Source: Methylocystis sp. (GTDB lineage Bacteria > Pseudomonadota > Alphaproteobacteria > Rhizobiales > Beijerinckiaceae). Taken from it: a stretch of 24,283 nucleotides of DNA. The position numbers and the translations under genes were made by a program. The stretch is taken from assembly GCA_022843525.1 (NCBI GenBank), contig JALHNR010000015.1, positions 1 through 24,283 on the forward strand. Reading direction: 5' to 3'. Position 1 is the stretch's first letter. Each line of letters starts with the position of its first letter. The notes under the pieces were generated by a model. The model saw only the letters and a list, made by a program, of their open reading frames with translations, was not told the DNA's origin and did no database searches. This document shows, piece by piece, positions 1 through 24,283 of this stretch.

Positions 1-641
1 TCGGACTCAAATTCACATCTCGATTATCCAGGGCGATGCGTCGATGGATGCCTCCGATCTCTGGAGAGCCTTAGCGGCGATTGAGCCAAGCGAGCGTTCG
101 TTCGACCAACGCCGTGCGCGAGGATGAATTCCAAGGTATCGATTTCGGAGGACCGCAAGCCTCGCTCGCGCTATTGCGGAAGCGAGCGGTGTGGCGCCCC
201 CTTAGCATCGACAGTCACGCGGGAAAGGCAATCCGTTCTCAGCCGCGACGTTCACTCACACGCGCCAATCACGTCACCCTTTTATAGCGGGCGTTGCTTG
301 CTATTACCGCACCGAGCGGCTTGCGTGTCGCAGCTTTCGTTGACAACGAAGGAAATTGGTGGATCATCGCGCCTGCGAGGGTGGCGATCCCTCTTTCAGG
401 CGGTATGCCCAAGCATCGCGGACGGCTCTTCAAAGCCGAGGATTCCGGATGCCGTCTTTATATCGACGTCTGTCTATGGACTTGACCGCTCGGCTCTACA
501 TTTGGCGGCGCGCCCCGGAGCGTCTGTTGTCGCGCCAGCAAAGCTGCGCGCGCAGCACGCGGCGGCTTTCTCATTGCGCCTCGCCTTGAACGCAGGCCGG
601 CGGGCGCTTCGAATCCATCCAAAATCAAAAGGAGAAAGCCC

Positions 642-1619
642 TTGGCTTCCGCGATCATTCGCATTGTTCTCTTAACGAGCGCCCTGGCGCTTGCAATAGG
701 CGCGCCGCAGCTGCGCGCCGAACCTGCGACGCCCATCAAGGGGACCGCCTATGTGACCTCGTGGTTCGGCGGCGTCGTTTCCGTTATAGATCTCGCATCA
801 GGCGCACTGAAGAAGAAAATCCCAGTCGGCATCCACAATCATAACGTCACGCTGCGTCCCGATCAGAAACAAGCTTGGGTCACGAACAACAACGCGGGAA
901 CCCTATCCATCATCGATACGCAAGCAAATAGCGTGATCAAGTCGCTGCCAACAGGAAAGGGTCCGCGACACATCTTTTTCAGCGCCGATGGCAAGGAAGC
1001 ATACGTTACGAACGAGTTCGACGACCGGGTGGAAATTTTTGACGCGCAGGCGGGTGCATCGCTTGGCGTCGTCAAGGCGGGCTCGATGCCGCATTTCGCG
1101 CTCGCTTCAGGCGACAGGCTTTTCGTCTCGAATTTCGGCGGCGGCGACGTGACGGTGCTCTCACGCGCAAAACGCCAGGCGCTCGCGACGATCGCTGTCG
1201 GAACGGGGCCGCTGGGCCAAGGCGCGACCAAGGACGGCAAGCGCGTCTATGTCGCCTGTCACAACGCCAATCACGTCGCCGTAATCGACGCCGAAAGCCT
1301 TCGGCGGATAGCGGATGTCGAGACCGATGCGGGCCCGGTGCAAGTCACGGTCGCACCAAATCAGACCTTCGCTTATGTCGCTAATGACGGGGCGGGCACG
1401 GTGCAGAAAATCGACCTTGCCGTGAACAAAGTCGTCAAAACGATCTCCATAGCGCCGGACGCGGGCAGTCACGGCGTCGGCTTCGCCGGCGACGGTCGCT
1501 GGCTCCTCATCACCAATACGGGAGCCAACAGCCTCTCGATCTTCGACACGCAGACGGATGAGATTGTGAAGACAATCTCCGTTCCGACAGCGCCTGAAGG
1601 CGTTGCGGTCCGGCGTTGA
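642..1619 (+). CDS. Secreted seven-bladed YVTN-type beta-propeller repeat protein
   Basis: 325-aa ORF. The TTG start at 642 lies 7 nt after GGAG (631-634). The N-terminus ASAIIRIVLLTSALALAIGAPQLRAEP looks like a signal peptide. There are seven roughly 40-aa repeats, each with a YVTN-like strand (AYVTS, AWVTN, AYVTN, LFVSN, VYVAC, AYVAN, LLITN). Confidence 0.85.
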   Translation: MASAIIRIVLLTSALALAIGAPQLRAEPATPIKGTAYVTSWFGGVVSVIDLASGALKKKIPVGIHNHNVTLRPDQKQAWVTNNNAGTLSIIDTQANSVIKSLPTGKGPRHIFFSADGKEAYVTNEFDDRVEIFDAQAGASLGVVKAGSMPHFALASGDRLFVSNFGGGDVTVLSRAKRQALATIAVGTGPLGQGATKDGKRVYVACHNANHVAVIDAESLRRIADVETDAGPVQVTVAPNQTFAYVANDGAGTVQKIDLAVNKVVKTISIAPDAGSHGVGFAGDGRWLLITNTGANSLSIFDTQTDEIVKTISVPTAPEGVAVRR

Positions 1620-1903
1620 AAAGCATCTTTGTTGCGAAACGGGGGAGACGCTCGCAATTCGATGGCGCCAGACTGCCCGAATCAGTCTTGTTCTCTTTAG
1701 CTATAACGGCGCTTCGAAATTCCACGGACTATCGTCCGTGCCGCGGGCGTCGTTTAGCAGCTTTCCCTGCCCGCAGCGGATCAGAGACTTAGTTGCGCCG
1801 CAAAAAATCCCAGCCGTTCATGAGGATGGCATTTCCCTCAAGTGTTGCTACATTTGGCTGCGGTACGCGTTTGTCCCGCACCCGCGTTAATTTCGCCTGA
1901 GCC

Positions 1904-2608
1904 GTGATGGAAATTATGCAACGATCTAATGCAGAGTGGCTGACGGCGCTTCAGGAGGGCGGTCGAGACCAACAGTTAGCGCTTGCGGACCTTCGAGCGC
2001 GACTGCTTGCGGCAATTCGGGCCTATTTGGCGAAAGGCTACGCCACGCAAGAATCAACGCGTTCAGATGAAGCGCAGCACCTTGCTGAAGACTGCGCACA
2101 AGAGGCCATTCTCATTATACAATCAAAACTTGGAGACTTTCGCGGCGAAAGCCGCTTTATGACTTGGGCTTATTCAATCGCAATCAGAGTCGTGCTCGGA
2201 GAGCTGCGCCGCCGTCGCTGGCGAGAAGCTACGATCGAGCGCGCTCAGCTTGGACAGACTTTGCCGGCTTGGCCGATTCAAGAACCGGGGCCGGAGCGCA
2301 GTCTACAGCAGCGCGAAGCGTGGACTCTACTGGCGCGACTTATCGGCGCCAAGCTTACTCCCTTGCAACGGACTGCACTTGTCGCTCACGCTTTTCAGGG
2401 AATGCCCTTGGACGAGGTCGCCGAATGGTTGGGTTCTAATCGGAATAGTCTTTACAAACTCATCCACGATGCGCGTAAACGGCTTAAGCAGGCTTTGCTC
2501 GAAGAAGGCGTGACGCACAAAGATCTTATTGCCGTGTTTGACGAGCCAAAATCGGGAACCCATCTCCATTCGGAGGGTAAGACTTCCTCCGTTCAACGCA
2601 TCTTATAA
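1904..2608 (+). CDS. ECF-type (group IV) sigma-70 family RNA polymerase sigma factor
   Basis: 234-aa ORF. It has a region-2-like segment FMTWAYSIAIRVVLGELRRRRW and a region-4 HTH LTPLQRTALVAHAFQGMPLDEVAEWLGSNRNSLYKLIHDARKRLKQAL. The start is ambiguous (GTG 1904, ATG 1907 or ATG 1916). Confidence 0.85.
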   Translation: MMEIMQRSNAEWLTALQEGGRDQQLALADLRARLLAAIRAYLAKGYATQESTRSDEAQHLAEDCAQEAILIIQSKLGDFRGESRFMTWAYSIAIRVVLGELRRRRWREATIERAQLGQTLPAWPIQEPGPERSLQQREAWTLLARLIGAKLTPLQRTALVAHAFQGMPLDEVAEWLGSNRNSLYKLIHDARKRLKQALLEEGVTHKDLIAVFDEPKSGTHLHSEGKTSSVQRIL

Positions 2609-2614
2609 TCAGTC

Positions 2615-2875
2615 GTGCCGGAACCCGACATGAAACACAAAGACTTTACCCGCCTCATTGACACCGTCTTCGCCGCTAAGAGCGGAGAGGAGATGCTGTG
2701 CACGGAATATTTTGATGAACTTCCACGTTACGTCGATATTGAGGCATCCGGTCAGGACGCCGGAGCCTTATTGCCCGAGGTTAAACACCATATGCATCAG
2801 TGCCCCGAGTGCGAAGAGGTTTATCTCGCCCTTCTGAGACTCGTGAACGCAGAAAAAACTTTTCCTTCGAGGTAA
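2615..2875 (+). CDS. Small soluble zinc-finger (ZAS-type) anti-sigma factor candidate
   Basis: The ORF begins 7 nt after the sigma stop (GTG 2615, or ATG 2630 giving 81 aa). It contains H-x3-C-x2-C (HMHQCPEC) plus an upstream Cys (MLCTEYF) about 30 residues earlier, which is the ZAS ligand pattern. No hydrophobic transmembrane segment is visible. Confidence 0.6.
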   Translation: MPEPDMKHKDFTRLIDTVFAAKSGEEMLCTEYFDELPRYVDIEASGQDAGALLPEVKHHMHQCPECEEVYLALLRLVNAEKTFPSR

Positions 2876-2929
2876 GACCTCAGAATTCCGTCGCATCTAA
2901 GTCGTATCGGATCGAACTGGTTGGCGCGC

Positions 2930-2946
2930 GCGATCGAATCGATCGC
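2930..2946. promoter_or_regulatory. Perfect 8-1-8 palindrome GCGATCGA-A-TCGATCGC upstream of the multicopper oxidase gene
   Basis: Read directly from the sequence. It lies about 42 bp upstream of ATG 2988, in the 112-bp gap between the anti-sigma and MCO genes. The binding factor is unknown. Confidence 0.3.
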
Positions 2947-2987
2947 CGGCATTGTCCCCGGTTCTCCGCTCGAAGGAGTGTGATGCG

Positions 2988-3965
2988 ATGCTAAGAACCT
3001 GGGCGCAGTTGGGGATTTCACGTTCGTTCGCGTTTTTGCTCATGTGGCCAGGCGCACTTCTCGCCGCTAGCGCAGCCTCTGCCGCCGACCAACATTTGAT
3101 CACGCTCAAAGCAAGCGCAATGCCGTCGGGTCAGCTGGCCTATGAGATGGTCAGTCACAAGGTCAAATCCTCCACAGGAAAGGAAAGCGACCTTATGGAG
3201 CGGTATGCGAGCGGTCCTACCATCCCTGGTCCCACGCTCGTCATGAAAGAGGGGGACGTCGCTGAGGTGACTCTTCAACATGGGATCGCCGACTCGGCTT
3301 TGCCGGTCAGCATCCATGTCCACGGCGTGCACTTCAAGATCGACAGCGATGGCACCATGAAGGTTTTGAATGGCGTCGCCGACGAAGCTGCGTTCCCAGA
3401 CAAACCTTACACATACAAATGGACGGCCGCGCCTGGAACGGCAGGCACGTGGGCCTATCACGATCATGCATTCGGCAATCCGATGCTCGGAGCCGAGGAC
3501 AAGGGGCTGTTCGGTACGCTCATCATCAATCCGGCGAGCGGGAAGGTTCCTGCGCTCATCGATGGCAAGATCGTCGACGTTGATCTTGCCGATGTGAAAC
3601 GCGAATTCATTATTTGGATGCATGAAACGACCTTTTGGGGCCAGGAGCTCAATCATATCATCGAGGGCGGCAAGGAGATTCCGTTATGGACTAATCCGAC
3701 CGTCGGTGCGCGCCTGGGCGAAAAGGTTCGCTTCCACGTCATGGGGCTTGGCACCGCGTTCCATACTTTCCATCTCCATGCGCATCGCTGGATCGAGCCC
3801 GGAGCAACCGCCGCCGTTGACACCGTCAACATTGGTCCAATCAGCCGCACCTCGTTCATCGTGAAGGCCGGCGAGGGTGTTGGCCCCGGCGACTGGCACT
3901 ACCACTGTCACGTTATCCAACACATGCAGTCTGGGATGATGGGTGATTTCCGCGTCATCGAATGA
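2988..3965 (+). CDS. Two-domain multicopper oxidase (small-laccase/SLAC-like layout)
   Basis: All four MCO copper motifs are present: HVHGVH, WAYHDH, HTFHLHAH and HYHCHVIQHMQSGMM. About 325 aa is too short for a three-domain MCO. The N-terminus MLRTWAQLGISRSFAFLLMWPGALLAASAASAADQ is signal-like. ATG 2988 is preceded by GAAGGAG (2972-2978). The ORF track extends to TTG 2952. Confidence 0.85.
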   Translation: MLRTWAQLGISRSFAFLLMWPGALLAASAASAADQHLITLKASAMPSGQLAYEMVSHKVKSSTGKESDLMERYASGPTIPGPTLVMKEGDVAEVTLQHGIADSALPVSIHVHGVHFKIDSDGTMKVLNGVADEAAFPDKPYTYKWTAAPGTAGTWAYHDHAFGNPMLGAEDKGLFGTLIINPASGKVPALIDGKIVDVDLADVKREFIIWMHETTFWGQELNHIIEGGKEIPLWTNPTVGARLGEKVRFHVMGLGTAFHTFHLHAHRWIEPGATAAVDTVNIGPISRTSFIVKAGEGVGPGDWHYHCHVIQHMQSGMMGDFRVIE

Positions 3966-3968
3966 TCA

Positions 3969-5834
3969 ATGACGAACGGGGGAGTTAAAGGCATGAACCA
4001 CGCAACAATCATGAACCGCGTATCCTTTCTGACGTTGGCCGTGGCGACGACCTCGCTCGCTGCGTCGCTGTCGGCGCAGGCGAAAGACGCCGTGAAATCT
4101 GACGACGTTATCATCAGCCGCCCCGGCGTCCTACCGTCGGCCGTGCTGGAGATGACCGACGAGCCCGGCAAATGGTTCAAGGATCCCAAGAGCGGCGGCT
4201 CGCTCGTTGTGGTGAAGCCTGGCGAGGCGGTGCTCATCAAGATGACGGACACCAATACGGATCACACCATCACCAGTCTTGCCTGGCAGCCGGGCGCGGA
4301 CAAATTCCCGGTCGATCAGGAGAAGCCGTCGAACGCCAGCGTCACGCAGACCTTCGACAAACCGGGGCTCTATGTCTTCACCTGCAAGGTTCATCCCTAC
4401 ATGTTCGGCGCCGTTGTCGTCGACGATCCGAAGACGGAAGGGCTGGACATCGGCGGCGAATTGCAGCTCGTGACCGGCGCCAAAGTTCCGACGACAAGCG
4501 ACATCGCCAAGAAGCTGCTGCGCACCTTCTTCGTCGCCACGACGCCGGCGCTATGGCGCGACTATCGGCAGCCGAAGTGGGAGGTGAAGCTTCCCGATCT
4601 CGGACTCAATCTCGGCGGCGCGCAGATCAATCTGAGCGCGCTCAGCCTCTCGGCGCCGAACACGCTGCTGACGCCCCAGACGCCCGGCGTCGGCGAGGTC
4701 TGGGTCAACACGCAGTTTGAAGGCGTGAGCGGCAAGACGAAGTTCGGAACGGCGACGCAAATCGACGCGACGGACTGGACGCTCAAGAAAAAAGTCAAGG
4801 GCGTCGAGCAGAATATGAACAATCCCCACAATATGTGGCCCGATCCGACATATAAATACATTTATCAGACGGAATGGTTCGACAAGCGGCTGACCACCTT
4901 TGACCGCGAGAGCGGCAAAGTTCTTAACACACAGGTCGTTGGACAAAATCCGTCTCATGTGATGACGAGCCCGATAACCGGCATGCTCTATGTCGCCATC
5001 AATGGCGAGGACCGCGTGGCGAAACTGTCGCCTGGCGAATTCCCTTCGGCGATGGGCAACATTAATGTCGGCTCGCATTCCGGCCCGCACGGCCATCACC
5101 TCACCGACGACGGCAAATATATGATGACGCCGAACGCGCTGGCGGGAAGCGTTACCGTCGTTGATCTCGCGACCGAGAAAGCGACGGAAATTCCGACCGG
5201 CGGCGTTATCCCGATCGCGATCTGGAGCGACATGAACCATAAGGGCTATGCCGCCAATCTGCTCGGCACGCCCCCCGCCATGCTCTCCTCATTGACGGTG
5301 ATCGACATTGACAACAAGAAGAAGGTCAAGGACATCGACCTCGCTGCCGATTACGATCCGATCAGCGGCGCGCACAAGGGCGAAGCTTATGGCCTGCTTC
5401 CGATCCAGACCCCGGTGAGCCCTGACGGCAAATACGTCGTTACGGCGAACACGTTGAGCGCCACGGTCACGATCGTCGATGTGAAGACGGACAAGGTGGT
5501 GAAAAGCCTGCCCTGCGAAGCAGGCTGCCACGGCGTCAACTTCGGACACAAGAAGGGAGGCGGCTATTACGCCTATGTGGCGAGCAAATTCGCCAATGAC
5601 TTGATCGTTATCGACATGGATAAGCTCGAAGTTGTAGGCCGCATTCTGCTCGCGGATTCTAAGGACGGTCAGATCAACGCGCATAACGGCATGGGTGGAC
5701 AGGGCGTGTTGCCCTTGCCGATCGTCGAGCGGGGCATGCTTGCGCCCACGCTAAAACTCGCGGGAACAGGCAAGTTGAGCGCCGAAGTCGAGGGATGGCT
5801 CAAGCTTCTAACCAAGGAGCAACGCGGCAACTGA
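3969..5834 (+). CDS. Secreted fusion protein: N-terminal type-1 cupredoxin (amicyanin-like) plus C-terminal YVTN-like beta-propeller
   Basis: 621-aa ORF starting 3 nt after the MCO stop. ATG 3993, behind GGAG (3981-3984), is an alternative start. The signal-like segment is MNRVSFLTLAVATTSLAASLSAQA. The cupredoxin ligand pattern is His in TDHTITS followed by C-x2-H-x2-M in FTCKVHPYM. Propeller blades follow (LYVAIN, YMMTPN, YVVTAN, AYVASK, each followed by v-v-D turns). Confidence 0.8.
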   Translation: MTNGGVKGMNHATIMNRVSFLTLAVATTSLAASLSAQAKDAVKSDDVIISRPGVLPSAVLEMTDEPGKWFKDPKSGGSLVVVKPGEAVLIKMTDTNTDHTITSLAWQPGADKFPVDQEKPSNASVTQTFDKPGLYVFTCKVHPYMFGAVVVDDPKTEGLDIGGELQLVTGAKVPTTSDIAKKLLRTFFVATTPALWRDYRQPKWEVKLPDLGLNLGGAQINLSALSLSAPNTLLTPQTPGVGEVWVNTQFEGVSGKTKFGTATQIDATDWTLKKKVKGVEQNMNNPHNMWPDPTYKYIYQTEWFDKRLTTFDRESGKVLNTQVVGQNPSHVMTSPITGMLYVAINGEDRVAKLSPGEFPSAMGNINVGSHSGPHGHHLTDDGKYMMTPNALAGSVTVVDLATEKATEIPTGGVIPIAIWSDMNHKGYAANLLGTPPAMLSSLTVIDIDNKKKVKDIDLAADYDPISGAHKGEAYGLLPIQTPVSPDGKYVVTANTLSATVTIVDVKTDKVVKSLPCEAGCHGVNFGHKKGGGYYAYVASKFANDLIVIDMDKLEVVGRILLADSKDGQINAHNGMGGQGVLPLPIVERGMLAPTLKLAGTGKLSAEVEGWLKLLTKEQRGN

Positions 5835-5851
5835 ACCATTGCAATTCAGCT

Positions 5852-5884
5852 CCGATGGATAGCCCCGAGCAGGGCTTCCATCGG
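5852..5884 (+). terminator. Long imperfect hairpin downstream of the cupredoxin-propeller gene
   Basis: CCGATGGA-T-AGCCC [CGAGCA] GGGCT-TCCATCGG starts 18 nt after the stop codon. It has a 13-bp stem with one bulge. No U-tract follows, so terminator function is uncertain. Confidence 0.35.
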
Positions 5885-5945
5885 GGTGATCAGTTGTTAC
5901 CGCAACAGACGCAGCACTCGCCGAATAATGTTAGGAGAAACGCGA

Positions 5946-6632
5946 ATGATCGAGCGTCAAGCCAACAAGACAGAACATCTGGTTTCGGCCCATGCAGATC
6001 GATTTCGTGACGGCCCGAGTCGTTTAATGGGTTTGGACAACAACTTTAGCGGAGTCCGAAGGTCGAAGCGTACCCAGGCTGAAGCTGAAGCGGCTGTGCG
6101 GGTTCTTATCGAATGGGCAGGCGACGATCCGAACCGCGAAGGTTTGATCGATACGCCTGAGCGGGTGGCGCGTTCTTATCGCGAATTGTTCGCTGGCTAC
6201 GCCGCCGATCCTCGCGAATATCTCAAGCGCACGTTCGAAGAAGTGGGCGGTTATGACGAGCTGGTCGTATTGAAGAACATCCGCGTCGTTACTTTTTGCG
6301 AACATCACATGCTGCCGGTGATCGGACGCGCGCATGTCGGTTACCTGCCGACAAACCGGGTCGTGGGAATCTCCAAACTGGCGCGGGTCGTGCACGGATT
6401 CGCGCGTCGATTACAGATTCAGGAGAAGCTAACCGCTGAGATCGCCGAAGCCATCCAGGAAATTCTCGAGCCGCAAGGAGTAGGAGTGGTCGTCGAGGCC
6501 GAACACAGTTGCATGACCTTGCGTGGCGTGAACACGCTCGGATCCACATTGACCACTAGCCGGTTACTCGGCGTAATCCGCGACGACGCCCGCTCACGAG
6601 AGGAATTCCTCGGCATGGTGCGCCGAGCCTAG
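5946..6632 (+). CDS. folE: GTP cyclohydrolase I (type 1, FolE)
   Basis: Family motifs are present: [54 protein letters not shown] and [16 protein letters not shown] 5946 follows AGGAG (5933-5937). The ORF track opens earlier, at 5886. Confidence 0.9.
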
Positions 6633-6745
6633 AATTTGGACCAGCGGCTGACGAAAGAAGCATTGGGAGCGGAACGCCATGGAAGATGGCATTCTCTAAG
6701 TTCTCCCGCTTGTAATTTTGCCTCGACCCGAGGGACCGGCTCTAG

Positions 6746-7018
6746 ATGGAGACCGTTGCACGAGCGTTGTCGCCGATAATAGCTCGAGCCTTGAATCTGG
6801 AAGACGGGGGGTTTCCAAATCTGGAGATCCGCAACGGTGAGCTCGTTGGAACGATAGTTGCTTGTGCGGTAGAAATGCGCGCTGACCTGATCGTTATGCA
6901 GACCGATGGTCGCGATAGCGCTTTGGACTCGATCATCGGGAGCACAACCGAGCGCGTCATACACGAAGCGCCTTGCTCCCTAGATGACGTGAACCGAGAG
7001 CGTCTGTTTGGAAGGTAG
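6746..7018 (+). CDS. Universal stress protein (UspA-family) C-terminal fragment, probably truncated
   Basis: The 90-aa ORF ends with the USP C-terminal signature ADLIVMQTDGRDSALDSIIGSTTERVIHEAPCS. An in-frame TAG sits immediately upstream of the ATG. The N-terminal half of a normal USP domain of about 140 aa is missing. Confidence 0.5.
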   Translation: METVARALSPIIARALNLEDGGFPNLEIRNGELVGTIVACAVEMRADLIVMQTDGRDSALDSIIGSTTERVIHEAPCSLDDVNRERLFGR

Positions 7019-7102
7019 CGGCGACTCGGGAACTTTCACAGGGTGCTTTGCTTTTTGATGCGCAGCGCCTGCCGGTTCGCTGCTGAGTTTCAGGAGGGCG
7101 TC

Positions 7103-9409
7103 GTGGAAAGCGCGCGTAAACTCTGGATCACGCTCATCGCCCTGTTGGTGCTCTCCTTTGCCGTGCTTCTGCTCATCGGCCGGGAAATAAGCGTCAAGGC
7201 GCCGCCTTTGCCCGAGCGCGTCGTTACGGAAACAGGACGCACGGTCTATACCCGTGCTGACATCGAGCGCGGGCGTCAGGTCTGGCAGTCCATCGGCGGC
7301 ATGCAGCTCGGCTCCGTCTGGGGCCATGGCGGCTACGTCGCGCCAGACTGGACCGCCGACTGGCAGCACCGAGAACTCGTCGCCATCCTGGACGCCTGGG
7401 CGCGCCGCGAGTTCGCGGCCGGCCGCTACGCTGATCTCAGCGAGGAGCAGCAGAGTTCTCTGCGGGGACGGCTGCGCCCGATGATGAGGCGAAACACCTT
7501 CGATCCGAAAACTGGGACAATTACTGTTTCTGAGGAGCGCGCTCAGGCGATCGACCTCGTCTCGAGCCACTATGAGAGCCTGTTCGGCGACGATCCGCGC
7601 AGTGCGGAACTTCGCGAGAACTACGCAATGAAGAACGGCACTGTCGACGACGCCGAGCATCGGCGGGCGCTAGGCGCCTTCTTCTGGTGGACCGCGTGGG
7701 CCGCGACCACGGAGCGGCCGGGAAGCCACGTCACCTACACCAACAACTGGCCGAGCGAACCGCTGGTCGACAACCGCCCGCCTGCGACCACCTTCATCTG
7801 GTCTGCGTTCAGCGTGGTATTCCTGCTTGCCGGCATCGGCCTGCTCGGCTGGCACCGCGCCGTCAGTCATGCACACGGCGCCGAGACGTGCGATGTGCCC
7901 GCGCGTGATCCGATGCGCAACGTAAGGGTCACGCCGTCCATGCGCGCGACCGCCAAATATTTTTGGGTGCTTCTTGCCCTGTTTCTCGTCCAGATCCTGT
8001 TCGGCGCCATAAGCGCCCATTACCAGGTCGAGGGGCAGCTGTTTTACGGCTACCCGATGGCGGAGATCCTCCCCTATTCGATCACCCGCACCTGGCACAC
8101 GCAATTGGCCGTGCTGTGGATCGCCACCGCCTGGCTCGGCACTGGGCTCTACATGGCGCCGGCGATTTCCGGGTACGAGCCCAAGTTCCAGGCGCTCGGC
8201 GTCAATGTGCTCTGGATCTGCTTGCTGATCATTGTGGTCGGCGCCTTCGCGGGCCAATGGCTCGCGGTCATGCAACGGCTGGGATTGGAACACAATTTCT
8301 GGTTCGGGCATCAGGGCTGGGAGTATGCCGATATCGGGCGTTTCTGGCAGTGGTTCCTTTTTATCGGCCTGCTGCTGTGGCTCTCCCTCGTCGGCCGCGC
8401 CTTGTGGCCGGCGCTACTGGCAAAAACTGAGTCACGCTCGATCGTCGCTCTTTTCTTCCTCTCGACGGTCGCAATTGGCCTGTTCTACGGCGCGGGGCTG
8501 ATGTGGAACGAGCATACGCATCTGTCGATGGTCGAATATTGGCGGTGGTGGCTGGTTCACTTGTGGGTGGAAGGGTTTTTCGAGGTGTTCGCCACCGCGG
8601 TCGTCGCCTTCCTGTTCACCCGCCTCGGCCTGGTCGCAGTCAAGCCGGCAACTTCGGCGGTGCTGTTCGCGACGATCGTCTTTATGGCCGGCGGCGTGAT
8701 CGGCACGCTCCATCATCTCTATTTCGCCGGCACTCCGATGTCGGTGTTGGCGCTTGGCGCCAGTTTCTCCGCGCTCGAAGTCGTGCCGCTCGCCTATATC
8801 GGCTTCGAGGCCTATGAGCATTGGCGGTTCTGCGGCGCCACGCCCTGGATGCAGCGCTATAAATGGCCCGTGCTGTTCTTCATCGCGGTCTCCTTCTGGA
8901 ATCTGGTGGGAGCCGGTCTGTTCGGTTTCCTGATCAACCCGCCGCTCTCGCTCTATTACATGCAGGGGCTCAACCTGACACCGCTGCACGGCCACACGGC
9001 GCTGTTCGGCGTCTATGGGATGCTCGGCATCGGCCTCGTGTTGTTCTGCCTGCGCGGAATGATGCCCGAACTCGTCTGGAACGAGAAGATCCTCAGCATC
9101 AGCTTCTGGTGCTTCAACGTGGGGCTGGGGATGATGGCGTTGTTCACGCTCCTGCCGCTCGGCACGCTGCAACTCCTTGCCGCGATCAATGAAGGTTATT
9201 GGTACGCCCGCTCTGAGCAGTTCATGCAGCAGCCGATCGTCGATCTTCTGGTATGGATGCGCGTGCCGGGCGACACGGTCTTTTCGATAGGCGCATTGGC
9301 CTTCGCCTGGTTCGTTGTCAGCCTGTGGCTCCGGCCGCGCCGCCAGCCTCATGAAGTGGAGCAGGAGGACAGGGAACTGGAGGCGGGACCGGCGAAGCGT
9401 GCGGCGTGA
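7103..9409 (+). CDS. norB: Quinol-dependent single-subunit nitric oxide reductase (qNor; NorB/NorZ type)
   Basis: The N-terminal extension (KAPPLPERVV, GSVWGHGGYVAPDWTADWQHRE) is fused to a multi-TM haem-copper-oxidase core (WVEGFFEVF, HHLYFAG, LHGHTALFGVYGM). The length of about 770 aa fits qNor, and no norC is adjacent. GTG 7103 follows AGGAGG (7092-7097). The ORF track opens at GTG 7043. Confidence 0.9.
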   Translation: MESARKLWITLIALLVLSFAVLLLIGREISVKAPPLPERVVTETGRTVYTRADIERGRQVWQSIGGMQLGSVWGHGGYVAPDWTADWQHRELVAILDAWARREFAAGRYADLSEEQQSSLRGRLRPMMRRNTFDPKTGTITVSEERAQAIDLVSSHYESLFGDDPRSAELRENYAMKNGTVDDAEHRRALGAFFWWTAWAATTERPGSHVTYTNNWPSEPLVDNRPPATTFIWSAFSVVFLLAGIGLLGWHRAVSHAHGAETCDVPARDPMRNVRVTPSMRATAKYFWVLLALFLVQILFGAISAHYQVEGQLFYGYPMAEILPYSITRTWHTQLAVLWIATAWLGTGLYMAPAISGYEPKFQALGVNVLWICLLIIVVGAFAGQWLAVMQRLGLEHNFWFGHQGWEYADIGRFWQWFLFIGLLLWLSLVGRALWPALLAKTESRSIVALFFLSTVAIGLFYGAGLMWNEHTHLSMVEYWRWWLVHLWVEGFFEVFATAVVAFLFTRLGLVAVKPATSAVLFATIVFMAGGVIGTLHHLYFAGTPMSVLALGASFSALEVVPLAYIGFEAYEHWRFCGATPWMQRYKWPVLFFIAVSFWNLVGAGLFGFLINPPLSLYYMQGLNLTPLHGHTALFGVYGMLGIGLVLFCLRGMMPELVWNEKILSISFWCFNVGLGMMALFTLLPLGTLQLLAAINEGYWYARSEQFMQQPIVDLLVWMRVPGDTVFSIGALAFAWFVVSLWLRPRRQPHEVEQEDRELEAGPAKRAA

Positions 9410-9421
9410 TCCGCCACTTGC

Positions 9422-9820
9422 ATGGAAGCCTATTACTTCGAGATTCGCGCTGTCCACATCGCGGCGGCGCTCGCGAGCGGCGGCTTCTACCTTATGCGCG
9501 CGCTCGCTTTAAACTTGCTCGCCGCGTCATGGCCGCTGTCGATAGTCGCGCGGCTTGCCTCCTACTCGATCGATACCGTGCTCTTTACGGCTGCCCTCAT
9601 GCTGATGGCCGTCACGCGTCAATACCCGTTTGGTGACACTTGGCTGACCATGAAGGTCGTGGTCATGCTGCCGCTCTATATTTTCCTTGGTTACTGGGCG
9701 CTCCGAGCCAAGGCGTTCAAGTTGCGGTTGGCGGCGATGGCCGGCGCGATCGCGGCTTTTCTTTTGATTTATAGCATCGCACGCACGCACAGCCCGCGGG
9801 GCGTGTTTGCGCTTGGGTGA
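9422..9820 (+). CDS. SirB2-like small integral membrane protein
   Basis: 132 aa with four hydrophobic segments. SirB2-like features are IRAVHIAAALASGGFYLMR, SIDTVLF and PFGDTWLTMKVV. It starts 12 nt after the norB stop, so it is probably co-transcribed. Confidence 0.65.
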   Translation: MEAYYFEIRAVHIAAALASGGFYLMRALALNLLAASWPLSIVARLASYSIDTVLFTAALMLMAVTRQYPFGDTWLTMKVVVMLPLYIFLGYWALRAKAFKLRLAAMAGAIAAFLLIYSIARTHSPRGVFALG

Positions 9821-9861
9821 GAAACGTCGTCAGCTTGGTCGGCCTTGCCTCGAACCCGCCT

Positions 9862-11070
9862 TTACGTCGTTGGATGCAAGCGCTTCGTCGTCAACATCCC
9901 GAAATAGAGCAGCACGAAGAGCCCGTACGCCAAGCTCCACATGCCCCCGGCGGCGGCGATCGCAGCAAAGTAATACGCGCCCGTAAAAGGGGCGCCAATG
10001 CGCAGGATGGCCGCAAATGTTATGGCGATGTAGATCGCGGCCGTTCTCTGATCTGCGACGAGCGGGCGCCCGGTGTGGCCGCGCGTTGCACGAGTCATCA
10101 CCGCGAGCGTCATTGTTCCGATGGCGCCGACGGTGAGGGCATGCAGAGGCGCTGCAGAATCCGTGGCCCAGAATAGTTTGTTGCCGCCCATGAGCAGGAA
10201 GCCCAAGGGAACCCAGCCATATCCCAGATGCAGCACGAAGAGCATCGGTTCCGCCCGCGCGCTGACGCCGCGCCAGCGGATAAGACGTAGAAAGAGCGCC
10301 GCCCCGGCGATAATCAGGAGACCCGCCGTAGGCCCCGCGTCAGGGAACGCGGCCCAGGCGATGAGCGCCACAAGCGTCGCCGCCAGCGCGAAACGATCGA
10401 AAGCGCCGAAAGGCGCCGGCTCCACTTCAGCTGGCGAATTCTTCGCGAGCCAGTTGCGGGTGAAGCTCGGCGTGATGCGCCCCCCGATGATGGCGATGAG
10501 CATGACGAGGGTCGCGACGCCGACGCGGGCCCCGATGGCGCCCGTTGCGGCAAGGCCGATCGCTTCGAGATGCGTGAGCAAATTCCCGATAAAGAGAAGC
10601 GCAAGAGCGGCCACCATGGGCAAGTTGCGCCAGTTCCGCCCCGTGGCGATCTCGCGCGCGACAACGAAGATAAAGACCGCCGGGAAAGCGAGGTCGAGCG
10701 CCGCAGAGACGAGCGCAGGCGCACTATTTGAAGTCAGGACGGCGATGCGCCCCAGCAGCCAGAGAGCGACGAGGCCGGCGAGCGGCGCGCCTTGTAAGGG
10801 CAGTCGACCGGTCCAGTTTGGAATGGCCGTCAGCAAGAATCCCGCGACGACGGCGCCGCCAAAACCGAAGGCCATTTCATGCGCGTGCCAGAGAGAGGGC
10901 GCGAAGCGTGTCGGCAGTTCGGCCGCCGCCTCCAGATAGGCGATGGAGAGCGGCAGCCCGACAGCGGCCCAGAGCGCGGCAAAAAGGAAGAAGGGGCGGA
11001 AACCCGCTGAAAGAAAGATCGCCACAGGGTTTTGACTCGCCTGAGCGCGATATCGCGGAATTGGAGGCAT
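9862..11070 (-). CDS. nnrS: NnrS family haem/copper membrane protein (NO-stress associated)
   Basis: 402-aa polytopic membrane ORF. The N-terminus carries GFRPFFLFAALWA, WHAHEMAFGFGGAVVAGFLLTAIPNWTG and GRITPSFTRNW, typical of NnrS. It is convergent with the norB-sirB2 unit. Confidence 0.9.
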   Translation of the reverse strand: MPPIPRYRAQASQNPVAIFLSAGFRPFFLFAALWAAVGLPLSIAYLEAAAELPTRFAPSLWHAHEMAFGFGGAVVAGFLLTAIPNWTGRLPLQGAPLAGLVALWLLGRIAVLTSNSAPALVSAALDLAFPAVFIFVVAREIATGRNWRNLPMVAALALLFIGNLLTHLEAIGLAATGAIGARVGVATLVMLIAIIGGRITPSFTRNWLAKNSPAEVEPAPFGAFDRFALAATLVALIAWAAFPDAGPTAGLLIIAGAALFLRLIRWRGVSARAEPMLFVLHLGYGWVPLGFLLMGGNKLFWATDSAAPLHALTVGAIGTMTLAVMTRATRGHTGRPLVADQRTAAIYIAITFAAILRIGAPFTGAYYFAAIAAAGGMWSLAYGLFVLLYFGMLTTKRLHPTT

Positions 11071-11097
11071 CGTTGACTTCCCCTTTGGAATTGATGA
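10461..11097 (-). repeat. Left copy of a roughly 0.63-kb direct repeat (5' third of nnrS plus about 25 nt of leader)
   Basis: It aligns base-for-base by eye with 18704-19334, with roughly one mismatch per ten bases and one 3-nt indel (EAAAELP versus ETAELP). Confidence 0.85.
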
Positions 11098-11189
11098 TGG
11101 GCTGGCGCTCGGTCACTAACGCACACATCGAGCGCGCAGGTCGCGAGCCTCGCGTTAGAAGCCAGCGGAATGTCACGGAGGGGAGGGGA

Positions 11190-11490
11190 AGATCAATAGG
11201 CCTTCTCTTGCGACACCATTCCTTCTTCTACGCGGATTCCCCGCAGATTGCGAAGGCGTTGCGAGGAAAGCGTCGCGCGCCACCGGCGTGGGTTGCGCTC
11301 GGGGCGTTCCTCGCCCTTGTGACCGCGACGACATGGATATCGACGAGCTCTTCCGCGAACCGCCGCGGGCGGCTGAGCGATAGTGGCCGAATTCGGTAAC
11401 GCGATGGCCAAGCCGAACGCGCGTCACTGCCACTCGTGGTCAAATCGCGGCGCTCCCTGATCAGTGGTGCAGGATCCGTGCAACCTCATG
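11190..11490 (-). pseudogene. Nitrile hydratase accessory/activator-like gene, decayed
   Basis: The ATG (complement of 11488-11490) overlaps the alpha-subunit 3' end. It reads MRLHGSCTTDQGAPRFDHEWQ-TGA-RAFGLAIAL. This resembles the accessory-protein motif (P-x-F-D-E-P-W-Q-x-R-A-F-A-L) but carries an in-frame stop. Downstream similarity is scattered over three frames. Confidence 0.45.
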
Positions 11491-11976
11491 ATGGCGCTCC
11501 GGCCAGCGCGACAAGCATATCGACTCGGTCGTCACGAGCTCCATCAGCTGCGCCTCGGTAAAATCCTCTGTCGCTGCTGGCCTTTCAGGAATTACGAAAC
11601 ACCGCGCCGTCCCGCTGCTGTCCCACACCCTGATCTCCGTTTCCTCGGGCAGTGGACGCCAACCTCGGCGAGCACTTTCCGCGGCTCGCGGGCCGCGCGG
11701 GCGCGAAATACCGGATCGGCAATCCCAGCACCGGCCATGGGAAGCACGAGCAAAGCGAGCAGATGATCAGGTTGTGCACCTCGGGCGCGTTAGCGACGGC
11801 CCGCAGGTGCTCGCCCTCGGCGCCGGCCATTCCCTCGGGCAGGTCGAGTTTGGCAATTGCGGCCGGGGTGTCGGCCAGGAGCCGGGCCAAGAAGCCCGCG
11901 TCGGTCCACGCTCGCACGACGATCTTTCTTGCCGTTGAGCGGACGCGGTCCTGCGGATACTTGAATGGCCGCTCAT
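11461..11976 (-). pseudogene. Nitrile hydratase alpha-subunit-like gene with multiple frameshifts
   Basis: The metal-binding claw motif is IICSLCSCFPWPVLGLP (codons at 11744-11761), preceded by RKIVVRAWTDAGFLARLLADTPAAIAKL. The C-terminal sequence continues in two other frames (DPVFRARAAREPRKVLAEVGVH, then LPEETEIRVWDSSGTARCFVIPERPAATEDFTEAQLMELVTTES). The ATG overlaps the beta stop (ATGA) but is out of frame with the conserved part. Confidence 0.8.
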
Positions 11977-12673
11977 GCAGGTTCCTCCAAGTATATCTCG
12001 AACAGTTCGGCGTAAAGCGTCTGCGCGCCGGGTTCCGCGCGCGGACCCCACAATTCGGTCGGCGTGAACTCGACGATGTAGACGGGCATTGGATCGCCGA
12101 TGCCATCGCCAGTGTGCCAGAAGTAGACACAGTCGCCTTCGAGCACCTGCGCCACCGTGCCGCTCCGCCCCCGCAGATAGCCGGGCAGGCGAGTGTGCGC
12201 GCCAACTGGGACATTTGCGATCCGGACCCGCTGCCCGACGGCGAACTTCGAATGCGCGACGTCGCGCCGCGGGCTGTCGCCGTTACGTAGATATGCGATG
12301 ATCTGCTCGTCGATGGCTTCAGCCCGATCGGATCCCCTGGCCGAGCGCCGTCCGGCCTGGCCGCTTCGCCACGCAGTTAGCTTGTCCGCGAGGCTAATTC
12401 GTCCTCGCGCAGGTATCCTTGTCGACGAGGAATGGGGATGCCGCTGAGCCACTTCTCGTAGTAACGGAATTTGAAGTAGTCGAATGGATCCATCGCCTCG
12501 GCGCCAGCGCGCAGATCCGCCCATGTCCACATGTCGCGGAAGGCGGTCGGCACGTAGGCGATCGCGCAGGCCGGCACGGACGAGTCGAGATGGCCCGAGA
12601 GAGCCATCATCGCCACATAGATGCCGAATATCCGATTTCCCACTGCCTCGGCAGGCTGGTTCAGAAAAAAGGG
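11973..12673 (-). pseudogene. Nitrile hydratase beta-subunit-like gene, 5'-truncated and frameshifted
   Basis: The N-half lies in one frame (12377-12643: DPFDYFKFRYYEKWLSGI). The C-half lies in another (FAVGQRVRIANVPVGAHTRLPGYLRGRSGTVAQV...VYIVEFTPTELWGP...LYAELFEIYLEEPA). An in-frame stop at 12674-12676 removes the usual first roughly 25 residues. No start codon is available for an independent C-half. Confidence 0.75.
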
Positions 12674-12817
12674 TCAATTCGGATCTGGAGCGCTTTTCCG
12701 ACGTTGTCCAAAATAGGCTCAGAGTTGTGGAAGGCAAAGGCCGCAACACGCCGACGGTGGAATCGGAGGATCAGGGACGACGCGCGCGGAAGATGCGGAG
12801 CGGCGGCGAATGAGCGC

Positions 12818-13200
12818 ATGACGCCTAAAGAAGTTGTCGCGCTGGTTCTTCAAGGCGGCGGCGCGCTCGACGCCTATTAGGCGGGCCCGTTCGAGGCGCT
12901 CGCGGCGGGGGATATTGTCCGCAGTGGCTCGCCGGCATTTCGATCGGCGCGATCAACGCCGTGATCATTTGCCGCAATCATCCGGAAAAGCGCGTCGAGC
13001 GCCTGCGCGCCCTTTGGGAACGCGTGATAAGCAGGACGCCCCTTCCCTTCAATCTGGACGGATTCCTCGGTCCCATTTTTGCCAACGCCAGCGCAAATCC
13101 CCTAGCGACGGTTGGCGCGCCCGGTTTTTAGGCTGCGTCTACCGCCTCCGGCCCTCTTATGGCCCTATTCAGCGCCCGGCTATCCCACCTCATATCTTCC
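12818..13200 (+). pseudogene. Patatin-like phospholipase gene remnant
   Basis: It reads MTPKEVVALVLQGGGALDAY-TAG-AGPFEALAAG. It then continues in another frame as PQWLAGISIGAINAVIICRNHPEKRVERLRALWERV (G-x-S-x-G nucleophile elbow) and in a third frame as PVFRLRLPPP. It ends after about 130 codons against the convergent sigma gene. Confidence 0.75.
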
Positions 13201-13261
13201 CTTCCGAATAGTTCCATCAAGCAGACTTATGCGGCTGAGGTACGGGGCTCTCGACCCGCCG

Positions 13262-13987
13262 CTACTCTTCGCTGGCCAGCCCTTCCGCTTTACAGCGTTC
13301 GAGGACACCGGTCACGATGCGGTCGCACCGCGCGCCGGCGAAGGCGAAAACGTCGCTTAAGCCCGCGTCCATCTCCTGGGCAAGGCTTTCGCGCAACAGG
13401 CTGCTAGCTCGGAAGAAGCGCGTACGCACCGTCGCCTCGGGGATCTCCAGCGCCTCGGCGGTTTCTTCGACGCTCATCTCCTCGATCGCGCGCAGCATGA
13501 ACACCGTCCGGAAGGCCTCCGGCAGAAGGTCGATGCGCGCCTCCAAGAGCTTGCGCATCTGAACCCGCATCATCGATTGTTCTGGGCTACGCTCAGGCTC
13601 ATCGTTCAGCGCTGTCTGGGCTTCAGATTCATGGGGCGTCATGGCAGCTTCCAAAGGAATGATCTGGGCACTCTTTCGCCACAAGCGGCCGAGCGCTTCA
13701 TGGGTCGTGATCCGCACAAGCCAGGTATAGAGCTTGCTCTCGGCGCGATAGTTTCCAAGCGCGCGCCACGCCCGCAGATAGGTGTCCTGGACGACATCCT
13801 CCGCCTCCGCATCATTGTGCACGATGCTACGCGCCGTACGGAACAGAAGCTGGTTGTGCCGTCGCATGATGGCTTCGAACGCCACTCCGTCACCGTCAGC
13901 GGCGCGCGAGATCAGCTCTGCCTCCGGCGTGGTTTTCGATAAGCTATTTGCCGCCTGACGCTGAAGTGATTGCATTTGCGCCTCCAT
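13262..13987 (-). CDS. ECF-type sigma-70 family sigma factor with a short Cys-containing C-terminal extension
   Basis: Region 2 is AEDVVQDTYLRAWRALGNYRAESKLYTWLVRITTHEAL. Region 4 is LPEAFRTVFMLRAIEEMSVEETAEALEIPEATVRTRFFRA. A roughly 35-aa tail follows (DVFAFAGARCDRIVTGVLERCKAEG). ATG 13975, behind GGAGG, is an alternative start. Confidence 0.85.
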   Translation of the reverse strand: MEAQMQSLQRQAANSLSKTTPEAELISRAADGDGVAFEAIMRRHNQLLFRTARSIVHNDAEAEDVVQDTYLRAWRALGNYRAESKLYTWLVRITTHEALGRLWRKSAQIIPLEAAMTPHESEAQTALNDEPERSPEQSMMRVQMRKLLEARIDLLPEAFRTVFMLRAIEEMSVEETAEALEIPEATVRTRFFRASSLLRESLAQEMDAGLSDVFAFAGARCDRIVTGVLERCKAEGLASEE

Positions 13988-14195
13988 TCATTGAACAGGT
14001 AGGCTACCGGCGTGCCTTTGCCGGCGCTGCCGCTATAGGGATCGCGCGCGCCGCGTCTTCCGGATCGCGCAGCAATTCCATCATGCCCGCGACCATCGCG
14101 AAAGCGATCAACGCGTCGATGAGTATCACGGCTCCTTTCCGGGCGTACGGGCGATGGCGGGGCGCCGTTCCGTCGTCGCCCTTGGCGTTGTCCGA

Positions 14196-14609
14196 CTAAT
14201 GTTCGAACTTCGTTGGGAAGGCGGCGATCAAACCGTTGGTCAGGGCATCGGCCAGCATCATCATATGAGCCTCCGCCTTTCCATATTCGGCGATGCCGTT
14301 GGCATATTTGCCCTGCAAAAGCCCCGTGGCGTAGACCACAGTTGTGTCGATATGCCCCTTGAGCCTGTCGCGTACCTTGGTTTGCGGCCAGTTCTCGTTC
14401 GCCTTGGCGAGAAAATCGGCAATTTCCTGCGCGTTTGCGTAGGCGGCTGCGACGGACTTGTCGGTGGCCGGCTTGTCGCCGGCCTTGGCGGCTTTCACGA
14501 CCTCGACGGCTGCGCCGATATGCTCCTGAAGCAGCTTGGTGAGCGCGTTACCAGCTGCATCGCCATAGAAGGGCTTGATAGCGTCGCCGATATCGGGCTG
14601 GTTCTGCAT
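14196..14609 (-). CDS. Hypothetical all-alpha protein (conserved-looking, function unknown)
   Basis: 137-aa ORF ([43 protein letters not shown]...) with helical-repeat character. Its ATG shares one base with the stop of the upstream signal-peptide ORF. Confidence 0.6.
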
Positions 14610-14740
14610 CAGTCGCGCTGCATGTTAACGGAATAGGCGGCGGTCGGGCGGAAAACGGGAGTAGCCATAAGTGCGGCGGCGAAGCCCGCAAGGGCGAGGC
14701 GGCGATTAACGGCCGGGTGGAACATCTGCACGCGTGTCAT
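14609..14740 (-). CDS. 43-codon ORF encoding only a signal-peptide-like sequence (probably the detached 5' end of the 14196-14609 gene)
   Basis: The ATG (complement of 14738-14740) lies 6 nt after AAGGAGA. The peptide is [43 protein letters not shown]. Its stop overlaps the next ATG (TGATG). Confidence 0.35.
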
Positions 14741-14803
14741 GACGGTTCTCCTTGGTCGATCAGTTTGCGTAGCGGCCGGTGTGATCGACTCGATGCGGCC
14801 CCG

Positions 14804-14856
14804 TACATTCGATGCGACCCTTTCGCGCTGCGTTCCCGTTGCACGAGATTTTTTTG
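14804..14856 (-). promoter_or_regulatory. ECF (RpoE/AlgU-type) promoter-like element, copy A
   Basis: The minus strand reads TGCAACGGGAACGC-N17-TCGAATGTA. GGAAC is the complement of 14832-14836 and TCGAA the complement of 14808-14812. This puts the -10 about 65 nt upstream of ATG 14740. A second copy lies 277 bp away. Confidence 0.5.
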
Positions 14857-14952
14857 GGGGAAAAGAGAAAGCTTCCGAGCAGGTCGAGCGGCAGAGTACG
14901 GTCAACTCTAAAACATCCTGCGACAACACAAGCGCTGGATCGTAAACGGGCT

Positions 14953-14983
14953 GCGGAGGCGCTAAAACTCATAGCGCCTCCGC
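14953..14983 (-). terminator. Perfect 11-bp-stem hairpin between the two promoter-like copies
   Basis: GCGGAGGCGCT [9-nt loop] AGCGCCTCCGC, read directly. On the minus strand it is followed by AGCCCGTTTACG, which is only a weak U-run. Confidence 0.35.
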
Positions 14984-15080
14984 TATCGCACCAGCGTGAA
15001 TTTACGGGGGTTCCCGACGGTACGATATTTCTGTACAGAGCGGTAGCTGCCGCTCAGTTTTTCTCCGCACTCGCGCCCTG

Positions 15081-15131
15081 TATATTAGATGCGACCATTC
15101 CGCGCTGCGTTCCCGATGCAGGAATATTTTT
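15081..15131 (-). promoter_or_regulatory. ECF (RpoE/AlgU-type) promoter-like element, copy B
   Basis: The minus strand reads TGCATCGGGAACGC-N17-TCTAATATA. GGAAC is the complement of 15109-15113 and TCTAA the complement of 15085-15089. It matches copy A at roughly four of five positions over about 52 nt. Confidence 0.45.
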
Positions 15132-15231
15132 GGCTTTAGGCGTGTGGCCGGGTTTGTTCGCTTGGGCGCGAGCATCGAGGCGTTGCTCGAAGCTCTGGCG
15201 TCGAAGCGCTGCCAATGCTGCGAGCGGCGGA

Positions 15232-15759
15232 CTACGGATAGATAACGGCGCCGTCAGGTTGAATGACCGCGCCTGGAGTGAGATGGGCCGGCTCCAGACG
15301 ACCTTCCCCCAAAATGTGGAAAACGGTCTCCCCGCTGGCGATAAGATAATCGGCGACGATGCGGCGGTGGCATCGCCACCATACGGCTTCCGAACACATG
15401 ATGGTACAGCGCCGCTTGCGTCCTCTGTCCAAGAGGTGTTGGAGGCCTGCCTGAAACTGTGTAGTAAGCGCATAATCGGCGTAGTTGTGGAAACTCTCGT
15501 TCGTCCAGAAGGCGTTGACAGTCGGAGATATGCCGCGTGACCTTCCACGAAGGCCACCGAGGGCAGCCATATGTTCATAAGAGATGGCGACGGCCGCCAA
15601 GGCGCCGGGAAGCGTGTTCTTGTCAAACTGTGGATTGGTTCGTGACTTCGGAATCGTTCTGATGTCCGCGACAAGAGCGATATCGGCTTCGCGCAGCAGA
15701 CCGATGAAAGCCTCGAGGGTTCGGTTGGAATGGCCGATGGTGAAAAACGGAAGCTTCAC
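15232..15759 (-). CDS. DUF488 family protein
   Basis: 175 aa with the DUF488 pattern FTIGHSNRTLEAFIGLL, VADIRTIPKSRTNPQF and IMCSEAVWWRCHRRIVADYL. Confidence 0.8.
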   Translation of the reverse strand: MKLPFFTIGHSNRTLEAFIGLLREADIALVADIRTIPKSRTNPQFDKNTLPGALAAVAISYEHMAALGGLRGRSRGISPTVNAFWTNESFHNYADYALTTQFQAGLQHLLDRGRKRRCTIMCSEAVWWRCHRRIVADYLIASGETVFHILGEGRLEPAHLTPGAVIQPDGAVIYP

Positions 15760-15771
15760 GCGCGGCCTTCG

Positions 15772-15981
15772 TTATGCATAGTCGAGCGCGCCGCCCTTAT
15801 GCGCTGCGATGTGATCTGTCTTGTCGCTTTTGATTTCGTACTGGGGATCGTCTTTCGACGCGTGATGCGTGTGGCCTTTATAATCGAAATCTCTAATGTG
15901 AATGGCGATGATAGTCCCCGACACGCGTCCGGCCTCGGAGTTCCAGCTCACATGATCGCCGATCTTAAACTTCCGTGCCAT
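15772..15981 (-). CDS. DUF2945 (HVA/Tudor-like) small protein
   Basis: 69 aa: KFKIGDHVSWNSEAGRVSGTII ... DDPQYEIKSDKTDHIAAHKGGAL matches the DUF2945 pattern. It lies 12 nt upstream of DUF488 on the same strand. Confidence 0.75.
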   Translation of the reverse strand: MARKFKIGDHVSWNSEAGRVSGTIIAIHIRDFDYKGHTHHASKDDPQYEIKSDKTDHIAAHKGGALDYA

Positions 15982-16064
15982 CGCTGCGTCCTCCCGGTTC
16001 CAAGAAGCGCTTCTCCCAAACAGATGGATCCGAAGTCTACGCCCGGCGCCAGCACCACGGAAGC

Positions 16065-16770
16065 CTAGGTCGTCGGCAGCCGGAAGGTGAAGGTCTCCAG
16101 AAAATTCAGTTCGACGGCCGTGCTGGAATAGCTCGTGTAACCAACGGATATGTCCCGACCGATATCTAACTCGAAGTCACCGCTGCAGGTCGTGCGCACG
16201 ACGCTGCCTTCAATGGCGGGCGCCAGATGATCCCTCCGTCCACCATACGCTCAAGATGGTGAAAAACCGGATAGCCCTGGACGCTTCCGCCACTCGCGGC
16301 GGTGTAGGTGTCTAGCCCGAGCACGAGCGCGTACGGACCGTGTCGCCGGCGAGCCGCAACTGGCTGACCCGCCTGAGCGAGGCGCTTGGGTAACCCGGAC
16401 GTTGGAAGGCAGCACAACGCCCTGATTGCTGCTGGCCTCGCGAATGGTGAATGCCTGCCGCAGCGTACCCATCGGACACAGCGCGATCCTTTGCAAAGGG
16501 GATTTCCCGGGCACCCAATCTGAATCCATTGCGCCGCGCTCCACGTCGTCGATCGCTTGCCGCGTCAGACCGTCTGGAATACGATCCAGAACGACTTGCC
16601 GACCCTGAAACAGCAGATGACGACGGGGACGAAGATGACTGCTGAATGGGACAGGTTCACGCTACGGAAATTGCCATGCTGAGGCTGATCCTGATAGCAA
16701 ACAGCCACGTTACCATTTTGCCAAGCCTTTGTATCAACCCGCCAATTCTGAATCCAACAATGGGCACGCA
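16065..16770 (-). pseudogene. Family-1 encapsulin shell protein gene, heavily frameshifted
   Basis: Encapsulin-like segments are spread over all three minus frames. They are PQHGNFRSVNLS; LTRQAIDDVERGAMDSDWVPGK; EIPFAKDRAVSDGYAAAGIH; REASSNQGVVLP; HGPYALVLGLDTYTAASGGSVQGYPVFHHLERMVDGGIIWRPP; and SGDFELDIGRDISVGYTSYSSTAVELNFLETFTFRLPTT followed by a stop. Confidence 0.7.
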
Positions 16771-17054
16771 ATTAGCCGATGAAGACGGCAAAGATGCAGC
16801 TTGCGTGATCGGTGAGCAATTTTCTGTCTTTCACCAAGGATGGCGTCCCGTCTGATGTTCTTCCTGCTACTTTCACCATTGACAGGCTTAGGTCCGACTC
16901 AGTTATCCTTGTCACGGCGATCGAGTTCGCGCTCAACCGCCTGCGGCTGATGACCCCTGCTCTACATTGTGTCGGAGTCCGTCGTTGCTCTAGTCGACAA
17001 CCGCGGATGATGTCGCGTAATACCGCCCAGTAGCGATTATAGAACGGAGCGAGG

Positions 17055-18647
17055 GTGGCGATCATGGATAGGCCGGCCCGAATGATAGGCTGGCGATTCC
17101 TGCTGCTGAATGGCGCGGCGGGGGCGGCGAATGTCGTCATGCTCTCGAACGTTCCGGGCTACACGGTGCTCGCGCCCTATGCCGCCGGCAGTCTGCAGGG
17201 CGTGACGCCGAGCTTCGGCACCTGGGCGACCACCGACCACATGGTGGGAATCGCGCTCGGCCTGCCACTGTCGCGGTGGTTCTCCGGGCGCTTCGGCGAC
17301 TATCGCGTGCTGATCGGCGCGCTCGTTGTCTACGCCATCTTCTCGCTGATGTGCGCGGCGAGCGAAACCATCTGGTTTTTCGCGCCGATGCGCTTTCTCC
17401 TCGGACTTGCCGGCGGCGTCGCCCTTCCGCTCGCCCAATCCGTGACGCTTGCGCAATATCCGGATCACCAGCGCACGCTCGGCGTCGGCTTCTGGGGCGT
17501 CATGAGCATGGCGCCCTTCACCATCGGCGTATTCATGGGCGGCTTCTGGGCCGAATATTTCGACTGGCGCTGGCTATTTTATTCCAACGTCTTGGTCGTG
17601 ATGCCCGTCGCGGCGATCATCGCCGCGCTGTTCTACCGGCGCGGCTTTCAGCGCCGCATGACGCGCTTCGATACGATCGGCTTCATTCTGCTCGCCGCGG
17701 TGCTGCTCGGCGTGCAGACGATTCTCAACATGGGCAATGATTTCGACTGGTTCGCGGAGCCTCTCCTCGGATGGCTGCTGCTCGTCGTGCTGCTGGCGCT
17801 GCCGATGTTCATCTTTTGGGAGTTCGGCGAACGACGGCCCGCGCTAGACCTGCGTCTGTTTCTGCATCGCAACTTCGCCATCGCGACTTTCTGCTCGATC
17901 GTCGGCTTCCTGGTGATTCAGGGCCTGCTCTCGGTGTTCATCGTGCAATTGCAGGTGCTGCTCGGCTACACGTCCTCGCTCGCCGGCATGGTCTATCTGA
18001 TCATGATTTTTCTGGCGATGGCGGCCGCGGCCGTCGTGCATGAAATCACGAGGAACGTCGACGCGCGACTGATCGTGTTCCTCAACTTCATCGGTCTCGC
18101 AGTGACCTTTGTCTGGCTCGGACAATACGACAAGAACGCCTATTTCGATGACGTCAAGACGCCGATGTTCTTTTTCGGCTTCTCGCTCGCGATGTTTTTT
18201 GCGCCGCTCGCTACCCTCGCCATGACCGGGCTCGTCGGCGAACGACTGATCCGCGCGGCGGAAGAGCTCGCGATGCTGCGCACCGTGGCCGGCGCCCTGG
18301 GCATCTCGCTGCTCGGCGTTCTCTTCTTCCGCCGAACGCCGTTCCATCAGCTCGATCTCGCCGATCATTTCGGCGGACGGCGCTTCGCCTCGCTCGACCT
18401 GCTCGCCACTTTCCTGGATCGCATGCAGGCGATGGGCATGTCGCCCACCGCCGCGCAGAGCCGCGCGGCGCAGCTCATTCGACAGCAGGCGTCGATCCTC
18501 GCGCTCAACGACGTCTTTCTGTTCGGCGCAATGGCGTTCATCCTGCTCTCGGGAGTCGTCTGGCTCGCCTATCCAAGCTACGCGTCCAAGAAGCGCAAAC
18601 AATCGCTAACACGGCTTTCCGCCGAGGAACTGATGGAGCAGCCCTGA
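17055..18647 (+). CDS. MFS transporter, DHA2 (EmrB/QacA-like, 14-TMS) family
   Basis: 530-aa ORF with about 14 hydrophobic segments. MFS motif-like loops are LSRWFSGRFGDYRVL and LGLAGGVALPLAQS. The central and C-terminal extra helices are typical of DHA2. No membrane-fusion (EmrA) partner is adjacent. Confidence 0.8.
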   Translation: MAIMDRPARMIGWRFLLLNGAAGAANVVMLSNVPGYTVLAPYAAGSLQGVTPSFGTWATTDHMVGIALGLPLSRWFSGRFGDYRVLIGALVVYAIFSLMCAASETIWFFAPMRFLLGLAGGVALPLAQSVTLAQYPDHQRTLGVGFWGVMSMAPFTIGVFMGGFWAEYFDWRWLFYSNVLVVMPVAAIIAALFYRRGFQRRMTRFDTIGFILLAAVLLGVQTILNMGNDFDWFAEPLLGWLLLVVLLALPMFIFWEFGERRPALDLRLFLHRNFAIATFCSIVGFLVIQGLLSVFIVQLQVLLGYTSSLAGMVYLIMIFLAMAAAAVVHEITRNVDARLIVFLNFIGLAVTFVWLGQYDKNAYFDDVKTPMFFFGFSLAMFFAPLATLAMTGLVGERLIRAAEELAMLRTVAGALGISLLGVLFFRRTPFHQLDLADHFGGRRFASLDLLATFLDRMQAMGMSPTAAQSRAAQLIRQQASILALNDVFLFGAMAFILLSGVVWLAYPSYASKKRKQSLTRLSAEELMEQP

Positions 18648-18689
18648 GAGACCGTTTGAGAATGGTTGCGACGGAGATAGGGGCGTGAT

Positions 18690-19310
18690 TCAAGCTCGGG
18701 ATTTGAAGCTCGGCGTGATGCGGCCCCCGATGACGGCGATGAGCATGACGAGGGTCGCGACGCCGACGCGGGCCCCCAAGGTGCCCATAGCGTCAAGGCC
18801 CATCGCTTCGAGATGCGTGAGCAAATTCCCGATGAAGAGAAGCGCGAGAGCGGCAACCATGGGTAAGTTGCGCCAGTTCCGCCCCGTGGCGATCTCGCGC
18901 GCGACAACGAAGATAAAGACAGTCGGGAAAGCGAGATCGAGCGCCGCGGAGAAAAGCGCAGGCGTGCTATTCGAAGTCAGGACGGCGATGCGCCCAAGCA
19001 GCCAGAGAGCGACGAGTCCGGTGAGGGGCGCGCCTTGTAAGGACAGCCGACCAGTCCAGTTTGGAATAGCCGTCAGCAAAAAGCCCGCGACGACCGCGCC
19101 GCCAAAACCGAAGGCCATTTCATGCGCGTGCCAGAGAGAGGGCGGGAAGCGTGTCGGCAGTTCGGCCGTCTCCAGATAGGCGATGGAGAGCGGCAGCCCC
19201 ACGGCGGCCCAGAGTGCGGCAAAGAGAAAGAACGGACGGAATCCCGCTGAAAGAAAGATCGCCAGAGGGTTTTGACTCGCCTGAGCGCGACATCGCTGAA
19301 TCGGAGGCAT
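18690..19310 (-). pseudogene. nnrS: Truncated second copy of nnrS (first roughly 200 codons only)
   Basis: From ATG (complement of 19308-19310) it reads MPPIQRCRAQASQNPLAIFLSAGFRPFFLFAALWAA...GGRITPSF, then diverges (KSRA-stop). By my count there are about 16 substitutions and one codon indel versus the full copy over about 200 aa. The 268-aa track ORF is a spurious 5' extension. Confidence 0.85.
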
Positions 19311-19334
19311 CGCTGACTTCCCCGGAATGAACGC
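18704..19334 (-). repeat. Right copy of the roughly 0.63-kb nnrS 5' direct repeat
   Basis: It pairs with 10461-11097 in the same orientation. At the inner junction, AAGCTCGG occurs twice, at 18692-18699 and 18706-18713, straddling the point where similarity begins. Confidence 0.85.
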
Positions 19335-19929
19335 TCCGCGCCATCTAATGAATTTACTCGGTTCTTTCCTACTTCCTGTTGCGGCGGTCGCTACACAGCA
19401 AGCAGACGCGGCCTCCTTGTAATTTGTCCCCGAGCCAAGGGATCGGCTCGAGATGGAGACCTTTGCCCGAATCGCGCAGCGTGGGTAACGATACATCGAA
19501 GAGGGGTCTGCGTCATTTTACAGGATTTGCATTGCCAAAGCGGTCTTCTGCATCTCGATAGCGCCTGACAAAGAAATCGAATTTGGGCTCGGGCACGGAG
19601 TGGCCGAAACCATCACCCTCCGCCGCATCGCTCTGTAGTGTGTCGCGTGAATGACTTCGGCGAGACGGATTTCATGGATCCGCTCCATCAAGGCGCTGAA
19701 TTTCGGCTTCCTTCTTGAGCCAGAAGCGCCCGATTTGCTCGGCGATAATACGCTCGATCTCGGGCACGAGCCGAATGCGCCTTCCGGCGTTCCTCGCTGT
19801 TGTTGTGCGAGACTCGAAATAAGTCGTGTGCACAGAAAACGCGACGCCATACGAAAGTAAGGTTGACCTTGGGATATCGAATCGCCTGAGGCGGCTCTCG
19901 AAACAGGTCACGCCCGCTGGCGACCGCCG

Positions 19930-20109
19930 TTACAACGCACGGATTTCATCATTTTGCCCAGAGACATAAACCTCGACGCCGTCGAGACGCGAAACGATCG
20001 GTCGGATGCTTTCGGCGGGCAGCATTGAAAAGGCCGTAGAAAGCGCATCGGCGATCGTCGCGGTCTGAGCGATCCATTCCGCTTTACAGCCTGTGAAGAT
20101 GAAGCGTCG
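19930..20109 (-). pseudogene. ApbE/NosX-family (FAD:protein FMN transferase) C-terminal fragment
   Basis: The open frame of 59 codons ends ...WIAQTATIADALSTAFSMLPAESIRPIVSRLDGVEVYVSGQNDEIRAL-stop. The T-A-x-x-A-D-A-L-S-T-A motif is characteristic of the ApbE C-terminus. An in-frame stop lies immediately upstream, so only the tail remains. Confidence 0.5.
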
Positions 20110-20149
20110 CTACCTCGCCGACGGCGCGATCACTTGCGCCACGCCGGTC

Positions 20150-20445
20150 ATGGCGGCCGAAGAGCTGGGCGCACGTCGACTTGTCGTGCTGCCGACCGGT
20201 CACGCCTGCATGCAGGTTCGTGAACTCCGCTGGATCAACTGGTGGAGATCCGTCGCAAGATTGCCGATTTAAAGCGGCTCAAGCGGGGGATGGAGGAAAT
20301 GGCGGCGCAGTGCAGCGGAAAGCGAACGCCCGAATGCGCGATCATCGACGCTCTTTTCGATACGCGGCATCCATCCGATGAACACCGTGGGCGTCAGCCG
20401 CCATCCAAGAGTGCGCGCGCGGCGAAGAGCGCCTTGCCGATCTAA
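20150..20445 (+). pseudogene. MerR-family (CueR-like) regulator remnant lacking the N-terminal HTH
   Basis: It reads LDQLVEIRRKIADLKRLKRGMEEMAAQCSGKRTPECAIIDALF. This is the dimerisation helix plus a C-x7-C metal loop as in Cu(I)-sensing MerR proteins. An in-frame TGA lies 7 codons upstream of GTG 20242. The preceding GHACMQVRELR piece is in another frame. Confidence 0.55.
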
Positions 20446-21220
20446 AACGCTGTCACGGCTGTCGGCTGGCGTCCCTCGCTGGCATCTGCCGAATTGGGCC
20501 GGTTAGATGAACGAACGGGGTGACAAAAACTGTCGATGTTGCGGAGCCGCTCAAGGCGATTAGGCGCCATAACCTGGCGCAACAACTTTCGTCTGAATTT
20601 CCAAACGGCGGCGAATGGCGCCGCCGGCTCATGTTTCTCGCTTCTTCCGTTCCTTTCGTGCGCCTCTTCTGATTGCGTCATCGCCGGCGCAAGCCGAGTG
20701 CTCGTCTGTTCAGATCTTGACCGGGATCGCCGCTGTTTTTGCACTCCGCATCGTTGAGCCGCTTCGTTTATCGGTCACCTTCGTACGCCGCGGAATTGCG
20801 GGCGTCGTTGTTCCCCAAAGTCGTTTTGCCTGGCGCAGTGCCTATTCTTTGCCGGTTGGACCCGTGATTGTGGACTGCCGTGAGATCGAAGCGAGCCCCT
20901 CGTCAAGGTTCACGAGGTCTGATTTCCCGACGATCGGAATTCGCAGCGACTTTCCCATCGCTCTCCGTTGCGCCCGCCCGCCTCCGTTGCATGGCGTTTG
21001 GTCCTATGGCCGCAGTCGCCACCCAAAACCCTGCGGCCGCAACGATTTTCCCCTTGGCGCTCAAGCGCCAATTCCTCGCGCAACAAAATCGCCGCGGCCT
21101 TAGGGTCCTCCGCTTCTCACTTCGGCCTCGCGCTTTCCGGCGCTTCGGTTATGGCGTCGCCTTTTGCGGCCATCACGGACAGCCATCGCAACCGGGGCAA
21201 ACGCCCCAACGATGGAGAGC

Positions 21221-21593
21221 ATGATGAAGACTTTCGCGGAATTCCAAATCCTCGGCCGCATCAACAAGGCAGACGACACGCGTTTCGATCTGCGCCAACT
21301 ACGCATTCAAGGACCGCAACGGCGAGACGAAGGACAAGCCCTATTGGAACGAGATTACGATCTGGAGCGAGAGCGCGCGCAAATACGTCTGTGACTATGC
21401 GAAGCCCGGCGATCTCGTTGTAGCGCGCGGCACGCTGAAGCAGGGAAGCTTCGAGACGGACGGCGAGAAGGTCTATACTGTCGACCTCAACTGCGACGAC
21501 TTCTCGATCCTCGCCTCCGCTAAGATGGACAAGTCCGACGAGGAAACCGAGGCGGCGCCCGAGATGACGAAGAAGACCGCAAGACGCAAGTGA
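21221..21593 (+). pseudogene. ssb: Plasmid/ICE-type single-stranded DNA-binding (OB-fold) protein gene with a frameshift
   Basis: Frame A reads MMKTFAEFQILGRINKADDTRF. After about 21290 the sense continues in frame +1 as ANYAFKDRNGETKDKPYWNEITIWSESARKYVCDYAKPGDLVVARGTLKQGSFETDGEKVYTVDLNCDDFSIL, with an acidic/basic tail and TGA at 21591-21593. Confidence 0.6.
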
Positions 21594-21598
21594 ATCGA

Positions 21599-21626
21599 AC
21601 GAGGGGCGGCGAACGCCGCCCCTCGT
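21599..21626 (+). terminator. GC-rich 12-bp hairpin just after the ssb-like stop
   Basis: ACGAGGGGCGGC [GAAC] GCCGCCCCTCGT, read directly. It starts 6 nt after the stop, and no U-tract follows. Confidence 0.4.
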
Positions 21627-21646
21627 CCAGCTCGTATATCTTGCAT

Positions 21647-21983
21647 AGGGCGGTCCGAGTTTGTCCCGGACAAACGTTTTAGACTAGGCCTTGCCTTTAG
21701 AGCTCCCCAGAGCACGACAAGACTTTTCAGCAGTTTGCCCAAGGCAAACTTTTCGCCGCTCGCCGCGCAGGGGCGGGCCGAGTTTGTCCAGGACAACCTT
21801 TTTCGGCGACGCCAAATGTTGATCTCAGATTTTTCCAAGCGGTGAGATTGAGTTTCCCTGGGGCAAACATTCCCGCTTGGTTGCTGGAGTTTGTCCGGGA
21901 CAAACTTTTTTGGCGCCGGGCCTTGCCTTCAGAGCCCCCGAAAAGGCGACAAAGCTCGTGAGTCCAGCTTGCCCGGGGTAAGG
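21647..21983. repeat. Array of 5-6 palindromic repeats, consensus (G)AGTTTGYCC-n1-3-GGRCAAAC(TTTT): candidate centromere (parS), operator or iteron cluster
   Basis: Copies lie at 21657-21675, 21731-21749, 21780-21797, 21850-21868 and 21887-21905, with a degenerate copy at 21965-21983. Copies 1 and 5 share about 65 bp of extended flank (..GGCCTTGCCTTYAGAGCYCCC..CGACAA). Copies 1 and 3 share the left flank AGGGCGGKCCG. The array sits between the ssb-like gene and parA. Confidence 0.7.
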
Positions 21984-22168
21984 ACTTCGACGCCCTGGCG
22001 GGCGCAAATGACCGCTTGCCTCTCTTACCCCCGTGAAATTTTGCAGTGGTTCTCATTCGGCGCGCCGGGGCAAAAACTCCGGCGTCGAATCGATTCGAAT
22101 CGACAGAGCCAGAGGAGACAGACTATGACGGCCGCCAATCGAGATTGTCGTGACGACCGAGCAGCCTC

Positions 22169-22917
22169 ATGAAGGCGCTCGTCGTGAACAATGAGAAGGG
22201 CGGCGTCGGCAAGAGCACGATCGCCGTGCATCTCGCCTGGTATTTTGCAGAGCGCGGTAAACGCGTTCTTTTCCTCGACCTCGATCCACAGAGCAATGGC
22301 ACAACGACGCTTGCGGCGCATGCTGTTGGGATCGACGCCGCTGCCCTCTTTGCGCGCCCGGTCGCCGTTCCATCGATGGCGAGCGCTGGCATTCGGGTCC
22401 TGGGCGGCAGCGCCGCCTTGCGCGGCATCGTCGCCGTAGACGGCAAGCTAATCGAACAATTCCGCTCCAATATTAAAGACGCGTCGCGCGCCTATGACAT
22501 TGCGGTCATCGACACGCCGCCAACCTTCGGCGTGCGCAATCTCGCGGCGTTGATCGCAGGTCAGTTCGTGCTGGCGTCGATCGACCTCGACGACTACGCC
22601 TCGAGGGCATTGAAACGCTGCTCAAGCACATCCTCGGCGTGAAGCAGAAATACAATTCCGGCCTCGAGATCCTCGGACTGATCCCCAATTGGCTGCAGAC
22701 AACCTCGCCGCACCAGCGGGAGAATTTGAAGAGCCTCGTCCAGAGGTTCGGCACGAAATACCTGTTCGACGGCGTGATCCCGCAACGCTCGTAGATCGGC
22801 GAGGCGTTGGCGGAGAAAAAGCCGGTCTGGAACTTACCGAAGACAGCGGCGCGCGAGGCCGGCCGCGAGATGCGCATCGTATTCGACAAGCTCGCGACGA
22901 AAATGGAGATGGCATGA
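22169..22917 (+). pseudogene. parA: ParA/Soj-type partition ATPase gene with one frameshift and one in-frame TAG
   Basis: The deviant Walker A is NEKGGVGKST, with VLFLDLDPQSN and IAVIDTPP. The reading frame changes near 22590-22602 (DLDDYA / LEGIETLLKHILGVKQKY...GLIPNW). TAG at 22792-22794 interrupts IPQRS-*-IGEALAEKKPVW. The final TGA (22915-22917) overlaps the parB ATG. Confidence 0.85.
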
Positions 22918-23972
22918 GCTACGCTCGCAAACTCGATGATGTCGCGTTGCTGCTGGACGAACTCGAGGGCCTCGAATCGTCTGCCTCGAGCGGCAAGCCT
23001 CTCGAAATCCCGCTTTCGTCAATCGAGGAAGACCCAGATCAGCCGCGGCGCGCTTTCGACGCCGAGACGCTGGAGGAGCTCGCGGCCTCAATCCGGGAAC
23101 GCGGCGTCCTTCAACCGATCGGCCTCACTCCAGTGGGTCTCAATGGAATGCACCGAACCGTCTTCGGGGCGCGGCGCTTTCGGGCGGCGCAACTCGCTGG
23201 CCGCGCGACGATCGCGGCGTTCATTCATTCGGGAGAGGCCAGCGACCCTTACGACCAGATGATCGAGAATATCCAGTGGGACGACGTTTGGGCCGCGGAT
23301 ATCGCCGCATTCATTGCTTCCCGCCTTGCGGCGGGCGAGAAGCAGAAGGACATCGCGCTGCGGCTCGGCAAGGACAAGAGCTATATCGCCATGTATGCGG
23401 CTGTCGCGCAAATGGCGCCCGTGCTGCGAGAGCGGTTAACGACCTCGCCGATCCGCGCCGTCTATGAATTGCATCAGATGTGGAGAAAGTTTCCGCGGGC
23501 CGTCGAGGCGTTTTGCGCGCAACATGACTCGTTCACCCGCGTACAAGTGGTCGCATTTTGCGAAGGTCTGAGCGGTCGGCCGCCGCGGACTGATGATTCG
23601 CCGCTGAGTGACGAACTGCATGACGCAGCCAATCCACATGACGACGGGGCCTTGCCGGGCGCGGATCGAAAGTTGAATTGCGCTCCGCAGGGACGGAAGC
23701 GTCGAACTCGGTCGGCTAGATCCATCCGGATGCGCTCGCGACGAAGCGCGGCGCCATTCGACACGACCAGAGCGACGGGCGTCCGAAGTGGCGCTGGCGA
23801 CGTTACGTGTCGAGCATGGGCAGCGTTACGGGCGGCTGTTGTTGGAGTGCGGATCGAGCAAGAGCGAGGCGCACGGTCTGGTCTTCTCTTCGAAGACGAC
23901 GGCACGGTCGAGGATGCGCCTCTCGCTGCGTTGCGGCTCGTGTCGCTGAAGATAGGCCTAGCGAATTCGTGA
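22914..23972 (+). CDS. parB: ParB/KorB-like partition and DNA-binding protein (C-terminal third possibly frame-disrupted)
   Basis: ATG 22914 overlaps the parA stop (ATGA). The ParB N-domain is LEIPLSSIEEDPDQPRRAFDAETLEELAASIRERGVLQPIGL and VFGARRFRAAQLAG. The HTH is EKQKDIALRLGKDKSYIAMYAAV. After about 23690 the in-frame sequence becomes Arg-rich. A KorB-like tail (LRVEHGQRYGRLLLE..., LFEDDGTVEDAPLAALRLVSL) is split between two frames. Confidence 0.75.
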   Translation: MSYARKLDDVALLLDELEGLESSASSGKPLEIPLSSIEEDPDQPRRAFDAETLEELAASIRERGVLQPIGLTPVGLNGMHRTVFGARRFRAAQLAGRATIAAFIHSGEASDPYDQMIENIQWDDVWAADIAAFIASRLAAGEKQKDIALRLGKDKSYIAMYAAVAQMAPVLRERLTTSPIRAVYELHQMWRKFPRAVEAFCAQHDSFTRVQVVAFCEGLSGRPPRTDDSPLSDELHDAANPHDDGALPGADRKLNCAPQGRKRRTRSARSIRMRSRRSAAPFDTTRATGVRSGAGDVTCRAWAALRAAVVGVRIEQERGARSGLLFEDDGTVEDAPLAALRLVSLKIGLANS

Positions 23973-24283
23973 CGGCAAGCCGGCCTTCACATCGTGCGTC
24001 ATGTAGCGGCTTTTCCATCCCGTAGGGACGAAGCGTAGCGGAGCGCCCGGAGGCCGCACGCGTTCTTCAAATAGCGCCGTAGTGAGGCCGGAGGGTGTGG
24101 GAAAGGCGCGGGCAAGAATCTAAGGGGGGGTCGGCAGCCTCGTCTCAATCTTCATGCCGCTGCGAACAATCCGAGGTCAACCGACGAACACGCCGGCACG
24201 CGAAGTCGACTAATCGGAATCGAGCCATCAGACTTGAAAGTGGAGCGCATCGTGTTTTTCGGAGGGGAGTGCAGGATAGGCTT

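Follow-up and report, generated by a model that had tools for sequence, protein, structure and literature searches.

A Conserved Multicopper Oxidase and Cupredoxin-Propeller Gene Pair on a Methylocystis Megaplasmid as a Candidate Copper Enzyme of Nitrogen-Oxide Metabolism

Introduction

The ncgABC-nirK operon of Nitrosomonas europaea, which is repressed by NsrR, has a two-domain blue copper oxidase as its first gene product; NorR, by comparison, is an NO-specific activator. The SigR-RsrA pair, which comprises an ECF sigma factor and a soluble zinc-binding anti-sigma factor (ZAS), forms a thiol-redox switch. NsrR control of nirK has been described (PMC1274295). The archaeal two-domain multicopper oxidase (MCO) MCO4 (Nmar_1354) has a T1 cupredoxin as a pendant domain, 13.5 Å away from its MCO T1 site, and oxidises NH2OH to HNO with O2 (PMC11761707). 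One lactonase-type propeller family has lately been identified as clade III NosZ (PMC13477213), and proteins combining a cupredoxin with a 'CuZ-domain' are on record for ammonia-oxidising archaea (PMC13464753). In Methylocystis SC2 under high ammonium, transcripts of plasmid-borne multicopper oxidases and of norB are increased (PMC9600857).

Gene Content and Probable Transcription Units

The window analysed here, i.e. the whole stretch of 24,283 nucleotides, comes from a Methylocystis megaplasmid and has a mosaic structure. A preliminary description had assigned to it an intact neighbourhood of ten consecutive ORFs of unusual composition. Pfam and NCBIfam profile searches confirmed all ten, at or near the coordinates first assigned and with the same domain content, as follows.

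642–1619, + strand: g1, secreted YVTN/YncE-type β-propeller (Pfam YNCE, 80.9 bits; TIGR03866, 233.8 bits versus a cutoff of 287)
1670–1688, + strand: terminator-like hairpin with T-rich tail, after g1 (consensus scan)
1823–1851, + strand: conserved 29-bp block AGGATGGCATTTCCCTCAAGTGTTGCTAC, candidate autoregulated ECF promoter (locus comparison)
1916–2608, + strand: g2, ECF-type sigma-70 factor (Sigma70_r2 and r4_2; TIGR02937, 79 bits)
2633–2875, + strand: g3, small soluble ZAS anti-sigma factor, RsrA-like (conserved start ATG 2633)
2988–3965, + strand: g4, secreted two-domain MCO, SLAC-like (type B; Cu-oxidase_3 and Cu-oxidase_2; likely start ATG 2988)
3993–5834, + strand: g5, secreted T1 cupredoxin, linker and 7-bladed propeller with His-rich hub
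5849–5886, + strand: strong stem-loop right after the g5 stop codon (folding versus shuffles)
5946–6632, + strand: g6, GTP cyclohydrolase I, FolE (PF01227, 234.5 bits; NF006825, 252.9 bits, above cutoff; likely start ATG 5946)
6746–7018, + strand: universal-stress-protein (usp) remnant, a pseudogene (Usp profile positions 77–136 of 141)
7103–9409, + strand: g8, intact single-subunit quinol-dependent NO reductase, qNor, 768 aa (NorB_cytochrome_c-like, 242.8 bits; COX1, 196.4 bits; likely start GTG 7103, AGGAGG 5 nt before)
9422–9820, + strand: g9, SirB2-family membrane protein (PF04247, 75.5 bits; 13 nt after norB)
9862–11070, − strand: g10, full-length NnrS, convergent with norB-sirB2 (PF05940, 375.4 bits)

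Base composition is unremarkable (GC 54–66%), so the term 'unusual composition' can hold for gene content alone. 'Intact' is correct for the present window, by contrast with the 96.6%-identical M. rosea plasmid (L001), in which norB has a stop at codon 219; the norB ORFs of four further sister plasmids (L010, L011, L015 and L029) have the same shortened length of 548 aa. The usp fragment is truncated as first described, matching its profile solely at the C-terminal positions, and has 24-nt and 1-nt indels relative to the M. rosea plasmid. The reported absence of nirK/nirS, norC, nosZ and a classical NO regulator was upheld by Pfam scans of the window's remaining ORFs, which gave no Rrf2, Crp/Fnr, NorR, NirK/S, NorC or NosZ. 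Likewise, TTG-N8-CAA occurs 3 times in the window, versus 5.25 expected, and never within the norB or nnrS promoter regions, the preliminary description having given no box of this type; the NsrR consensus ATGyAT-N5-ATrCAT (from PMC1274295) has zero matches in the window, even allowing 2 mismatches. The qNor, SirB2-like and NnrS genes are, by Pfam, ordinary members of their own families, in this regard resembling the NorR-, NsrR- or NnrR-controlled qNor/NnrS loci of proteobacteria, from which the window differs in having no such regulator or box. In sphingomonads, the closest plasmid norB (nucleotide identity 75%) has an Rrf2-hmp cluster within a few kb of it.

We infer that the ten genes form at least five units, not one operon, i.e. 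g1; ECF-ZAS-MCO-g5; folE; the usp remnant with norB-sirB2; and, on the opposite strand, nnrS. The four-gene unit of ECF sigma factor, soluble ZAS anti-sigma factor, two-domain MCO and g5 is probably the functional core of the window. The stem-loop following g5 (−31.8 kcal/mol, z −5.5, with 0/200 shuffles as stable) is likely the 3′ end or an attenuator of this unit; of 27 methanotroph loci checked for this feature, many have a GC hairpin after the g5 stop, frequently accompanied by a T-run. The hairpin after g1 is weak as a stand-alone fold (z +0.4) and is hence at most suggestive.

The MCO-g5 Pair

The best solved relatives of g4, which has a Sec-type signal, are small two-domain laccases (3t9w, E 4e-32). 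All four copper motifs, HVHGVH, YHDH, HTFHLHAH and HCHVIQHMQSGM, are present and are retained in 18 methanotroph orthologues. In g5, a signal peptide is followed by a T1 cupredoxin (CKVHPYM) and then the propeller; across 73 relatives, with identities as low as about 40%, the T1 ligands and five histidines of the propeller show little or no variation. In an AF2 model, the five histidines lie at the start of the strand assigned as innermost, in five blades, and they are accordingly assigned to the propeller hub in that model. A metal site is predicted at the hub, solely on the basis of conservation and secondary-structure prediction.

The analysis of gene-neighbourhood conservation that had been proposed was run on 53 methanotroph loci (after de-duplication), 49 of which include upstream DNA. 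It bore out the linkage of MCO and g5, which are strictly syntenic, with the MCO immediately upstream of g5 in 49/49 methanotroph-clade loci; qNor/SirB2/NnrS did not share this conservation, lying beside the pair in just 2/53. FolE follows g5 in seven de-duplicated alphaproteobacterial loci, mostly of Methylocystis, and in one Methylocella locus (L018) has ECF-ZAS on one side and a second ZAS-MCO-g5 on the other. Soil ammonia-oxidising archaea have the pair as a single fused polypeptide, e.g. P0243 (978 aa), residues 55–343 of which match g4 (51% identity, E 6e-103) with every copper motif retained, and residues 363–964 of which match g5 (41% identity, E 6e-137). Six more fusions of 850–1070 aa have the same MCO-g5 order, their source names being Nitrososphaera and Ca. 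Nitrosocosmicus, and a fusion is also present in a Nitrosocosmicus locus (L081). Judged by gene order and sequence conservation, MCO and g5 are a conserved two-gene enzyme module and the real core of the neighbourhood. We found no published description of the pair in the literature.

Members of the family occur mainly in methanotrophs and in nitrifiers (Nitrososphaera, Nitrosocosmicus, Nitrospira and Nitrosospira). In Methylocalor, the pair is flanked by unrelated qNor (40% identity) and NnrS (37%) genes; cytochrome P460 is encoded within a few kb of MCO-g5 in two loci, and in Acidobacteriota an H-NOX gene abuts relatives of the pair.

The pair resembles MCO4 of Nitrosopumilus maritimus in that each pairs a two-domain MCO of homotrimer type with an additional type-1 cupredoxin, and in that both occur in organisms producing hydroxylamine by a copper monooxygenase; the fusion of g4/g5 homologues in soil ammonia-oxidising archaea likewise gives an MCO-cupredoxin arrangement. 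By contrast, the extra cupredoxin here belongs to a separate polypeptide and precedes a 7-bladed propeller that has five invariant histidines, whereas MCO4 has no propeller. Furthermore, g4 is SLAC-like by sequence and its kinship to Nmar_1354, which is absent from the PDB matches, is not demonstrable.

Regulators of the Pair

In alphaproteobacterial methanotrophs the slot upstream of MCO-g5 is occupied by an ECF/ZAS pair, as found in 19–20 loci. The longest g2 ORF begins at 1904, but the conserved start is ATG 1916, set by the N-terminus MQRSN that is conserved in 16 orthologues. From ATG 2633, g3 encodes 80 aa, without a hydrophobic segment; its motif HHMHQCPEC (H-x3-C-x2-C) and an upstream Cys (LCTEYF) are both kept in 11 orthologues. 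The likeness to SigR-RsrA lies in an ECF sigma factor with an anti-sigma factor of ~80 aa, cytoplasmic and with Cys...H-x3-C-x2-C, encoded directly downstream. The systems differ in that the RsrA model matches g3 weakly (E 4.5e-4; 20 bits versus a cutoff of 62.5), and in that the predicted regulon here apparently comprises a pair of periplasmic copper enzymes instead of thiol-repair genes. The candidate promoter block AGGATGGCATTTCCCTCAAGTGTTGCTAC occurs once per locus, 65–95 nt upstream of the ECF start, in the 13 Methylocystis/Methylocella loci that have it, whose flanking intergenic sequences are otherwise not alignable. It is restricted to the region upstream of the ECF gene, the full motif being absent before g1, g4, folE, norB and nnrS.

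In gammaproteobacterial methanotrophs the same slot holds NorR, an NsrR-like Rrf2 protein or a four-cysteine SufR-like repressor; by position, the proposal that an ECF pair sits where an NO regulator would be expected is thus well founded. NorR of the MCO-g5 locus scores 673 bits (cutoff 476), and the sole perfect TGGCAC-N5-TTGC in its 21.8-kb locus is between norR and the MCO gene, facing the latter, with a TGTCA-N3-TGACA box upstream of this sigma-54 promoter. The NsrR-like Rrf2 proteins (138–149 bits versus the NsrR equivalog cutoff of 182) tie with RirA; in their loci (Methylocaldum and L033) two tandem ATGyAT-N5-ATrCAT boxes precede the MCO, about 0.03–0.05 being expected per locus and no other exact match occurring in 92 loci. 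The SufR-like repressor, with four conserved cysteines and an ArsR/SmtB-type HTH, is found in 16 loci. The NorR and NsrR cases are a single lineage each, and the ECF/ZAS pair and the SufR-like protein are the two commonest regulators of the pair; cysteine-rich sensors are able to report copper or general oxidants too.

The Methylocaldum and L033 loci are reminiscent of ncgABC-nirK, in which a small periplasmic MCO likewise heads a nitrogen-oxide operon under Rrf2/NsrR. The MCO-g5 pair differs, however, in having neither nirK nor cytochromes c, in that g4 is type B (T1 copper in domain 2) rather than type C, and in its cupredoxin-propeller partner; the regulator in the window, moreover, is an ECF/ZAS pair.

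Discussion

The NorR with its sigma-54 promoter, the NsrR-like Rrf2 with its boxes, and the qNor/NnrS, P460 and H-NOX neighbours support, at the level of comparative genomics, assignment of MCO and g5 to nitrogen-oxide or NO-stress biology. It had been proposed that three secreted copper/propeller proteins belong functionally with the NO genes; the proposal stands for MCO and g5, but not for g1. The relatives of g1 (55–70% identity) are located in metal-resistance clusters, the closest among chromate, Cus/Czc, CDF and P-type ATPase genes; g1 and the module occur together in this plasmid lineage only, the hub histidines of g1 are not invariant across its family, and a terminator-like hairpin follows it. 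Thus, g1 is probably a neighbour rather than part of the module. We consider it rather probable that MCO and g5 together make up a single periplasmic copper oxidoreductase for NO or related species, each contributing one half.

It is possible, at somewhat below an even chance, that the copper operon, norB-sirB2 and nnrS adjoin through the stitching of mobile DNA, being neither co-regulated nor co-selected. The usp pseudogene separates the copper and norB blocks, and identity to the sister plasmid, as read by eye from the alignment, shifts from about 99–100% to about 95% near position 7020, such that the MCO-g5/norB junction looks recombinational. The same is suggested by the truncated norB ORFs of L001 and the four similar loci, and by a truncated second nnrS copy at 18704–19323, exactly where M. 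rosea plasmid homology stops. The strong hairpin after g5, the lack of the candidate ECF block before norB and nnrS, and the rarity of qNor and NnrS beside the pair (2/53) are also as expected for such a juxtaposition. Against this interpretation, the unrelated qNor and NnrS genes flanking the pair in Methylocalor represent an independent event; control of the pair by NO-sensing regulators elsewhere makes a common stimulus likely, even if transcription is not shared; and, as the genes from ECF to sirB2 are all co-directional, read-through is possible.

MCOs are classic copper-resistance enzymes, and MCO-g5 might alternatively be a periplasmic cuprous oxidase or copper-handling system, like CueO or CopA/PcoA with a partner, used by copper-hungry pMMO/AMO organisms and here forming part of a metal-resistance plasmid, with ZAS and the SufR-like protein sensing cytoplasmic Cu(I). 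Two Cus/Czc RND systems and FixH/YtkA in the plasmid flanks, and the location of the M. rosea chromosomal copy of the pair near an RND pump, YtkA and SMBP, place both copies in metal-resistance or mobile contexts. The metal-resistance setting of the g1 relatives, the enrichment of the family in copper-monooxygenase organisms, the cysteines and ArsR/SmtB-type HTH of the SufR-like regulator, and a partial match of g4 to TIGR01480 CopA (73 bits versus a cutoff of 479) point the same way. We nonetheless regard a role in copper homeostasis as unlikely, given the NO-specificity of NorR and the sigma-54 promoter facing the MCO, the NsrR-consensus boxes at two loci, the qNor, NnrS, P460 and H-NOX neighbours elsewhere, the cytoplasmic location of the ZAS sensor versus the periplasmic enzymes, and the lack of any CopZ, CopA ATPase, CusF or CueR-type gene conserved beside the pair in the 53 loci.

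That g5 is a permuted N2O-reductase-like enzyme, reducing N2O or NO at a His-ligated, cupredoxin-served copper cluster in its propeller, is very improbable: it shares with NosZ, including the clade III lactonase-type family, a 7-bladed propeller, hub-facing histidines and a cupredoxin electron-entry domain, archaeal proteins with a cupredoxin and a 'CuZ-domain' are on record, and both g5 and g1 partially match the clade III NosZ NCBIfam model, but its L-NosZ score is 62 bits versus a cutoff of 700, its domain order is reversed, with a single-Cys T1 site in the N-terminal cupredoxin instead of a two-Cys CuA, its invariant histidines number five, not seven, the window has no nosDFYL or nosR, and its obligate partner is an O2-reducing MCO, so that an oxidase fits better than a reductase.

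For the proposed periplasmic oxidoreductase, the substrate would be NO or a close reactive nitrogen species (such as NH2OH, HNO or NO) arising from ammonia co-oxidation by pMMO/HAO. It would be bound and oxidised at the His-lined metal site at the hub of the g5 propeller, with electrons passing to the amicyanin-like type-1 copper of g5, then entering the trimeric MCO at its type-1 copper, and finally reaching O2 at the MCO trinuclear cluster. Induction may involve a membrane-permeant thiol-reactive signal attacking the zinc-thiolate site of the cytoplasmic ZAS, so freeing the ECF sigma factor, which would transcribe its own operon from the block at 1823–1851. The qNor-SirB2 and NnrS genes would be separate transcription units, their products acting at the membrane on the same stress, and FolE, a zinc-thiolate enzyme, may be encoded here as a back-up copy. 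Because the pair is under NO sensors, or fused, in other methane and ammonia oxidisers, MCO-g5 is a candidate for a hitherto unassigned copper enzyme of nitrogen-oxide metabolism.

Gene content and organization of the region

Searches with Pfam and NCBIfam bore out every gene identity that the preliminary description had assigned to the ten ORFs, and alignments of orthologues, together with ribosome-binding sites, gave the revised gene starts listed here.

The ten ORFs, in order, with likely starts and profile matches
642-1619 (+): g1, YVTN/YncE propeller (Pfam and NCBIfam)
likely start ATG 1916: g2, ECF sigma (Sigma70_r2 and r4_2)
likely start ATG 2633: g3, ZAS anti-sigma of 80-86 aa with HHMHQCPEC, which fits H-x3-C-x2-C
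2988-3965 (+), likely start ATG 2988: g4, two-domain multicopper oxidase, MCO (Cu-oxidase_3 and Cu-oxidase_2)
3993-5834 (+), likely start 3993 or 4011: g5, amicyanin/pseudoazurin-like N-terminal domain and YVTN propeller
likely start ATG 5946: FolE (Pfam/NCBIfam)
between folE and norB: USP piece, profile positions 77-136 of 141 only
7103-9409 (+), likely start GTG 7103: norB, qNor (NorB cytochrome-c-like and COX1)
between norB and nnrS: sirB2, SirB-family protein (Pfam/NCBIfam)
9862-11070 (-): nnrS, full-length NnrS (PF05940, 375.4 bits, profile positions 2-371 of 371)

The qNor (PF22085, 242.8 bits; PF00115, 196.4 bits) has a NorC-like N-terminal extension fused to a haem-copper-oxidase subunit I fold, and no cytochrome c ORF, i.e. 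no separate norC, was found among the scanned window ORFs. The Pfam scan covered 40 ORFs, which is every gene-length ORF of the window except those wholly overlapped by a longer one. None of the 40 has an Rrf2, GAF-sigma54 (NorR) or Crp/Fnr domain, and NirK/NirS, NorC and NosZ are likewise missing from them, so that the earlier observation of an intact copper and nitric oxide gene neighbourhood with no classical NO regulator stands. The NsrR consensus ATGyAT-N5-ATrCAT (Rodionov et al., PMC1274295) has no site in the window with up to two mismatches allowed, and no convincing inverted repeat was seen upstream of norB, nnrS or the ECF gene. A TTG-N8-CAA box, of which none had been reported, has three matches in the window (5.25 expected), none of them upstream of norB or nnrS. 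Rfam and tRNA scans found no RNA genes in the window, its GC content is 54-66%, and the borders of the ten-gene region show no step.

The ten genes do not form a single transcription unit. Downstream of g1 there is a terminator-like hairpin with a T-rich tail (1670-1688), and a 29-30-bp block (1823-1851) lies 65-95 nt upstream of the ECF gene. It is shared by 13 loci of Methylocystis and Methylocella (this one and 12 with it in the same position), each of which has a single copy, and the intergenic DNA around it does not align. The block has no clean fit to any named ECF consensus, is read as a candidate autoregulated ECF promoter, and has no second full copy in the window, including upstream of g1, the MCO gene, folE, norB and nnrS. 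Directly 3' of the g5 stop is a stem-loop (5849-5886; -31.8 kcal/mol, z -5.5), and in many of 27 methanotroph loci checked a GC-rich hairpin, often with a T-run, is present there. Transcription is predicted to begin shortly past 1851 and to end mainly at this stem-loop. The nnrS gene is on the strand opposite to its neighbours. From the g1 hairpin, the block confined to the ECF gene, the g5 stem-loop and the nnrS strand, it can therefore be inferred that there are at least five separate units: g1, ECF-ZAS-MCO-g5, folE, norB-sirB2 with the usp remnant ahead of it, and nnrS.

Conservation and fusion of the MCO-g5 pair

A database search with g5 gave full-length relatives of 63-98% identity in alpha- and gammaproteobacterial methanotrophs (Methylocystis, Methylocella, Methylogaea, Methylocaldum, Methylobacter, Methylomicrobium, Methylotuvimicrobium, Methylohalobius and Methylocalor), and a second tier, at 42-49% identity, headed by Nitrososphaera. 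A scan of one genome per species found at least 579 loci, the best 80 of which add Nitrosocosmicus, Nitrospira, Nitrosospira, Acidobacteriota, Chloroflexota and Rokubacteria. The methanotroph tier comprises 53 de-duplicated loci, 49 of which contain upstream DNA, and in all 49 a g4-type MCO is immediately upstream of g5. The part of the neighbourhood that is conserved is the MCO-g5 pair; beyond a regulator, no other gene is conserved across the 53 loci. In the distant clade (Nitrospira, Acidobacteriota and others) synteny is lineage-specific only, apart from H-NOX genes and occasional MCOs. Two g5-family paralogues lie within a few kb of each other in Nitrospira and Nitrosospira (L072, 9968-16847; L073, 10022-15828), and in Nitrospira a 661-aa multicopper oxidase stands between them. 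At a Nitrospira locus g5, an MCO and a g5 paralogue are consecutive.

The copper motifs HVHGVH, YHDH, HTFHLHAH and HCHVIQHMQSGM are present in g4, which has the features of the SLAC-like (type B) two-domain MCO class (HxH, HxH, HxxHxH and HCH-x3-H-x4-M, with the T1 copper in domain 2). All four motifs recur in 18 orthologues from methanotrophs; the signal peptides are of the Sec type. In the PDB, the nearest solved relatives of g4 are SLAC-type two-domain laccases (small laccases; E 4e-32), and entry 7RAB gives a full-length match.

When the cupredoxin-linker part of g5 was searched against 1.84 billion cluster representatives, several proteins of 850-1070 aa with N-terminal Cu-oxidase_3 and Cu-oxidase_2 domains were recovered. 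Residues 55-343 of one of these, P0243 (978 aa), align to g4 (51% identity, E 6e-103) with every copper motif, and its residues 363-964 align to residues 60-612 of g5 (41% identity, E 6e-137). The order two-domain MCO, T1 cupredoxin, seven-bladed propeller is that of the natural fusions P0243, P0245, P0246, P0248, P0253, P0261 and P0268, and the same fusion is carried by a Nitrosocosmicus genome locus (L081, 3602-6364); the sources, where named, are Nitrososphaera and Candidatus Nitrosocosmicus, which are soil ammonia-oxidising archaea. It is proposed from these gene orders and fusions that the MCO and g5 belong together in a single enzyme.

Plasmid setting and gene decay

Over positions 1-19323 the window shares 96.6% identity with a 214-kb plasmid from Methylocystis rosea BRCS1 and with a second M. 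rosea plasmid; the homology to both ends exactly at 19323. The right end of the window has partition genes (ParA and ParB/KorB) akin to those on other Methylocystis plasmids, and Cus/Czc RND efflux systems and transposases flank the corresponding region in the M. rosea record. Because of this plasmid identity, the partition genes and the RND/transposase flanks, the cluster is placed on a mosaic megaplasmid of a type II methanotroph. A tblastn search of the plasmid database for further copies of g5 matched only the two M. rosea plasmids; therefore the multicopper oxidases of Methylocystis SC2 plasmid pBSC2-2, which are reported to be ammonium-induced (PMC9600857), cannot be equated with g4.

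A serious alternative to a functional link is that norB and nnrS adjoin the pair on this plasmid by pure mosaic accident, and several features of the region favour it, the end of M. rosea homology at 19323 being one. The USP piece is a decaying remnant, a pseudogene with 24-nt and 1-nt indels between the window and the M. rosea plasmid. Aligned by eye, identity to the sister plasmid (L001, M. rosea BRCS1) is approximately 99-100% left of approximately 7020, from the ECF gene to the usp remnant, and approximately 95% from there through norB, with many substitutions within the 80 nt preceding the norB start; this shift, which also favours mosaic accident, would fit a recombination breakpoint in the promoter region of norB. 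The norB ORF of the window is uninterrupted, as had been described, unlike that of L001, in which a nonsense mutation (E219 -> stop, in frame at codon 219) interrupts an otherwise 97.5% identical protein, again in keeping with accident. The norB ORFs of close relatives (L010, L011, L015 and L029) are shortened to the same 548 aa. Judged from these ORFs, norB seems to be decaying in several strains, with the adjoining copper operon still intact. Lastly, a truncated second copy of nnrS (18704-19323, - strand) is 91.8% identical to 10461-11083, the 5' part of nnrS, and this duplication too fits a mosaic origin. Approximately 90 nt past the fragment, a 55-nt stretch (19416-19470) is 83.6% identical to 6709-6763, just before the usp remnant; together they suggest that an ancestral cassette had nnrS and usp-norB in divergent orientation, and that recombination has left a scar. 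Mosaic accident, however probable, bears on the linkage and not on the function of the pair.

Other features of the window were noted in the survey. Two overlapping ORFs (11585-12749, - strand) encode partial nitrile-hydratase alpha (profile positions 39-115 of 184) and beta C-terminal domains; they may be pseudogenes, because the PLSDB table for the M. rosea plasmid shows no protein-coding gene at their counterpart. A second, unrelated ECF sigma (13262-13987, - strand) is 28% identical to g2, and no anti-sigma domain is recognisable in the ORFs adjacent to it. Between this gene and a DUF488 gene (15232-15759, - strand) there is a 60-nt direct repeat of 85% identity (14798-14857 and 15075-15133). 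DUF488 genes are also found within a few kb of MCO-g5 or NnrS in Methylocalor, where the gene directly follows nnrS (L007, 13058-13444), and in a MAG of Methylocella (L023, 6844-7296). Another sign of gene decay on this plasmid is an encapsulin fragment (family 1 shell protein; 16166-16417, - strand; Linocin_M18 profile positions 149-212 of 253).

Regulators and neighbours of the pair

The gene just upstream of MCO-g5 varies by lineage. In Methylogaea oryzae it is a genuine norR (673 bits, equivalog cutoff 476), and TGGCACCACTATTGC, between norR and the MCO gene and facing the latter, is the only perfect match in the 21.8-kb locus to the sigma-54 promoter pattern TGGCAC-N5-TTGC, the search for which was confined to the fetched loci; a TGTCA-N3-TGACA box (GT-N7-AC type) is upstream of this match, and the next gene on the other side encodes cytochrome P460. 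The slot in Methylocaldum and a related MAG is held by an Rrf2 protein, the best model for which is NsrR (138-149 bits), short of the 182-bit cutoff and level with RirA; the intergenic DNA has two tandem matches to the NsrR consensus (approximately 0.03-0.05 expected per locus), which are the sole exact ones among 92 fetched loci. In 16 Methylococcales loci the position is taken by a 226-aa SufR-like repressor with four conserved cysteines, and in Methylocystis, Methylocella and some gammaproteobacterial MAGs by the ECF/ZAS pair, the gene order being kept in 19-20 loci. The ECF has sigma regions 2 and 4 only, g3 starts 25 nt past the g2 stop, and the HHMHQCPEC and upstream-Cys (LC(T/S)EYF) motifs of the ZAS are conserved in 11 orthologues.

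Genes linked to NO also adjoin the pair elsewhere. In Methylocalor, qNor and NnrS flank it, and because they are only 40% and 37% identical, respectively, to those of the window, this co-location is regarded as independent. In 'Ca. Angelobacter' (Acidobacteriota) a gene for H-NOX, a haem-NO-binding protein (PF07700, 120 bits), is convergent with the g5 homologue and approximately 90-135 nt downstream of it at two loci (L077, 11797-12378, - strand; L080, 11059-11649, - strand). FolE follows g5 in seven de-duplicated alphaproteobacterial loci, mostly of Methylocystis. A Methylocella MAG (L018, 6228-11836) has the order ECF, ZAS, FolE-like, second ZAS, MCO and g5, i.e. with FolE inside the ECF cluster and the anti-sigma gene duplicated.

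The sensors encoded at these loci act through centres of haem, non-haem iron, iron-sulfur or zinc-thiolate type, several of them being NO sensors. Mainly because the regulators and neighbours include such NO sensors, the gene contexts would place the pair in NO/reactive-nitrogen biology and not in copper homeostasis. The latter role, for which the metal-resistance context and the cysteine-rich sensors can be adduced, is less favoured, since it leaves NorR, the NsrR boxes and the qNor, NnrS, P460 and H-NOX neighbours unexplained, and no copper-trafficking gene is conserved beside the pair.

The proposal that all three secreted copper/propeller proteins work with the NO genes is thus upheld for the MCO and g5, by the NO-type regulators and neighbours in other genomes, but not for g1. 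The latter accompanies the module only in this plasmid lineage, and its relatives (55-70% identity) adjoin chromate transporters, Cus/Czc pumps, a CDF transporter and a P-type ATPase. That g1 might be a second metallo-propeller was considered and rejected, its hub histidines not being invariant and its relatives lying in metal-resistance clusters; on this comparative evidence it is not counted as a likely part of the MCO-g5 system.

Predicted metal sites of g5

The AlphaFold model of g5 (pLDDT 86.6, pTM 0.86) has a small β-sandwich, a helical linker and a seven-bladed propeller.

Conservation of g5 residues in 73 distinct relatives, fusions included
T1 ligands H99, C139, H142: 73/73
T1 ligand M145: 71/73
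Propeller H287, H330, H374, H521: 73/73
Propeller H376: 72/73
M289: 73/73
Q480: 72/73
Q578: 71/73

The T1 site is of the single-Cys type (C139-x2-H142-x2-M145). Judged by the strands assigned in the model, the conserved propeller residues are placed at the starts of the innermost strands of successive blades, around the central channel, and a metal site is predicted at the propeller hub. Catalytic metals of propeller enzymes are likewise located at inner-strand starts around the central channel. A reading of CEAGCH in g5 as a CX3CH haem-c motif was dropped, because both cysteines are incompletely conserved (69/73 and 66/73) while the histidine is invariant. Fold searches with g5 returned generic seven-bladed propellers only, and no solved structure spanning both domains was found (TM-score on query ≤0.42). 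That g5 is a NosZ-like reductase is unlikely, since it scores 61.7 bits (g1, 100.5 bits) against the L-NosZ model NF052460, for which the cutoff is 700, has five invariant propeller histidines as against the seven of CuZ and a single-Cys T1 site as against the two-Cys binuclear CuA, and is not accompanied by nos accessory genes.

Proposed role and precedents

Hydroxylamine and NO are unavoidable intermediates of methanotrophs and ammonia oxidisers, and NO/hydroxylamine steps help set N2O emission by both. To our knowledge, the enzymes of oxidative NO disposal, like the archaeal hydroxylamine/NO machinery in general, are still to be identified. Ammonia is co-oxidised by pMMO in methanotrophs; the product, hydroxylamine, is toxic and is converted to NO and nitrite (PMC3794950, PMC9600857). 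In the mechanism envisaged, NO or a related thiol-reactive species would enter the cytoplasm and attack the zinc-thiolate site of the soluble ZAS, so freeing the ECF sigma, which would transcribe ECF-ZAS-MCO-g5. Periplasmic g5 would then bind its substrate at the hub site, and electrons would flow by way of the T1 coppers, first of g5 and then of the MCO, to the trinuclear cluster, where O2 would be reduced. Two separate units, qNor-SirB2 and NnrS, would act on NO at the membrane. FolE is a zinc-cysteine enzyme and, speculatively, the copy here may be a stress-induced spare.

The full reading, that the MCO and the cupredoxin-propeller protein constitute an unrecognised class of copper enzyme with a five-histidine hub metal site, converting NO or NH2OH/HNO to nitrite with O2, is one that we put forward as a long shot. 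The nearest biochemical precedent, by analogy, is the archaeal MCO4 Nmar_1354, in which a T1 cupredoxin is appended to a two-domain MCO, 13.5 Å from the MCO T1 copper, and which oxidises NH2OH to HNO with O2 (PMC11761707). The MCO and T1 cupredoxin are split over two genes here; in the archaeal homologues P0243, P0248 and P0268 they are fused. The PDB search gave no sequence link to Nmar_1354. A 2026 paper mentions cupredoxin plus 'CuZ-domain' proteins in ammonia-oxidising archaea, with no role assigned (PMC13464753), and a literature search found no description of the MCO-g5 gene pair or of the g5 family. MCO-g5 can be ranked with the NO-linked copper oxidase modules of the periplasm, of which ncgA-nirK and MCO4 are examples. 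The qNor, NnrS, FolE and ECF/ZAS proteins are ordinary family members; what is new is the proposed enzyme formed by the MCO and the cupredoxin-propeller protein, the way that various NO-type sensors have captured it repeatedly, and the ZAS/ECF switch for it in alphaproteobacterial methanotrophs. A small ZAS anti-sigma factor may here have a new role in sensing.

There is, in MCO-g5, a concrete two-protein copper system that is widespread in these organisms, wired to NO sensors in several independent ways and fused in archaea; the question of NO disposal is therefore directly testable, by Methylotuvimicrobium or Methylocystis genetics and with a purifiable natural fusion. If the full reading given above is correct, MCO-g5 would be a candidate for a missing step, that of an 'NO oxidoreductase' acting after hydroxylamine oxidation, in organisms that have copper monooxygenases.

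Follow-up and report, generated by a model that had tools for sequence, protein, structure and literature searches.

A Methylocystis plasmid carries a gene pair for an ECF sigma factor and a small soluble protein that, as judged from its sequence, is a divergent ZAS-type anti-sigma factor. The pair occupies positions 1904–2875 of the 24 283-nucleotide stretch of DNA analysed here (the window) and lies directly upstream of genes for copper proteins. The proposed mechanism is as follows. (i) In the unstressed cell, the sigma factor would be sequestered by the anti-sigma factor, in which C24, H54, C58 and C61 would form a Zn(Cys3His) site. (ii) A thiol-reactive signal would alter this Zn-thiolate site and free the sigma factor. 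The signal is most probably nitrosative: hydroxylamine or NO arising from ammonia co-oxidation by methane monooxygenase. (iii) The freed sigma factor would recognize promoters of the form GGTAAGA-N15/16-GC(A/G)TCTnA. (iv) One such promoter, P_AS, would yield additional anti-sigma factor and thus negative feedback. (v) A second, P_MCO, would drive expression of a periplasmic multicopper oxidase (MCO), a cupredoxin/propeller fusion protein and folE. We put the probability of the whole model, comprising a cognate pair, two sigma-read promoters and thiol-reactive, most probably nitrosative, release, at roughly 0.55. In methanotrophs, ammonia and methane compete for methane monooxygenase, and toxic hydroxylamine and NO are formed as a result. 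To our knowledge, the control of methanotroph detoxification, and thereby of N2O release, is poorly understood.

The sigma gene (1907–2608, forward strand) encodes a group 4 ECF protein. Three alternative starts are available: GTG 1904, ATG 1907 and ATG 1916. Read from the GTG, the ORF (1904–2608) encodes 234 amino acids; the RefSeq start in a 97.9%-identical plasmid is the ATG equivalent to 1907 (233 amino acids), and most homologues begin at the ATG equivalent to 1916 (230 amino acids). Its identity as an ECF sigma factor, proposed in the first-pass annotation, is secured by TIGR02937 (79.2 bits against a cut-off of 42.9; 2.6e-22). The protein consists of sigma2 and sigma4 domains only, both of which pass curated family thresholds in Pfam (Sigma70_r2, 34 bits against 24; Sigma70_r4_2, 34.4 bits against 25.7). 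A Methylocystis sigma factor in RefSeq is 99% identical, and the best relative in the PDB is AlgU-like (E 1.5e-9). No named ECF equivalog in NCBIfam comes near its cut-off, the best being PRK11922 at 60.8 against 204 bits. In its text, the ECF classification paper names no multicopper oxidase or globin contexts (PMC7826278). Alignment reveals an invariant cysteine within an EDCAQE motif (codon 2093–2095). The extra sequence first noticed between the region-2 elements is indeed present, and resolves into a variable loop of 7–9 residues and an N-terminal extension of about 20 amino acids. The C-terminal tail, initially estimated at roughly 40 residues, measures 36; conservation extends through the whole family for 13 of them, while about 22 are specific to alphaproteobacteria.

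The anti-sigma gene (2630–2875, forward strand) encodes a small cytoplasmic ZAS-type protein of 81 amino acids. At its full extent the ORF covers 2615–2875 (86 amino acids); ATG 2630 is the start used in homologues and in RefSeq. The gene adjoins the sigma gene in the same orientation in 43 of 46 genome loci and also on metagenome contigs. In the three exceptions (L035, L038 and L051) the sigma match is missing, lies beyond the contig end or is frameshifted. Between sigma stop and small-gene start there are 2–260 nt across loci, and the synteny spans Alphaproteobacteria, Gammaproteobacteria and Binatia. The suggested pairing of an ECF sigma factor with a small soluble zinc-motif anti-sigma factor is thus borne out by ECF scores, synteny and conserved ligands. 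The protein lacks a membrane segment, as had been claimed: the highest Kyte–Doolittle mean over 19 residues is 0.44. The spacing C24-x29-H54-x3-C58-x2-C61, numbered from ATG 2630, is likewise found in the sequence, and the four predicted Zn-ligand codons fall within 2699–2812 of the forward strand (C24, 2699–2701; H54, 2789–2791; C58, 2801–2803; C61, 2810–2812). C24, C58 and C61 are the only cysteines of the protein. In an alignment of 25 sequences, all full-length members keep the four ligand positions, which are also nearly invariant among 61 remote relatives.

Assignment of the small protein comes through its relatives. It carries the H-x3-C-x2-C motif and upstream Cys/His ligand that define ZAS proteins, and a Pfam search of the window protein returns no family above threshold (zf-HC2, 10.1 bits against a gathering threshold of 22.2). 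The RsrA equivalog model TIGR03988 scores 20.3 bits, below its cut-off of 62.5. Among close homologues, zf-HC2 matches 15 of 25, only at E <= 10. A Foldseek search against the PDB gives nothing significant (RslA ranks fifth, E 6.3), and phmmer and hmmsearch comparisons of the protein or its family with PDB sequences yield chance matches only. Profile alignment to RsrA with hhalign, on the other hand, reaches E 4e-4 across 43 columns. Within the 61 remote relatives, zf-HC2 is recognized in 22 (E <= 0.01, best 1.1e-6), the RsrA model in 44 and RskA_C in four, and two are fused to an ECF sigma factor. These relatives tie the family to recognized anti-sigma factors and so identify the small protein as a divergent ZAS-type member, predicted to bind zinc and the sigma factor. 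About 940 cluster representatives of the family are detectable, the Methylocystis-type members being annotated 'hypothetical', and a literature search on the sigma/anti-sigma family, including Methylocystis and methanotrophs, found nothing specific.

Among the closest known paradigms are SigR–RsrA of Streptomyces coelicolor and SigH–RshA of Mycobacterium tuberculosis, in which the gene for a soluble anti-sigma factor devoid of a membrane segment likewise immediately follows that for its ECF sigma factor. NO, heat and oxidants all induce SigH expression (PMC4803200). The C-xN-H-x3-C-x2-C ligands of the window protein pair one-to-one with C11, H37, C41 and C44 of RsrA, and a thiol switch would be the expected mechanism. 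The earlier description of an RsrA-like architecture holds for these ligands but not for the remainder of the protein, which misses the family thresholds. Unlike RsrA, it has a four-residue insertion between the first cysteine and the histidine, three cysteines only and an extra conserved N-terminal helix at residues 3–17; it stops 20 residues past the CxxC and therefore has no helix 4. The host is an alphaproteobacterium and hence has no mycothiol, unlike the actinobacterial hosts of RsrA and SigR. Class I anti-sigma domains (ASDI) are built from a three-helix bundle that binds sigma4, a linker and a fourth helix that binds sigma2 (PMC7406223). The window protein departs from this four-helix layout, and the predicted absence of the sigma2-binding helix that defines class I domains counts against the model. 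ChrR of Rhodobacter sphaeroides, RsiW of Bacillus subtilis and RslA of M. tuberculosis possess helix 4 together with a membrane or cupin sensor domain, whereas the window anti-sigma factor appears as a bare bundle plus N-terminal helix. The role of zinc also varies, being sensory in RsrA, needed for binding in ChrR and structural in RsiW (PMC7406223), and the sequence of the window protein is compatible with any of these three roles.

Two copies of a bipartite ECF-type motif, corresponding to the promoter pattern given above, are present in the window. P_MCO (2871–2900, forward strand; −35 GGTAAGA at 2871–2877, −10 GCATCTAA at 2893–2900) is the sole exact match in the 24 kb, where 0.01 are expected. 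Its −35 element overlaps the anti-sigma stop codon, and the site is kept in the same place in alphaproteobacterial, gammaproteobacterial and Binatia loci. P_AS (2576–2605, forward strand; −35 GGTAAGA at 2576–2582, −10 GCATCTTA at 2598–2605) has a single mismatch to the strict pattern and lies within the last 11 sigma codons, with ATG 2630 located 25 nt further on. Almost all of the loci examined have an equivalent before the anti-sigma gene; it is absent from L034, and in a few further loci it is shifted or degenerate. On the complete 219-kb sister plasmid pGW6_2, the strict motif has five matches against 0.14 expected, all of them within or beside two sigma/anti-sigma modules and including equivalents of P_AS and P_MCO. 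The motif is intergenic in gammaproteobacteria; in alphaproteobacteria its copies overlap the 3' end of the sigma gene and the stop codon of the anti-sigma gene.

The same sites could be read as operators of a dimeric transcription factor, such as an Rrf2/NsrR-like repressor, with the sigma/anti-sigma pair having other targets. TAAGA/TCTAA forms an imperfect inverted repeat, and at 2577–2605 the half-sites TAAGA/TCTTA are exactly complementary; NsrR boxes contain AAGAT...ATCTT. Over the 91 distinct motif sites collected across loci, however, the right half reads C(A/G)TC(T/C)nA, mostly TCTAA, and fails to complement the left half. The final A occurs in 88 of these 91 sites, although it was unconstrained by the search. 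Every located site points toward the adjacent downstream ORF at a promoter-like distance of about 10–280 nt, a −35-like element, a 15/16-nt spacer and a CGTC-like −10 follow the ECF type, and the motif accompanies the sigma/anti-sigma pair regardless of the effector gene. A palindromic operator is accordingly judged very unlikely. A comparable arrangement is known from the Escherichia coli rpoE–rseA locus: a sigmaE-dependent promoter inside rpoE drives rseA, and rpoE is also positively autoregulated. P_AS resembles it in its location within the sigma ORF, its predicted feedback transcription of the anti-sigma gene, its TCTAA-like −10 and a similar −35/−10 spacing. RseA differs in being a membrane protein without zinc that is released by proteolysis, and a promoter for positive autoregulation is not seen at the window sigma gene. 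It is by co-occurrence that we infer the window sigma factor as the reader of the motif; the motif is common to the T1 and T2 paralogues, and the pairing of sigma factor to promoter is therefore ambiguous. As conserved ECF-type motifs stand before the MCO operon as well as before the anti-sigma gene, the original proposal that the sigma factor drives expression of the neighbouring copper genes is well supported.

The sigma gene itself is apparently transcribed from a promoter other than the family motif, which regex scans, run on the loci and on the sister plasmid, did not find upstream of it. This sets the locus apart from SigR–RsrA: the window promoter reads GGTAAGA...GCATCTAA, and a sigma-dependent promoter before the sigma gene was not found. 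A possible exception is L040, with a site about 1 kb upstream of the sigma gene. A degenerate look-alike at 1862–1891 (GGTACGC-N15-GCGTTAAT), considered as a site of sigma autoregulation, stands in the right register but was rejected as a promoter of the family type, its most conserved positions being broken; its −35-like part is lost in the close relative L014. By-eye alignment of sigma-upstream regions from alphaproteobacterial, gammaproteobacterial and Binatia loci reveals a conserved block, ATGGCATTT ... GTTGCTACATT (1826–1854, forward strand), whose TGTTAC core recurs across the aligned loci. The block differs from the family motif, does not match the sigma-70 consensus, and may represent an operator or the promoter from which the sigma gene is transcribed. 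A scan for sigma-70 promoters over 1600–7100 found none, and Rfam detects no known RNA in 1600–3100.

With no family motif found at this position, induction might instead act on sigma transcription. The pair and its promoters would then stand, with the Zn site structural only and induction exerted by another regulator of the sigma gene, or by proteolysis of the anti-sigma factor. An NsrR-, NnrR/FNR- or general-stress-type regulator would be a candidate, acting on the 1826–1854 block, and the sigma-dependent anti-sigma promoter would merely set the gain and end the response. The sigma upstream regions, in which the scans found no family motif apart from the possible L040 site, and the separate conserved block agree with this arrangement. 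A terminator-like hairpin at 1670–1688, upstream of the sigma gene, suggests a separate sigma transcript, though the terminator scan as a whole (five matches) did not exceed the level of shuffled sequence. The ZAS motif can be purely structural, as it is in RsiW, and is equally frequent in membrane-bound anti-sigma factors (PMC7406223). Set against these points, the 81-residue protein offers no further domain for signal input, the 1826–1854 block fits no operator or promoter consensus that could be named, and the Zn motif occurs in about 72% of the soluble domains of class I, which fits redox sensing (PMC7406223). We consider this arrangement, with a purely structural site, unlikely and favour direct sensing by the Zn-thiolate site as the more probable route of release.

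The nature of the signal is suggested by sister modules. Paralogous sigma/anti-sigma pairs precede genes for a group-1 truncated haemoglobin (trHbN) and reductase, HaoAB or folE. Across modules, the genes behind the motif are MCO and fusion, trHbN and reductase, HaoAB, or folE, and motif-bearing modules have NnrS, qNor or HaoAB as neighbours. Owing to this gene content (trHbN and reductase, HaoAB, NnrS, qNor), we favour nitrosative stress or hydroxylamine as the signal over Cu(I). Plasmid-borne MCOs of Methylocystis sp. SC2, possible counterparts of the window MCO, are upregulated in high ammonium, where hydroxylamine stress was inferred (PMC9600857). The probable output, namely NO dioxygenase of the truncated/flavo-haemoglobin type, an NnrS/qNor neighbourhood and hydroxylamine oxidoreductase, is shared with NsrR, NnrR/DNR and NorR control. 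Those are one-component regulators with Fe–S, haem or non-haem iron sensors, unlike the sigma/anti-sigma Zn-thiolate switch predicted here.

Copper sensing by the anti-sigma factor merits separate consideration. Cu(I) would oust zinc from the Cys3His site and free the sigma factor for the MCO and cupredoxin fusion genes, in an anti-sigma-based analogue of CorE. CorE of Myxococcus xanthus is a copper-regulated ECF sigma factor that controls a multicopper oxidase; it has no anti-sigma factor and senses copper by a C-terminal Cys-rich domain. In the window, too, an ECF sigma factor precedes copper-handling genes, an MCO gene among them, and its immediate predicted targets are copper proteins; on the sister plasmid there are, in addition, genes of the CusA type and genes for copper P-type ATPases, and copper is a master signal in methanotrophs. 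A CorE-like tail is nevertheless ruled out, as alignment and sequence check find no cysteine in the C-terminal 36 residues of the sigma factor, and a separate anti-sigma factor is present. Moreover, the genes that follow paralogous pairs sharing this motif and these ligands have no relation to copper: they encode haem proteins (trHbN, HaoAB) and a flavin/FeS reductase, or are folE. We regard copper as quite an improbable signal.

In its furthest-reaching form, the nitrosative reading would mean that no earlier ECF sigma/anti-sigma switch has been devoted to hydroxylamine/NO stress and that the pair is the first of its kind, a tentative and rather doubtful proposition. The 81-residue, helix-4-less Zn(Cys3His) anti-sigma factor would be directly nitrosated or oxidized, its N-terminal helix might make the sigma2 contact, and the regulon would be a compact set of HaoAB, truncated haemoglobin and reductase, folE, MCO and cupredoxin/propeller protein. 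The MCO and fusion enzymes would then be new players in methanotroph NH2OH/NO turnover. The analysis yields a named regulator pair, an explicit promoter motif with which genomes can be searched and a small predicted regulon, all directly testable. This predicted regulon links an uncharacterized MCO and cupredoxin/propeller fusion to HaoAB, truncated haemoglobin, NnrS and qNor. Sigma-factor biology gains an unannotated family of minimal ZAS anti-sigma factors with an unusual helix layout and a predicted feedback promoter serving the anti-sigma gene only.

The predicted target operon (2988–6632, forward strand), assigned with Pfam and NCBIfam, begins 112 nt downstream of the pair. It encodes a two-domain multicopper oxidase (2988–3965), the cupredoxin/beta-propeller fusion (3969–5834) and the GTP cyclohydrolase I FolE (ORF 5886–6632; RefSeq start equivalent to about 6027), and the module is conserved across loci. 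Beyond the anti-sigma gene, the only terminator-like site that the scan gave on the forward strand is a chance-level match at 3559–3577, inside the MCO ORF. The predicted 5' leader of the MCO mRNA (2901–2987, forward strand) contains a GC-rich hairpin, and the leader's 5' GCATCG-type segment shows complementarity to a conserved GATGCGATG at the start codon. RNAalifold analysis of ten alphaproteobacterial leaders gives 25 pairs, with mostly one-sided changes and a covariation term of only −0.37, which is weak evidence for a conserved structure. A mini-ORF of two to three codons overlaps the MCO ATG.

The regulatory pair is encoded by two plus-strand ORFs that share a reading frame. The first spans 1904–2608 and yields 234 residues counted from GTG; alternative starts lie at ATG 1907 (RefSeq, near-identical plasmid) and ATG 1916 (most homologues). 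Judged by its domain profile, the product is an ECF sigma factor: its TIGR02937 score of 79 bits clears the cut-off of 42.9, and both Sigma70_r2 and r4_2 pass threshold. No equivalog-level family is reached, the nearest solved relatives are merely AlgU-like (E 1.5e-9), and the closest RefSeq protein is a multispecies Methylocystis entry with 99% identity. In the sigma alignment a variable loop of 7–9 residues precedes an invariant EDCAQE, placing a cysteine in region 2.1/2.2 (window codon 2093–2095). In most ECFs the residue here is Leu or Val, and the position falls in the surface usually covered by helix 4 of class I anti-sigma factors. A conserved 13-residue segment follows region 4.2, and about 22 additional C-terminal residues are found in alphaproteobacteria only.

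The second ORF (2615–2875, plus strand) encodes 86 residues, or 81 from ATG 2630, the start used in homologues and RefSeq. Its exactly three cysteines (24, 58 and 61) form C-x29-H-x3-C-x2-C with H54, and all four ligands are kept in every full-length close homologue. The Kyte–Doolittle peak over 19 residues has a mean of 0.44, so a membrane segment is absent. Ligand spacing and hydropathy thus both agree with the first-pass annotation, which had placed a small soluble protein of this pattern beside an ECF sigma. Its description of the protein as RsrA-like holds in part. Pfam returns no match to the protein, and the sole family match is to the RsrA model, sub-threshold at 20 bits versus 62.5. 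In hhalign each predicted ligand of the family pairs with one of RsrA, the alignment containing an insertion of 4 residues (E 4e-4); this comparison is a lead and not a test. Class I anti-sigma domains possess by definition a fourth, sigma2-binding helix (PMC7406223). The small protein ends 20 residues past CxxC and therefore lacks it. A conserved N-terminal helix, where model confidence is lower, is present instead, and some remote relatives retain an additional short helix at the C-terminus (P-x-V-D-E-L). Although its predicted zinc ligands match those of RsrA, the protein is not an RsrA orthologue.

Close homologues form just 73 clusters in 5.8 billion proteins, every one labelled hypothetical, from Methylocystis, Methylocella and some Gammaproteobacteria. 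When 1.84 billion representatives were searched with a profile, 943 remote relatives emerged at E <= 1e-3, mostly of 75–125 residues and matching over their full length. Domains were scanned in 61 of the 943. The RsrA model matched 44, zf-HC2 matched 22 (best 1e-6) and an NCBIfam 'anti-sigma factor' model 7; in four a membrane segment is followed by the RskA C-terminal domain, and two are fused to ECF sigma domains. From these comparisons we conclude that the small protein is probably a real but divergent, minimal ZAS-type anti-sigma factor.

Homologous loci (L numbers), all mapped by tblastn, contain two paralogous kinds of pair, T1 and T2, often within one genome. Both reside on pGW6_2, the 219-kb plasmid of Methylocystis rosea GW6, which is 97.9% identical to the window over 1800–6700. 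T1 stands before a two-domain multicopper oxidase (MCO) and a cupredoxin/beta-propeller fusion, then often folE. T2 (sigma about 60%, anti-sigma 66–75% identical to T1) stands before a group-1 truncated haemoglobin and a 2Fe-2S/FAD/NAD reductase; examples of this module, with an 81-aa anti-sigma, are L057 30165–32663 (= pGW6_2 80165–82663) and L024–L045. An NnrS fragment lies upstream of T2 in L027. The T1 module adjoins haoAB in L007, and in L046 (a Beijerinckiaceae MAG, 5298–9080) haoA-haoB directly follow the pair. Methylocella-type loci (L003 9287–14892, equivalent to L023 and L004) show a partial duplication, in the order sigma, anti-sigma, folE, a 57-codon sigma 3' fragment, a second anti-sigma copy, MCO and fusion.

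A shared, putatively regulatory element emerged when the DNA past the anti-sigma stop codon was aligned from many loci. GGTAAGA, a 15/16-nt spacer and GC(A/G)TCTAA form the single standout block in otherwise divergent non-coding DNA. The window contains one exact GTAAG-N18-20-TCTAA, at 2872–2900 before the MCO gene (2988 onwards), with 0.01 expected. With one mismatch allowed, a second copy appears at 2577–2605, in the last 11 sigma codons and 25 nt before ATG 2630. Both positions are filled in almost every T1 and T2 locus examined, from Alphaproteobacteria, Gammaproteobacteria and one Binatia MAG; T2 carries the same motif before the anti-sigma and globin genes. L046 has only a degenerate form after the anti-sigma stop (GATAGC-N18-TCTAA), and the sigma fragment in L003 retains the putative promoter. 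In gammaproteobacteria both copies are intergenic; in alphaproteobacteria one runs into the end of the sigma gene and the other across the stop codon of the anti-sigma gene. What is conserved is thus the DNA element itself and not coding sequence. The alphaproteobacterial tail residues coincide with the predicted anti-sigma promoter, a conserved 'EGK' being the GGTAAGA element. Much of the roughly 40-residue sigma tail noted earlier is thus coding sequence that extends across this predicted promoter.

Across 91 distinct sites, positions left free in the search were also kept: a G precedes GTAAGA in 64 and C(A/G)TC in 67, and 88 end in A. Every site found faces the gene it precedes, 10–280 nt from the start. 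The strict motif has five sites on complete pGW6_2 (0.14 expected): upstream of the T1 anti-sigma, T1 MCO, T2 anti-sigma and T2 truncated-haemoglobin genes, and of a divergent 182-aa gene. This last copy, GTAAGATTTCGTCTTTTCATCACATCTAAG, lies 3 nt outside window position 1 (L054 7170–7205 minus; L008 3380 minus). Its gene encodes a hypothetical, secreted protein that resembles the N-terminus of the fusion over an initial 45 residues (51% identity). The motif could be read as the operator of a transcription factor, but in most of the 91 sites the two halves are not complementary, which argues against a palindromic operator; that reading is very improbable. A -35-like element, a fixed short spacer and a CGTC/TCTAA-like -10 are arranged as in ECF promoters. 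From co-occurrence we strongly infer that the motif belongs to the adjacent sigma. The proposal that the sigma drives the neighbouring copper genes gains a putative ECF-type promoter, conserved across loci.

The sigma gene itself appears to be controlled differently. No family motif turned up ahead of it when the loci and the sister plasmid were scanned by regex, with one possible exception, a site in L040 about 1 kb upstream that fronts a small ORF. A degenerate look-alike at 1862–1891 is not conserved and was rejected. A conserved block at 1826–1854 (ATGGCxTTT ... GTTGYTACATT) matches neither the family motif nor the sigma-70 consensus; its TGTTAC core recurs in gammaproteobacterial and Binatia loci. 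A terminator-like hairpin (1670–1688) may separate the sigma gene from an upstream YncE-like gene, although scan sites did not exceed those in shuffled sequence. In the proposed circuit, sigma would be made from its own, non-family promoter, anti-sigma by read-through plus a sigma-dependent boost that would give negative feedback, and the effectors from the sigma-dependent promoter. Translational control could be added in the MCO leader (window 2901–2990), where GATGCGATG(A) at the start codon, kept from alpha- to gammaproteobacteria, yields a 2–3-codon mini-ORF (ATG CGA TGA or ATG CGA TGC TAA) overlapping the MCO ATG. The predicted leader of alphaproteobacteria has at its 5' end a GCATCG-type segment that complements GATGCGATG(A); base changes are one-sided only, so evidence for pairing is weak.

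Established family functions link truncated haemoglobin N (an NO dioxygenase), NnrS and qNor to NO, and HaoAB to the oxidation of hydroxylamine. Judged from these gene sets, the common denominator of the modules would be hydroxylamine/NO stress rather than copper. Cu(I) sensing by the anti-sigma would suit the targets in the window itself; the haem and flavin targets of the paralogues do not fit it, and it is unlikely. A FolE paralogue (GTP cyclohydrolase I; window 5886–6632) recurs behind the motif, as sole effector behind the anti-sigma in L018 and L044, and folE also stands alone there in L003. FolE is a Zn/Cys enzyme, and this copy might, speculatively, be a stress replacement for that reason. 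In a proteomics study of Methylocystis sp. SC2, plasmid-encoded multicopper oxidases reportedly ranked with the most strongly raised proteins under high ammonium, a condition in which hydroxylamine stress was inferred (PMC9600857); the window MCO may be one of them. Direct sensing of the signal by the zinc-thiolate site would be the simplest mechanism, because the 81-aa protein has no other domain, and it fits the over-representation of zinc motifs among soluble anti-sigma domains (PMC7406223). A purely structural zinc, with control through sigma transcription or anti-sigma proteolysis, accords with the separate sigma promoter region and is a less probable, though the foremost, alternative to direct sensing.

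Soluble ZAS anti-sigmas are already known: of the class I anti-sigma domains about 35% are soluble, and 72% of these bear a zinc motif (PMC7406223). The Methylocystis-type family differs from them in being unannotated and under curated thresholds, in lacking helix 4 and having an added N-terminal helix, in a predicted sigma-dependent promoter for the anti-sigma only, and in its tie to methanotroph genes for N-oxide detoxification, for which NsrR, NnrR or NorR would be the expected control. No publications on the family were found in the literature searched. The proposed regulon link also offers a starting point for studying the MCO and the fusion, both uncharacterised enzymes.

Other window genes agree with a plasmid-borne (megaplasmid) N-oxide island: a qNor with an N-terminal cytochrome-c-like domain (7043–9409), NnrS (9862–11070, minus), a second, unrelated ECF sigma (13262–13987, minus) and ParB/KorB (22689–23972). 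A SirB2-like gene (9422–9820) and nitrile-hydratase-like alpha/beta genes (11585–12749, minus) are also present. On the gammaproteobacterial contig L005 (2759–4763), genes for a copper-binding RiPP of the bufferin type (BufA1/MbnB-like/HvfC) sit 5 kb away from the module.

Follow-up and report, generated by a model that had tools for sequence, protein, structure and literature searches.

The window, by which we mean the whole stretch of 24,283 nucleotides of Methylocystis sp. DNA analyzed here, comes from a Methylocystis megaplasmid and falls into two unequal parts, and its right half is very probably the outcome of ordinary plasmid gene decay and rearrangement beside an intact nitric-oxide-handling block. 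Decay is well displayed in this case because related plasmids bear different lesions in the same genes.

Megablast searches and comparisons of the window with itself and its relatives showed that positions 1–18702 are collinear with, and 96–98% identical to, the M. rosea plasmids BRCS1 unnamed2 (NZ_CP044330) and GW6 pGW6_2 (NZ_CP034088). This collinearity ends abruptly at a junction at 18703/18704, and the segment at 20.9–24.3 kb is similar to the ssb-parAB-mobC backbone found on other Methylocystis plasmids. Divergence from M. rosea is mosaic along the alignment (0.2–11% per 400 bp), so that a molecular-clock reading is complicated by recombination. The M. rosea plasmids share with the window a TGA codon in a nitrile hydratase (NHase) accessory gene, a TAG codon in a patatin gene, the truncation of an encapsulin gene to a stump and the stump of a universal stress protein (USP) gene. 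However, their norB contains stop codons, their nthA and nthB are frameshifted at sites of their own, their copy of the hypothetical gene hyp230 is intact, and neither nnrS' nor the ssb-parAB segment occurs at the corresponding position.

Intact genes in the left 11 kb

Apart from a USP fragment, the genes left of 11.1 kb had been noted to be free of frameshifts and premature stops, and this was borne out by both Pfam coverage and collinearity with M. rosea across the block at 642–11070, which we used as an intact control. Pfam profiles were covered end to end by a yncE-like gene (642–1619), an ECF sigma factor gene (1904–2608), a multicopper oxidase gene (2952–3965), hyp621, encoding a 621-aa cupredoxin/beta-propeller protein (3969–5834), folE, sirB2, the qNor-type norB of 788 aa (7043–9409) and nnrS (9862–11070), while a putative anti-sigma factor of 86 aa (2615–2875) gave a weak NCBIfam match only. 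Each gene of the block is collinear in a single frame with its M. rosea homologue, save for 5' ORF extensions of hyp621 and folE, where indels at 3973 and 5969 precede the starts annotated in M. rosea. The USP fragment (6746–7018, plus strand) retains only the C-terminal half (Pfam Usp positions 77–136 of 141), with indels relative to M. rosea at 6841 and 6974. A nitric oxide reductase is also plasmid-borne in Methylocystis sp. SC2, where, as in the left half of the window, norB homologues reside on megaplasmids (PMC3794950). The plasmid studied here nevertheless differs from those of SC2, which gave no close match among the megablast hits.

Broken genes in the right half

Of 11 loci on the left, 1 is broken, compared with 12 of the 16 in the right half (Fisher p = 0.0013), which is in line with the original count of at least ten there. 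The twelve are the NHase accessory gene, nthA, nthB, patatin, hyp230, encapsulin, nnrS', ApbE, CueR/MerR, ssb, parA and parB. The confinement of decay to the right half holds for this window but not in general, as norB, intact here, is killed by stop codons on each of the two M. rosea plasmids, and mobC is frameshifted just beyond the right edge of the window (Logan contig).

The NHase genes lie on the minus strand. The accessory gene remnant (11176–11500, ends approximate) shows homology proper at 11397–11456, including the in-frame TGA at 11426–11424 that it has in common with M. rosea; this codon was shared in four assemblies. Against a Rhizobium accessory protein the remnant reads 'HEWQ*RAFG' by tblastn, and TIGR03889 is readable at positions 1–18 of 74 only (E = 0.006). 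In nthA (11518–11977), which encodes the alpha subunit with its CSLCSC motif, Pfam NHase_alpha is found as pieces in three frames. This pseudogene carries a 1-bp deletion at codon 4 (11965), deletions of about 111–112 bp at 11942 and of 16 bp at 11716 and, when aligned to M. rosea and a Rhizobium reference, further 1-bp deletions at 11651 and 11518; the gene lacks 37 codons, as well as the PYWYKD segment that follows the metal-binding motif. A hybrid alpha subunit repaired from the window and M. rosea aligned over its full length to intact Rhizobium nthA (68%), suggesting that the nthA gene of their common ancestor was intact or nearly so. In nthB (11979–12685; beta subunit), a 1-bp deletion at 12333 places NHase_beta_N and NHase_beta_C in different frames, as also seen by tblastn. 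A TAA is present at 12379–12377, and a shared TGA lies upstream near 12676, where its placement in the coding frame is only probable. One frameshift in nthA, at 11814, and four in nthB are private to M. rosea. Rhizobium plasmids hold nthB-nthA-accessory operons with the same gene order (e.g., pRetIE4771e, L005), whereas all three genes are pseudogenes in the window; the metal-binding motif also differs, being CTLCSC in the Rhizobium enzyme, which adjoins cobalt transporter genes.

The patatin-like phospholipase remnant (12818–13128, plus strand) is cut off after approximately its first 100 aa. The shared TAG is at 12878–12880 and a G-run slip occurs at 12907; conceptual repair gave a match to positions 1–79 of the 191 of Pfam Patatin (8.7e-11), and the unrepaired sequence also matched. 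Further along, a signal-peptide ORF and a 137-aa ORF, suspected beforehand to be a broken pair, proved to be one gene for a secreted hypothetical protein of 230 aa (hyp230; 14196–14740, minus strand). By tblastn with the intact M. rosea protein, residues 1–39 and 90–230 fall in different frames owing to a 148-bp deletion at 14621; both M. rosea and the metagenome-assembled genome (MAG) L009 keep an unbroken copy.

The Family 1 encapsulin shell remnant (16068–16393, minus strand) preserves 105 of the 253 profile positions, all at the C-terminal end. Linocin_M18 positions 149–212 and 207–253 lie in two frames after a 1-bp deletion at 16222; the M. rosea stump is in one frame. nnrS' (18690–19323, minus strand; Pfam NnrS positions 2–200 of 371) is a truncated second copy of nnrS, limited to the 5' half, its segment 18704–19323 being 91.8% identical over 623 bp to the window's own nnrS at 10461–11083 (self-blast). 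A probable ApbE C-terminal tail (19933–20097, minus strand; Pfam ApbE positions 229–265 of 266) is weak, with E = 0.0067, below the curated cutoff. The C-terminal tail of a CueR-type MerR regulator (20224–20442, plus strand) matches TIGR02044 CueR at positions 85–126 of 127 (E = 1.6e-7) and is devoid of the helix-turn-helix domain.

The ssb-parA-parB module, on the plus strand, is broken as well. A four-way nucleotide alignment located a 14-bp deletion after 21267 in ssb (21224–21590), which is split across two frames by tblastn and intact in L009. Between ssb and parA, five copies of the palindrome GTTTGTCCnGGACAAAC (21648–21920) represent candidate centromere or operator sites; 4 sites were counted against 0.12 expected by chance, and the palindrome is also present in L009 and M. 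parvus. parA (22169–22914) carries a 1-bp deletion at 22600 and a TCG to TAG change at 22792–22794, in a region identical in a Logan contig (L087); in L009 a separate frameshift interrupts parA 13 nt away from the one in the window. The 3' end of parB (22914–23972), which had been thought possibly broken, is so cryptically: the ORF is open with the ParB_N and KorB domains in frame, yet approximately 23686–23886 matches the reference ParB in another frame (score 109 against M. parvus ParB, 'ATLRVEHGQRYGRLLLE...HGLVF'), which points to two compensating frameshifts that scramble the linker together with half of the C-terminal domain.

Kinds of lesions

The earlier count of two TAG codons and one TGA was right but incomplete, given the nthB TAA and probably a second TGA. 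Similarly, the claim of erosion stood insofar as in-situ decay is genuine, although about half of the lesions arose where a recombination or deletion junction cut a gene short (enc', nnrS', ApbE', CueR', USP' and the patatin 3' end). Private to the window are deletions of 112, 16, 148 and 14 bp, the nonsense codons nthB TAA and parA TAG, and six 1-bp deletions polarized against an in-frame reference (11965, 11651, 11518, 12333, 16222 and 22600). The 1-bp differences at 11163 and 16833, in unaligned remnant or intergenic DNA, were left out of the polarized set. Events in the window lineage are strongly deletion-biased, with about 313 bp lost versus about 23 bp gained in our tally, a small sample in which indel polarity was deduced from two relatives and reading-frame logic. 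Mira, Ochman and Moran reportedly described a deletional bias in bacterial pseudogenes in 2001, with which this excess of losses agrees.

Selection on the surviving genes

As first noted, four intact genes are interleaved with the broken loci: an ECF sigma factor gene (sigR; 13262–13987, minus strand; sigma-70 regions r2 and r4), DUF488 (15232–15759, minus strand; full-length Pfam match, 98.9% aa identity to M. rosea), DUF2945/Hva1_TUDOR (15772–15981, minus strand; full-length Pfam match, 100% aa identity) and an EmrB-like DHA2 MFS efflux permease (17055–18647, plus strand; NCBIfam EmrB 2.9e-75, positions 32–500 of 501; 99.4% identical to M. rosea).

These survivors had been proposed as candidates for being under selection. 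Relative to M. rosea, dN/dS was 0.18 for MFS and 0.21 for DUF488, both from few sites, and DUF2945 showed one synonymous difference only; as the intact genes of the right half hold only 25 substitutions, such ratios are noisy. Judged from these sequence comparisons, the three genes look constrained. The proposal failed for the sigma factor, with nine nonsynonymous and no synonymous differences, eight of the nine being specific to the window. Six window-specific changes fall at sites conserved among the Ensifer and MAG homologues compared, five of them strictly invariant and one I/V, and the gene appears to be evolving without constraint in the window lineage. Further, dN/dS was 0.47 in the broken segments versus 0.13 in the left genes, where dS was 0.108.

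Alternative explanations

Consensus or assembly errors, for example in an unpolished long-read assembly, might make genes that are really intact look broken. Such errors could account for the 20 single-base indels relative to M. rosea, fourteen of which lie within 2 kb (11163–13161), and we found no second assembly carrying the window-specific lesions of that region (11.1–13.0 kb), the 14621 junction or the ssb lesion. Nevertheless, this explanation is very unlikely. None of the 29 indel differences from M. rosea lies in intact CDS, which makes up 66% of the aligned DNA (12.4 kb; P = 2e-14); homopolymer runs of four or more hold 2 of the 20 single-base indels; roughly half of the single-base differences turn out to be frameshifts on the M. 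rosea side, not the window's; and many lesions are 14–148 bp deletions or nonsense substitutions. Several lesions recur unchanged in other assemblies, namely two independent ones of M. rosea and four of other Methylocystis (UK, Korea, MAGs). Moreover, Logan contigs from run SRR22388165 match 13013–14596 (1 mismatch), 15133–17522 and 21535–24283 (both 100%), together covering 6.7 kb in which the parA, parB and encapsulin lesions are reproduced. The expectation that the lesions are genuine was therefore upheld.

Alternatively, the right half could have been built almost wholly by rearrangement of fragments that were dead beforehand, with little ongoing decay in situ. The clean truncation of six loci at junctions, the abrupt 18703/18704 junction, the direct fusion of parA' to nthA' in L009 and the mosaic divergence profile would all fit. 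However, single-lineage lesions in nthA, nthB, parA, hyp230, ssb and enc' lie on collinear DNA of 90–98% identity, which implies mutation after the present arrangement existed, and relatives still possess unbroken hyp230 and ssb genes. As far as sequence comparison goes, these private lesions refute rearrangement of dead fragments as a complete explanation, and we regard it as improbable. Some of the broken genes might instead still be expressed, either by recoding (programmed frameshifting or read-through of stop codons) or as split or shortened proteins that function in that form. In favor of this, the 137-aa ORF starts with an ATG of its own that overlaps the stop codon upstream, the 157-aa N-terminal ATPase ORF of parA retains the Walker A motif KGGVGKS, and the parB ORF is open. 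Continued expression is the least likely alternative and can be given hardly any weight, as several independent lesions occur per gene, the lesions differ among lineages and essential parts are gone, namely the hyp230 signal peptide, the C-terminal half of ParA, and the 37 codons and PYWYKD segment of nthA.

Discussion

Plasmid gene decay of this sort is a known phenomenon. In a recent survey, plasmids contained approximately threefold more pseudogenes than chromosomes, pseudogenes were vertically inherited among related plasmids, and mobility genes were often lost (Hanke, Wang & Dagan 2024, PMC11229322). The window likewise presents dense pseudogenes on a large plasmid, inherited among close relatives, with backbone, partition and mobilization genes (parA, parB, mobC, ssb) non-functionalized partly by segmental deletions. 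In contrast, most plasmid pseudogenes in that survey were decayed insertion sequences, whereas six-frame Pfam scans detected no IS or transposase remnant in the right half, where metabolic genes (nitrile hydratase, patatin, encapsulin) and backbone genes are the ones that died.

Under ordinary decay and rearrangement, illegitimate recombination or deletion junctions would have produced the stumps enc', nnrS', ApbE', CueR', USP' and the patatin 3' end. The NHase operon, we infer, probably died first through the nonsense codon in the accessory (maturation) gene that is common to all lineages, an order suggested by that one shared codon and the advanced decay of the remnant. Under relaxed selection, each plasmid lineage would then have gained its own set of frameshifts, nonsense codons and deletions in nthA and nthB, independently of the others. 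In the window lineage, the 148-bp deletion also disabled hyp230 beside the ECF sigma factor gene, which now seems to gain only amino-acid-changing substitutions. The ssb-parA-parB(-mobC) segment is a plasmid backbone remnant that is seemingly no longer needed, and it is breaking down both in the window and, as a separate process, in a related MAG; we infer that the partition/mobilization module could have become redundant, for example via cointegration of two plasmid types. The right 13 kb would accordingly be a mosaic of dead DNA arising from two ordinary processes, rearrangement and in-situ decay, next to a left 11 kb nitric-oxide-handling/denitrification block that is probably held by purifying selection.

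Results

Broken loci were concentrated in the right half of the window, where they make up 12 of 16 loci, compared to one of 11 in the left half (Fisher p = 0.0013). All six frames of the right half, with stops masked as X, were searched against Pfam, and the remnants were compared with intact homologues, namely the Rhizobium etli nthB-nthA-accessory operon and the ssb, parA and parB genes of Methylocystis. Homology to intact genes was clear, and the frames were disrupted or truncated, as judged from partial-profile Pfam and NCBIfam matches in shifted frames and from tblastn. Each locus that the original prediction had named as broken was found to be so, while the ECF sigma factor (13262-13987), DUF488, DUF2945 and MFS genes are indeed intact.

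No gene of the nitrile hydratase (NHase) operon has remained whole. The accessory gene contains an in-frame TGA and has lost recognisable sequence, with 18 of the 74 TIGR03889 positions still discernible. With at least five lesions, nthA lies in three frames and shows a 1-bp deletion at codon 4, two further 1-bp deletions, a deletion of about 111-112 bp (about 37 codons gone) and a 16-bp deletion by which PYWYKD was lost. At least two lesions affect nthB, a TAA codon and a 1-bp deletion parting its two domains; an upstream TGA is only probable, since the N-terminal 30 residues cannot be reliably aligned. The dead alpha subunit carries the motif CSLCSC at 11750-11770 (minus strand), and its closest intact relatives, from Rhizobium, have CTLCSC and are encoded beside the cobalt transporter genes cbtA/cbtB.

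Among the remaining loci, the patatin gene is down to about 100 codons and contains a TAG codon and a slip in a G-run (once repaired, it matched Pfam Patatin at 8.7e-11). The encapsulin remnant covers only profile positions 149-253 (of about 253), frameshifted over two frames, and hence does not encode the complete HK97-fold shell protein of a Family 1 encapsulin. Partial genes comprise nnrS' (18704-19323; Pfam profile positions 2-200 of 371), the ApbE tail (a weak match, E = 0.007) and the MerR tail, which corresponds to the C-terminal 42 residues of a regulator of the CueR type (E = 1.6e-7). A 14-bp deletion was found in ssb, and in parA a 1-bp deletion at 22600 and a TCG-to-TAG change at 22792-22794, so that no full-length Walker-type ParA is encoded.

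Two loci that had been listed only as possibly broken could also be settled. The signal-peptide ORF and the 137-aa ORF correspond to one gene for a 230-aa secreted hypothetical protein (hyp230) in relatives, and a 148-bp deletion splits the window copy. The parB ORF is open, with the ParB N-terminal and KorB domains in frame, yet the stretch 23686-23886 fits the reference ParB only in another frame, which indicates two compensating frameshifts. A ParB with its N-terminal, KorB DNA-binding and C-terminal dimerisation regions all in one frame is therefore not encoded.

Neither Pfam nor NCBIfam gave a family match for the 230-aa protein or for the ORFs at 14812-15540, 16772-17140, 19518-19850 and 20615-21103. 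Likewise, the peptide YLADGAITCATPVMAAEELGARRLVVLPTG (20111-20200), considered as patatin-like, was dropped because neither database supported it. Between hyp230 and DUF488, a 60-bp direct repeat (85% identical) occupies 14798-14857 and 15075-15133. In the same intergenic region, at window ~14910-15140, lies the counterpart of an RGI-predicted tetracycline resistance gene, 'otr(A)', listed in PLSDB for the plasmids of M. rosea BRCS1 (unnamed2, NZ_CP044330, positions 23061-23288) and GW6 (pGW6_2, NZ_CP034088, positions 21067-21294); this annotation is almost certainly spurious.

In the left half, ten ORFs were searched against Pfam. The YncE-like propeller, ECF sigma factor, multicopper oxidase, 621-aa protein, FolE, SirB2 and NnrS were full length, both domains of the 788-aa NorB were covered end to end, and the USP ORF matched only profile positions 77-136 of 141. 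The left-half ORFs align to their M. rosea counterparts in a single frame, save the 5' ORF extensions of the 621-aa protein gene and folE, where indels at 3973 and 5969, respectively, precede the starts annotated in M. rosea. The USP fragment is thus the only broken gene in this half, as originally proposed. The 621-aa protein (3969-5834) showed weak cupredoxin-like matches (pseudoazurin/amicyanin) next to a YncE/lactonase-type beta-propeller, its best NCBIfam match being the 'clade III lactonase-type nitrous-oxide reductase' model (61.7 bits, cutoff 700), and its dN/dS of 0.07 denotes strong purifying selection. The ORF at 124-675 (183 aa) matched no Pfam or NCBIfam family; its translation is 98.4% identical to the equivalent M. 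rosea sequence, in which no CDS is listed.

By megablast, the window was placed on a Methylocystis megaplasmid. The two M. rosea plasmids are collinear with positions 1-18702 at 96-98% identity, and the region at 20.9-24.3 kb resembles (82-84%) a backbone, ssb-parA-parB-mobC, that is carried by plasmids unnamed1 of M. rosea and pMpar-2 of M. parvus. A plasmid location of norB was already known in Methylocystis (PMC3794950). Collinearity with M. rosea stops exactly at 18702/18704, at a sharp junction (18703/18704) that is not present in M. rosea. The nnrS' fragment adjoining it is a 91.8% copy of the 5' end of the window nnrS plus 13 bp upstream (10461-11083), and this second copy is absent from the M. 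rosea plasmids. The resulting 623-bp direct repeat flanks a 7.6-kb block of mostly dead genes. Upstream of nnrS', 55 bp at 19416-19470 are 83.6% similar to 6709-6763, the stretch immediately preceding the USP fragment and norB, and may derive from a former second nor-nnrS cluster or represent a common regulatory site.

Divergence between window positions 1-18700 and BRCS1 unnamed2 was mosaic, at 0.2-11% per 400 bp, with low values (0.2-1%) at 6001-6800 and 17600-18400 and high values (5-11%) at 6800-8000 and 9600-10800, which indicates recombination among related plasmids. Synonymous divergence (dS) was about 0.2 in nnrS, sirB2 and the 3' part of nthA and 0.0-0.05 in the segments right of 11944, and this step hints that a recombination breakpoint coincides with the 112-bp deletion.

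That the right-half lesions are genuine decay is supported by four independent lines of evidence. The accessory-gene TGA, the patatin TAG and the encapsulin and USP truncations, as well as the probable upstream TGA of nthB, recur unchanged in the M. rosea assemblies from the UK (BRCS1) and Korea (GW6) and in strain L43, and the M. rosea-type block was also present in strain H62 and in two MAGs. Further, the window differs from M. rosea by 29 indel events along 18.7 kb, and none falls in the intact CDS that occupy 66% of this length (P = 2e-14; for the 23 frame-shifting events, P = 1e-11). The lesions themselves include deletions of 14, 15, 16, 112 and 148 bp and nonsense substitutions, and only two of 20 single-base indels lie in homopolymer runs of at least four. 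Finally, Logan contigs assembled from run SRR22388165 matched the window over a total of 6.7 kb, covering part of the window-specific lesions. The stretch 13013-14596 had a single mismatch, and 15133-17522 and 21535-24283 both matched at 100%, the former spanning the encapsulin frameshift plus four more window-specific indels and the latter the parA deletion, the parA TAG and the parB double shift. Logan contigs end at or near the 60-bp repeat.

Exact matches to the window-specific deletion junctions were not found among genome or metagenome contigs, nor were exact-product matches for nine of 12 products, namely the 241-aa start variant of the right-half sigma factor, NorB, NnrS, the 106-aa ORF and the nthA', nthB', 137-aa, nnrS' and ssb' ORFs. 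The lesions at 11.1-13.0 kb (NHase region), at 14621 and in ssb are therefore without a second assembly. Sequencing or assembly artefacts would strike genes irrespective of their function, cluster in homopolymers and be missing from independent assemblies. Since the indels avoid functional genes, they are not random consensus errors, and with few indels in homopolymers and identical Logan contigs, sequencing error was rejected. Recoding was also weighed as an explanation and rejected.

Most informative on how the decay arose was a comparison of three lineages: the window, the M. rosea type and the MAG Methylocystis sp. Site2BBin3. Apart from one private frameshift (at window coordinate 11814), the nthA of M. 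rosea is complete, whereas the window nthA is in frame at this position and has five lesions of its own. The M. rosea nthB carries four frameshifts that the window lacks, two of them in common with Site2BBin3, and that of the window a private 1-bp deletion and TAA. An alpha subunit combined from both lineages is full length and aligns end to end to the intact Rhizobium nthA product (68%), which indicates that the structural genes would have been intact or nearly so in the common ancestor. The nonsense codon of the accessory gene is common to the lineages, and its remnant is the most degraded. The maturation protein would thus have been lost first, with parallel decay of nthA and nthB thereafter. 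Independent lesions at one locus were found across the three lineages in nthA, nthB and parA. In the window lineage, by our own tally, the deletions add up to about 313 bp and the insertions to about 23 bp.

Selection was estimated by the Nei-Gojobori method between the window and M. rosea. Left-half genes gave a dN/dS of 0.13 (dS 0.108) compared to 0.47 in the broken segments, which, with small counts, corresponds to purifying selection that is relaxed in comparison with the functional genes nearby. As for the proposal that the surviving right-half genes are under selection, it held for MFS (0.18), DUF488 (0.21) and DUF2945 (one synonymous change only), but not for the ECF sigma factor, which showed no synonymous and nine nonsynonymous changes, eight of them window-specific. 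Six changes (A82T, S100Y, N109H, R116W, I189T and R208S, alignment-column numbering) lie at positions that are invariant (one varying I/V only) among the homologues compared, i.e., those of M. rosea, Site2BBin3, two Ensifer genomes and two other MAGs. Its substitution pattern suggests that the gene is already decaying behind an intact ORF, in keeping with the loss of the adjacent hyp230 gene in the window lineage; that the exclusively nonsynonymous change is adaptive is an improbable alternative.

Decay of the ssb-parA-parB-mobC module was likewise not restricted to the window strain. The window and Site2BBin3 carry different 1-bp deletions in parA, 13 nt apart, and in the latter ssb is intact and parB is wholly gone at a junction linking parA' to nthA'. 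At this junction (~5606/5607 of the MAG contig), the ssb-parA' segment (window 20201-22753, 90% identical), whose parA breaks off at residue 195, directly abuts nthA' at residue 79, so that the same pieces occur in another arrangement; this could reflect a large deletion or a misassembly of the MAG. Past the right end of the window, mobC is frameshifted in a Logan contig (L087, 2801-3314, ~520-1030 bp beyond the edge), with residues 1-63 and 62-171 in two frames, and the decayed backbone therefore continues beyond the window.

Between ssb and parA, five copies of the palindrome GTTTGTCCnGGACAAAC were detected at 21648-21920, upstream of parA; four sites were found at up to 3 mismatches, compared to 0.12 expected by chance. 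Similar palindromes occur in the same intergenic region of Site2BBin3 (four) and M. parvus pMpar-2 (two), making them candidate ParB/KorB binding sites. They are kept in the window and its relatives while the genes of the module decay, and the replicon could accordingly be served in trans. A dead module that still matters in cis, on a hitch-hiking replicon partitioned or regulated in trans, is nonetheless an improbable reading, in which ParB/KorB could be supplied by another plasmid in the same cell, one of the M. rosea plasmid-1 type.

Discussion

The core of the original prediction, genuine decay rather than sequencing error, is borne out, except that several of its "lesions" are stumps at rearrangement junctions and not erosion. 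Confinement to the right half holds within the window but not as a rule, given the decay of mobC past the right edge and the state of norB in M. rosea. This gene (7043-9409) is intact in the window and broken in BRCS1 (15071-17431; two in-frame stops) and in GW6 (13122-15437; one stop and an insertion, an 8-bp duplication), so that part of the "healthy" left block has died in these sister plasmids.

Homology, real lesions, relaxed selection and independent lesions, the marks of a bacterial pseudogene cluster, were all found here, and the phenomenon is already known. Pseudogenes are about threefold commoner on plasmids than on chromosomes, and plasmid pseudogenes are passed down among related plasmids, with backbone and mobility functions lost commonly and in many cases through segmental deletions (PMC11229322). 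The window is another instance of this, although it differs from those plasmids in that six-frame Pfam scans of the right half revealed no IS remnants and in that the dead genes are both metabolic and backbone genes. It opens no new question and confirms known rules on the pseudogene load of plasmids, on deletional bias and on the loss of backbone functions.

For annotation, 12 loci at 11.1-24.0 kb are to be called pseudogenes or fragments, and the open ORFs of parB and the ECF sigma factor give no ground to assume function. The window presents a tidy natural case of stepwise, parallel operon decay on a plasmid, in which one common hit in the maturation gene would have been followed by lineage-differing hits in the structural genes, beside an adjoining gene block that is conserved in the window strain and, as for norB, partly dead in its relatives.

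Follow-up and report, generated by a model that had tools for sequence, protein, structure and literature searches.

A decayed nitrile hydratase operon of cobalt-type lineage on plasmid-like DNA of Methylocystis

Three adjoining minus-strand reading frames in Methylocystis DNA resemble the genes of a nitrile hydratase (NHase) operon, and the question they raise is whether they still encode an enzyme, perhaps of an unusual class, or only what is left of one. The window referred to below is the whole stretch analysed, 24,283 nucleotides long. We assign its positions 11376-12653 (minus strand), with a probability of about 0.93, to a non-functional remnant of a three-gene NHase operon (beta, alpha and a small accessory gene) of the cobalt (Co)-type lineage, in Methylocystis plasmid-like DNA; nothing here can give an active enzyme. 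Going by its family, the ancestral enzyme would have converted nitriles to amides as an alpha2-beta2 protein with a Cys-X-Leu-Cys-Ser-Cys metal claw, its metal loaded by the beta-like accessory protein. The features are as follows.

11973..12653, minus strand: NHase beta-subunit pseudogene (Pfam NHase_beta_N and NHase_beta_C)
11486..11976, minus strand: NHase alpha-subunit pseudogene (Pfam NHase_alpha, in two pieces)
11744..11761, minus strand: metal-binding claw CSLCSC (codons TGC TCG CTT TGC TCG TGC, then Phe)
11376..11489, minus strand: NHase accessory-protein pseudogene (tblastn with intact accessory proteins)
12653/12654 and 11375/11376: junctions of the remnant (example junction sequence GACCCTTTTTTCTGAACCAGCCTGCCGAGGCAGTGGG)
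11071..11375, no strand: spacer separating the remnant from the start codon of nnrS, not NHase-derived
12820..13150, plus strand: patatin-like (DUF3734-type) phospholipase remnant, an N-terminal fragment divergent from the beta pseudogene

The NHase homology read by eye in the preliminary description is highly significant: the minus-strand pieces matched Pfam NHase_beta_N (1.4e-15), NHase_beta_C (5e-30) and NHase_alpha (4.7e-27 and 3.7e-14, the weakest), in agreement with tblastn using intact orthologues as queries. The gene order given there, beta, alpha and accessory on the minus strand, was also borne out, with ATGA overlaps at 11976-11973 (beta/alpha) and 11489-11486. The operon is not complete, as had been thought, since alignment to eight intact orthologous loci ends at 12653 (beta codon 25) and at 11376 (accessory codon 38). 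The end-points 11376 and 12652/12653 were constant against every intact Methylocystis-type locus spanning them, and in the six mycobacterial loci checked homology ended at 11379-11382, a few bases from 11376. Searching the truncation junctions for repeats or IS ends returned only short repeats at chance level.

Intact orthologous operons, for which a search among relatives had been suggested, do exist. They were found in Methylocystis genomes and metagenomes (loci L002-L009 and L089), agree with one another in gene order and overlaps, and encode proteins of 251, 206 and 95-96 aa; one 93%-identical locus sits in a Binataceae MAG. The closest are:

L002, Methylocystis sp. GCA_050246715.1 contig JBFWVN010000015: intact NHase operon
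L008/L089, Methylocystis sp. MAG ND1_Bin_1_1: intact NHase operon
L007, metagenome contig ERZ25039554 contig_40326: intact NHase operon

These share with the window the gene order, the ATGA overlaps and a CSLCSCF claw, at 88-91% nucleotide identity over 11376-12653, but have open frames, whereas the window copy has lost both ends and contains two stops (TAA at 12379-12377 and TGA at 11426-11424) and nine frame-breaking indels, besides one compensated five-codon scramble. This lesion map comes from a four-way alignment that includes the window, Methylocystis rosea and the intact L002 and L007. A functional member of the family needs uninterrupted full-length reading frames; none is present here, and the locus belongs to it only as a pseudogene.

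In beta, codons 25-251 of a 251-aa gene remain and the first 24 codons, start and promoter are gone, in line with the ~25 missing codons noted earlier and with tblastn coverage of residues 25-251. The single frame change reported for this gene understated the damage, which comprises three indels (a 2-bp deletion after 12438 and 1-bp deletions after 12419 and after 12338), the nonsense change GAA to TAA at 12379-12377, and the scramble at 12646-12632, where AEEWERRIF became AEAVGNRIF over five codons. Both domains are still recognizable (PF21006, N-terminal, 57.8 bits; PF02211, C-terminal, 104.3 bits). The indel-repaired translation was identical to L007 at 193 of 223 residues, with one stop at codon 117; with that stop read as in M. 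rosea it scored 196 bits against the TIGR03888 cut-off of 152.2 bits, over model positions 31-225 only.

The alpha gene, whose ATG (11976-11974) overlaps the beta stop, had been said to need at least three frame changes, and alignment to M. rosea and the intact loci mapped six indels: towards the 5' end a 1-bp deletion after 11966, a 112-bp deletion after 11944 (codons 12-49) and a 1-bp insertion at 11927, and towards the 3' end a 16-bp deletion after 11718, with loss of PYWYK, and 1-bp deletions after 11653 and 11519. It contains no nonsense codon and shares no lesion with M. rosea. The window pieces alone reached 95 and 53 bits with PF02979 (cut-off 27.2 bits), and the repaired translation was identical to L007 at 152 of 160 residues. 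By merging window and M. rosea sequence we obtained a putative ancestral alpha of 206 aa, which scored 280.1 bits with TIGR01323 (cut-off 249.85) and was equal in length to the L002, L007 and L008/L089 proteins. The suggestion that the ancestral enzyme could be reconstructed is thus sound for the predicted alpha, but redundant because intact orthologues at 93-95% protein identity to the merged sequence exist. Alpha also scored 47 bits, under the 50.9-bit cut-off, with the NHLP leader-peptide model TIGR03793, a family with known distant homology to NHase alpha; we saw no sign of a RiPP (ribosomally made modified-peptide) gene cluster.

Of the accessory gene the first 38 of 95-96 codons are left, 35 of them identical to the intact protein, and everything past 11376 is lost. 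It carries a CGA to TGA change at codon 22 and a 1-bp deletion after 11395; the TGA stands in place of the Arg codon in FD(H/Y)EWQ-R-RAF, just as a stop inside the conserved FDxxWQ-x-RAF motif had been described. Intact accessory proteins matched it by tblastn over residues 1-31 (E about 1e-16), and TIGR03889, with a cut-off of 46 bits, gave 87.1 bits for an intact orthologue and only 14.6 bits for the window fragment alone. The extent formerly drawn, from 11190, is too wide, and 11190-11375 holds no accessory gene. We considered this segment as a diverged or frameshifted 3' half of the gene, from a resemblance by eye between LRNLRGIRVEEGMVS and ALxKVIDERGLL, and rejected it: 77 accessory proteins in tblastn at E<=10 matched nothing past residue 31 and nothing in 11190-11375, and Pfam found no match in the spacer reading-frame segments (one plus-strand, three minus-strand). 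Among 72,556 plasmids, the spacer occurs in two M. rosea plasmids only.

Those plasmids, NZ_CP044330.1 (strain BRCS1) and NZ_CP034088.1 (pGW6_2, strain GW6), carry the same pseudogene block in the same place, between nnrS and an ECF sigma-factor gene. They come from UK and Korean strains, were assembled independently and differ by 1 SNP in 3.7 kb. Their block is 97.3% identical to that of the window over aligned bases and has five lesions in common with it: the two truncation junctions, the beta 2-bp deletion, the accessory TGA and the accessory 1-bp deletion. M. rosea differs from the window in retaining alpha codons 12-49 and the PYWYK codons, with only one 1-bp deletion in alpha, and in having three 1-bp indels of its own in beta. 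The short alpha N-terminus pointed out in the preliminary description is therefore real in the window but not ancestral, being the product of the 112-bp deletion of a segment that M. rosea kept. The absence of locus tags from the M. rosea CDS table was dropped as pseudogene evidence, as the table omits the intact qNor too.

Could the genes be intact in the organism and the broken frames be errors of sequencing or assembly? One-base indels in homopolymers are typical of long-read errors, and several window-specific ones are of this kind (GGG to GG after 12419, a G run after 12338, AA to AAA at 11927, CC to C after 11653); about half of the 1-bp indels lie in runs of 2-5 identical bases, so that some could be sequencing errors. 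Homopolymer error cannot, however, yield the truncation junctions, deletions of 112 bp and 16 bp or two stops derived by substitution. Repair of all 1-bp indels would still leave 24 codons and the start missing from beta, 43 codons from alpha and ~58 from the accessory gene. The five lesions are also present in two further assemblies, made independently, and hence indicate that inactivation is older than the split from M. rosea rather than an assembly error. This explanation is extremely improbable and already effectively refuted.

The remnant, then, is a dead operon, and an old one as formerly described, with five lesions common to plasmids that are now 2.7% diverged and an even codon-position spectrum. 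Private changes numbered 23 substitutions, 8 indels and the TAA in the window, and 8 substitutions and 4 indels in M. rosea. Lineage-specific substitutions fell 9/8/14 by codon position, for which uniformity was not rejected (p=0.37), in contrast to 11/9/44 between intact orthologues (p=1e-8); third versus other positions differed between the two sets (Fisher test, p=0.04). The remnant is under neutral decay, and these substitutions give no evidence of selection. The adjacent intact nnrS is only 92.2% identical to that of M. rosea and so more diverged than the remnant, which indicates that the region is mosaic and that a simple age cannot be given. As for the course of the decay, the plasmid ancestor common to the window and M. 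rosea had already lost the beta 5' end with the promoter and the accessory 3' end, and had gained the beta frameshift and the accessory nonsense codon and frameshift. In that ancestor alpha, the last gene to break, was still an open frame; later decay was independent in each lineage and deletion-biased, and is much further advanced in the window.

Some part of the remnant might nevertheless still be in use, as a protein or as a promoter or leader for nnrS, whose start lies 305 bp downstream on the same strand. A 258-aa ORF does span 11973-12749 and has beta residues from about 120 to 251, the C-terminal domain, in frame. Its N-terminal half is, however, out-of-frame beta sequence that is open only because the DNA is G+C-rich, and an extra C after 12045 breaks the ORF in M. 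rosea, so that it is not conserved. Scanning the entire window against Rfam yielded no RNA family. Taken with the neutral substitution pattern, these data make a residual use highly improbable.

With the remnant established as a decayed operon, the class of its ancestor can be considered. The CSLCSC claw reported in alpha was read at 11761-11744, in keeping with the Cys-(Thr/Ser)-Leu-Cys-Ser-Cys signature of the family. Its Ser had been taken to point to Fe-type enzymes and SCNase relatives, and the Fe-type motif is indeed CSLCSCT (PMC2770081, PMC2667541). The claw is followed here, though, by Phe; at this place the Co-type motif has Tyr, also an aromatic residue, and the Fe-type motif has Thr. 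When repaired alpha was compared to solved structures, both whole-protein and active-site-segment searches ranked Co-type structures first (1e-58 to 1e-72, against 1e-42 to 1e-47 for Fe-type and 1e-34 to 1e-36 for SCNase gamma). The best matches, nearly full length, were 2DPP, 3HHT and 1V29 (Bacillus/Geobacillus), 1IRE (Pseudonocardia thermophila) and 3QXE (Pseudomonas putida). Solved Co-type NHases share with the remnant lineage the active-site segment and a small beta-like accessory partner, but have CTLCSCY where the lineage has CSLCSCF, and the beta of the latter, at 251 aa, exceeds the 226-position model by ~25 residues. Alpha passed TIGR01323, as given above, but failed the SCNase gamma model TIGR03887 (153.4 bits against a cut-off of 291.45).

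Gene content points the same way. The accessory gene is of the small beta-like TIGR03889 kind, as in Co-type maturation, and not a COG0523 GTPase; a COG0523 (Nha3/P47K-type) activator was found neither beside those intact orthologous operons for which neighbouring genes were read nor, by Pfam scan, among the 20 largest ORFs of the window. Two Mycobacterium-type loci were read for their neighbours, and in both cbtB comes after the accessory gene. SCNase has its beta equivalent split into two genes, and ToyJKL, set apart here by its description, divides the beta function between the small subunits ToyK and ToyL, whereas in the intact orthologues one gene encodes a 251-aa beta with both the PF21006 and the PF02211 domain. 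Among the 120 best homologues the claw reads CTLCSC in 110. Thr is found in relatives at 92-93% identity, and where the window has the Ser codon TCG, L009 and mycobacterial orthologues have ACG (Thr). The Ser is, on sequence comparison, a derived single ACG to TCG change in a Methylocystis subclade inside the Co-type clade. As for a new NHase class with a short alpha, in the window copy no more than about 11 codons precede the conserved core, which reflects the lineage-specific 112-bp deletion. Descent from a Fe-type, SCNase or ToyJKL relative, or from such a class, is very unlikely. The operon lineage is best regarded as Co-type from its sequence, accessory type and neighbouring genes, with non-corrin cobalt as the predicted metal. 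Since close relatives within one Co-type-looking clade carry either Ser or Thr at this claw position, the residue alone is unfit for calling metal type.

The live Ser-claw subclade might differ from the Thr forms in metal preference or maturation. Although unlikely, this would offer a natural near-isogenic test of a residue long used to separate Fe-type from Co-type NHases, to which the window would contribute no more than one dead, dated copy. A search of the available literature returned nothing relevant on a characterised Ser-claw Co-type enzyme (T109S), or on NHase in Methylocystis or in Mycolicibacterium.

The preliminary description had also called the operon cargo, and its setting agrees. 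The window encodes ParB/KorB and aligns collinearly with a mobilizable plasmid; the live L002 copy comes immediately downstream of transposases of the Tn3 family and of ISL3; and 78 of the 80 best genome loci are from Mycobacteriaceae or Actinomycetota, at 77-84% aa identity, the named relatives outside the subclade being Mycobacteriaceae. The Mycobacteriaceae operons (for instance Mycobacterium sp. 3519A, L091, and Mycobacterium sp. ACS1612, L010) have the beta, alpha, accessory layout found here, an alpha of 206 aa and an accessory protein of 96 aa, with 77-84% alpha protein and 69-77% nucleotide identity. They differ in their Thr claw (ACG), in having cbtB after the accessory gene and a DJ-1/AraC regulator upstream, and in being chromosomal and intact. 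The operon probably entered Methylocystis as mobile cargo, by horizontal transfer from Mycobacteriaceae-like donors, a direction suggested by this distribution. The locus is evidence that a Mycobacteriaceae-type NHase operon moved into alphaproteobacterial methanotrophs, and a clean example, traceable in sister plasmids, of the stepwise, deletion-biased decay of horizontally acquired cargo, in which the flanking genes were damaged first and alpha last. The decay is nevertheless ordinary, because live copies 93-95% identical occur in related bacteria. Beyond correct annotation, as three pseudogene fragments (11376-12653) and a patatin-like fragment rather than a possible new NHase class, its significance is small.

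The patatin-like fragment has itself decayed: its 3' end is missing, and a stop codon and two or more frameshifts interrupt what is left. Derivation of the window layout by one deletion from an arrangement like that of L089, with a patatin gene 5.5 kb upstream of the intact operon, was rejected because the L089 patatin has neither nucleotide nor protein similarity to the window remnant. The frameshift-corrected translation of the latter matched PF01734 (40.4 bits, E 4.7e-10), and its DNA matched, at 60-80% identity, genes of the patatin-like or DUF3734 kind on 166 other plasmids.

Nitrile hydratase (NHase) peptides were recognisable in a three-frame translation of the minus strand at 11100-12760, spread across frames, and Pfam matches in the window to NHase_beta_N (57.8 bits, E 1.4e-15, model positions 31-95 only), NHase_beta_C (104.3 bits, E 5e-30) and NHase_alpha (two pieces, 95 and 53 bits) were all well over the curated cut-offs; the similarity that the preliminary description had read by eye is genuine and far above chance. 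Its gene order on the minus strand (beta, alpha, accessory, with overlapping stop and start signals) was confirmed, with two ATGA overlaps (11976-11973 and 11489-11486), and the metal-binding claw of alpha, CSLCSC, is encoded at 11761-11744 (-). A 258-aa ORF at 11973-12749, in which out-of-frame G+C-rich sequence is joined to the in-frame beta C-terminal domain, is an accident; the corresponding ORF is disrupted in Methylocystis rosea.

Only two of 72,556 plasmids matched window 9800-13400 (94% identity), both from M. rosea: NZ_CP044330.1 of BRCS1 (UK) and NZ_CP034088.1 of GW6 (Korea). By merging the window and M. rosea copies, gaps in one being filled from the other, we reconstructed a 206-aa alpha that scored 280 bits with TIGR01323 (cut-off 249.85 bits). 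A search of ~5.8 billion proteins returned 206-aa full-length relatives with 93-95% identity to it, some named "nitrile hydratase subunit alpha [Methylocystis sp.]", on contigs with complete operons and the same overlaps (beta 251, alpha 206, accessory 95-96 aa), whose intact accessory protein matches TIGR03889 at 87 bits (cut-off 46 bits). As a pseudogene of a well-known enzyme family the remnant is ordinary, and public genomes already contain annotated live orthologues of it.

Its limits were determined by four-way nucleotide alignment of the window, M. rosea and two intact operons, L002 (Methylocystis sp. GCA_050246715.1) and L007 (metagenome contig ERZ25039554 contig_40326), and by blastn against all fetched loci. 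In every intact locus spanning both points, homology runs from window 12653 to 11376. Because it begins at 12653, beta lacks its first 24 codons and all upstream sequence; the accessory gene ends after codon 38. No meaningful repeats at the truncation junctions and no Rfam family were found. The indel-repaired window translation is identical to L007 at 193/223 (beta), 152/160 (alpha) and 35/38 (accessory) residues. The preliminary description was largely right, with three details corrected. Its accessory gene holds as far as 11376; 11190-11375, which it had included, was matched by none of 77 accessory proteins at E<=10 and by no Pfam model, and is present only in the M. rosea plasmids. Beta has indeed lost its first codons, and carries three indels, a scramble and a TAA in place of the single frame change described. 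Alpha is short at its N-terminus in the window, as observed, through a 112-bp deletion whose 38 codons are present in M. rosea and all intact relatives.

Lesions of the NHase remnant in the window, with their status in M. rosea
12646-12632 (-): beta, compensated 5-codon scramble destroying the EEWERR motif; also in M. rosea
after 12438 (-): beta, 2-bp deletion; also in M. rosea
after 12419 (-): beta, 1-bp deletion; not in M. rosea
12379-12377 (-): beta, GAA to TAA; not in M. rosea
after 12338 (-): beta, 1-bp deletion; not in M. rosea
after 11966 (-): alpha, 1-bp deletion; not in M. rosea
after 11944 (-): alpha, 112-bp deletion, codons 12-49; not in M. rosea
11927 (-): alpha, 1-bp insertion; not in M. 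rosea
after 11718 (-): alpha, 16-bp deletion, PYWYK lost; not in M. rosea
after 11653 (-): alpha, 1-bp deletion; not in M. rosea
after 11519 (-): alpha, 1-bp deletion; not in M. rosea
11426-11424 (-): accessory, CGA to TGA, codon 22; also in M. rosea
after 11395 (-): accessory, 1-bp deletion; also in M. rosea

Assembly error, raised beforehand as an alternative, is effectively ruled out by the shared lesions, the large deletions and the TAA. Both M. rosea plasmids have both truncation junctions, the beta 2-bp deletion and, in the accessory gene, the TGA and 1-bp deletion; their assemblies, from different strains and laboratories, are 1 SNP apart in 3.7 kb and, within the NHase block, 2.7% divergent from the window. 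Since these lesions recur in independently assembled plasmids, they are inherited. The reading as cargo that was inactivated long ago is supported. Homopolymer error cannot account for the TAA and large deletions specific to the window. Of the 1-bp indels specific to it, about half, seen in the assembly alone, lie in short runs and are putative, with no effect on the pseudogene verdict.

None of the alpha lesions is common to the two lineages (one 1-bp deletion in M. rosea versus six indels in the window), and in the ancestor of both the alpha frame was still open, with beta and accessory already broken. Substitutions private to either pseudogene lineage were distributed 9/8/14 over codon positions 1, 2 and 3, in line with uniformity (p=0.37), compared to 11/9/44 between the two intact operons (p=1e-8; third versus other positions, Fisher test p=0.04). 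Substitutions common to both pseudogenes (11/14/36) keep the third-position excess, which fits divergence from before inactivation. The remnant is 97.3% identical to M. rosea, compared to 92.2% for the adjoining intact nnrS; the region is mosaic and therefore gives no absolute age.

Fe-type enzymes have the motif CSLCSCT and are tied to COG0523 activators, and Co-type enzymes have CTLCSCY and small subunit-swapping accessory proteins (PMC2770081, PMC2667541). The Ser claw had been taken as a sign of Fe-type or thiocyanate hydrolase (SCNase) affinity, which found no support. Among solved structures, repaired alpha was closest to Co-type (1e-58 to 1e-72), ahead of Fe-type (1e-42 to 1e-47) and SCNase gamma (1e-34 to 1e-36), a ranking unchanged for the active-site segment alone; the SCNase gamma model gave 153 bits against a 291-bit cut-off. 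Moreover, the accessory gene is of the small beta-like TIGR03889 class, cbtB (a putative cobalt-transporter subunit) directly follows it in 2/2 Mycobacterium-type operons with context read, and the claw is CTLCSC in 110 of the best 120 homologues (ICTLCSCF in 106) and ICSLCSCF in 10, with Thr kept in proteins at 92-93% identity. Together these findings point to the Co-type lineage. In a neighbour-joining tree the pseudogene lineage is nested in a Ser-claw Methylocystis-type group, with a Thr-claw contig as sister and mycobacterial Thr-claw operons as outgroup; the codon went from ACG to TCG, and Ser is thus a derived single-base variant that live relatives already had. The Ser claws belong to the six closest relatives and four scattered ones (P0022, P0024, P0027 and P0045 of the best 120), and Phe follows the claw in all these Thr and Ser homologues, compared to the textbook Tyr or Thr.

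Mycobacterium, Mycolicibacterium or unclassified Actinomycetota account for 78 of the best 80 genome loci, which are chromosomal and have 77-84% alpha identity; 93% is reached only by one Methylocystis and one Binataceae MAG. The intact L002 operon lies directly downstream of 1014-aa Tn3-family and 432-aa ISL3 transposases, with a Prim-Pol/AAA_25 gene close by; this arrangement (L002 2414-6869) suggests a mobile-element setting. The L007 context is unrelated, the two sharing only ~95 bp upstream and ~100 bp downstream of the operon. We infer that the operon was gained from an actinobacterial donor and would then have spread as mobile cargo, a direction of transfer read from distribution rather than from a rooted phylogeny. 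In Mycobacterium sp. 3519A (L091) and a metagenome contig (L092), a 65-aa CbtB-family gene (L091 6901-7098) overlaps the accessory end and a divergent DJ-1/PfpI-AraC regulator (L091 4195-5127) lies upstream, whereas the Methylocystis copies lack both.

Window 1-18705 is collinear with the BRCS1 plasmid (96-98% identity).

Neighbours of the remnant in the window
642-1619 and 3969-5834 (+): YncE-like propeller proteins
2952-3965 (+): multicopper oxidase
5886-6632 (+): folE
7043-9409 (+): quinol NO reductase (qNor)
9422-9820 (+): sirB2
9862-11070 (-): nnrS
13262-13987 (-): ECF sigma factor
17055-18647 (+): MFS transporter
22689-23972 (+): ParB/KorB

The remnant lies within the 2.2-kb gap between nnrS and the sigma factor gene, where long ORFs included no intact gene and gene fragments occur throughout. 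Divergent from beta is a second dead gene (~12820-13150, +), which corresponds to the N-terminal portion of a patatin-like (DUF3734-type) phospholipase. It has lost its 3' part and contains a stop codon and at least two frameshifts; its corrected translation matches PF01734 (E 4.7e-10), and its DNA resembles such genes on 166 other plasmids (60-80% identity).

The qNor gene is intact (788 aa, NorB cytochrome c-like and COX1 domains), as in M. rosea (96.8% aa identity), where it is missing from the plasmid database CDS table. Three long antisense ORFs overlapping it (6980-7660, 7670-8311, 8432-9457) have no family matches and look spurious. The nnrS/sirB2 stretch (9500-10800) is 81-97% identical to M. 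rosea per 100 bp, versus 96-100% for its flanks, including the dead NHase block, a pattern suggestive of gene conversion or allele replacement in which a second nnrS copy may have been the partner. That copy, carried by ORF 18690-19496, is truncated (18666-19310, -; residues 1-215 of 402), with 87.5% protein identity to intact NnrS. Finally, window 20913-21050 (138 bp) matches, at 81.6%, an intergenic stretch (4974-5109) of Methylocystis MAG ND1_Bin_1_1 (L089) that lies ~1.2 kb upstream of its intact NHase operon, and may represent a short repeat or mobile element.

Follow-up and report, generated by a model that had tools for sequence, protein, structure and literature searches.

Two features define the ECF29 group of sigma factors: an added C-terminal stretch of about 30 amino acids that contains an RCE/D motif, and the absence of an anti-sigma factor (Casas-Pastor et al. 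2021, PMC7826278). The group is widespread and has no studied member, known anti-sigma factor or demonstrated target (PMC6180224, PMC7826278). A cross-species promoter consensus has been derived for it, with GGGAAC at -35 and GCATCCAA at -10 (Lang et al. 2018, PMC6180224), and for rpoE8 of S. meliloti a start site was mapped behind an ECF29-type motif upstream of the gene (PMC6180224). When RpoE8 was overexpressed, no activated target could be detected, and the gene preceded by a perfect motif was no exception (PMC6180224); the presence of the motif is thus no guarantee of activity.

The locus compared here with these systems lies in a stretch of Methylocystis sp. DNA of 24,283 nt (the window; contig JALHNR010000015.1). 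It contains two similar elements, A and B, which are probably both promoters read by an ECF29 sigma factor, copy A driving the operon of that sigma and copy B being a duplicate of the whole module that would drive a transcript predicted to be structured and non-coding. All relevant genes are on the minus strand, in the order Hva1_TUDOR/DUF2945 gene (15772-15981), DUF488 gene (15232-15759), copy B, 222 nt, copy A, a 43-codon, a 137-codon and a 41-codon ORF, and the sigma gene (Table 1).

Table 1. Positions of the promoter elements, intercopy structures and genes in the window
Feature	Position	Strand	Basis or remark
Copy A, complete ECF29-type promoter module (predicted)	14798..14854	-	Direct repeat; motif conserved upstream of orthologues
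Copy A, -35 element GGGAAC	14832..14837	-	Pattern match; ECF29 consensus (PMC6180224)
Copy A, -10 element GCATCGAA	14808..14815	-	Predicted start ~14798-14801
Copy B, duplicate of the whole promoter module	15075..15131	-	Methylocystis plasmid lineage only
Copy B, -35 element GGGAAC	15109..15114	-	Pattern match
Copy B, -10 element GCATCTAA	15085..15092	-	Predicted start ~15075-15078
Predicted intercopy transcript, non-coding, predicted structured	14857..15078	-	Folding, alignment fold
12-bp GC-rich hairpin GCGGAGGCGCUA-UGAGUUU-UAGCGCCUCCGC	14953..14983	-	Fold and alignment fold
Helix with two compensatory base-pair changes	14984..15027	-	Alignment columns 52-95
5' fragment of the 230-aa secreted protein gene, 43 codons, signal peptide, frameshift-ended	14609..14740	-
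3' fragment of the 230-aa gene, 137 codons	14196..14609	-
148-nt deletion junction	14609-14623		Cf. L093 (a compared locus) 11218-11366; real deletion or assembly error
41-codon ORF, DUF2231 gene relic, good Shine-Dalgarno sequence	14004..14129	-
ECF29-group sigma gene, 241 aa, C-terminal extension with RCD	13262..13987	-	Pfam, NCBIfam, RpoE8 alignment

The repeat pair and its conservation

A repeat search of the window gave a direct repeat of two 57-nt copies with 82% identity at a distance of 277 nt, a genuine repeat well outside the expectation from chance. The sequence-only reading had described two elements (14804-14856 and 15081-15131) with identity at about four of five positions; this was borne out, with a slightly wider repeat, and the minus-strand string given for them, TGCAnCGGGAACGC-N17-TC(G/T)AAT, was correct for both copies. 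Common to both on the minus strand was CGGGAAC-N16-GCATC(G/T)AAT, in fuller form ...AAAAA(A/T)-N-TGCA(A/T)CGGGAACGCAGCGCG(A/G)AA(G/T)GGTCGCATC(G/T)AAT... The pattern GGGAACGC-N17-TCNAAT had two exact minus-strand matches in the 24.3-kb window (14807-14837 and 15084-15114; 0.07 expected from shuffles), and the longer shared core GGAACGCAGCGCGNAANGGTCGCATC occurred at these two sites of the window only (0.00 expected). In other Methylocystis versions the similarity between the copies reached about 8 nt further upstream (AAAGC(C/T)AAAAA) and ended a few bases past the -10 element. No residual similarity was found when the sequences downstream of copies A and B were compared. Tandem duplication of the promoter together with its downstream sequence was rejected, the downstream sequences being unrelated.

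Copy A consists of an A-tract, a -35 element, a 16-nt spacer, a -10 element and a start region. Both copies have CGGGAACGC at the -35 element GGGAAC, and in both the extended -10 element, which in ECF29 promoters (GCATCCAA) lies 15-16 nt from -35, follows a 16-nt spacer; the spacer of the S. meliloti motif sites is 15 nt. The ECF-type promoter anatomy first read from the letters was thereby supported for both copies. About 10 nt ahead of the -35 element, 230-aa gene promoters of several Alphaproteobacteria (L009, L012, L024, L045, L067 and L079) and both window copies share an A-tract, GAAAAAATC, which belongs to the duplicated module and brings an UP element to mind.

Relatives of the 230-aa protein, whose gene follows copy A, were compared in 80 genomic loci, plus further contigs. 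The loci came from Alpha-, Beta- and Gammaproteobacteria, Deinococcota, Gemmatimonadota, Acidobacteriota and others. Some 60 of these loci, spanning several phyla, had G(G/A)AAC-N17-CATCNAA, typically 65-85 nt before the start codon of the orthologue of the 230-aa gene, with spacers unrelated in sequence. In 648 kb of loci the motif was on the gene strand 87 times and on the opposite strand once. The consensus of 70 unique instances outside Methylocystis was CGGGAACGC-N14-tGCATCcAATG, in which C-1, G0, G6, G22, T30 and G31 were conserved although not imposed by the search pattern. The sixth position of the -10 element was variable (C/T/G/A = 50/13/5/2; 70 independent instances), and T, which copy B has there, ranks second among the bases of other taxa.

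An orthologous sigma gene (product 55-77% identical) was present in most of these loci, usually downstream, and in nine loci the motif was 15-19 nt before the start codon of that sigma gene itself. As in other ECF29 promoters, the motif thus stood, in many species, upstream of an ECF29 sigma gene or of genes that accompany it, and this arrangement is, at the level of sequence, the classical signature of an ECF sigma factor with a target promoter under autoregulation. In other taxa, a locus commonly had several ECF29 promoters. Further copies of the motif preceded genes for GTP cyclohydrolase I, DUF2231 and Tat-exported ferritin-like proteins in some taxa, and also those for fatty-acid-hydroxylase-type and globin-like proteins. 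The claim that duplication of the promoter module is unusual therefore stood in part only: multiple ECF29 promoters in a locus are common, and what is particular here is a duplicate that shares its spacer by descent and has no gene behind it.

Copy B and the intercopy sequence

A stretch of Methylocystis rosea BRCS1 plasmid unnamed2 (213.6 kb, mobilizable, rich in metal-efflux genes) matched the window at 96-98% identity. Copy B and the 220-240 nt following it were confined to a narrow Methylocystis plasmid lineage, represented by the window, two Logan contigs, five genome or MAG loci, two JGI contigs and the M. rosea plasmid, with five distinct sequence versions of the copy B region. The nearest relatives outside this lineage (protein 88-90% identical) had a single motif. 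Judged from these sequences, the duplication is recent and lineage-specific, and copy B would have arisen within the lineage by duplication of the whole module of about 60 nt. Every core base was kept in copy B, so the same sigma factor should fire it, and copy B is probably active.

Copy B may instead be an inert by-product of local duplication or rearrangement, promoter-like only through its youth, with a functionless sequence between the copies. This is considered unlikely, if not by a wide measure, and its restriction to one narrow lineage agrees with it. So does the state of the locus, which is decaying on the plasmid, with genes lost and deletions present; 15 nt of the intercopy region are absent from the window. 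In L003, another locus of the lineage, a deletion between two TCGGGAAC octamers (the one in the copy B -35 element and an internal one, window 15010-15020) removed the copy B -10 element and about 90 nt (L003 3935-3960). The operon of L003 is intact, with no visible consequence of the deletion, and copy B is thus dispensable. Against an inert copy B, 11 of its 57 columns varied among the four versions retaining it and none of these was among the 17 core positions (P = 0.0125), which argues that the promoter elements are maintained.

Intercopy divergence was about equal to that at third codon positions of the sigma gene, as an inert copy B would have it, and the intercopy sequence is thus under no clear purifying selection. 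Its predicted structure bears the other way. The minus-strand RNA had a minimum free energy of -90.9 kcal/mol and was more stable than shuffled sequence (z = -4.26, vs. -2.54 for the plus strand), and the alignment fold of four versions was -82.2 kcal/mol for the minus strand vs. -72.6 kcal/mol for the plus strand. Substitutions in the stems mostly preserved pairing, changes being tolerated through compensatory or wobble substitutions, and paired single-base deletions between versions left the first intercopy hairpin intact. Covariation was weak (compensatory changes in three pairs among four sequences; 12 of 500 shuffles reached the observed score). The 12-bp hairpin was invariant in the four lineages retaining copy B and had three disruptive substitutions only in L003, which has lost that promoter. 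The helix with the two compensatory changes encloses a third TCGGGAAC.

No reading frame in the intercopy region was conserved across lineages, tblastx against all other loci gave no protein similarity, and Rfam gave no match at gathering thresholds or at E <= 1. A 70-codon ORF (14760-14972) was rejected: it starts in a hairpin loop, shifts frame between lineages and crosses copy A. The RGI track of PLSDB names the intercopy stretch (L093 10853-11080 = NZ_CP044330.1 51680-51907) Streptomyces rimosus otr(A), tetracycline-resistant ribosomal protection protein, with 100% identity; the stretch is 228 nt long and non-coding, so that the label looks like an annotation artefact.

Terminator-like sites on the minus strand between the copies were weak (14917-14932, and a CU-rich tail near 14865), and no convincing intrinsic terminator was found there in the window. 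The fold of a long leader from copy B had no obvious effect on the ribosome-binding site, and anti-SD sequestration by the CU-rich tract in such a leader was unsupported by folding. With copy B taken as an active promoter, it would yield a structured, non-coding RNA of about 165-230 nt, which would either stop before copy A as a sigma-dependent small RNA or continue into the operon as a long leader; it may also serve no purpose at all. That duplication of the module created a new gene for a sigma-dependent, structured non-coding RNA just upstream of the sigma's own operon is proposed tentatively and is rather unlikely. If true, the gene would encode a very young regulatory RNA, a few per cent of divergence old, which would feed back on the ECF29 circuit or extend its regulon and would be the first handle on a sigma group without a demonstrated signal, regulator or target.

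Promoter class, sigma factor and operon

The sigma protein contained sigma-70 regions 2 and 4 only (Pfam), followed by a C-terminal extension with RCD, in keeping with the extension of about 30 aa with RCE/D in ECF29 sigma factors. Its assignment to the group rests on surrogates, namely 292 bits against the NF008888 equivalog (NCBIfam; cut-off 204) and 40% identity to S. meliloti RpoE8 over 199 residues, including the C-terminal FxFAGxRC(D/E)R. The aligned extensions were FAFAGARCDRIV in the window sigma and FPFAGKRCERLT in RpoE8. In a plasmid search, the pSymB match of the window sigma was a gene flanked by both published RpoE8 motif sequences. Against the RpoE model TIGR02939 the sigma scored 113 bits (cut-off 236). 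No anti-sigma family match was found with Pfam and NCBIfam among the neighbouring ORFs, anti-sigma factors being often unrecognisable by sequence, and no exact copy of the window's sigma protein was found in the contig index. PMC13492112 was discarded as ECF29 literature because it concerns ECF291. The plasmid carries at least two more sigma-70-family/ECF genes (L093 23533-24234 and NZ_CP044330.1 98555-99241), which adjoin multicopper oxidase and SmbP metal-binding protein genes.

From the motif match, together with the likeness of the sigma to RpoE8, its RCD extension, its pass of NF008888 and its failure of the RpoE model, both elements are classed as ECF29-type promoters and not as RpoE/AlgU promoters. 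The sequence-only reading had assigned them to the RpoE/AlgU class; it was right in kind and wrong in class, the promoter type being one already predicted for the little-studied ECF29 family. That they are RpoE/AlgU-class (ECF02) envelope-stress promoters after all is very improbable. The two classes have GGAAC at -35, TCnAA at -10 and a similar spacing in common, but an ECF02 promoter is of the form GGAACTT-N16-TCTGA and goes with an RpoE orthologue and an RseA-type anti-sigma factor. Here GGAAC was followed by GC and not TT, the extended -10 GCATCNAAT was an exact ECF29 match, the adjacent sigma was of the other group by both models and by its extension, and the locus was without an RseA-like anti-sigma gene. 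The adjacent sigma likely reads copies A and B, as proposed from the letters; the motif immediately upstream of the orthologous sigma gene in nine other loci supports this.

Little credence is likewise given to the repeats being plus-strand intrinsic terminators, or 3' ends of plus-strand small RNAs, with a short stem and a T-run. The scan listed 15105-15121 with its T-run, and at 15038-15055 a better hairpin with AGTTTTTCTC behind it, but the stems in the repeats are just 4-5 pairs, no plus-strand gene or promoter-like site is upstream, the plus strand folds worse than the minus strand, and at about 60 other loci the spacers are unrelated and stemless with the motif facing the downstream gene (87 vs. 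1). The hairpin at 15038-15055 (7 bp, GAGCGGTAGCTGCCGCTC) is terminator-like on the plus strand, without a plus-strand gene or promoter upstream, and on the minus strand is the first hairpin of the intercopy RNA. A sigma-70 promoter reading of the repeats was unsupported by a consensus scan. Least credible is a dispersed (REP/MITE-like) repeat unrelated to transcription, an outcome named beforehand as refuting the promoter reading, for which the presence of two copies is the sole argument: an exact-pattern scan of 241 million metagenome records matched two contigs, each with the same pair 292 nt apart, the strict motif was found at these two sites only on the whole 213.6-kb M. rosea plasmid, and there are no terminal inverted repeats.

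As ECF29-type elements, the copies differ in what follows them. The position, orientation and leader length of copy A agree with the conserved promoter of the orthologous genes. The start proposed about 60 nt before the ATG fits a leader of about 58 nt and the 65-85 nt between motif and start codon elsewhere. With the motif upstream of about 60 orthologues and of nine sigma genes, copy A is read as the conserved operon promoter, and its proposed role as promoter of the gene string ending in the sigma gene was supported. No motif was found directly before the sigma gene in Methylocystis, so that autoregulation would run through copy A, and no terminator-like site was found on the minus strand between the 230-aa gene and the sigma gene. 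Copy A would be the ancestral promoter of an operon whose first gene encodes a secreted 230-aa helical-bundle protein and whose last gene encodes the ECF29 sigma. With its gene in last place, active sigma would raise its own synthesis, and the operon is presumably positively autoregulated.

The genes behind copy A are not those first described. The 43-codon and 137-codon ORFs overlap by TGATG, and nearly all homologues of the 137-aa product have a length of about 230 aa and begin with the signal peptide of the 43-codon ORF. A frame-breaking internal deletion of 148 nt sets this gene in the window apart from its counterpart on the M. rosea BRCS1 plasmid and from every other homologue, so that the two ORFs are one broken gene. 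Of the claim that copy A reads through a small ORF, a 137-aa gene and possibly the sigma gene, the promoter of the string thus stood, and the two separate ORFs gave way to one deleted 230-aa gene. The 41-codon ORF is similar to an interior segment of DUF2231 membrane proteins, and a DUF2231 gene lies between the 230-aa and sigma genes elsewhere, which makes it a relic; as a fragment of that gene it was ruled out as a mini anti-sigma factor. The Methylocystis plasmid operon is without the 112-aa, DUF2231 and FolE genes that separate the 230-aa and sigma genes elsewhere. By comparison of the loci the ancestral operon appears to have been 230-aa protein - (112-aa protein) - DUF2231 - GTP cyclohydrolase I - ECF29 sigma.

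A six-helix bundle was predicted with high confidence for the 230-aa protein; its structural relatives were not informative, and no Pfam family matched it. The family was 60-80% identical across Proteobacteria, Deinococcota, Gemmatimonadota, Acidobacteriota, Bacteroidota and Actinomycetota (loci L004-L083), an unusually high conservation that suggests horizontal spread and a constrained function. Many metagenomic contigs ended 200-900 nt upstream of the gene (L013, L020, L024, L033, L044, L067 and L084-L090), as they might if in many genomes a repeat or the junction of a mobile element lay next to the module. The region 11585-12749 (minus strand), which follows the sigma gene, contains nitrile-hydratase-like genes of the alpha (CSLCSC motif) and beta types, which were split over several frames; near 11943, about 113 nt of the M. 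rosea plasmid sequence were missing from the window. These genes look frameshifted in the M. rosea plasmid too and are therefore probably pseudogenes.

Comparison with known systems

By itself, the finding is an ordinary ECF promoter, presumably autoregulated. The comparison gives ECF29 a concrete candidate regulon, the best-conserved member of which is the gene of an unannotated secreted six-helix protein, with GTP cyclohydrolase I, DUF2231, ferritin-like and globin-like genes behind the motif elsewhere. The promoter is conserved across phyla and could therefore serve directly in reporter assays, and the Methylocystis duplicate is a natural experiment in which the same promoter stands with and without a gene behind it.

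Positively autoregulated ECF operons are exemplified by rpoE P2 and sigW. As in these, the sigma's motif was upstream of its own transcription unit; unlike in these, autoregulation in Methylocystis would pass through an upstream gene, and nine other loci have the sigma-proximal motif. Small RNAs that depend on an ECF sigma factor include MicA, RybB and MicL under sigma-E in E. coli. FoxJ of Fusobacterium is described as another such small RNA (PMC11005410). Common to these and the Methylocystis locus is an ECF-type promoter that precedes a short and structured non-coding transcript of the sigma's regulon, the transcript being predicted from the sequence here; the Methylocystis candidate, unlike them, is confined to a few near-identical plasmids and may be a long operon leader.

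The closest match was to the S. meliloti ECF29 sites (rpoE8 and SMb20593; PMC6180224), which have the same -35 element, nearly the same extended -10 element and a 15-16 nt spacer. Sites of the group adjoin a sigma gene with a C-terminal RCE/D extension, as here, and no anti-sigma gene, none having been recognised here with Pfam and NCBIfam; both the S. meliloti and the Methylocystis locus have more than one site. The Methylocystis -10 element has G or T where the ECF29 consensus has C. The sigma gene is last in its operon in Methylocystis and first in S. meliloti; the first gene in Methylocystis is that of the unannotated 230-aa six-helix protein, whereas S. meliloti has SMb20593/amicyanin. 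Unlike the S. meliloti sites, one of the two in Methylocystis is a spacer-preserving duplicate without a gene behind it.

Follow-up and report, generated by a model that had tools for sequence, protein, structure and literature searches.

The spacer between ssb and parA in the Methylocystis DNA analysed here, a stretch of 24,283 nucleotides that we refer to as the window, carries an array of short palindromes that are probably the cognate DNA sites, the counterpart of parS or OB, of the KorB-type ParB encoded 1 kb downstream. A sequence-only reading had proposed that the array acts in cis as the site set of the parAB genes beside it, and comparison with related loci lends this proposal strong support through position, exclusivity, conservation and the match between site class and ParB clade. 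By analogy with characterised systems, the best reading of their role is the loading of a CTP-dependent ParB clamp, whereby the sites would act as a centromere, as a parAB operator at a distance, or as both. The array is most likely an ordinary plasmid maintenance or control element with a new sequence, and not a new kind of system.

A palindrome array within a damaged parAB module

A pattern scan for the 17-nt palindrome GTTTGYC-NNN-GRCAAAC returned five copies, starting at 21659, 21733, 21782, 21852 and 21889 (span 21659-21905), three of which are perfect and two of which carry one mismatch. A flanking A and T stretch most copies to 19 nt, and a run of four to six T residues lies 3' of four of the five. 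From start to start the copies are 74, 49, 70 and 37 bp apart, an irregular series without helical phasing. Copies, spacings and T-runs are as the sequence-only reading had described them, by pattern scan and repeat search alike. Dinucleotide shuffles of the window gave a mean of 0.23 matches, with 0 of 100 reaching five, and no further copy of the 17-mer with up to two mismatches was found in the rest of the 24.3-kb window. A pattern with a 2-bp centre (GTTTGYCCNNGGRCAAAC) was tried and rejected, yielding one spurious match only; the true centre of the palindrome is 3 bp. The elements are as follows.

21658..21676, no strand assigned: palindrome copy 1, core GTTTGTCCCGGACAAAC at 21659-21675, then GTTTT; exact match
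21732..21750, no strand assigned: palindrome copy 2, AGTTTGCCCAAGGCAAACT, then TTT; exact match and a perfect 19-nt palindrome
21781..21799, no strand assigned: palindrome copy 3, GTTTGTCCAGGACAACC, one mismatch, then TTTTT
21851..21869, no strand assigned: palindrome copy 4, GTTTCCCTGGGGCAAAC, one mismatch, without a T-run
21888..21906, no strand assigned: palindrome copy 5, AGTTTGTCCGGGACAAACT, then TTTTT; exact match
21967..21983, no strand assigned: doubtful sixth copy, GCTTGCCCGGGGTAAGG, at a spacing of 78

The last of these had been put forward as one degenerate copy. Its spacing of 78 bp is as noted, while its standing as a copy is doubtful: 4 of the 14 specified positions are mismatched by manual count, column conservation is 0.48, and the segment is common to the window and its closest relative, the Methylocystis MAG contig L013, only, being equally degenerate in the latter. 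It is probably a non-functional site. The five remaining copies have the form known for ParB and KorB sites, which are short palindromes of 13-19 bp that occur singly or as repeats.

Units larger than the palindrome are also repeated. A 43-nt family (D1) links copies 1, 3 and 5, and a 34-nt direct-repeat family (D5) contributes two repeat-unit tails.

21687..21720, + strand: repeat-unit tail 3' of copy 1, direct-repeat family D5, 34 nt
21919..21952, + strand: repeat-unit tail 3' of copy 5, D5 twin of 21687-21720, 79% identical

The longer repeat unit that had been noticed around copies 1 and 5, and the relatedness of copies 1 and 3, correspond to these 43-nt and 34-nt families; the minus-strand peptide strings LSWTNS, LSGTNS and LSRTNS are indeed present and are a trivial consequence of the repeats. 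Copy 1 is kept in the window and in the related loci L014 and L111, and is missing from L013 through a 124-bp deletion; the same block, absent from L013 and retained in L014 and L111, contains copy 2. Since units larger than the palindrome are repeated (D5) and the 124-bp block has been lost in L013, copy number changes by unequal recombination, and the array has grown or shrunk through the duplication and unequal recombination of such units.

The first 19.3 kb of the window carry genes for nitric-oxide reductase, NnrS, a multicopper oxidase and an ECF sigma factor, and are 96.6% identical to a Methylocystis rosea plasmid, with the similarity ending at 19323. From 20546 on, the window is collinear with L013 at 87-92% identity, and its ssb-parA-parB segment is ~82% identical to that of the M. 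parvus OBBP plasmid pMpar-2. Downstream of this segment, pMpar-2 and an M. rosea plasmid carry mobC, relaxase and VirB-type secretion genes, and in both of these complete relatives a distant repABC cassette gives replication and primary partition. The synteny ssb-parA-korB-mobC-relaxase is common to pTer331 (PromA) and to plasmids of Methylocystis, Methylobacterium, Bradyrhizobium and Agrobacterium; to judge from this comparison, the gene order fits PromA/IncU-type plasmid backbones.

Repeated elements of 17-19 bp in non-coding DNA beside ssb might suggest iterons of a replication origin or copy-control element, an option raised by the sequence-only reading. We find it very unlikely, as the units are palindromic and not directional direct repeats, their spacings are irregular, a rep gene is missing from the neighbourhood (in both complete relatives repABC is distant from the module), and copy number (2-5) and spacing vary freely among close relatives.

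The array lies between ssb and parA, and parA is broken, both as previously stated. The three genes that surround it are the following.

21224..21593, + strand: ssb pseudogene 5' of the array; its tblastn match to pMpar-2 Ssb is broken over two frames
22169..22917, + strand: parA pseudogene for a ParA/MinD-type Walker ATPase, ~249 aa if intact; Pfam AAA_31/CbiA/ParA
22914..23972, + strand: KorB-type parB, reading frame open but damaged; Pfam ParB_N and KorB

The product of the gene at 22914-23972 combines the ParB_N CTPase fold (PF02195, 69.2 bits; cut-off 26.3) with the KorB DNA-binding domain (PF08535, 59.7 bits; cut-off 22.3), the combination that marks a KorB-type ParB. Its best PDB match is RK2 KorB 8qa8 (E = 4e-26), with 1r71 for the DNA-binding domain. 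This ParB had been regarded as apparently intact, which proved incorrect. A pair of frameshifts, -2 (~23691) and +2 (~23885), shifts ~69 codons of the C-terminal domain into the wrong frame, a segment that is 85.5% identical to L013 when read in its true frame. Furthermore, the ENIQR motif reads ENIQW in the window, the Arg being invariant across six relatives. Intact CTP-binding motifs and an intact C-terminal dimerisation domain are therefore lacking in the window's ParB, both being intact in the six relatives; relatives with an intact ParB retain the GxRR and ENIQR motifs. The ssb gene has a window-specific 14-bp deletion at about 21267, and parA, compared with pMpar-2 and L013, has a 1-bp deletion at ~22600 and an in-frame stop at ~22792. 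In L013, ssb, parA and parB are all intact.

Lineage-specific substitutions number 76 in the window and 81 in L013, with similar spectra, and no excess of C-to-T decay was seen in the window lineage. Because substitutions are no commoner in the window than in L013, either inactivation was recent or the indels are possibly assembly errors. With frameshifts or a stop in each of ssb, parA and parB, the array is probably an orphaned relic, unless a related ParB acts in trans or the lesions are assembly errors. The damage to the window's ParB counts against the cognate-site reading for the window itself.

Position, exclusivity and conservation in related loci

Related loci, 80 in number, were retrieved from species-representative genomes by ParB alignment. 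All 16 Methylocystis-type loci possess 2-5 palindromes, located 140-540 bp upstream of parA, and the palindromes occupy the same spacer in every Methylocystis relative examined, whether genome, plasmid or metagenome, with 2-4 copies in each. In the complete pMpar-2 (205 kb), whose intact ParB is WP_016921245.1, the exact 17-mer is found at 166800 and 166879 and nowhere outside the ssb-parA spacer; the M. rosea plasmid, complete at 195 kb, has four sites of a 15-mer class, described below, all of them likewise in the ssb-parA spacer. Shuffles of either plasmid gave about zero matches. No site outside the spacer was found in the window, in the two complete plasmids (400 kb) or in the 10-kb flanks of all loci. 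The array is consequently placed as ParB sites would be, next to the parAB genes and confined to the par region. This confinement on the two complete plasmids excludes there both a dispersed REP-like element and dispersed operators in the style of RK2. A dispersed REP-like element had been named at the outset as a case that would speak against a partition site set; none was seen in the window, the two complete plasmids or the locus flanks. No comparable array was seen in the more distant pTer331 and Methylobacterium DM1.

The isolate Methylocystis sp. B8 possesses two modules of the same class, with ParBs that are 88% identical.

Scanning metagenomes for the extended motif gave 20 loci. Eight of them are multi-copy arrays, each beside an ssb homologue and, where the contig was long enough, parA and parB. 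A further 11 are single copies of unrelated GC content and without par genes, and look like chance matches. One locus, L098, was rejected as a related array: it has ~24 tandem 17-mers with a 20-bp period, within an element bounded by inverted repeats and without par genes. The L098 contig also carries fragments of a eukaryotic NPR2 gene and is probably eukaryotic.

Within the clade of the window, copies 3 and 5 have orthologues in six of six aligned loci. In copy 3 the site has a column conservation of 0.88 and the T-run one of 0.83; in copy 5 the values are 0.89 and 0.87, respectively, as against 0.62 for the whole spacer, which outside these two copies is full of indels and scarcely alignable between loci. 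We count this excess of conservation over the spacer as selection on the sites. Copy 4 is the weakest of the five, with an aligned motif in L013 and L014 only and a column conservation of 0.61.

These observations bear on the idea that the repeats might be selfish or neutral DNA of REP or MITE type, or plain duplications without function. It is true that the array changes through duplication and deletion of units, and that the same 17-mer occurs ~24 times in tandem in the unrelated element of L098. Nevertheless, the motif is not dispersed in the window, in 400 kb of two plasmids or in the 10-kb locus flanks; two copies are orthologous and conserved amid spacers that can scarcely be aligned; and the 11 single-copy metagenome matches, with their unrelated GC content and absence of par genes, resemble chance. 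We accordingly assign this idea a very small probability.

Site classes follow ParB clades

The palindromes of related modules fall into classes that differ in half-site and centre. The clade of the window has the 7+3+7 17-mer, and a sister Methylocystis clade has a 7+1+7 15-mer, GTTTGTC-N-GRCAAAC. Methylobacterium and Methylorubrum have a 16-mer (GTTTGCCCGGGCAAAC), Rhizobium and Agrobacterium have GTTTGCT-CA-AGCAAAC, Bradyrhizobium has TGTTGGTT-CA-AACCAACA, and Bosea has TGTGGTT-TG-AACCACA. The more distant clades usually have one site 80-140 bp upstream of parA and another between parB and mobC.

When a neighbour-joining tree was built from the N-terminal and DNA-binding regions of ParB, site class tracked ParB clade without exception (7/7, 9/9, 4/4 and 3/3 loci), and did so for the Bradyrhizobium and Bosea groups too. 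The recognition helix of the helix-turn-helix varies by clade (LGKDKSYIAMYA, LAKSKGFVAMHA and LGKPRDWVSRYA; IGKSPAFITQHV in RK2), as does the residue aligned with KorB Arg240, which we take from the 1R71 structure to be a DNA contact and whose numbering agrees with the chain alignment. Site sequence thus co-varies with the DNA-binding domain of ParB; sites and genes are physically linked, so this covariation could partly reflect co-inheritance. In other clades, copies ~2 kb apart that flank parAB bear an identical clade-specific palindrome, and such concerted change within a clade suggests that the module itself encodes a binder acting in trans. The locus L104, which has 17-mer sites beside a 15-mer-type parB, was considered as a counter-example to covariation and set aside as a mosaic locus: a transposase-like insertion lies directly 3' of its third palindrome, and parA is missing.

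Covariation of sites with ParB could come from linkage alone if the palindromes were operators of another regulator, either a host factor or a KorA/TrbA-like plasmid repressor, and ParB were not their binder. There are precedents, in that KorA controls the promoter of the korA-incC-korB operon in RK2 and RA3, and RK2 OA (GTTTAGCTAAAC) has the same outer GTTT...AAAC as the 17-mer. Yet no korA-like or other DNA-binding reading frame is conserved upstream of ssb or between ssb and parA. A regulator gene hidden in the spacer or upstream of ssb was rejected, since the reading frames there do not stay in register when the window is compared with L013, and the spacer alignment is rich in indels of lengths not divisible by three. 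With a host factor, the existence of three site classes in one genus, each tied to one ParB clade, would go unexplained. A regulator whose gene lies at another place on the plasmid should have further targets, of which the two complete plasmids show none. Operators of another regulator are, on balance, unlikely. No other DNA-binding gene was found conserved in the module, which leaves ParB without a competing binder.

The 15-mer and 17-mer classes often have an identical half-site, GTTTGTC, and differ in the length of the centre. This half-site is separated by 1 bp in the 15-mer clade, 2 bp in the Methylobacterium clade and 3 bp in the clade of the window. It is possible, and we advance this only tentatively, that half-site spacing and not base identity sets the specificity between ParB and site, as a natural case of specificity evolving through geometry. 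The one-sided conserved T-tract of the 3-bp clade might then offset the altered geometry through DNA bending.

Proposed role and relation to known systems

In the mechanism that we propose, a ParB dimer would recognise each GTTTGYC-NNN-GRCAAAC through the helix-turn-helix of its KorB domain, as homology and covariation suggest. CTP bound at ParB_N would close the dimer into a clamp, which would leave the site and slide along flanking DNA, as extrapolated from RK2 KorB, a CTP clamp that loads at OB, slides, and silences promoters up to 1.5 kb away (PMC11790492). Loaded ParB would subsequently act as partition complex for the neighbouring Walker-type ParA, or serve as parAB autorepressor, or both; RA3 KorB, which binds parS plus operator sites, is both a partition protein and a transcriptional regulator (PMC7414963). 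Several irregularly spaced copies would simply provide more loading, and their number could shift by unequal recombination among the repeat units.

Which of these roles applies can be considered in light of other features of the spacer.

21599..21626, + strand: GC-rich hairpin 3' of ssb, a likely terminator stem without a T-run; 13-bp perfect inverted repeat
22014..22020, no strand assigned: half-site-like remnant GCTTGCC, where sister clades have a complete palindrome
22027..22047, + strand: conserved box ACCCCCGTGAAATTTTGCAGT, about 20 bp, conserved over three ParB clades
22125..22172, + strand: 15-codon upstream reading frame whose stop overlaps the parA start (ATGA); AGGAG lies 7 nt 5' of the ATG

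The box at 22027-22047, for which column conservation in the clade is 0.87 when taken over 22027-22056, is a putative parA promoter core or second operator. In the 15-mer and 16-mer clades a promoter-proximal palindrome stands at the alignment columns of the remnant, 0-8 bp upstream of the box, and GCTTGCC at 22014-22020 may be a decayed half-site. A scan of 21500-22250 found no consensus sigma-70 promoter. Within the clade, 45-125 bp separate the nearest full site from the likely promoter region downstream, and repression would be exerted at a distance. Indeed, since the sites of the window clade are upstream of the box and not on it, and no consensus promoter was detected, an operator role rests on action at a distance. 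In RK2 such action needs the partner KorA, and a korA-like gene is absent from the window module. Conversely, the presence of repABC on the host plasmids and of two same-class modules in B8 argue against an exclusive centromere role. The upstream reading frame has a nucleotide conservation of 0.87 in the clade, its peptide not being kept in pMpar-2 owing to an indel, and its overlap with parA suggests translational coupling. No credible Rfam match was found in the region, the top hit being sX6 at 14 bits against a threshold of 40 bits.

The T-run of the 17-mer clade lies on the parA side only, with a mean of 4.5 T in the six bases after the site (34 sites), and 15-mer sites have a symmetric extension in its place. 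A one-sided conserved T-run does not fit a symmetric dimer site alone, and the cognate-site reading leaves it unexplained. It may instead invite a view of palindrome and T-run as weak intrinsic terminators that shield parAB from read-through from ssb: the T-run is conserved (column conservation 0.83-0.87) and lies on the parA side without exception, and stems of 8-10 bp followed by U-runs are predicted for copies 2 and 5. The hairpins are, however, weak and non-significant (z from +1.1 to -1.4), whereas the hairpin after ssb folds at -27.7 kcal/mol with z = -5.5. Copies 1 and 4 do not fold into this hairpin, a terminator scan found none, and sister clades keep palindromes without a T-run, either symmetrically extended or also 3' of parB. 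The arms, moreover, are conserved base by base, with compensatory changes absent. As the primary function of the array, termination is distinctly improbable, although the array may have a secondary terminator role in the 17-mer clade.

Cognate sites of a KorB-type ParB, our preferred reading, have several counterparts among known plasmids. RK2 (IncP-1) KorB shares the ParB_N plus KorB-domain architecture of the window's ParB and is likewise a ParB paired with a short ParA; identity over the aligned region is ~30-35%, as estimated from the alignment, and the CTP-binding residues R117 and N146 of RK2 KorB have conserved equivalents here. Both OB and the window sites are palindromes with T-rich and A-rich outer arms, and RK2 OB, TTTAGC-G-GCTAAA, has the same 6+1+6 geometry as the sister-clade core, TTTGTC-N-GACAAA. 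In contrast, the window clade differs from OB in its half-site and has a centre of 3 bp instead of 1. The earlier statement that the array matches no known parS or OB consensus hence needs qualifying: the module is of KorB type and the sister 15-mer shares the geometry of OB, whereas the sequence itself and its 3-bp centre are new. Arrangement differs too, the 12 OB of RK2 being dispersed around the plasmid and acting with KorA and TrbA, where here there is a cluster in one spacer and no korA.

RA3 (IncU), with its korA-incC-korB-orf11-parS operon, similarly has a KorB-type ParB and a ParA directly upstream of a mobC-relaxase operon (mobC-nic). Its parS is downstream of the operon, like the extra sites in Bradyrhizobium, Bosea and Methylobacterium, whereas the Methylocystis sites lie only upstream of parA; three more OB operators lie elsewhere in RA3, whose operon is autoregulated by KorA. 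PromA plasmids (pTer331, pIPO2 type) have the same order of ssb, a small reading frame, parA/incC, korB, mobC and relaxase, and the ParBs share 44% identity over residues 28-219. In PromA a 125-aa reading frame stands between ssb and parA, in the place of the array, and no GTTTG...CAAAC palindromes were found upstream of pTer331 parA.

Clustered short ParB-binding palindromes beside a par operon are familiar from sopC of F, a centromere that aids autoregulation. In sopC, 43-bp units are repeated regularly in tandem downstream of sopB, and the window array differs in lying upstream, in its irregular spacing of 37-74 bp and in its 2-5 copies. The half-site of chromosomal parS (TGTTTCACGTGAAACA) is GTTTCAC, to be compared with GTTTGYC here; both start with GTTT, and chromosomal parS, unlike the 17-mer, has no central spacer. 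The host plasmids have a separate repABC cassette with partition proteins of its own, and the window motif is distinct from both chromosomal and repABC parS.

Comparison alone has in this way identified the sequence that is probably recognised by a clade of KorB-like ParBs not studied before. On large repABC plasmids of methanotrophs and other Hyphomicrobiales, these ParBs are carried along with the conjugation module. The clade-specific sites catalogued here, with centres of 1, 2 and 3 bp, could serve to annotate centromeres or operators on such plasmids, and could predict incompatibility or cross-regulation among plasmids that reside together. Should the spacing reading hold true, these clades would furthermore provide a ready test of how much half-site rotation is tolerated by CTP-dependent ParB clamp loading.

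Elements flanking ssb and parA

The spacer that carries the array of 17-bp palindromes, the putative binding sites of the KorB-type ParB, continues towards parA with three further elements in the window:
22027-22047: conserved box, ACCCCCGTGAAATTTTGCAGT, kept across three ParB clades
22085-22103: second palindrome, unlike those of the array, TCGAATCGATTCGAATCGA, about 80 bp upstream of parA
22125-22172: upstream open reading frame of 15 codons, ending in ATGA and overlapping the parA start codon

The short reading frame is preceded by a good Shine-Dalgarno sequence (AGGAG, 22113-22117), and no obvious ribosome-binding site was found for parA itself in the window. Within the clade, the short frame is conserved in its nucleotides but not in its encoded peptide, and the arrangement as a whole suggests translational coupling to parA. 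The second palindrome is partially conserved in the closest relative, a Methylocystis metagenome-assembled contig (L013), and in the related locus L015; it is not conserved in pMpar-2, the 205-kb plasmid of M. parvus OBBP. Its position equals that of a ParB-type site in the Bradyrhizobium clade. The conserved box could form the core of a promoter or serve as another site of protein binding; in the sister clade with 15-mer sites it takes the form CTGTGAAATCTCACAG, in itself a near-palindrome. Furthermore, a region of about 300 bp lying 5' of ssb (20920-21224) is conserved in every locus of the clade, across which no open reading frame is kept in frame. This region could serve ssb as promoter or leader, or act as a signal of the leading region.

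Repeats and palindromes in other loci

An exact match to the array motif was encountered at 3700-4370 of L098, a metagenome contig carrying fragments of a eukaryotic NPR2 gene, where approximately 24 copies of GTTTGCCCSGGGCAAAC plus TTT are arranged in tandem with a 20-bp period, enclosed by an element with inverted repeats of about 25 bp at its ends. Despite the match, this array is unrelated to par genes and we rejected it as a par-linked site set.

Bradyrhizobium-type loci (for example L010, L036 and L041) possess a highly conserved palindrome, GCGATGTATTACATCGC, at about +1380 from the parB start and just 5' of mobC, which is probably an oriT or a MobC site. Immediately 3' of parB in these loci lies CCATCCGAAGGATGG, probably a terminator.

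Lesions, junctions and mosaic modules

The parB gene of the window (22914-23972) contains a -2 indel (about 23691) and a +2 indel (about 23885). Only because these offset each other does the reading frame remain open, with the 69 codons between them out of frame; this parB would pass as intact in ORF-based annotation.

Upstream of the module, the window begins with the following:
1-19323: denitrification-type gene island with norB, two nnrS genes, a multicopper oxidase, GTP cyclohydrolase I, ECF sigma factors and an MFS transporter

This stretch shares 96.6% identity with CP044330 and CP034088, both plasmids of M. rosea. The likeness stops sharply at 19323, and the ssb-par module therefore lies at a recombination junction.

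Such modules recombine at the array itself, as shown by a mosaic in the related locus L104 (7280-8320). Here, a transposase-like insertion sits immediately after ssb and three 17-mer sites, the parA gene has been lost, and a parB of the 15-mer type is joined on. Modules can also reside together: the isolate Methylocystis sp. B8 harbors two (contigs 10 and 12), both of the 15-mer site class, with ParB proteins that are 88% identical. Should the two lie on separate replicons, it is unlikely that these modules determine incompatibility strongly.
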